From positions 159,619-223,618 of the forward strand of contig NIVC01000209.1 of the NCBI GenBank assembly GCA_002269645.1: DNA of 64,000 nucleotides. Reading direction: 5' to 3'. Every line of letters starts with the position of its first letter. The first letter of the stretch is position 1. This stretch comes from Macrostomum lignano. Lineage: Eukaryota. Position numbers and translations under genes: made by a program. This document shows, piece by piece, positions 1 through 64,000 of this stretch. Below the pieces are notes generated by a model. That model made no database searches. It saw only the letters and a list, made by a program, of their open reading frames with translations, and was not told the DNA's origin.

Positions 1-67
1 TGACCCTGCATCGATTCCGTCCGCATGTCCCCCGCCCGCCCGCCCGTCCGTGTATTCCACAGAGACA

Positions 68-2467
68 ATGCGGAATCCACTGCCATCACTCTGGCTATCG
101 ATTGCTCTCGCAGCGGTGCTGGGCACATCCGGGGTCCACAGCTACCCCAGCTTCACCTATAGCTACGTTGGCTGCTACACCGACAGCGGGTCTAACAGAG
201 ACATCACTGGCTTAGGCGGAATCTCCCAGCTGGGCAGTTTTCCAGCAAGTCTCTTTTACACTTTTTATGCTGTTTTGTAGACCAATGCTAAGTAAAATGT
301 GGCCCCCTAATCGACTGACAAAAGCACACGATTTTTAGTGCCGGTGCCCAGAAAGAGAAATAAAATGGCGCCCCTCTCAAATGAAATGGCGCCCCTCTCA
401 AATGAAATGGCGCCCCTCTCAAATGAAATGGCGCCCCTCTCAAATGAAATGGCGCCCCTCTCAAATGAAATGGCGCCCCTCTCAAATAAAATGGCGCCCC
501 TCTCAAATGAAATGGCGCCCCTCTCAAATGAAATGGTGCCCCTCTCAAATGACTTGGCAACCCCACTCAAATGAAATGGCGCCCCTCTCAAATGAAATGG
601 TGCCCCTCTCAAATGACTTGGCAACCCCACTCAAATGAAATGGCGCTCCCTACTCAAATGAAATGGCACCCCTTTCAAATTAAATGGCACCCCCTTTCAA
701 ATGAAATGGCGCCCCTCTCAAATGAAATGGCGCCCCCTACTCAAATTAAATGGCGCCCCAAATGATGCCCAAGGACTGTTTAGGAAGTCCTTCAAACGAA
801 ATTGAGTCTTTAAATCAATTAATTAGCATTGACCACTTATGGCTGACTCTCCTCTCTCTCTCGTTCAATGTTATGCATATCCCGAGTAGGTGGACCCTAA
901 CACTGGAGCGCAGTACATCTTTGACAACTCCGCAATGTCGCTGAGCCTGTGCGCTAGCGCCTGCTCGCTGGGCGGCTTTCCTTACTTCGGCGTGCAAGCC
1001 AGCGCTTTCTGCTTTTGCGGCTGGTCCTACGGATCTCTCGGTCAGGTCAGCGACGCGGATTGCAGCGGTTCCGGTCAAACTTGCAGAGGAAATCCGGCTG
1101 AAGTGTGCGGCGGTCTGGATCTGAATGCAGTCTACGCTATGCACTACGGTACGTGTCTAGAGTTGGGGAGTTGCTGAGATGCCAATTGGCTCAATGGGGA
1201 GTTGCTGAGATGCCAATTGGCTCAATGGGGAGTTGCTGAGATGCCAATTGGCTCAATGGGGAGTTGCTGAGATGCCAATTGGCTCAATGGGGAGTTGCTG
1301 AGATGCCAATTGGCTCAATGGGGAGTTGCTGAGATGCCAATTGGCTCAATGGGGAGTTGCTGAGATGCCAATTGGCTCAATGGGGAGTGGCTGAGATGCC
1401 AATTGGCTCAATGGGGGAGTTGCTGAGATGCCAATTGGCTCAATGGGGGGAGTTGCTGAGATGCCAATTGGCTCAATGGGGAGTTGCTGAGATGCCAATT
1501 GGCTCAATGGGGAGTTGCTGAGATGCCAATTGGCTCAATGGGGGGAGTTGCTGAGATGCCAATTGGCTCAATGGGGAGTTGCTGAGATGCCAATTGGCTC
1601 AATGGGGAGTTGCTGAGATGCCAATTGGCTCAATGGGGAGTTGCTGAGATGCCAATTGGCTCAATGGGGAGTTGCTGAGATGCCAATTGGCTCAATGGGG
1701 AGTGGCTGAGATGCCAATTGGCTCAATGGGGAGTTGCTGAGATGCCAATTGGCTCAATGGGGAGTTGCTGAGATGCCAATTGGCTCAATGGGGAGTTGCT
1801 GAGATGCCAATTGGCTCAATGGGGAGTGGCTGAGATGCCAATTGGCTCAATGGGGAGTTGCTGAGATGCCAATTGGCTCAATGGGGAGTTGCTGAGATGC
1901 CAATTGGCTCAATGGGGAGTAGCTAGGATTCCATGGTTATGGGGAGCAGCTAGGATTCCATGGCTCAATGGGGAGTAGCTAGGATTCCATGGCTCAATGG
2001 GGAGTAGCTAGGATTCCATGGCTCAATGGGGAGTAGCTAGGATTCCATGGCTCAATGGGGAGTAGCTAGGATTCCATGGCTCAATGGGGAGTAGCTAGGA
2101 TTCCATGGCTCAATGGGGAGTAGCTAGGATTCCATGGCTCAATGGGGAAGTAGCTAGGATTCCATGGCTCAACTGATTGGAGCTTCCAAAGCCCTTTTTG
2201 TCTCCTGTAGGCAGCGGCTGCAAGACATTTCGGCTGGAGGCCAGCCGACCTCAGCTGGTGGTGACCAGCTCCTACTCGAAGACCACCCACTGGACTGAAC
2301 CCGTCACCGAGGCCGCCAACTGCATTCTGAAGTGCCACTCCTCCGCGAGTAGCAACTGTCAGGCTGTGATTTTCCAGCAGCAGGCCCGGCTGTGCCACCT
2401 TCTGAAGTTCGCTCTGGTGCCGCAGGCTCTGAACACCACTGTTGGAGACTTCTACATCAGAGCCTGA
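68..2467 (+). CDS. Secreted WSC-domain + PAN/Apple-like protein, paralogue 1 (3 exons, 230 aa)
   Basis: Exons 68-244, 890-1148, 2211-2467 join in frame (693 nt). Hydrophobic N-terminus (LWLSIALAAVLG). WSC pattern YVGCYTD..R..MSLSLCASAC..GFPYFGVQ..FCFCG..C..C.G..CGG..NAVY. C-terminal C-x3-C..C.AVIF..Q.RLCHL PAN/Apple-like pattern. Intron 1 donor is GCAAGT. Confidence 0.88.
360..765. repeat. 21-bp minisatellite (AAATGAAATGGCGCCCCTCTC)n in intron 1 of paralogue 1
   Basis: Period of 21 read directly from the sequence; the overlapping ORFs are repeat artefacts. Confidence 0.95.
1164..2172. repeat. 31-bp minisatellite (TGGGGAGTTGCTGAGATGCCAATTGGCTCAA)n changing to a 29-bp variant at about 1920, intron 2 of paralogue 1
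   Basis: Periods of 31 and 29 read directly. Confidence 0.95.
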
Positions 2468-2845
2468 GAGCGGTTCTCTGCTGAAACATCTACTGAAAAT
2501 ATGCAACAGTGAACTGTCTAATTAATTAATACTTTTTGCTGAGGAAAATTAGTTCACTACATGAAAGCCAACCCCTCTGGGAACAAAGACTGTACATGCC
2601 TGATAGTTAGAAAGTCACCCTGTGTGAGTGTGCAGCGCCTGCGTATGTATCTGTGTACATGTTCAGGAGTCGGTGGAACGGCCTTGATTTGTAATTCATA
2701 GCCTTCTGCAAACTAACTGATTGCCTTTAGTACCCAATCCCTATTTCCTTTTCGAATTGCTTACTTTAATTTTACTGATTCATATCGTGTCTTTTCAATT
2801 AGTTTCGTGTTAGCTGCGAATTTTGCAGGATTTCTAAATTTGATG

Positions 2846-3265
2846 CCCATCTGATTGGCTACAGAGTGGAAGGGGTTAGATTCTCCTTGATCGTCATCTG
2901 ATTGGCTAGAGAGTGCAGGAAGGGGTTAGACTCTCCCTGATCGTCATCTGATTGGCTAGAGAGTGGAAGGGGTTAGACTTTCCTTGACCGTCATCTGGTT
3001 GGCTATAGAGTGCAGGAAGTGGTTAGACTCTCCCTGATCGTCATCTGATTGGCTAGAGAGTGCAGGAAGGGGTTAGTCTCTCTTTGATCGTCATCTGATT
3101 GGCTAGAGAGTGGAAGGGGTTAGACTCTCCTTGACCGTCATCTGGTTGGTTAAAGAGAGTGCAGGAAGGGGTTAGACTCTCCTTGACCGTCATCTGGTTG
3201 GTTAAAGAGAGTGCAGGAAGGGGTTAGACTTTGTTTGTCCGTCATCTGGTTGGTTAAAGAGAGTG
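2846..3265. repeat. About 47-50-bp tandem array containing CTGATTGG (inverted CCAAT)
   Basis: Repeated CATCTGATTGGCTAGAGAGTG(CAG)GAAGGGGTTAGACTCTCC units. Confidence 0.9.
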
Positions 3266-4199
3266 TTAGAAAAGTATTTTTGTGTGTTAGATGTGTCGCT
3301 TTTTAAACGCTGAACTTTAACTTTTTCAATTTAAAAAGCGTCATTCTTTTTTGTGAATATTGCCAATAACTCTATAAAAGTACACTGACAAATTTAATTC
3401 CTATAAGCTCGCAGCATCGCAAACTTATTCTCATATACTCTTTTTCAAGACTTTTTTGCCTTCTATGTTTCCCCTGAATGGGCACGAGAGCCTGTAGATG
3501 CTGGCAAATATTTCCCTGGCGCTTCTGCTTTTAGACAGAGACGGGAAGACACTGGCAAAGCATGCGGCTTGCTACTTCTGCAGCGTCTCATCTTCAAGCT
3601 GCAGCCAACCTCACAGCCGTGAGACACTTTAAAAAAGAGTTTAAAAAGCAGATCGTTGCTGCTTGGCTGATTGCCTCACGAGACAACATAATCAGTTTTC
3701 TGCGCAGTAGAACGGCTGGGAAAAGTTTCGTAAGTTTGCCGATATCCTTCCTCCATCCTCCATCATTATACTAAAAATGGTCTGTCGGTAGGTATTAGGT
3801 ATCTACTATCTATCTAGGTAGGTATGCGATCGATTAGAGAAAAACAGCTCAACTGATTTTCATTCGACTTGCAGTGTTCGATCAGAAATTTTCCCGTGAC
3901 GGTACATGTGTCTTGGCTAAGAAATTGCCTAATGCTAAAGGGATTAAATATTCGAAAAAAATCTTTTTTGCAAAGGTCAAGCAAACTTTTCGACTTGAAA
4001 TGTATTGTAAGAATTCTAGAGAATATACCAATATTGATGATGGGCTGCAGAGGCCTCTGCAGAGGCCTCGCGCGTAAAAGAAGCCTCTCGTATAAGCATT
4101 GCTGTGACTTCTTGGGGAGAGTTTTGAAGGCCTACGGTGAATAACTGAGATGTAAAGGCTTACGGAGAGATTTCTTAGATGTCAAGGCAAAAGTCAGAG

Positions 4200-4560
4200 A
4201 GGCCTTTTTTATTAGAGGCAGGGGGTTGTGTGCACCCTGGCGCACTTTAAGCGACATGGGCACACAACCGGCGAGAGGCATTACTGCCCATTCCGCCGAC
4301 TCCCCTGAGCAGGCAAACAAGCGCGCGCATACGTACGCAGGCACACACTCACACAGGAGTGTACAGCGGCCCTAACTTTATTTTATCGTTAGGCATGTAC
4401 ACTTCACTGCGCCTTGGGGGGTTGGCTCTCAAGGCCGTTAATTGCACGAGCAGAGCCAAGCCGAGATTCCAATTCAGCCCCAAATTAATGTGACTGCACT
4501 TGGAATCGAGCCTGGGTCGCTGGCACACCTGAGCAGCTGCGCTACCGCTGGGCTACGGCC
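4200..4560 (-). mobile_element. tRNA-derived SINE (family also seen at 23620-23990, with fragments at about 2590-2690 and 5185-5225)
   Basis: Minus strand begins GGCCGTAGCCCAGCGGTAG (A-box-like) then GGCTCGATTCCA (B-box-like). The body matches the other copies (GGGCCGCTGTAC..CCTGTGTGAGTGTG..GCCTGCGTA). Ends near AATAAAAAA. Confidence 0.65.
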
Positions 4561-5326
4561 CCCCCCCCAAAGTCAGAAAGTCAAAGGCTACATGTAGTTC
4601 ATTTAATTTTTTTACTACATTCCCTTTGGCTCCCCATGGGGGGTGTTGCTGATAGAGAAGAAGCGTCATGTCGAAGTTAACAGATTCATTTGGTGGGAAC
4701 CGCTGCGATGTCAATTAAGGCTTTGAGGGAATCGCTATAATGCTGTAATGCTATAATGACTCTTTGGGAGAATTACTGAAATGTCAATGCTTTAAGGTTA
4801 GGGTTAGGGTTAATGTTCACAGATTTTTTATCATTTGAGATGTCAAGGCTTAATAACAAGGGATTGCTGAGGTTATTGCAATGAGACGCCAGTCGTACAT
4901 ATAAGTTTATTAAAAAACTTGTACTGCATTTTTTACTATATAGTTTTTACTTTGTTTACAGAGGGGAAATGCGAGAGCAAAAGATGAGATGAGGCGTGGA
5001 ATCGGAAAAGAAATGAGGGATAAGGTAAGAGCAGAGATGAGATTAGAGAAGAGAGTTGAGAAGAGAACCTTGAGCGTATGAGATTGTTATTGTAAAGTCC
5101 CAAAGGACCCGAGGGCCGGATAGAGAGGCTTCACGGGCCACATGTGAAGTTGCCGGTCCTTAGTCCCGATGATGTGAAAGTCATGGCCGCTGTGTACACC
5201 CTGTGTGTGCGTGCCTGCTCAATGCTCACTAATGATGGTGCAAACTTAATTTTTACGTTAATTCTAAAATTTTAAACTTGTAAAATCATGCTTGACAGGA
5301 TTATTCTGCAAGGATTCCCAGATCTG

Positions 5327-6630
5327 ATGCTGACTTCCCTACATGTGTCTGCTGCCACCTTGCTGCTGGTAGCCAGTGCTGTTCAGTGCTACTACAGGAG
5401 CTTCAGCTATACATATATTGGCTGCTTCAAGGACAACACGGGAGGCGTCAGGGATATCGTTGGACTGACTGGGATCACCCAGATGGACACTTTCGATGTA
5501 ACTATGAATATCTAGCCTCTAGTAGTTGTAGCCACTAGGAGTTGTAGCCGAGTGGTCAGAGCGTAGGACTCACGACTTGAATGTCGGGAGTTAGATTCCC
5601 GATTCCATTGGAACAATTTGTGTCCTTGAGCAAGACTCCTAACTCTGCATTGATTCAGTTCACCCAGCTGTAAAATGGGTGCCAGCATTAGCTGGGGTAA
5701 TTGAGGCTGTGAGTGGCGACCCCCAGTCCTTGGACTGAACAGCCGTACGCAGCCTTCAGATGCGCCGCGCAATAGCTGCGGCTGAGCTGTCGGTTGCACA
5801 TCTGGCCAATGGGGCAGGTGTAATCAATTGTTATTACTATAAATGTCTACAAAAACAGATTGCATTGATTTTTGTCGTTCAGCTTCAGGCTTTAAACCAG
5901 ATTATTATTATTTATTTTTTCATAGCCGAGTGTCTACCGCTTTTAGGTGTCCCCCGAGCCTGCCAATTCATTTGTGTACAATACAATGGCGCCCAATTTG
6001 TGCGCCAGAATCTGCTCTCTGGGCGGCTTCGCCTATTTCGGTTTGCAAGCCGGAGGCTTCTGCTTCTGCGGCTGGTCCTACGGATCGCAGGGTTCGGCCC
6101 CAGAGTCTGATTGCTCAGAGGCATGCACTGGAAATGCCTCGACCGTCTGCGGTGGTCAAGACCGCAACTCCGTCTACGCAATGCACTACGGTAATAAAAG
6201 TTCATTAAAACGTCATTAAACGGGAATTGCAAGTAGTACTGATCAAGATAATTCGAGTAATCAACGGGAATGGGGTTTGGAGATCCTAGCTGCTCTCATG
6301 AACTTTTAAAATTTGGTTAGCCAACGAACCACTGGGAACTTTGATCTGCTGTTTCTTCCAATTCCAGGCAACAGCTGCAAGAACTTCCACCTGGAGACCA
6401 GCCGACCCCCGCTGAAAGTGGAAGTCGCCACCTTCACCCAAGCCGCCTACTCTGCCGTGGCCGCCACGGAAGCCACCGACTGCATTCTGAAGTGCCACTC
6501 CGCCGGTAGAACCTGCCAGGCTGTGATCTTCAACCAGCAGGCCCGGCTGTGCTACCGGCTGAGGTTCGCTCTGGTGCCGGAGGCTCTGAATGCCACTGCC
6601 GCTGTGGGAGATTTCTACGTGATCGAGTGA
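5327..6630 (+). CDS. Secreted WSC-domain + PAN/Apple-like protein, paralogue 2 (3 exons, 225 aa)
   Basis: Exons 5327-5497, 5947-6190, 6368-6630 join in frame (678 nt) with GT-AG introns at the same positions and phases (0, 1) as paralogue 1. Signal-peptide-like start; WSC and PAN-like cysteine patterns. Confidence 0.9.
5538..5800 (+). mobile_element. tRNA-derived SINE with CORE-like central domain, intron 1 of paralogue 2
   Basis: A box TAGCCGAGTGGT and B-box-like GAGTTAGATTCCC, followed by TGTGTCCTTGAGCAAGACTCCTAAC...TCAGTT...CTGTAAAATGGG, which resembles the recalled MIR/CORE consensus. The 3' boundary is approximate. Confidence 0.7.
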
Positions 6631-7663
6631 GATATGAGTGACCTTTGTTAACAATCTTAATTGGCCACCTATCTGAAATAGCAAGACTGGGTCGTTCTCA
6701 AAGCTAGGTCACAACTTTTTGTTATTGAAAAAAAGTTTGTACACGGACCAACAACAGTACAAAAAATTTATTTTGACAATTTCAGTAAGAAGCTGTTACT
6801 AAAACCACAAAAAACTTAAGTATGACAATAAATGAATCTATTTGTTATTCTAGACAAAATTATTAGACAAAGTTGAATTAATTAATTACTAAAAATCTAC
6901 TAGCTTAACTAAAATAGCAATTAGTCTTTAAGAAAAATTCCACTTGTTAATTGAGAAAAATGAGGTTGTGTGAGATGTACAAATGCAAATGAGCATGCAG
7001 GAAACAGAAACAAACAAAAAAGTTAAATGTGTGAAAATTAATATTTCGCATAAAACGAAAAAAGACACTGCACATGCATATTTAATATGATAAGGAGACA
7101 TAATGAGCACACGCACACTGAAACACCAGTACTAATGGCGAGTCTGCTTCTCGTTGCGAACCCATGCAATAATCAAACTTATGATCGAACTACGCATGGT
7201 TTCTGTCCCTCGCTTTAAATCTCTCACCTCCCCTAGTTCCATCAACCTTAGCAGCTCCTATGCAAAAAGTATCCCTCCGCATCTTATACACGCGTGGCTA
7301 CTTCAGGCTGTAGCCTGACTACACTTTTATAATTGGTTGCACTATTAAGGCATCATATTAAGGCTGCTCAAACAAGGCTGGAGCTTTTCTAGTAATTTCA
7401 GGTTTGTCCATAGACCAAAGCTCGTGATAGGAATTCTATCAACTACATCAAATAATGTATGAACTTATTGTGTGTGTGCTGTGCATATATATGTATATAT
7501 ATAGTCGCACGTCCGACATGTGCTATTTCCAGTAACAAAAATAAATGTTCGGTAAATTGTTAAAATTTTCACTCCTCCCAGAATTTGAGAACGACCCGGC
7601 TACGCAATGAGAAAATACTAAATGCAACATGTCTACTTTCTTTTATTGTATCTAATCTGCGCT

Positions 7664-8040
7664 TATCTGATTGGTCGATAAAGGGGGTGTGGCGGATAGT
7701 TGTGAGGTCAGCTGATTGGCCAGAAAAAGGAGGTGGGGTGGATAGTTGTGAGGTCAGCTGATTGGCCAGAAAAAGGAGGTGGGGAAGAGTTGTGCGGTCA
7801 GCTGATTGGCCAGGAAAAGGGGGTGGGGCGGATAGTTGTGCGGTCAGCTGATTGGCCAGGAAAAGGGGGTGGGGCGGATAGTTGTGCGGTCAGCTGATTG
7901 GCCAGGAAAAGGGGGTGGGGCGGATAGTTGTGCGGTCAGCTGATTGGCCAGGAAAAGGGGGTGGGGCGGATAGTTGTGCGGTCAGCTGATTGGCCAGGAA
8001 AAGGGGTGAGGCGGATTGCTGTGCAGCCATCTGATTAGCT
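7664..8040. repeat. 46-bp tandem array with inverted CCAAT and GC box (GCTGATTGGCCAGGAAAAGGGGGTGGGGCGGATAGTTGTGCGGTCA)n
   Basis: About 8 units read directly. Confidence 0.92.
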
Positions 8041-8572
8041 ATTAAAATTCTTCATACCTTTTTTTTTACCCTGAATAACGACTTAAACTTGAAAAGTGCC
8101 GAATAGCTTTTCCTCTTTTTTTACACGTAGTCTACAGAAAAAATTGAAAGATTTTGTTTGCAGAAATAAATCAATAACTGTTTTTACCTTTAGAACTATC
8201 GCACATAAATCAATAAAATCAATTTTCCGATCAAAAATCAAAATCATGTGGTTTCTTACTTTGTTTTATTTTTTCTCTTGTTTTCCTGTTTTTTCAGCAA
8301 CTGTCTTGTGCAAATATAAAACGCATCATGCCGTTCTTGAAGCCACCGCTGAGCTGCATTCTGATAATTGACAATGACAACACGCATCCACTCTTTGTTA
8401 TTTCCTTCTGACGGCGAATTCGACTGGAGAAAGTTTTTTGCATTTCAAAACTGGCAACTCTGAAAGTAGAATGTCAGATGGCATTCTGCCTGTTTTGTAG
8501 GAGACATTTCCCATGTTCTGAAGAACTGTTATTCTCTTTGAAGTTAATAGGAATCTCTGGCTCCAAGTCCAA

Positions 8573-8575
<3 letters not shown>

Positions 8576-8613
<38 letters not shown>

Positions 8614-8614
8614 C

Positions 8615-8645
<31 letters not shown>

Positions 8646-8658
8646 CACAGACAGACAC

Positions 8659-8689
<31 letters not shown>

Positions 8690-8746
8690 CACAGACAGAC
8701 ACACAGACAGACAGACAGACAGACACACAGACAGACAGACAGACAC

Positions 8747-8840
<94 letters not shown>
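8576..8840. repeat. (GACA)n microsatellite
   Basis: Read directly. Confidence 0.98.
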
Positions 8841-8841
<1 letters not shown>

Positions 8842-9394
8842 TTTAATTGGCATCAGAAATAGCCACCGTGCATTTCCCATTCAGTCTGAAACACACTAAA
8901 GTTGGTCCCAGCAACGCTACTTCTAAGCATTTTAAAAAAACTTGTATAAATGATATGATCCTAAATCGTTTTAATCTAGCACACAACTATCAATATTATA
9001 CTGTAATACTGATCCCGAATAATTAATCCCAAGGACGCAAAGTCCTTATCTTGCCCTGTTTGATGGTTTTTTAAACGCATGAACTAACTTTCATGCTGCT
9101 ACTGAAAGTACTGCATACAGCGCCTGGTTTTTTTTAAACTCCAAGGCTATTTCCAAAAACGTTTACCCTGTACACCTGGGCTGCTACAAAGAAGCGCTCC
9201 CAGCGCCAGCCAGTGCCATTCAACTCATTTAACTTGCCCATTAAAAACTACCAGCATTGTGTTGTTGACCAGGTTATGAATTTGACTGAGGCAAAGGTGC
9301 TGAGGCACACGCATGAGACGCATGACTGGGCAGGTAATGAGCTATCACCCCATTGCCAAGCCTGCTTGAAGGGTCAGGTGCATAACAAACAAAC

Positions 9395-10751
<1,357 letters not shown>

Positions 10752-11365
10752 AAATAACTAAATTTTCAACCCACAAACTCGGCTCTGCTACCTGCTGAAG
10801 TTTTCTCTTGTGCAGCACCGTTGGGGAAGAGTCAATGACGATTGTCCCCAACAACATCCCCAACAACATCTCCAACAACTTTGACTTACTGATTTTGCTG
10901 CAATGTGGTCCGTAGACACCCATTCCGCTAGCCCTGAAGGCCCGCAGACAGGCAGAGGCGTGGGACCCGTCAATGGACGTAGCCATAGAGTTAGCGTAGC
11001 CGGTCTCTGGTAAAGAAAGGGCAGTGACAAACAAAGTGCTGAGCATCTTCATTGTCGTACTCGCAAAAAGGGCAAAGTTCGCTCTCGAGGTCGCCTCGGA
11101 GGAAGCAGTGCCTGGCGAGATAGCCGTGACCGTTAAAGGTCATGACAAGGGCTCAAATATCCTTCCGATTTTGGTTCAGAAGGACGTTTCTGAGCCTGTG
11201 AGAGGGGCACGGATCCGCGGCACGAGATTGCCGGCAGTTCTGGGTTCAGCCCAGTCATCGATCTGACGATTGATGACCCTAGAAAGGATAGTGACCAGGG
11301 GTTCAGGACCAAGGAAAGAGCCAGAGCCGCTCCCCCTGGCGATGGTGTCTGCCAACTCGTTTCCC
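10752..11365 (-). mobile_element. Degenerate 3' fragment of an RNase H-containing non-LTR retrotransposon (I/R1/LOA-like)
   Basis: Minus-strand translation gives the RNase H end GNELADTIARGSGSGSFLGPEP. After a frameshift it reads NCRQSR..LLNQNRKDI*ALVMTFNGHGYLARH..ELCPFCEYDNEDAQHFVCHCPF (CCHC knuckle) with in-frame stops, then a short 3' UTR. Confidence 0.85.
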
Positions 11366-11740
11366 AAAAACATCCCTAGCAGCACCCCCAACAGGATTCC
11401 CAACAGCATCCCCAACAGCATCCCCAACAGCATCCACAACAGCTTCCACAGCAGCATCCCCAACAGCATCCCCAACAGCATCCCCAACAGCATTCCAAAA
11501 GCATCCCCAACAGCATCCCCAACAGCATCCCAACAGCATCCCAAACAGCATCCCCAACAGCATTCCAACAGCATCCCCAACAGCATTCCAACAGCATCCC
11601 CAACAGCATTCCAACAGCATCCCCAACAGCATTCCAACAGCATCCCCAACAGCATTCCAACAGCATCCCCAACAGCATCCCCAACAGCATCCCCAACAGA
11701 ATCCCAACAGCATCCCCAACAGCATTCCAACAGCATCCCC
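11365..11740. repeat. 12-bp minisatellite (CAACAGCATCCC)n
   Basis: Read directly; the GMLL/PNSI ORFs are artefacts. Confidence 0.95.
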
Positions 11741-11865
11741 GATATGTTTACTATAGTTTGTAGCGGCTCGCCTTCGGCCTGGCGAGCGAAAAGAAAGTTC
11801 GCTTGCCAAGCCTCAAGTTGCGGCCTGGCTTCTCAACTTGAGCGTCTACTTGGGCCATAGACGTA

Positions 11866-13155
11866 CGAGAGGAAGTCAAAAAGTAATGATAATTTTGTTC
11901 TCACGAAGTGTCAAACTTCAAATGGGAATCTACTCTTCTACATGGTACCCCTTCAGGGTCAGGCACTTCTTCATTCAGTGTTGCGGCTGTTGCCATCTCT
12001 CCAGGCCGTTCGCGTAGAACTCAGGAGGCTGTGCAGCAAGCCACTGTACAGTAGCCACTGGACTCCTTTGATTGCTTCCTTCAGCTTGGGAAACAAAAAA
12101 GTCCGGAGGAGCCAAACCAGGGCTATATGGAGGATGCTAGAGGATTTCCAGGCGGAAATCTTGCAGGGCTTCACGGCAGAGCCGAGAAGTGTGGGCTGGT
12201 GCATCGTCGTGGTGAAAGAGAATCCCACAGTGCAGCTTGTCGGGTCGCTTTTTGGCCAGTTCGGTGCGGAGCTAGCTTTCGCAGAAGCGACTCATATCAG
12301 GTGGCACTGATGGTCTTCTGGCTTTCCAAGAAGTCGACCGTCACCACTCCCTAAACATCCCAGAAGATGGTCGCCAAGACCTTCGCTGCAGACCGTTCTG
12401 CACAGAACTTCTTGAGGCCCGCAGAACCTCGTGGCAGCCCCTCCTTGGATTGGACTTTGGATTCGGGATTGTACTGAAATATCCATGTTTCATCCCCAGT
12501 CACTGAGCGCTGGTAAAAGTTTTCTGAATCAGCCTCCAAGCGGTTCAGCAGGTTGATGGCGCACTCAGTGCGCTGAACCCGGTGTTCAGGCCGCAACAGC
12601 CGCGGGACCCAGCGGGCACTCAGCTTGCTCAGACCAAGACAGTCCGTCACAATGGAGTGAGCACTGCCATGAGAGATGGCCACTTGGTCAGCAATATTGT
12701 CTATGGTCACGCACCGATCCTGCTCAAGTACCTGCTGCACAGCTGCCACATTTTTCTCTGTGCGCGATGTTTTGGGCCTTCCAGACTGCTGGGCGTCTTC
12801 CACGGACTCTCGGCCTTTCTTGAAAGCCTGAATCCAGCGGTAAATGATTGGATCTGGTGGAGCAGTGGTCCCCGTAGACCTTCTTCAAAGCGTCAATGAT
12901 TTCGGCTGGCTTCCAACCAAGTTTTACAAGAAAATTCACGTTAGTGCGAGCTTCGATTTTTTAATTTTCCATTGCTCAAAGGGTATACTGTGATTAGAGC
13001 GTCACCATGCAGACATCAATCACTTTAGAAGAACAAAAACTCTGTAAAATAAAGAGCCAAAGATGTTTTTTTTCAAATGAAACCAGTTGCAGTTCACTAC
13101 CTCTTATATTTTAGGCGTTACAACAAAATTATCATTACTTTTTGACTTCCCCTCG
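11866..13155 (-). mobile_element. Full-length mariner transposon (irritans/Hsmar2-like) with a disrupted transposase at 11930-12972
   Basis: 34-bp TIRs at 11866-11899 and 13122-13155 with one mismatch; TA on both flanks; 1290 bp long. Transposase motifs KIEARTNVNFLVKLGWK, WVPRLL, TGDETW, HHDDAPAH, HPPYSPGLAPPDF, GYHVEE*, broken by stops and frameshifts. Confidence 0.96.
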
Positions 13156-14171
13156 TATATGATAATGGCAATTTAATAAGCATTCTATGGTCAGAGTGTC
13201 CGAGGCTGCATTTAATGGTCCCGAGGCGAGCGAAGCGAGTGTGGCCAAGGACATTCTAACCATAGACAGCTTAATTTAATGGCTATTATTTTATAATAAA
13301 TCAGATTGCTTATTTTGGGCCGTATGCAGAAAGCCTAGTCCAGACTAGCTTGTCCGGACTGGCTAGTTCAGTCTATGGTCTATGGTATAGCTAGAATTGT
13401 GGAAGTGTAGCTCGTCTAACAAATAGTAGGAAAATAAACGTCAACAAAAACATAAAAAGTCCAACAGAAGACGTCAAACACAAGACGTCGTCAGGGCAAA
13501 TTCAATCAACCTAAGATCACACCACCAATATATTTAAGCAAAAATCACTGTACAGTCCAGAGGCGGGTCAAAACAGTCCGGTAGAATTTAGAAAATGCCA
13601 AGTACATAACAACGTGAGAGAGAAAAAAAAATAATAAAAAAATAGGCACGGCTCTGCTCACAGTACTCTTAGCTCACGCTTGCTTGGCTTAGCTTGGCCA
13701 AAAAAACTGTAAGGCGTCATGTTGCTACTGAAATAACTGCTTACAGCGTTAGATTATTTTAAACCCCATGCTTGTTTCCAAAAAAAACTTACCATTGCCC
13801 ATCGAAAAACTGCCGGCATTGTGGTGCCAGCCAGTGAATTTTTATCATTCATTTTAGTCATATTGTTGCTATGGCGACGCTGCTCAGCGCTGATGACGGC
13901 TGAGGCACACGCGTGAGATCCGTGCGCGGAAGGGCACTGAGCTAACACCCCCATTGCCAAACCTGCTGCTTGATGGGTCAGCTGCTTCTTTCTCTCTCTC
14001 CCTATGCACACGCCTGTGCATGCAGATTAGATTCATATAGAAGCAGCATAGAAGAAGTCAGCCATTGTTATAAATTTAAATCGTTTTTTTAGCAATTTTA
14101 CGCTGCAATTTAATCCCCCCAGCTCTACTATGTGCGCAGAGGCTTTCGCTTACTAGAAAAAGTGTCCGAAA

Positions 14172-17100
14172 ATGCTTGCTGTGAGTCTTGTCGCAGTTCT
14201 TGGCGCAGCCTTCGCGCTGGGCGACACATCCTACTCTTATTCTAACCTGGGCTGCTTTATTGACGATGACGACCGGGACCTCCTCGGCCTGGTTGGCATC
14301 ACCACGATGGGAGAGTACAGCGTAAGTTTATTTATTGTCATTACCTGGATTAATCTGAGGCACCAGATAATCAGGAGCTGCCATATCCGCCGCCCTCCCA
14401 GATCCAGGGTTCCCACCGCCGCTGCTCTTCCCAGATCCTTAGTTGCTGGGTTCCCACCGCCGCTGCTCTTCCCAGATCCTCAGTTGCTGGGTTTCCACCG
14501 CCGCTGCTCTTCCCAGATCCTCAGTTGCTGGGTTCCCACCGCCGCTGCTCTTCCCAGATCCTCAGTTGCTGGGTTCCCACCGCCGCTGCTCTTCCCAGAT
14601 CCTCAGTTGCTGGGTTCCCACCGCCGCTGCTCTTCCCAGATCCTCAGTTGCTGGGTTCCCACCGCCGCTGCTCTTCCCAGCTCCTCAGTTGCTGGGTTCC
14701 CACCGCCGCTGCTCTTCCCAGATCCTCAGTTGCTGGGTTCCCACCGCCGCCTTCCCAGATCCTCAGTTGCTGGGCCACCACCCTCTCATAGTTTGTCTTC
14801 CATTCTCCCAGAACAACCACTGCAGTAGCAAATACTAGCAAGAGGAGCGATAAACAGCCACTGCCCCGCACCACACAAGAGCGCTGATGAGCATCCCTAG
14901 CTTATAATTTGATGGTCGTAGAACGTATAAAAACCAAATTACTAATAAGAAACAAGAAAATATTAGCATTTATCAATTGGAGTTATCATATAAGTTATCA
15001 TTAGAGTTGTAATTAGAGATTATTAGGAGTTATCATTAGGAGTTATCATTAGGAGTTATCATTAGATTTATCATTAGGAGCTACCATTAGAGTTATCATT
15101 AGGAGTCATCATTAGAGTTATCATTAGGAGTTACCATTAGAGTTATCATTAGGAGTTACCATTAGGAGTTATCATTAGGAGTCATCATTAGGAGTTACCA
15201 TTAGAGTTATCATTAGGAGTTATCATTAGGAGTTATCATTAGAGTTATCATTAGCAGTCATCATTAAAGTTATCATTAGGAGTCATCATTAGGAGTTACC
15301 ATTAGAGTTATCATTAGGAGTTACCATTAGGAGTCATCATTAGAGTTATCATTAGGAGTTACCATTAGAGTTATCATTAGGAGTTACCATTAGGAGTTAT
15401 CATTAGGAGTTATCATTAGGAGTTACCATTAGAGTTATCATTAGGAGTTACCATTAGGAGTTATCATTAGGAGTTATCATTAGGAGTTACCATTAGAGTT
15501 ATCATTAGGAGTTACCATTAGGAGTCATCATTAGAGTTATCATTAGGAGTTACCATTAGAGTTATCATTAGGAGTTACCATTAGGAGTTATCATTAGGAG
15601 TTATCATTAGGAGTTACCATTAGAGGTATCATTAGGAGTTACCATTAGGAGTTATCATTAGGAGTTACCATTAGAGTTATCATTAGGAGTTACCATTAGG
15701 AGTTATCATTAGGAGTTATCATTAGGAGTCATCATTAGGAGTTACCATTAGGAGTTACCATTAGGAGTTATCATTAGGAGTTATCATTAGGAGTCATCAT
15801 TAGGAGTTACCATTAGAGTTATCATTAGGAGTTACCATTAGGAGTCATCATTAGCAGTCATAATTAAAGGTATCATTAGGAGTCATCATCACGAGTCAAT
15901 AAGAATCACCGCACTTATGTTACATCATGCTAATGATGTAACCGCCCTTGTCGCCTGTCCGCTCCGTAGAGAGACGAACGCATGACCGGAGGGGGCAATG
16001 ACCGTAGGCTGCCTATGACCGGGCAATGACCTGACGGACCTCCAGCACCAGACTGTCCCGCCCACATGATTGATAGCTTTGGTAGCGCTTCGTGACCAGA
16101 GGGCCAAGGACCCACATGGACCCCACCTGTAGCCAAGGTGCAATAGTTGGTCACTCGGTCATAGTATGACCGAATGGCTGCCACCACTCTATGTGACCCG
16201 GCGCACCTAGATCTTACTACCAGACCTCTCGAGGCTAGAGCCCCGCCTGGGATGGTTACCAGGAGATATAGGCTAACAGGGGAGACACATGCAGCCGAGT
16301 ACAGGGACTCTGCTTGAGGCATGATCGGGAACTCTGGGCTCAATCTGGAGGATTTCTCAGCAGGGGATCCTTTGTGGCTGTGAGCGAGGCGGACTTGCGA
16401 CTTTGATTACTAAGAGTAGTATGAGGCGAACATGTGCTGTCTATAGTTTAGATTTCTCAGGGCAAAGGGACGCGTCAGCATGGGGTTGCAACCTTCCTAC
16501 TGCCATTCTGTGCCAAGACTCGCTAATTCCTCTACTGCACGCACACACGGCCCCGCAGCACGCACTCACAGGAGGCCATTAGCTTACCCAAACTTCCTTA
16601 TGCTTTGCCACCCCGAGAGAAAGGCTTAGCAAGCCATGAGTTAAATGATGGTGGAAGAGTGAATAATGATGAGGTTAGTTAATAGTTAATAATTAGGCCC
16701 TTAGGCAAATAATCAGGCAAGTAGGCGGCTTCACTATTGAGTAAAAGTACAGCAAAAGTTACGGTATCACAATTGGCTCAGCTCTCTAATCAAGTAATGG
16801 CAAAAATAGGCAAACCCCGGATAAGCAAAGGCGATTAGAGCACAAATTAGTAATAGGAACTTACCGGCAGCTGCACAGAAAGAGAGAGCGGCAGAGTGAC
16901 CGAGGGCGGCTGTAGGCTGCAGTCAGGCAGACAGTGAAGCGGCGATGCGCTGAAGCGACGAGGCGCTGATGTAGATCAGGCGATGCTGATGATGCTGGGC
17001 GGTATCAGACCGCTGGCCGATAGGCGAGCTCACTTGGGAGCTAAGGTAACTGGGCGGTATCAGACCGTGGACCGGCAGAGGCTCGTCCTACAGACGAATA

Positions 17101-19464
17101 GGTCAGAGCTACGTCTGACGGCAAGTCCAAAGAAGGACGGGGAGACGCACAGTCTGAGGAGACCGGAACCCCGAGAGTTGAGGATTCTCATGCCGAAAAC
17201 CGCCTCCTTATATAGACACCCCAGCCGCCGCTCCAAGGTCGTTTCCGTGACTCCCTCTCTCTGATTGGCTGCCGGCAGAATGACGTCAGAATGAGTCAGG
17301 ATGAGAAGTATGAGAACGGCATAGCAATATGAGAAATGGGAGAATTGCGCAATCCGGAGGTGGGGTGGGGGATAATTGGCGCAGCGGGAGGTCGCGAAAG
17401 TGTTGCGCAAGCAAACATTGAGAACAATGGGGCGGGGGTCCAGAACAAAGGAATTGGAAATCGGGGATAATTGGGGAGAACCGAGAACAATAGAAAAGCA
17501 AACATTGGGGAAAAGGTGATAATTAGGTGCGAAAATGAGAACAATAGAAAGAGAAAATCGGAGAAAATGTGATAATTGGTGGGGATAAAGAGAACAAAAG
17601 AATAAAAAACGAGAACAATAGAAGCGGAGGTGGGGTGGGTGTCGCATGAGAAATTTTGGGAGAAGAACAATAGTATGAGAAAAGTTTGCGCAAGAGAGGG
17701 GGATGAGTCATCGATGAATCATCGAGGGGAAGGAGGGGTCACACGACTTGCGTCACCGTTTGGGAGTTTGAGAAGGGAAGGGGTGACGGTGAGCGCATAA
17801 AATACTGTAAGTAGACGCAGAGAAAGGGGGGCAGCGCAGGAAACTAGTGCAGAAAGAGACAAAAAAGAGGAGAGACAGGGAAAGTACACGAAGAATAGGG
17901 CGGAAAGCAGAAGAGATAGGGTGGAGGGGGAGGCACAGAGAGGGGTAGGGAGTGTTTAGGAGATGGCTTACATGTACTTTTCATTCACCTGCGCGTAACT
18001 TTCATATCAGAGATTTTGGTATACGTACGTTTCAGCCCCAGCCACCATTATAATGTTCAGCCGCACCCACTCTATTTATTTAAAATTATTGCAATATATA
18101 GTTATCAATCAAAGCATTCTGGTTTTTGTTCGTTTGGCTAGTAGCCGAAAAATAGTCGCTTACTGCGAAGACTCAATTTATTGCATGAACCATCAAAACA
18201 GGGAGCTCCGGAAAGGCAAGTGTGGCGGCAGGGGAGACGGAGCCAAGGCAGCAGGGGGTGCAGCAGAGCGGGAGTCTCCAGGCCTGGTCGAAGACCTGGC
18301 CGAGTCTCAACAGCTCTGTGTAGGGGGTGCACGGCGATAGGAGGCACTTTCGAAAAAGTTCACCTGCCCTATCCCGCGACCAGAGCGTGGTTACATCACT
18401 AATTGGATTTCTGCCCCCAATGGAATAATCAGCCGCTAGGAGATATGAAATCGTTTTTTAGATTTACAACCCTCTTCTAATTATACAGAAAGCTAGTAGT
18501 ATGTCATGCACATAGCATTTTAAAATATGTTTCTAAATTTACATTTCTTCTTTAACTAAATTGCATTGCTACTTACGACTATTTTCTTCACTAAATTGCA
18601 GCCGAACAACCTATGGGCTATAAGCAGCACCGCAATGACTCCAGACTACTGCGCCAAAGTGTGCTCTCTCGGCGGCTTCCCATACTTCGGAGTGCAGTAT
18701 TATAGTTTTTGTTTCTGCAGCCGGTCCTACGGATCCCATGGACAGGCTGTGGACGAACAATGCAACACACCGTGCAAAGGCAATGCTTCGATTAACTGCG
18801 GTGGAACGTGGCGCAACTCGGTCTTCGCTATGCGCTACGGCTCCAGTGAGATCAAGTTGTTTTCTAAGAAATTACCTCAGTATAATTTGAATTGGAATTC
18901 ATTCATTATCGATAGTTGATTAAGGAATTTGAACCGATTGAAAATAAAAATTATCGATTAATCGTTGAGACATTCTACAACCTAGCATTCACGTCCTGCA
19001 ATCCAACATCCACGCCCTGCAATCCAACATCCACGCCCTGCAATCCAACATCCACATCCTGCAATCCAACATCCACATCCTGCAATCAAACATCCACATC
19101 CTGTAATCCAACATCCACGTCCTGCAATGCAACATCCACGCCCTGCAATCCAACATCCACCTCCCCAAATCAATGTGGCATGTTCATTGCTCGTCCATCT
19201 TCCGCAGACAACGGCTGCCGCTCGTCGTACCACCCGAACCCGAGCCGACCCCAGCTGGAGGTGAGCAGCTCCTACTCGAAGGCCACCTACTGGACGGAAG
19301 CCATTCCAAATATCGCCGGCTGCATTCAAAGATGCAGCACCGCCGCTAGCAGCTGCCTGGCGGTGCTTTTCAACCGACAGGCCCGGCTCTGCCACCTGCT
19401 GAAGTTCGCTCTGGTGCCGCAGGCTCTGAGCACCGTCGATGGAGAGTTCTATGCTCGTGGATAA
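14172..19464 (+). CDS. Secreted WSC-domain + PAN/Apple-like protein, paralogue 3 (3 exons, 216 aa)
   Basis: Exons 14172-14321, 18602-18845, 19208-19464 join in frame (651 nt) with GT-AG introns of phase 0 and 1. Signal peptide MLAVSLVAVLGAAFALG; WSC (LGCFID..R..MTPDYCAKVC..CGGTWRNSVF) and PAN-like domain. Confidence 0.88.
14390..14775. repeat. 41-bp minisatellite in intron 1 of paralogue 3
   Basis: Period of 41 read directly (CCGCCGCTGCTCTTCCCAGATCCTCAGTTGCTGGGTTCCCA). Confidence 0.93.
14990..15890. repeat. 12/13-bp minisatellite (ATTAG(G)AGTTA(T/C)C)n
   Basis: Read directly. Confidence 0.95.
17207..17298 (-). promoter_or_regulatory. Pol II promoter-like motif cluster, antisense to the host gene
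   Basis: On the minus strand: TATATAAG (17207-17214), CCAAT (17264-17268) about 50 bp upstream of it, CRE TGACGTCA (17281-17288) and AP-1 TGAGTCA (17292-17298). Confidence 0.4.
18990..19165. repeat. 21-bp minisatellite (CTGCAATCCAACATCCACGCC)n in intron 2 of paralogue 3
   Basis: Read directly; open and in frame with exon 3. Confidence 0.92.
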
Positions 19465-20218
19465 AATCCTTTGTATTCTCGTTGTAAATTAGGATTAATT
19501 TTCGTTCACTTTGATCGGTTTGACAGCTGTCTGCGATGTTCTGGCTCTCTGGAGACTCTGACAGTAAAGTTGTTTTTTAACGATTGAACAAATCAGAAGT
19601 AATCAATTTGCTTTTCCTGAGAGCTTTAAAAATTCTACGTACGGACGTTAGGACTCTCATAAAATACTCTTGACTAACATGTTAAAAATATTCTTGCAAT
19701 ATCCTTGATCCTTTGAAATTTAAGTAAATATAAGAGAGTTATATAGCTAGCCAATCTGCATCCTGGTCCCCCTCTGCGAACCATCCAATTTCTGCTGCGC
19801 TTGTTCTTTAGAGGTGATTGATACAACAAAAAATTATAAGACAAGTTTTTTACTGTATATCGATCAAGAATGAAGCGATGGACCTTTTTATGACCCTCTC
19901 GACAAAGAAAATGCTACTGCTTATCATTTCATGATCTATCGATATGATTGATATGGCATGCTTCTACTGACACTGGTTCAAAGCAAGCAAATACAACCAG
20001 CAATTACAGTGTTTGAAGTGTCTGCAGCCTAGCGCGTGACCCAACCAAATTACAAGTACAATGCAGCCTACAACGAAACCTGTCGATTTGTTATCCATAA
20101 CATTTCTAGATGCTAAAGCAAGATAATGTTTGTCGCAACATAAACTTTCGGTGTAGATATAGAACCGAAACACATCTTGAGGCCTCGACCGGTTAGCTTT
20201 CAATATCTTGTAGCCAAA

Positions 20219-23200
20219 ATGCCAGCCGCCTGTCGACTTTTTCTAACCGTTTCTAGTCTGTTCTGTGCAGCATCATGGCTGACTTCAACAGCCGATGCAA
20301 CCGATGCAGCCGCTGCAGCCGCTGCACAGTTCCTAGCCAGAGGCCACGTCAACGGCTGTCCATTCTCGGTGCTGGATCTCGGTCGGGGACGCGACTCGGC
20401 TGACGAACGACTGCTGATGGAGCCGCTGATGTGCGTGACGACAAGTCCTGACGAATTGGCGCCGCGTTTCGACCCGGTGCTGCGGCGCTCCTACCTGAGC
20501 GTGCCGGTGCTTTTGAGCGACAGCGAGTTGCTTGCCCATGCGTCTCGTCAAGTCAACCGACCGGACTTGGGGACGCTGAGCTCTGCACGAATTACCGAAG
20601 TTAATACCGTGGAAGACGGATTGCCAACCAGTGTCATTGTGGCATTGGACTTTGTGTGGACTCCGCCTCAGCCTGTGGGATTTCTATGGCTGGGATGTCG
20701 AAGAGAGGTTGGATGCAACGAAATGTAAGACGCAGCAAGTGGCACGGGCGCAATCAAGGCTAAAGTAGGAGGCATAGCTCGTACGAGTACATACGTAGTC
20801 TCTTTTCAAACAAGAACTGTTGGTTGGTTCATTCCTGCTAAAACTAAGAACTAAGACACATTGGTTTATGGCTTTTGCACGAATAGAAAAACGCAAAACA
20901 TTGGGTAAGGCTGTTGTGAAATCTTACTGATGAGTTAACGACAGAGAACACCTAGCTTTATGTAAATTTTACATGGGAGAGCTGTTGTATAAACCGAACT
21001 TACCTTTATAACCAACTCAGACTCAGAAGCCATCAGTTAGAAGCCATCGAGGGTGTCCTGCTGTCGGCAAAACTCCTGGGGCTCTCCAGCAATTCCAGCA
21101 CGACATTCACCTATCGACTGATGGTGCAAAATCAAACCTTGTCGATGTCAAACGGCGGAAGTCGAGACGTTGCGCGTCCGCCGACTTGTCCTCAACTGCG
21201 ACCTCTGAAAACTTTAGAGTCGGAAAACTGCGCCATCCAGGTTTACCAGAGGCTGGATAGGAGGGGTCATTATCTAGTTGAACCGTTGTTATGCTACGAT
21301 AAAACGATCGCAAAGACGGTGCTTCGTAAAGACAAACTCCGAGGCACAAACTACTTGCGTCTGACTCTTATGCTGCAAGACGATTTTGTTCTGAACACAG
21401 TGAAAACTCATCTGGAGTACCTCAGACCCATCTCCGTTGAGTTTATGCGACTTTGGCAAGCTAAAGCTGTCGTCGATTCGGAATTTAGTAATCGCTATCA
21501 GATTGGAACGTTGTTGATCTCAGAAAACAGCAGCTTAGCTAAAGTGCAAGTGCACTGCAGCAACTGGTCAGACTGTGCAGCCTTGCGGTGAGACATCTGT
21601 CTTGGATTTACCTACCATAGGTTCACAGCTGTCATTTATTCATCTCGGGTTGCTGTAAAAATCGACCGAATTCATTTTTAATAAAGGGGAAAATACATGT
21701 ACTTTCACCTGCTCAGGTGCGCCATCACCACGGACCCAATCTATTTTTGGCGTCACGTCAAGTGGACCTACGAGACGACAGTAGATGACACCTGTCTGCA
21801 CACGCCAGCTACCGGCCCAAGGCACTCTTGGCAGGTGCTACGCGAAGCTAAACCGATTTCAGCTCGATCGAGACGCCAGCTCCAATGCAACGGCACACCT
21901 TGCAAGTACGTGAAGTACAGAGGCGGCAAAGAGTACACCGTTGTGCTTCAACGAATCCGAGGAAGCGTCAGTTTCCAGCGAAACTGGACCGAGTATGAGA
22001 ACGGTTTCGGGGACGAGACAGATTTTTGGATCGGTTAGTTCAAATTAATATGCGGTTAGTTCAAACCCTTTTTAAAACTGATTTGAGCGATCTTTGATCC
22101 GCGGAACTACAGCTAGCTACAGGGTCTTTACCTTAATCCGGAACCCGGCCAGAAAATTCTACCAGGAACCCTGGTATTAAAACCCGACCACAATCCTGTA
22201 CTATGCTAATTATCTATCCACTTTGACTCTCTTCCTTCATCCTTCTTTTATCTGTCCACAGTTCTTAGCTGACATGCCATTTCCAACGGTCTCATTGTTG
22301 GCAAAGTTGTCTGACAGATCAAGTAGCTCTGTATGTCTGACTCTCCCCAATATTACGTGTACATGTAAGATATACACTATATGAGTCACTTATGGTGAAC
22401 ACGCTGCGCAGTCGAGGGGGTTATAGTGGACGAACTGGCGGAGATTCTCGGGCCTGAAAACGTCGGTAAGATCCGAGTTTATCCTGTGGTAGGTGAGCCT
22501 GTCCTGAGTAAAGGGTTCGATTGCGTGCACATCACAGATGAAGTGTTCTGAATTCTCAACACCATAGCCTGAGAGGGTCGCCAAAATATCCGCCCAAATG
22601 TCCAAGCGGAGAATGTGAGACTGGCTGCTAGGAAAGGGCAGCGAAGGACTGTCAACAGTCGGGATGGGGGGGGCGTTAGCCCCCTTTTTCTGTGCTCTGA
22701 TCCCACCCAACTGGTTAATCGGAGTGATGACGGCCACGGGCAGGGGGGCAATGAAGGATTCAGTCGATAAATCTCTCGTTGCCATAGTGCCCTACCCATG
22801 CTACACGCATATGATGATATTTCAAGCCTTTTACACTCAGGTCTAGAAGCGGTGCACGCGCTGAGCAAGTTTGGAATCACTCTGCGAATCGAGCTCAAAC
22901 TATTCAATGGCACTGAACTGTTTGGAGAATTTAATGAATTTCGAGTTGGAAATTCAAGTACAAATTATCGAATGACGTACTCAGAAATGGCAACAACTGC
23001 TGGCTTCTCAAATATGGGATTCGATCCACTAATCAAGCACCAGGGCATGCAGTTCTCAACTTTGGATCGGGATAACGACGCCAATGAGTACTCGTGCTCC
23101 AACAACTGGGGCAGAGGTGGCTGGTGGTTCAGCAGCTGCTACGATTTCTACCCAACGGGGCTGTTTCCACTCAGCAAGACGAGTAACTATAGCTACATGA

Positions 23201-23271
23201 TTTTCGGAGACGTTCAACGGCTGGCCTTTCGACAGGTTCGACTAATGTTCGAGGCCGATTTTTGCGGTTAG
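20219..23271 (+). CDS. Secreted fibrinogen-related protein (C-terminal FBG/FReD domain; 4 exons, about 583 aa)
   Basis: Exons 20219-20724, 21090-21587 (acceptor could instead be 21099), 21717-22033, 22841-23271 join in frame. Signal-peptide-like start. FBG motifs VLQRIRGSVSFQRNWTEYENGFG..FWIGLEAVH, FSTLDRDND, GGWWFSSC. AATAAA at 23310. Confidence 0.88.
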
Positions 23272-23365
23272 AAACCACTAAGAAGATTGCAGAAGCTCAG
23301 AAGTTATTCAATAAAAATTGACCTTTATATAATATAAATTGTTTTACTTCTCTCAATAAAATCTA

Positions 23366-23605
23366 CACTCAGCAACATGTTAAAGTTTCCACCCAAAGCC
23401 AGTGGTCATGAATAATGAATGAATTAATTAATTAATTAATTTTTAATATTATCATTGACAATACAATAATATCAGTTTATTTTTCTTCTTATCAGCTTGA
23501 TTACGAAATCAGCCCATACGAGCCCGCGAACGTGGTGTGAATTGCGTCATTTGGGGCTGAGATCTGACGGGTTCTGGGGTGGAAACTTTAACATGTTGCT
23601 GAGTG
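23366..23605. mobile_element. 240-bp Tc1/mariner-type MITE
   Basis: Perfect 29-bp TIRs (CACTCAGCAACATGTTAAAGTTTCCACCC at 23366-23394, inverse at 23577-23605) with TA on both flanks. Confidence 0.88.
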
Positions 23606-23619
23606 TACATGAAGAGTGT

Positions 23620-23990
23620 GTACTCTTGACTGGAGGGCTGTGCAGGCACCCTATGGCGCAACGCCTTCGGCGACGCTGAAGTGATTCTGCCCTTTCTGCT
23701 GACCTCCTGAGCACAAACAAGCGCGCCAATACTGCTGTATGAAGGCACGCACTCATACACGTACACGCTCTTACAGGGTGGGTACAGCGGCCCTTGGCTT
23801 TCTAATCATAAAAAAAGTGCACTCTCGAGCTCTGCAGTGCCTTGGGGATTGGCCCATATGGCTTGTGAATCGCACGACCAACTACGCCCAACAATTTTCG
23901 TGAACAAGCCCAATACTATGGCTGCGCACGGAATCGAGAACCAGTAGTCGTGGCGCGAGACTCAGGCAAACTTAATAACCATTTTACTGC
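23620..23990 (-). mobile_element. Diverged tRNA-derived SINE copy (same family as 4200-4560)
   Basis: Shared blocks GTACAGCGGCCC, CCTTGGGG(A/G)TTGGC and GGAATCGAG on the + strand. Confidence 0.55.
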
Positions 23991-24627
23991 TCTGTCTCAA
24001 GTGCTACTTGTATGTCTGTTCTATTTCGTATTTTAAAAATGTTTTAATTATTCTAGAAACTAAATTCGCCGTTTAAAAAAATTATGAGTTTTTTTCTCAT
24101 CCTGATCAGGATTGTGTGGAGTTTTAAAAGCCGGGGAGGTGTGCGATACTTTTACTTACAACTGCTATTCTACTAAAGACTTTTCAAGGTAGACTTGAGT
24201 AGTCCTTGTATTCTACGTACCTGTGTACGTGCACTGATATTAGGCCCGCGTATCTATACTTTAAATGCATGAAACATCTTGTTTTTAAAAAATGTTTCGT
24301 TTACTTTGTAAGTAGCTTTTGTACTAGTAGTTGTAGCACATACTTAAATCATGCAGTGCGTAATTATTTTTTGGGGTTAATAATTGAAGAAATTTCGTTT
24401 TTGCAGGCTAGCTGTAGGCCTGTAGTAATTCTAAAAGGCGCTAAGTATACATACTTCCATATGGTACATCGATCTCAGCCGCCATGACGGCTTTGTGATG
24501 CCTAGGGCCTTTTCATATTGCTTGCTCTGGTTCCAGAACCATAGAACCAATTTGTGAAGTATAACTTTTTGTCTCCATAACTAGAGGGAGATACGTGCTA
24601 TAAAGTTTTTATTATTGAATGTAGGAT

Positions 24628-25431
24628 TCATACATCGATTTTGCGTGCTTAAATGGTCTATGCACGAGTGTGCGCAGCGCACGAGTGCCATAGACCATTT
24701 AAGCACGCAAAATCGATGTATGAGTTGCATTGTATTACGTTGGCTTAATACTTTAGATGGCGCGTTAGATGCATGCTCAGTTAATTTGTCTTAACCATAG
24801 ACAAAAATGCGTGAAAGGCACGCAAGTTGATTGATTGAGTCGGCAATTGATCGAGAAGAGGAGGATCTTCTGGAGGCACTTTTCAAGAAGATACCTGACG
24901 AAGAAGCTGAACTACTTGAATTGGAACAGCTCGTTTCCGAAATCGAGGACACCGCTGCTAGTAAAAGTGTGACAAAGGCTACCGAATATTATGTCGGTAA
25001 GTTGCAGAGCTTCATGGAGAACCATCCGTCAGTTCAGCGTGATTTGGCGACTTCTACACCGCGCGAGATCGACAGTCTATTGCGATACTTCTATGGCTCA
25101 CTTCGCAAGAGGAATGGCGAATACTTTGCTCCAGCCACGTTGATTTGTATCCGAGCTGCGCTCTAACGGCATTTCATGTCGACAAGGCGAATCAATATTC
25201 TAACTGACGACGCATTCTATGCTTCCAATACGACACTGAAGTCAATGGGCAGAATCTTCATTGCCCGAGGCGGACGCGCCCGACACTTCCAATCGATCGA
25301 GCCTTTCCGTGCATTACACGCACGCGTTAGACGCACGCTTGTTGCCTTTACTCAGATAGAAAATTGCCATAGACACCTACATTAGACGCACAGTAAATCG
25401 TGCATCTAACGCGCGCCAGCGTGATACAATG
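24628..25431 (+). mobile_element. Crypton-like (tyrosine-recombinase/DUF3504-associated) element fragment with inverted repeats
   Basis: Frame 24831-25385 reads LLRYFYGSLRKRNGEYFAPATLICIRAAL*RHFMSTRRINILTDDAFYASNTTL with one in-frame stop, resembling the recalled Crypton/ZMYM/KCTD1-type region. Preceded by a perfect 35-bp inverted repeat and flanked by imperfect inverted repeats. Confidence 0.7.
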
Positions 25432-28400
25432 ACAATCGCCAAGAAGAAAGTGAAAAATTGTGCTAAGTTAGGTTGTTAAGGCAGTCAAATATTAACAGAG
25501 TTTAATAGTTATACTGCTGTTTTTCTTGGAATTCCGAACCGATTCTGGTTCTGGAATTGGTAATATATGAAAAGGCCCCTAGACGTGCACCGCGTACTCC
25601 ACCTCAAGTTGACACGTGATAGCTTCGAATGAGACGAAAGGGAGGTTTTACAAACACGAATTTTCCCTACGTCGAAAAGCACCTTCCTTTACAAGGCTCG
25701 GTCGAAACTTTTTATAATGAGCTAGGTCGAAATTTGACAAACGCAAAAAAGTACTGCATGGTTCTTGTTATATTAGTTTAAAATTAAAAAGCTATTGATA
25801 CTAAGAAAATAACAATATAATTATCTGATATAAGATAAACATATGGAGGGGCCTTAAGCCGATTTCACGAATCGGTTTAATGACAGTTGTGAGCTTCTTA
25901 GCTAAATAAAATTAATTCTAATATGCATGAAACTAGCAGTTTATTTAACTATACAACACATAAAAATTATACAACACTCATATTATAGATATTAAAGATT
26001 TTTATGCTTTAACATTCTGCCAGTTAAGTTTTTGTTAAACTATTCAGCTTAAATTTGAGTTTCGTTGTTTTTAACAATTCGGTAATTTCTAGGCCTGCCT
26101 TCAATTCACAACCTCAATTAAGTTGTATATGAAAGTGGAATGTTCGGCCTTACGTTACATAAACAACAAGCAATTGGATTTTTATTGTCTGCGATCTAAG
26201 ACTACTCAATTTACTGAAGCTATTTAAGCATCATTCGCCTTAGGCCTTCTTGCATGACTGGGCGACGGGCGTATAGCATAGGCCTAGGCATAGGCGATAG
26301 GCCTAGCTTCGTATTCCATGGCATAAGCACAAATTGAGTTTGAGCATAATAGGCCTAATTATTATTGATTATTGATTAGGCCCAGCAATTATATCTTACT
26401 GTTAATACTGACTTTTTACACTTATACGAGTAGACTCCTACAAGTTCTGGCTCTATAGGACTGTGTTTCACTTAGGCTTTTCATGCAGATTGGTTCCAGA
26501 ACCAGAATCGGTAGGAAAATGAAAAAACTTCGAACCCATTTTATGTTTGTCAGTCTTTACAATTTAATTTTGTCTTTCCTTGACTGTGTTTCCTCTTGGA
26601 TAGGCTTATGACAAAAAACAGAATCATAGCCTAATATAACAATACCGTCAATAGGTCTAGGCCTAATAAAAATTGACAATTTCAAATATATATTTACTAT
26701 TACAGTGTAAACATGACAATGGATAGATTGAGAAAACACAGTTCTAGAACCAACCAATTCTAAAAATGGAATAGACAATATAAAAAGCTTCTAAGTTCTA
26801 ACCAATTCTAGTTCTAGAATTAGTAATATAAAAAGCCTAACTATGATGAACCTCTTGGCTCTCTATTGATAATTACACTGTTGAGCTATCAAAATTATTA
26901 TTGGGGTTGGGGTTACTAACTTTTATTCTATTGTTGACACAAGATTATCACAGGATTTTTGGGGATTTTGGGAATTTCTTAGGATTTAGGGAGAATTAGG
27001 CAAATTCTACTACTAAAAAGAGTAGGGCCTAAGCCTGAGGTTGCTCCTAGTGGCATAATGTCTGAGTCTGAGTGGCAAGACACTGTCTATAATTCTATCA
27101 ACTAATATTAGTCCAAGGGAGGGCTATGCGATGAATCGGAGTTGCCTAGGAAACAAGGCGCATTAATGGGGAATTACAATAACTTAAATAGAGAATGCTG
27201 ACATAGAGGGTAATGCGCTTAATAGGGAAAGAGACAGGTCACAGTAGGGTACGCCTAATAAGGGACTAGAATTAGGAGGGGATTGGGCAGACAAAGAGTC
27301 TGGGTCTGGGCAGGGGAATTCACAGAATATCAATCTAGGCTCAAAGATCTGGAAATAAAGAAAGGCAGAATGCCTATTCAACAAAAAGGAGAAAAAGAGA
27401 GGCTGATTCACCTAGAGAAAGAAGGAAAGGCTGTATGCTCTTGGGAAAAAAGGGAGAGAGTGGGCAGAGACTGCATATCTCTAAATAAACAAGGCTGACT
27501 CAATGGCTATTTTTAGAACAAACTGTTCTTTTGGTACTAGGCCTGATAGTAAACCAGTACAAGTTGGTCTTTAATAGAAGCTTTCACACTTACATTTTAA
27601 ATAGTCAGGTTACTAAAAATAGTGGACAGTTTTAAACAAAATGTTTTCATTACAAAAGTTTTATCAAAGATATACACTAAGATTAGTAAATTTCTAGTAA
27701 AATAATCATTTAATATACATATTATCACTAATGATAAAAGTGATGGCAATTTACTTGTTAAAAAGACAGTAAGTACTAAAGATTCTCTTTATATGCACAG
27801 ATAATAGTCAATGAGGCAAAAGTTGATGGAATTTTAATATAAGGCTAGTTTTGAGAATAAAATGCTAATAAAAAGAATTAGGTATTTAATACAACAAATG
27901 ATTATAAAAGTGATGTAGCATGCAATAATAATAGTCTGTTACATAACTAACAATATGACTTACAACTGTATAATAGGGCGTATCTTTGTTGCTTTAAAAG
28001 TAATATTCACAATTTTAGTTCTTAAAAAAAGCAAGATTCAAGAAATCAACTTTTAAAGTGATATTTTCTTGTGAAGAAAAAAAATTAAGTACTGAAATAA
28101 TATTACTATTATTATTACTATTTAATTTAACTCAATAATTGGTACTTGTCTTAGTCATGAATTAGGCCTACCCTTGGGACTATAAATTAGATTGTGTGCT
28201 TAGTACTTGATAGGCCTACTTGAAAACAACCAAGCCAATCTTTACAAGTTTATGTCAGTTCAATCTGCCTTGTTTTGGTATAATATTGAACATCTCATTT
28301 TTTAGATAGTAGAAAGGTCTTGGTGACCTACTTTTATTATTTTCAATCATTTTATATTAAAAATTGTTTTATTTTAAATAGTTTAATGAACAAAAAAGAG

Positions 28401-28639
28401 AACTTGCCTATTAACTATGCCATAATTGACATTATTAACTATGCCATTGATAGATTTGTTAGTAGGTCTATCTGTTTATATTTACTTAGATAAATATCTC
28501 TGTCAATGTAAATCAAAAAGTTATACCAAGAGTATAGTTGTTTTCCTATGCATATACTAAGTTTGTAAAAGGGTTGTGTCAAAAGTTGGTAGACAAATCC
28601 TACTGCAATAAAAGCAAGCAGCTCTGAGTCTAAAACTTA

Positions 28640-29430
28640 GAGTTGCACTTTTCCATATAGTTTCCCTTCAGCTGCATACACTTGTCTTATCTCTTTGGCA
28701 GCTTGTTGATCCTGTCAGCAATGACTTCTGTGTGGGTCCTCAATACCCACTGGTGGATTGCACAACTCAGTTCAGACAAGCTGCTATAGTGCTTGCCACA
28801 TAATAGTTCTTTCATATTTGGAAACAATCAGTAGTTGCTAGGTGCTAGCCTCCACAAATGAGACAGATATGGCACCAGTTCAAAGCCAAAGTCTGGCAGC
28901 AAGCAGATTGTGGCAAGTGCATATGTGCTCCTGCATCTGCATATCTGCCAGCAGCTTTGGCAGCAAGCAAGCAATGAGCTGCATGTCATTCCTAACTACT
29001 TCAAGATGGTGTGATGAACACTTCAATTGAATGCCCTGGATGTCCTCAAGCTATAGCATCGTCACTGTCAATCAGCATCCAGTGCCTGCTTCCAGCTCAT
29101 GAAGAATGTCAGCCTGCCTCTTGCCTAAGTTGCCTTGCTTCAACAAAAACCAAATTTGCTCTGCATTTTATGAATTCGATTTTTTCCATAGTGGTCTGGC
29201 CACTAGCGAGTAGGTTGCAAAAGGGGCTGCTGTGAAGCATATAGTAGATTGTGGTGGCTGAGAATTGTAGAAGTTGCCTATCTACTGTGTCCTTAGGACC
29301 ATGAAATTGTGTTTTATTGGTGCCTTGTGGCATGGGGCTGTATGAGTTTGTTTGCAAACTTTTGTCACAACCCTCATAAGCCGTGATTTTCAAGAGCAAA
29401 CACAGAAGCCGCATCTGCAGATCACTCATT
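28640..29430 (-). pseudogene. Highly degraded mariner transposase remnant
   Basis: Minus-strand translation DFGFELVPYL..RLAPSNY*LFPNMKELLCGKHYSSLSELSCAIHQW..ADRINKLPKR*DKCMQLKGNYMEK matches the mariner C-terminus. Similarity fades towards 29430; no TIRs found. Confidence 0.75.
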
Positions 29431-29539
29431 TTATATTGTCAGAAAATCTTTTTGTTAACAATGGATTTCTTTATAGATTTTAAATGAATTCTTTAATCTG
29501 CTCACTTCAGCTTAGAACTCAGTTTTGTCCTAACGGGCA

Positions 29540-32302
29540 ATGCCAAGTATGCCATCTGTAGCCATGATGGACAATCAAATTCTTGATGTGTGGAAAAATA
29601 ATCTCAATATTGGCATGAAGAGGCTGCGGACTTTGGCCAAGAAGTATCACTATGTGGCTATTGTAAGTAGTATATTTACATTTCTCTAGTTAAGAGGTCG
29701 CCCATGGGACTGATGGAGCATACAGAATCTATTAATAAGTTCTCTGCTTTCTGCCACTCTAACAGGACACGGAATTTCCAGGCGTTATCGCCCGACCCTA
29801 TGGCACATTTGAGAACAACCAGGAGTACCAATACACCAACTTGAAGGCCAATGTAGACATGCTGAAGCCAATACAGATTGGTTTCTCATTTTTCGATGCC
29901 AACGGCGAATCGGCGGATCCTCTTTCTACTGTGCAGTTTAACTTCCTGTGGAATCAGGACAGCGAAGCGCACGCCCAGGACAGTATCGATTTGCTCAATC
30001 TGTCTGGCATCGATTTTGAAAAGCTTAAAGTTGAAGGCATCGATTCTGCCGAATTTGCTGAGCTGTTTATTAGCTCAGGATTGGTGTTGAATGATCAGGT
30101 GAGAGCGCTGTTTAACTATTTGTAGTACAACATCTACTATCAGAATTTGCGATATATTTACGACACATTCACCGACATTTACCGACAAGATTAGCGGCAC
30201 ATTTGCCTACAAGATTAGCGACACATTTACCGACAAGATTAGCGACACTTACCCTCAAGATTAGCGACACATTTACCGACAATATTAGCGACACTTACCC
30301 ACAAGATTAGCGACACATTTACCGACTATTGGCTACACATTCACCGACAAGATTAGCGACACATTTACAGGCAAGATTAGCGATAAATTTACCGACAAGA
30401 TTAGCGACACATTCACCGACAAGATTAGCGTCACATTTAACGACATCAGCGACAAAAAAGATTTACAAGATTAGCAACGCACTAATGCTCATTGTGTAGC
30501 TTTAAATTTTCCCCAGCATTAAGCAATCAAACCAAAAAGCTCTATATTTGTAACCAGGCATCACTTCCATTCCTCCCACGCCCTCAGATCACTTGGCTGT
30601 GCTTTCACTCGCCATTCGATTGGGCCTACGTTATGAAGCTGTGCACAGCCCAGCGCTGTATGCCGGCCTCTCTGCAAGAATTCACCGAAAGTCTCAGCTT
30701 ATTCTTTCCCAATATTGTCGACATTAAAGTGCTGATGAAACGGTGCAAAAATTTGAAGGGCGGCCTACAAGAGGTGGCCGATCAATTGGACGTGCCACGC
30801 ATTGGTTCTCAGCATCAAGCTGGCTCCGATGCTAAAATCACTGGAGACGCCTACTTTAAAATTATCGACGTAAGTTAGTCTGGCTTTGATGTTCTTTGAT
30901 CTTTGCTGCTATCATTTAATCTTTTTAGATTTTAACAGCCATTTTTTCATCTTACCGCCATTATTTCATCTCGCCGCCATCCTTTGATCTCACCGCCATC
31001 CTTTTGGTCTCACCACCATCCTTTGTTCTCACCGCCATCCTTTGATCTCACCGCCATCATTTTGATCTCACCAACATCCTTTGATCTCACCGCCATCATT
31101 TTGACCTTACCGCCATCCTTTGATCTCCGCTATCATTTTGATCTCACCAACATCCTTTGATCTCACCGCCATCATTTTGACCTTACCGCCATCCTTTGAT
31201 CTCACCGCTATCATTTTGATCTCACCAACATCCTTTGATCTCACCAACATCCTTTGATCTCACCGCCATCATTTTGACCTTACCGCCATCCTTTTGATCT
31301 CACCAACATCCTTTGTTCTCACCGCACCGCCATCTTTTGATCTCACCGCCATTATTTGAACCTATCGCCATCCTTTTGGTCTCACTGCCATCCTTTTGGT
31401 CTCACCGCCATCCTTTGATCTCACCGCTAGTCTTTTTTCTCACGGCTATCATTTTGATCTCACCAACATCCTTTGTTCTCACCGCACTGCCATACTTTGA
31501 TCTCACCGCACTGCCATACTTTGATCTCACCGCACTGCCATACTTTGATCTCACCGCACTGCCATACTTTGATCTCACCGCACTGCCATACTTTGATCTC
31601 ACCGCACTGCCATACTTTGATCTCACCGCACTGCCATACTTTGATCTCATCGCACTGCCATACTTTGATCTCACCGCACTGCCATACTTTGATCTCACCG
31701 CACTGCCATACTTTGATCTCACCGCCATCCTTTGATCTCACCGCCATCATTTTGATCTCACCAACATCATCCTTTGTTCTCACCACACCGCCATCTCCTT
31801 TGATCTCACCGCCATTATTTTGAACCCACCGTCATCCTTTTGGTCTCACCGCCATCCTTTTGATCTCACCGCTATCCGTTGATCTCACCCCACCGCCATA
31901 CTTTGATCCCACCGCAATCTTTTGTCTTTATTCTATTATCTACTATCTTTTGTCTATTACAAAAGACTTTTGTAATTGCCGCTCTACTTTGATCTCAGCG
32001 CCACTTTATAATTAATCTCAACCAACCGTCCCTCAATATCAATCCCGCCGCAGATGTACTTCGAAGGCAAGGTGGACACCAGTCTGGTTGGCTTAGTCTG
32101 GGGCCTGCACGAGAGCGGCAGCTCGACTGGCAACGGCATCAACTCCTGGGTGCCCACCACCGTTGCTTCGTCAATCGTCAGCGGTTACGACGGCTCCTCG
32201 TCCGGTGCGGGCGCCTTGAACGGCTCCGGCGCCGGCAGCGCCGCCTCCAGCCAGCCGAGCTCGCATCGGGCCAGCCCCGTGCCGGCCCAGGAGTCCAGCT
32301 GA
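29540..32302 (+). CDS. CNOT7: CAF1/POP2 family DEDDh deadenylase (CCR4-NOT subunit 7/8-like; 4 exons)
   Basis: Exons 29540-29662, 29766-30098, 30588-30869, 32054-32302, all phase 0 GT-AG. Motifs VAI|[57 protein letters not shown]. Confidence 0.95.
30170..30480. repeat. 24-bp minisatellite in CAF1 intron 2
   Basis: (TTTACCGACAAGATTAGCGACACA)n read directly. Confidence 0.9.
30940..31930. repeat. Variable-unit minisatellite with a homogeneous 24-bp core (CTCACCGCACTGCCATACTTTGAT)n in CAF1 intron 3
   Basis: Read directly. Confidence 0.92.
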
Positions 32303-33169
32303 ATAATTTAATAGCTTATTAACATAATATTAATAATACTGAAGCCATATTTATTTATCTACTAAAGCTTATGTTATTTGCAATGGCGCATGGCACGTGA
32401 ACAGTTGGCTGAATTTGCACGAGTAAAATAGTCCCTTTGAAAACGTTACCCGTGACCAGAATCGCAGAAGAATCATTGCAAACAGCTCATTAGTGACTCA
32501 AGCGATTCTGGGGCGACACTTTAATTGCGACTTTTTTTACGACTCAAACGGACAGTGAGAGAGGCGACTGTTAAATCACGAGCACATTACATAAATTGTA
32601 GAATTATAAAAAAAGTCGCAAAAAGCGCTTAACTTTCTACTAACTCAAGTAGACTAAGCAGAGTTGTTAGAAATGCGAAATGCGATTCTAAAAATTCATC
32701 AACTGACGCGGATGCGCTTTATAGACGCAACTCAGGGATTCTAGAGTCGTCTAGAGTCACTTCTTTGTTATTACTTTACCTGTGGGGCGACCGCAAGTGA
32801 CTCTGGGGCGTTTCTTGGCCTAGGAACCGTTTTCATCGGGATTATAATCCCCTATATAAGTCCCTATATTGGGTGTTGTTCACTTAGGTACTCTATTATT
32901 TTTGTTTGGATTCTAAACAAACACGTTGTACTTTAGTTTCTTCATTAATATACTATCATTAATTATAGTTCCAGCTCTCCTCACCTCTTATCACCTCTCC
33001 GCAGGTCATAATATTATTTTTAGAATAACTATATCTATTTTATAATAATATTTAAATAAAATCCTAATGATTACTTTAGCTTTAAAATGGTAGTCTAAAA
33101 TCACTGTTAAAGTGACTTACCCTAATTGTAAACCGCTTTGTAGAATGCCCTTTAAATCACCTTTTGTTG

Positions 33170-33485
33170 TTACTGAATCGCCCCTAAATCTTCTGTAAGA
33201 ATCGCCCCTGAATCGCCTGTAAGAATCGCCCCTAAATCTTCTGTAAGAATCGCCCCTAAATCTTCTGTAAGAATCGCCCCTGAATCGCCTGTAAGAATCG
33301 CCCCTAAATCTTCTGTAAGAATCGCCCCTAAATCTTCTGTAAGAATCGCCCCTAAATCTTCTGTAAGAATCGCCCCTAAATCTTCTGTAAGAATCGCCCC
33401 TAAATCTTCTGTAAGAATCGCCCCTGAATCGCCTGTAAGAATCGCCCCTGAATCGCCTGTAAGAATCGCCCCTGAATCGCCTAAA
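33170..33485. repeat. 24-bp minisatellite (AATCGCCCCTAAATCTTCTGTAAG)n
   Basis: Read directly. Confidence 0.93.
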
Positions 33486-34289
33486 TCTTTCTCCTGTTTT
33501 AGTCTAACCATCGGTTCTGAAGCTCGCTTCTCCTGTGCTGAATGTAAGCCGTAAAGTTTCTCAACTTATGTTCTGTTTAGGCAGCAGTAATACCGATAAG
33601 TGTCTGATTTCCTATTTAAATAGAAAAGTTCATATCTAGAAAGATTCTGATATTCGATCATTTTGCTAAGACTTCGGTTTTTTAATTTTTAGTTTCACAC
33701 TCTGTTTCGTTTGAAATTTTTATTCGCTGTTGTACTAATAAATATTTAATTCTCTCTAAGTTCAAAAGGTTCATGCTGCTTGTTCTGCCCTAAATGTACG
33801 TCTTAGTTATCCCAGGTTTCATTTACAATAAAAATTAGTTTCTAAAACAACTTTTCCCTCCAGTTGTCTCGTGTCCGCAACCGTTCGGTGTAATGCGTCA
33901 GTGTAAATAATATTATCAATTATAAATACGTAAATTTAACAATTTGTCAAGTGCATTCGTGAAGTATCTCTCGCTTGTCTTGTGCGCGTGTCTGCCTGGC
34001 TCTGTCCTGCAGACAGAATTTTGGTTTATATTTAATACATGTGTTTTCTGTAATCTAAGCAAGTAATACCATCGATGACTAATAGCAAAGTTTGTTTTGA
34101 TAAGTTTCTGCTTTTGTTTCAATTTATTTTTGTCTCGATCAAGTAAAACTGGCAAACATTAATTTGGCGTTTGTGCCATTCTCGCCAATTATTGCCAAAG
34201 GTACAGAGTATACATGCCTTACGATTGGAATTTAGGGCTGTTGTGTACATCCTGTGGGTGAGCGTCTGGCTCAGGTAGATTAATTAGAA

Positions 34290-37200
34290 TTCAAGTAGAC
34301 TCATTAGGATTTAGGAAGATTCAGGTAGACTCAGTGGAGTTCAGGTAGACTCATTAGAACTCGGGTAGACTCATTAGGATTCAGGTAGACTCATTGGAGT
34401 CCAGGTAGACTCAGTGGAGTTAAGGTAGACTCATTAGAACTCAGGTAGACTCATTAGGATTCAGGTAGACCAGACTCATTGGAGTCCAGGTAGACTCAGT
34501 GGAGTTCAGGTTGACTCATTAGAACTCAGGTAGACTCATTAGGATTCAGTCCGACTCATAAGGATTTAGGAAGATTCATTAGGATTCAGGTAGACTCATT
34601 AGATTCAAGTAGACTCATTAGAAATCAGTTAGACTCATTAGGATTTAGGAAGATTCAGGTAGACTCAGTGGAGTTCAGGTAGACTCATTAGAATTCAGGT
34701 AGACTCATCAGAATTCAGGTAGACTCATCAGAATTCAGGTAGACTCATCAGAATTCAGGTAGACTCATCAGAATTCAGGTAGACTCATCAGAATTCAGGT
34801 AGACTCATCAGAATTCAGGTAGACTCATCAGAATTCAGGTAGACTCATCAGAATTCAGGTAGACTCATCAGAATTCAGGTAGACTCATTAGAATTCAGGT
34901 AGACTCATCAGAATTCAGGTAGACTCATCAGAATTCAGGTAGACTCATTAGAATTCAGGTAGACTCATTAGAATTCAGGTAGACTCATCAGAATTCAGGT
35001 AGACTCATTAGAATTCAGGTAGACTCATCAGAATTCAGGTAGACTCATTAGAATTCAGGTAGACTCATCAGAATACAGGTAGACTCATCAGAATTCAGGT
35101 AGACTCATTAGAATTCAGGTAGACTCATCAGAATTCAGGTAGACTCATTAGAATTCAGGTAGACTCATCAGAATTCAGGTAGACTCATCAGAATTCAGGT
35201 AGACACATCAGAATTCAGGTAGACTCATTAGAATTCAGGTAGACTCATCAGAATTCAGGTAGACTCATCAGAATTCAGGTAGACTCATCAGAATTCAGGT
35301 AGACTCATTAGAATTCAGGTAGACTCATCAGAATTCAGGTAGACTCATCAGAATTCAGGTAGACTCATCAGAATTCAGGTAGACTCATCAGAATTCAGGT
35401 AGACTCATCAGAATTCAGGTAGACTCATCAGAATTCAGGTAGACTCATCAGAATTCAGGTAGACTCATCAGAATTCAGGTAGACTCATCAGAATTCAGGT
35501 AGACTCATCAGAATTCAGGTAGACTCATCAGAATTCAGGTAGACTCATTAGAATTCAGGTAGACTCATCAGAATTCAGGTAGACTCATCAGAATTCAGGT
35601 AGACTCATCAGAATTCAGGTAGACTCATCAGAATTCAGGTAGACTCATTAGAATTCAGGTAGACTCATCAGAATTCAGGTAGACTCATCAGAATTCAGGT
35701 AGACTCATCAGAATTCAGGTAGACTCATCAGAATTCAGGTAGACTCATTAGAATTCAGGTAGACTCATCAGAATTCAGGTAGACTCATCAGAATTCAGGT
35801 AGACTCATCAGAATTCAGGTAGACTCATCAGAATTCAGGTAGACTCATTAGAATTCAGGTAGACTCATCAGAATTCAGGTAGACTCATTAGAATTCAGGT
35901 AGACTCATTAGAATTCAGGTAGACTCATCAGAATTCAGGTAGACTCATTAGAATTCAGGTAGACTCATCAGAATTCAGGTAGACTCATTAGAATTCAGGT
36001 AGACTCATCAGAATTCAGGTAGACTCATTAGAATTCAGGTAGACTCATCAGAATTCAGGTAGACTCATCAGAATTCAGGTAGACTCATTAGAATTCAGGT
36101 AGACTCATCAGAATTCAGGTAGACTCATCAGAATTCAGGTAGACTCATCAGAATTCAGGTAGACTCATCAGAATTCAGGTAGACTCATCAGAATTCAGGT
36201 AGACACATCAGAATTCAGGTAGACTCATTAGAATTCAGGTAGACTCATCAGAATTCAGGTAGACTCATCAGAATTCAGGTAGACTCATCAGAATTCAGGT
36301 AGACTCATTAGAATTCAGGTAGACTCATCAGAATTCAGGTAGACTCATTAGAATTCAGGTAGACTCATCAGAATTCAGGTAGACTCATTAGAATTCAGGT
36401 AGACTCATCAGAATTCAGGTAGACTCATCAGAATACAGGTAGACTCATCAGAATTCAGGTAGACTCATTAGAATTCAGGTAGACTCATCAGAATTCAGGT
36501 AGACTCATCAGAATTCAGGTAGACTCATCAGAATTCAGGTAGACTCATCAGAATTCAGGTAGACTCATCAGAATTCAGGTAGACTCATTAGAATTCAGGT
36601 AGACTCATCAGAATTCAGGTAGACTCATCAGAATTCAGGTAGACTCATCAGAATTCAGGTAGACTCATCAGAATTCAGGTAGACTCATTAGAATTCAGGT
36701 AGACTCATCAGAATTCAGGTAGACTCATCAGAATTCAGGTAGACTCATTAGAATTCAGGTAGACTCATCAGAATTCAGGTAGACTCATTAGAATTCAGGT
36801 AGACTAATCAGAATTCAGGTAGACTCATCAGAATTCAGGTAGACTCATCAGAATTCAGGTAGACTCATCAGAATTCAGGTAGACTCATTAGAATTCAGGT
36901 AGACTCATCAGAATTCAGGTAGACTCATCAGAATTCAGGTAGACTCATCAGAATTCAGGTAGACTCATTAGAATTCAGGTAGACTCATTAGAATTCAGGT
37001 AGACTCATCAGAATTCAGGTAGACTCATTAGAATTCAGGTAGACTCATCAGAATTCAGGTAGACTCATCAGAATTCAGGTAGACTCATTAGAATTCAGGT
37101 AGACTCATTAGAATTCAGGTAGACTCATCAGAATTCAGGTAGACTCATTAGAATTCAGGTACTCATCAGAATTCAGGTAGACTCATCAGAATTCAGGTAG

Positions 37201-37540
37201 ACTCATCAGAATTCAGGTAGACTCATTAGAATTCAGGTAGACTCATCAGAATTCAGGTAGACTCATTAGAATTCAGGTAGACTCATCAGAATTCAGGTAG
37301 ACTCATTAGAATTCAGGTAGACTCATCAGAATTCAGGTAGACTCATCAGAATTCAGGTAGACTCATCAGAATTCAGGTAGACTCATCAGAATTCAGGTAG
37401 ACTCATTAGAATTCAGGTAGACTCATCAGAATTCAGGTAGACTCATCAGAATTCAGGTAGACTCATCAGAATTCAGGTAGACTCATCAGAATTCAGGTAG
37501 ACTCATTAGAATTCAGGTAGACTCATCAGAATTCAGGTAC
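34290..37540. repeat. About 3.2-kb array of a 20-bp unit (GAATTCAGGTAGACTCATCA/TA)n
   Basis: Read directly; degenerate for the first ~400 bp, then homogeneous, with an EcoRI site in nearly every unit. Confidence 0.98.
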
Positions 37541-38212
37541 ACTCTGAACTGTAAGGTAGCAGTTTAAATTTTCATCTCATCAATCTTACGCCATTTTAAA
37601 TTTTTAAATAAGCAATGGATTATGCACTAATTTAAATATCAGGTTTGCGTAATAAAAGTAATAAAATAATATGCACCCAGTCAATCAATATTTTTGAAAT
37701 TTAAATGAATCCGTTTATAATAGAAATGTTGAATTTTTAATCACATGCAATGGTTAGCATACAGGTTAGGAGTTTATTATTAACTTAACCATAATAATAT
37801 AAAAACAGAAACCTCAAGCTGGAATACACAGTCGAGAAAAATATTCGAATTTGTATAAAAAATATAACTTATTGGTCGTGTAAAATACTACATTAGGTAC
37901 ATTAGTATTAGGTGTTGCAATGGTTTGGTTCGGGTCAGTCAAATCCAAGACTCCCGAGTGTACGAGGAAAACTAGCAGTGTAGAATTTTTGCAATTGTTT
38001 AATTCTTGAGTTAGCGCACACTATCAATAGGAGGGACTTGCTAAATATGTCTATTAAGTTTAGCCGTTTCAACAGCATCTACAACTAAATATGTAAATTT
38101 GGGGTTATTTATACTGCAAAACAATAAACATGCTACGTGTCTGTTACAAGTTCAACTGTTTTACATTAGAAAGTTTTTCATATCTCGCAGTGGAAATGTC
38201 TCAATTAAACTT

Positions 38213-62293
<24,081 letters not shown>

Positions 62294-64000
62294 CTTTTGC
62301 CTTCTTTATAATTTGGTTTTCTCAAGATTCATCAGGACTGGAAAGGTCATAATACATTGATTTACAAATGACAAGTCTTAAAGTTTCTGCCAAAAGCACT
62401 GATGAGAAAAATTTAAACCTCCAAGCATAAAAAAATTATAGGTACTATAAAGCCACAAATGGCTTGCTTAGTTTTACAAATTTGAGTAATTTCAAATTTG
62501 GTATTATTCATTTTAAACTTAAACTTTAAACTTTCGACTTGATGAAAAGCTATCTTACATATAGCTAATTAGTGAATTTTCTTTAAAAAAGTCTATACAT
62601 TTTTAACTGATTTGTGGTAAGCCTCAAATAGAAGGATTTTCCTTAATTTTTATATTAAAACATGGATGTTCAGATATGTACATCATTTTCTATAAATAAT
62701 CCTTAAGCAAATAAAGCATCAAGATTGTTCTTGGCAATTTTTTTTCGCAGAAAAATATATTCTTGACAATTCAAGCTTTTAAGTAAAAGTCAGTGAGCTA
62801 CTCTCACTAAAAGGAAAACATTTTATGATAGATAGTAATAGTATCTGTATGAATTTATTCATTTAGAGAATTTTTCAAAATATTATAACTGTTTGCGATT
62901 GATTAAATAATTTTAAAACATTAGAATAGGTACTTATAATAAGTATCACACACTAAGTGTTCATTATCAACTTTAAAAACATAGAAATTATAATTAGATG
63001 TATTGCTGGTTCAATAAAATCGAACCTTTTGAATCTACTTCAATGTATTTAATCTAACCCGCCAATTAATTTGTCAATTTCATTGAACCCACACTAAATT
63101 CTATACGTAAACTGACCCCATGCTTTTATGATATCTGTCCAAACCATAAAGGATCCCTATAGGATCGTGACGTGACTGGAGTTGCGTTGCGTCGTTCTAC
63201 ATCTCCTGTACTTAACTTTGCTTTTATATATGAAGTATGCGCATTCAAAATGTCGAAAAAATATGGAAAAAGTTTTATTGGCTATGAGCTCTCATTAAAT
63301 TCATAAAATATTTGCCAATGCGCATAATATATAGTGAATACAAAACCTTAATGTAAAGTGTTTCAGTGATAAATTAGATAATAATAGTTCGTTGCAGCCA
63401 AGTTAGATGTCTCTTATTTACCATAGTTAATAGCATAAAAGAGATTTAAAATTTATAAATCTGTGGTTTTTAGTATATAAATCATAAATTTTGCTTTCGA
63501 ATATCAAGTAGTGGGCTATTAGAAAACTTAGCTGTACATTTTGTTTTAAATAATAACAAATAGGACTAAATTTCAAAGTTCATAAAAGTTTTCGCTGTGA
63601 AGCCCCCTGAGTAATTTATATACTTATGCAAATGAAGAGGTCTAAAATGCATGCATTTAATAACTACCAATGTATAATATTAACGTCGGACGTCGGTTTC
63701 ATTTACAGACTGGTTTTTCGTAAAAAAATCGATACCAAGCAATATGCGCTCCAGTTTAGTAGACCCCTATACAAGTTCTAAAGTCAGGATGCGCAATTTT
63801 CACATTTGCATCTTCGGATCTTTGATCTTGCACGCATTAACGCATAGACTGGGCCTAGCCATAGCATAGCCATAGACCTAGGCTATTACTATGGTTATTG
63901 CTATGCTGTCTCTAATGAAGAGTCATTTCAGTTCCTGAAAAAGGCATTAGGCCCTAGTTAGTTCTAGCTTAAATTAGGCCATATGGCTAACTAAGAAAAT

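Follow-up and report, generated by a model that had tools for sequence, protein, structure and literature searches.

A Macrostomum-restricted, locally duplicating family of predicted secreted proteins with WSC and PAN-type domains, putative glycan-binding lectins

What do the small genes at the beginning of this stretch of Macrostomum DNA encode, and do they represent a distinct family of extracellular binding proteins? Within the window (the whole 64-kb stretch analysed), we found three intact paralogues on the + strand within 19.4 kb: g1 (230 amino acids), g2 (225 or 238 amino acids) and g3 (216 amino acids); no further family copies were found in the window. A preliminary description of this DNA proposed three diverged tandem genes sharing a three-exon plan, and the spliced models confirm that proposal. 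Each gene has three exons, separated by a phase 0 intron and a phase 1 intron, as follows.

68..244, + strand: g1 exon 1; start codon, signal peptide (about residues 1–25) and start of the WSC domain (YVGCYTD...); phase 0
890..1148, + strand: g1 exon 2; remainder of the WSC domain with seven of its eight cysteines; acceptor tag/GTG, donor ACG/gtacgt; next intron phase 1
2211..2467, + strand: g1 exon 3; PAN-type C-terminal module and stop codon (PAN_1 E 6e-4)
5288..5497 (likelier start 5327), + strand: g2 exon 1; signal peptide and start of the WSC domain
5947..6190, + strand: g2 exon 2; WSC domain (50.7 bits)
6368..6630, + strand: g2 exon 3; PAN-type module and stop codon (PAN_1 E 2e-3; family profile)
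14172..14321, + strand: g3 exon 1; signal peptide (about residues 1–17) and start of the WSC domain; donor AGC/gtaagt, phase 0
18602..18845, + strand: g3 exon 2; WSC domain (54.8 bits)
19208..19464, + strand: g3 exon 3; PAN-type module and stop codon (PAN_1 21.9 bits)

All splice sites follow the GT-AG rule except in intron 1 of g1, for which a GC donor (cca/gcaagt, with gcaagt at 245) was accepted because it is the sole in-frame solution that preserves homology with g2 and g3. Translation of g2 likely begins at the second ATG (5327), which yields 225 amino acids, rather than at the first (5288), which yields 238; the M. lignano orthologue begins at the equivalent MLTCLHV and has no upstream in-frame ATG. 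Exon 2 of g3 has two possible donors, a GT at 18846 (216 amino acids) and a GC located 6 nt upstream at 18840 (214 amino acids). The longer form is supported by the colinear M. lignano orthologue P0001 (76% identity), which reads "...RYGSDNGC...". The first intron of g3 is 4.3 kb long and repeat-rich, and minisatellites occur throughout the cluster. A Fibrinogen_C gene lies downstream of g3 on the + strand (~20.2–23.3 kb), where the preliminary description had placed a fibrinogen-domain neighbor; apart from adjacency, nothing connects it to g1–g3.

The three paralogues share 45–54% identity, and tblastn comparisons between their exons give E-values of 1e-15 to 1e-27, far beyond chance. Values of omega between paralogues range from 0.41 to 0.50, and comparison of g2 with its M. 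lignano orthologue gives dN 0.114, dS 0.225 and omega 0.51. Selection on the family is thus purifying but relaxed, and evolution is fast (omega ~0.5). The paralogues, for which a dN/dS analysis had been suggested, are tandem and diverging, as originally described.

Exons 1 and 2 encode the WSC domain, and exon 3 corresponds exactly to the C-terminal module. The Pfam WSC profile (PF01822; curated gathering cut-off 27.8 bits) matches g1 at 44.9 bits (residues 59–134), g2 at 50.7 bits and g3 at 54.8 bits, all above the cut-off, as do the matches in 18 of 18 family members. The domain contains eight cysteines, which in g1 are C36, C80, C84, C100, C102, C117, C124 and C132 and have equivalents in g2 and g3.

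Several lines of evidence bear on the identity of the C-terminal module. The Pfam PAN_1 profile (PF00024; curated gathering cut-off 21.4 bits) scores 20.0, 18.3 and 21.9 bits in g1, g2 and g3, respectively, such that g3 alone passes; the same region is matched in 16 of the 18 family members (best E 1.4e-5). When the family profile was compared with PDB sequences, all 21 matches fell in PAN/apple-containing proteins, including the SML-2 lectin (E 6.6e-4), the N domain of HGF, MIC4 and a Colletotrichum copper oxidase. An AlphaFold2 model of g1 exon 3 (pLDDT 85.1, pTM 0.77) adopts a beta-beta-alpha-beta-beta-beta (E-E-H-E-E-E) arrangement. Every structure at Foldseek ranks 1 to approximately 41 for this model contains a PAN/apple domain; TMq reaches 0.59 and the probability 1.0, and the best E is a modest 9e-3. 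Judged by profile and predicted fold, the exon-3 module is a PAN-type domain, built around an invariant four-cysteine core (C183, C187, C195 and C207). A strict Apple domain of the factor XI/prekallikrein type was rejected, since the third disulfide, which joins the N- and C-termini of true apple domains, is missing and no cysteine lies C-terminal to C207. An additional cysteine at the N-terminal start of exon 3 (C149) is unpaired within the module and missing in several M. lignano members. The model of the full-length protein is poor (pLDDT 47.7), and the mutual placement of the WSC and PAN-type domains is unreadable from it.

The N-termini of g1–g3 carry a hydrophobic leader followed by a plausible cleavage site with small residues at positions -3 and -1, as judged heuristically. 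Scanning 19-residue Kyte-Doolittle windows past residue 30 revealed no transmembrane segment or GPI-type hydrophobic tail in g1–g3; the maxima were 1.18–1.28, with no mean above 1.3. The proteins stop 20–25 residues past the last PAN cysteine, and Pfam matches are limited to WSC and PAN_1. By these heuristics, the g1–g3 products are predicted to be soluble secreted proteins, and the architecture originally described, a signal peptide plus one WSC and one PAN/Apple-like module with no anchor, is upheld.

How widely is this architecture distributed? We sought full-length relatives in two multi-billion-protein searches. Matches to single queries (15 of 15) and family matches in the profile search (27 of 27) were all from M. 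lignano, as were all listed representatives with the C-terminal module behind the WSC domain among the best 150 of 10,052 matches; more weakly matching proteins of other phyla that carry both domains may rank below those 150. Among detectable relatives so far, these searches indicate a large family restricted to Macrostomum, in agreement with the earlier suggestion that it is lineage-specific. With full-length relatives from M. lignano alone and a dS of 0.23 to the g2 orthologue, the window was taken to derive from a congener of that species. The pairing of the two domain types is not unique to the family: a PAN_4-containing protein also combines WSC with PAN, as do fungal copper radical oxidases matched in the PDB. 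No functional study of this WSC + PAN family was found in the literature, but databases already include M. lignano members automatically annotated as "WSC domain-containing protein" and, in one case, "Apple domain-containing protein."

The M. lignano WSC proteins A0A1I8G2U8 (P0001), BOX15_Mlig027391g1 (P0002) and BOX15_Mlig016881g1 (P0008) belong to this same family and resemble g1–g3 in length, cysteine pattern, three-exon plan and clustering. The corrected Mlig027391 product is 78% identical to g2, and its gene shares the three-exon plan and intron phases; no counterpart of g1 above 60% identity was present among the proteins found. A metagenome contig exhibits the same phase-1 boundary between WSC and PAN. 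In M. lignano, locus L002 contains two genes 3 kb apart, and L003 contains at least five family segments within 20 kb. Truncation or frameshifts affect some M. lignano models (P0160, P0173). A sister clade of g1–g3, typified by P0003–P0006, shares 37–44% identity with g1, and some of its members are without the extra cysteine.

This sister clade supplies the sole expression annotation that we traced for the family. It corresponds to orthogroup OG0000005, which includes Mlig012529.g1 (P0006), Mlig011376.g1 (P0003) and Mlig003596.g1 (P0005), and which is annotated Testis and germline_FACS in Tables S1 and S5 of Brand et al. 2020 (PMC7336406); no tail, prostate, ovary or social-sensitivity label accompanies it there. 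Such labels apply to the orthogroup as a whole and, as described in that source, are assigned when at least one member bears each annotation and none conflicts (PMC7336406). The g2 orthologue Mlig027391 is not among the 92 entries of OG0000005 in that material. From this one published annotation of the sister clade, by analogy, a reproductive setting, for example as a sperm-associated or spermatogenic lectin, appears more likely for the family than a mucosal or immune one.

Taken together, the data describe a real, lineage-restricted, uncharacterized and lectin-like family built from known domains. We favor, with a probability of roughly 55%, a reading in which this Macrostomum-restricted, locally duplicating family of secreted WSC + PAN proteins comprises putative glycan-binding soluble lectins, more likely acting in a reproductive setting. 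A WSC domain and a PAN-type domain would be carried on one small secreted protein (~22 kDa when mature), and these two different binding domains would recognize or cross-link extracellular glycans. The conserved thirteenth cysteine, which lies unpaired where exon 3 begins, could permit disulfide-linked dimers. A soluble-lectin mechanism seems most likely because both domain types bind glycans in tested cases. Both domain types can also engage in protein-protein contacts, as in the WSC domain of KREMEN and the apple domains of factor XI, and we therefore use the term lectin for g1–g3 by analogy. It is tempting to speculate further that the proteins are germline- or sperm-associated Macrostomum lectins with fast turnover whose targets would be glycans on sperm or in the female antrum of the mating partner and which would take part in sperm anchoring, storage or post-copulatory sexual conflict, with exon-3 gene conversion and covalent dimers formed through the unpaired cysteine shaping specificity; we consider this elaborated scenario doubtful.

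The secreted architecture with two lectin-type domains would also suit pattern-recognition or mucus lectins of the epidermis or gut, whose ligands would be either glycans of microbes or algae (beta-1,3-glucan, for example), in defense, or mucus, in adhesion. An expanded, clustered and fast-evolving family is typical of immune lectins, and the storage glucan of diatoms is beta-1,3-linked. A fungal WSC lectin binds beta-1,3-glucan, and worms are fed diatoms according to the methods portion of PMC7336406. The fibrinogen-domain neighbor points in the same direction, but adjacency is no proof of co-function, and the sole annotation of family members is to the testis region and germline rather than to any non-reproductive tissue. 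We regard this defense or adhesion role as possible, though on balance unlikely.

Less probable still is that g1–g3 encode seminal-fluid proteins, produced by the prostate glands and passed to the partner during mating. Among the M. lignano transcripts that are tail-limited and socially sensitive, many encode WSC proteins and some are fibrinogen-related (Weber 2018 Table S1), Mlig-pro46 and others exhibit WSCD2 homology (PMC6953679), and an omega of ~0.5 is in keeping with seminal-fluid proteins. However, among the 18 RNAi-tested candidates with published ids and primers to which our comparison extended (18 of the 76 candidates Mlig-pro1–76 of Weber et al. 2018), gene ids match none of the five family ids compared, and primers match nothing in the family loci L001–L003. 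In addition, OG0000005 bears no Tail or social-sensitivity label, and prostate transcript RNA815_80.4 is reported to contain two WSC domains, unlike the family architecture. The least probable alternative, which we consider very remote, is that g1–g3 are duplicates that have lost their function or are losing it, and that they serve no purpose today. The truncated and frameshifted models, the minisatellite-riddled cluster and the OG0000005 member Mlig000498.g4, which has almost no reads in a positional dataset and is classed as "Non-Specific," are compatible with decay, but all three ORFs are intact, the 12 core cysteines and splice sites are conserved, omega is 0.4–0.5 and hence below 1, and the g2 orthologue has been retained across a dS of 0.23.

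Macrostomum serves as a model in studies of sexual selection, regeneration and bioadhesion, and its genome contains several large lineage-specific expansions of WSC-domain genes whose biochemistry is uncharacterized. What is new here is a clean family definition: a signal peptide, a WSC domain and a PAN domain that is encoded by exon 3, in clustered, fast-evolving genes. This definition offers a tractable entry point. The proteins are small, soluble and easily expressed, and M. lignano is amenable to RNA interference, in situ hybridization and transgenesis. Should they prove to be reproductive lectins, they would qualify as candidates for recognition between sperm and the female tract in a hermaphrodite; should they be immune or gut lectins, they would constitute a flatworm-specific pattern-recognition family. 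Neither reading would overturn what is currently understood, and both domains are well known.

Several known systems can be compared with the family. The Mlig-pro proteins (Mlig-pro4, 5, 11, 46, 49, 63 and others) are likewise secreted, WSC-bearing and from Macrostomum; these candidates are tail-limited and socially sensitive, whereas the family clade that we traced is annotated testis/germline. WSC3 of Serendipita indica was shown experimentally to bind long beta-1,3-glucans (PMC7816849). Like g1–g3, WSC3 is secreted; it consists solely of WSC-type binding modules and differs in being fungal, having three WSC domains and lacking PAN. The C-terminal module is matched best, in profile and fold, by two apicomplexan apple-domain lectins, SML-2 of Sarcocystis muris and MIC4 of Toxoplasma, and by the N-terminal PAN domains of HGF and plasminogen; all of these proteins lack a WSC domain and share only 15–21% sequence identity with the g1–g3 module. 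SML-2 and MIC4 bind galactose. PDB titles indicate that SML-2 was crystallized with thio-galactose and that the N domain of HGF binds heparin. The copper radical alcohol/aryl-alcohol oxidases of Colletotrichum graminicola (PDB 6RYV/6RYW/6RYX/6STX) are also secreted and combine PAN_1 and WSC as non-catalytic modules, and their PAN part was matched by both the family profile and the g1 exon-3 model. These fungal modules sit on a large catalytic domain, and their sequences are not close to those of g1–g3. Identity with such an AA5_2 fungal PAN-WSC copper radical oxidase was rejected, since g1–g3 have no catalytic domain (Pfam detects WSC and PAN_1 only). The order of modules is also reversed: the fungal oxidases carry PAN followed by WSC at their N-termini, whereas in g1–g3 the WSC domain precedes PAN.

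Reading of nucleotides 1-2600, 5200-6750, 14050-14500, and 18400-19700 of the window, with exons spliced by hand, yielded models for three paralogous genes designated g1, g2, and g3.

Exons of the three family genes in the window
68-244, 890-1148, 2211-2467; + strand; g1, 230 amino acids
5288-5497, 5947-6190, 6368-6630; + strand; g2, 238 amino acids from the first ATG, 225 from the ATG at 5327
14172-14321, 18602-18845, 19208-19464; + strand; g3, 216 amino acids

The spliced coding sequences (216-238 amino acids) agree with the preliminary description of three diverged tandem genes with a shared three-exon plan; intron 1 is in phase 0 and intron 2 in phase 1 in all three. Splice sites are GT-AG throughout with the sole exception of the first donor of g1. 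Intron 1 of g1 (245-889) is GC-AG with a strong donor context (cca/gcaagt), and it offers no GT donor that preserves both the reading frame and homology with g2 and g3. The 225-amino acid form of g2 appears more likely than the 238-amino acid form because the M. lignano orthologue of g2 starts at the residue matching the second ATG and has no upstream in-frame ATG. The g3 junction is the single uncertain boundary; a GC donor 6 nt upstream is also in phase and would generate a protein of 214 amino acids. Comparison with the M. lignano orthologue of g3 (P0001, A0A1I8G2U8; 76% identity), which is colinear across the junction '...RYGS(D/N)NGC...', supports the 216-amino acid model. The three paralogues share 45-54% identity, their exons recover one another in tblastn searches with E values of 1e-15 to 1e-27, and no fourth family copy was found elsewhere in the 64-kb window.

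The Pfam WSC profile scores 44.9-54.8 bits in g1-g3 against a curated cut-off of 27.8, so that all three pass. All three begin with a hydrophobic leader in which small residues occupy positions -3 and -1 (VHS/Y, VQC/Y, and ALG/D). Beyond the leader, the Kyte-Doolittle mean of every 19-residue window stays at or below 1.3, and the chains have polar C-termini. By virtue of these features, the proteins look soluble and secreted, as judged by a hydropathy heuristic rather than SignalP. Thus, both the WSC domain and the lack of a transmembrane segment noted previously were recovered in 3/3 proteins. Each mature protein contains 13 cysteines: eight in the WSC domain, a four-cysteine core in exon 3 (C-x3-C-x6-8-C-x11-C), and one extra. 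The extra one lies where exon 3 begins (C149 of g1, at about 2219-2221 in the window, with counterparts in g2 and g3); it has no partner within the C-terminal module and is missing from several M. lignano members. This residue could form an intermolecular disulfide that yields covalent dimers.

The preliminary description had listed a C-terminal module that does not fold as PAN/Apple among the results that would refute it, and we tested the identity of this module in four ways. Pfam PAN_1 scores 18.3-21.9 bits in g1-g3 against a cut-off of 21.4, and g3 alone formally passes; the same region matches PAN_1 in 16 of 18 family members scanned singly (best E value 1.4e-5). When all PDB sequences were searched at a permissive threshold with a profile built from 18 C-terminal modules, 21 sequences were retrieved, all of which (21/21) contain a PAN/apple domain. 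They include the Sarcocystis lectin SML-2 (E value 6.6e-4), the N domain of HGF, Toxoplasma MIC4, and a Colletotrichum copper oxidase. AlphaFold2 prediction of the g1 module alone with the 18-module alignment gave a pLDDT of 85.1 and a pTM of 0.77, with elements in the order strand-strand-helix-strand-strand-strand. A full-length model (17-sequence alignment) was unusable at a pLDDT of 47.7, and the exon 3 module was predicted alone instead. A Foldseek search of the PDB with the g1 module model returned only PAN/apple-containing structures to about rank 41, among them HGF NK1/NK2, SML-2, plasminogen, MIC4, leech antiplatelet protein, and a fungal oxidase; query-normalised TM scores reached 0.59 and probabilities 1.0, with modest E values (best 9e-3). 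One M. lignano member is named "Apple domain-containing" in UniProt. Exon 3 corresponds to the PAN module, and the phase-1 intron lies exactly at the WSC/PAN boundary. Sequence profiles and the predicted fold together identify the module as a PAN domain of the two-disulfide type rather than a strict factor XI-type apple domain, because no C-terminal cysteine pairs with the first cysteine of the module. The PAN-type assignment of the earlier description therefore stands, in a form that lacks the third disulfide of strict apple domains.

Clustering is a property of the family, because M. lignano members are clustered as well. On one scaffold, 3 kb separate P0008 (BOX15_Mlig016881g1) from P0003, and a 20.7-kb locus around P0006 contains five or more family segments, distributed over both strands. 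The locus of the g2 orthologue (P0002) harbors a single copy within 10 kb on each side, with an exon plan identical to that of g2. At positions 9449-10627 of that locus (L001, NIVC01000025.1), the annotated model BOX15_Mlig027391g1 (177 amino acids) lacks exon 1; the full product has 223 amino acids with a signal peptide, and the gene sits inside the span of an 805-amino acid gene model on the opposite strand.

Minisatellite and microsatellite DNA makes up about one third of the intron and spacer sequence in the window cluster. Examples are a 31-mer repeated 32 times in g1 intron 2, TAAC repeated 345 times in the g2-g3 spacer, and a 13-mer repeated 73 times in g3 intron 1. Unequal exchange within the cluster could be favoured by these repeats. 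Between g2 and g3, two overlapping ORFs on the - strand (12351-12939) resemble, by eye, the N-terminal part of a mariner-type transposase. They have no Pfam match at an E value of 1e-3 and probably represent a decayed element. The fibrinogen-domain gene reported to adjoin the cluster was located on the + strand, and the remaining domains identified belong to unrelated genes.

Repeat arrays and other genes of the window
358-759, 1164-2148, 2848-3261, 7680-8036, 8573-8841; repeat arrays in cluster introns and spacers
9383-10761, 11363-11740, 14407-14774, 14962-15896, 18986-19164; repeat arrays in cluster introns and spacers
about 20177-23271; + strand; Fibrinogen_C gene (two exons scoring 79.4 and 32.8 bits; an exon near 20.2 kb may encode a signal peptide)
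41503-41925; - strand; Tudor-like/DUF4537 exon, unrelated gene
51243-54411; + strand; FKBP_C and TPR protein, unrelated gene
56369-56902; - strand; VWA_3-domain exon, unrelated gene

Searched with a full-length profile, a set of 1.84 billion cluster representatives produced 10,052 hits, of which the best 150 (at least about 164 bits) were listed; these are mostly multi-WSC proteins. Rescanning the 150 with an HMM limited to the C-terminal module revealed that, beyond the proteins used to build the profile, the module is present in P0040, P0051, P0052, P0080, P0084, P0109, P0135, P0017, and P0019 only. P0160 covers most of the family profile with a disrupted C-terminal module. Wherever a source is named, these listed representatives (P0160 included) come from M. 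lignano; P0017 carries only a UniParc number, which falls within their range. A word-indexed search with the family alignment retrieved 27 family members, 27/27 from M. lignano, and at lower scores WSC-only proteins of fungi and metagenomes. The C-terminal module alone as query added solely a 69-amino acid fragment on two short metagenome contigs (ENA ERZ27309172 and ERZ28655790; 600-630 nt), which encode a family member with the phase-1 WSC/PAN intron. One contig contains the end of the WSC exon, the phase-1 intron, and the PAN exon, a gene structure like that of g1-g3. The fragment presumably derives from another macrostomid and represents flatworm DNA within environmental assemblies.

In public data, and within the best 150 of 10,052 representatives, the WSC + PAN family appears confined to a single flatworm genus; weakly matching two-domain relatives from other phyla may score below those 150. 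This distribution bears out the proposed lineage specificity, in that every member with a source name, among the matches listed and in the 27-member search, is from M. lignano. The M. lignano protein P0019 (1074 amino acids) appears to be a model in which several tandem copies, all with a signal-peptide-like stretch of their own, are fused, and P0017 (2673 amino acids) is probably a similar fusion; both point to tandem arrays longer than the loci retrieved here. Horizontal transfer from fungi was considered since the best WSC matches are often fungal; it was rejected in view of spliceosomal introns whose positions are shared between species and of the occurrence of WSC domains in other animal proteins (Crassostrea matches).

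Nei-Gojobori estimates revealed that g2 and its M. lignano orthologue (78% identity) differ with a dN of 0.114, a dS of 0.225, and an omega of 0.51; pairwise values among g1-g3 are 0.82-0.95 for dS and 0.41-0.50 for omega. The copies are thus diverging, as had been described, under purifying selection that is relaxed or mixed with positive selection, pairwise omega being unable to demonstrate the latter. Values of about 0.4-0.5 are common in reproductive and immune proteins. The PAN exons (2211-2467, 6368-6630, and 19208-19464) have a dS far below that of the WSC exons (for g1-g2, 0.40 in exon 3 versus 1.34 in the WSC part), and an identical residue is encoded by the identical codon in 12-15 of 14-16 cases. 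This pattern suggests gene conversion among PAN exons or constraint at the nucleotide level.

Both domain types bind glycans in cases tested elsewhere. For WSC, the example is Serendipita indica WSC3, which binds long beta-1,3-glucans (PMC7816849). For PAN, PDB titles record crystals of SML-2 with thio-galactose and of the HGF N domain with heparin; SML-2 is the protein that the PAN module matches best in sequence. By this analogy, the family members would be putative soluble lectins whose two unlike binding domains recognise extracellular glycans or connect them, and the unpaired cysteine might join the proteins as covalent dimers.

Among the settings in which such lectins might act, we rank a reproductive role in testis or germline first because of an orthogroup annotation and the evolutionary pattern. 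Table S1 of Brand et al. 2020 (PMC7336406) places Mlig012529.g1, Mlig011376.g1, and Mlig003596.g1 (P0006, P0003, and P0005) in OG0000005, an orthogroup that unites 92 sequences of M. lignano, M. spirale, and M. hystrix. Table S5 of that study resolves its label "Non-Specific|Other|Testes" to "Testis" and adds "germline_FACS"; tail, ovary, social, and in situ annotations are absent. Under the authors' rule, this annotation stands for one or more testis-region-biased members and one or more germline-biased members, with no member in conflict. One member, Mlig000498.g4, is Non-Specific with very low reads and almost unexpressed (PMC7336406). The label hints at a reproductive setting at the level of the orthogroup, which holds M. 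lignano paralogues of g1-g3. Immune, mucosal, or food-glycan lectins, the kind of role proposed in the preliminary description, rank second. Prostate seminal-fluid proteins rank third. A seminal-fluid role was worth testing because WSC domains recur among prostate and tail-limited transcripts: resemblance to WSCD2 has been noted for the prostate seminal-fluid candidate Mlig-pro46 "and several other" candidates (Patlar et al. 2019, PMC6953679), one prostate transcript has two WSC domains (Arbore et al. 2015, PMC4490696), and many tail-limited, socially sensitive M. lignano transcripts encode WSC-domain proteins and a few fibrinogen-related ones (Weber et al. 2018, PMC5977470, Table S1). However, the gene ids of the 18 RNAi-tested candidates, the ones with published primers, include none of the five family gene ids compared, and their primers have no match in the retrieved family loci. 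Non-functional copies are placed fourth.

The genes are real, with the architecture first described, and nothing about them contradicts current understanding. Our literature search found no functional study of the family, in keeping with its description as uncharacterised, and family gene ids had no match in the main texts of a full-text search. Already known are both domains, their co-occurrence in fungi, and M. lignano members, which have database entries and appear in a published orthogroup table. WSC occurs beside PAN in P0147, which combines two WSC domains with a PAN_4 domain, and PAN and WSC modules are also found together in fungal copper radical oxidases.
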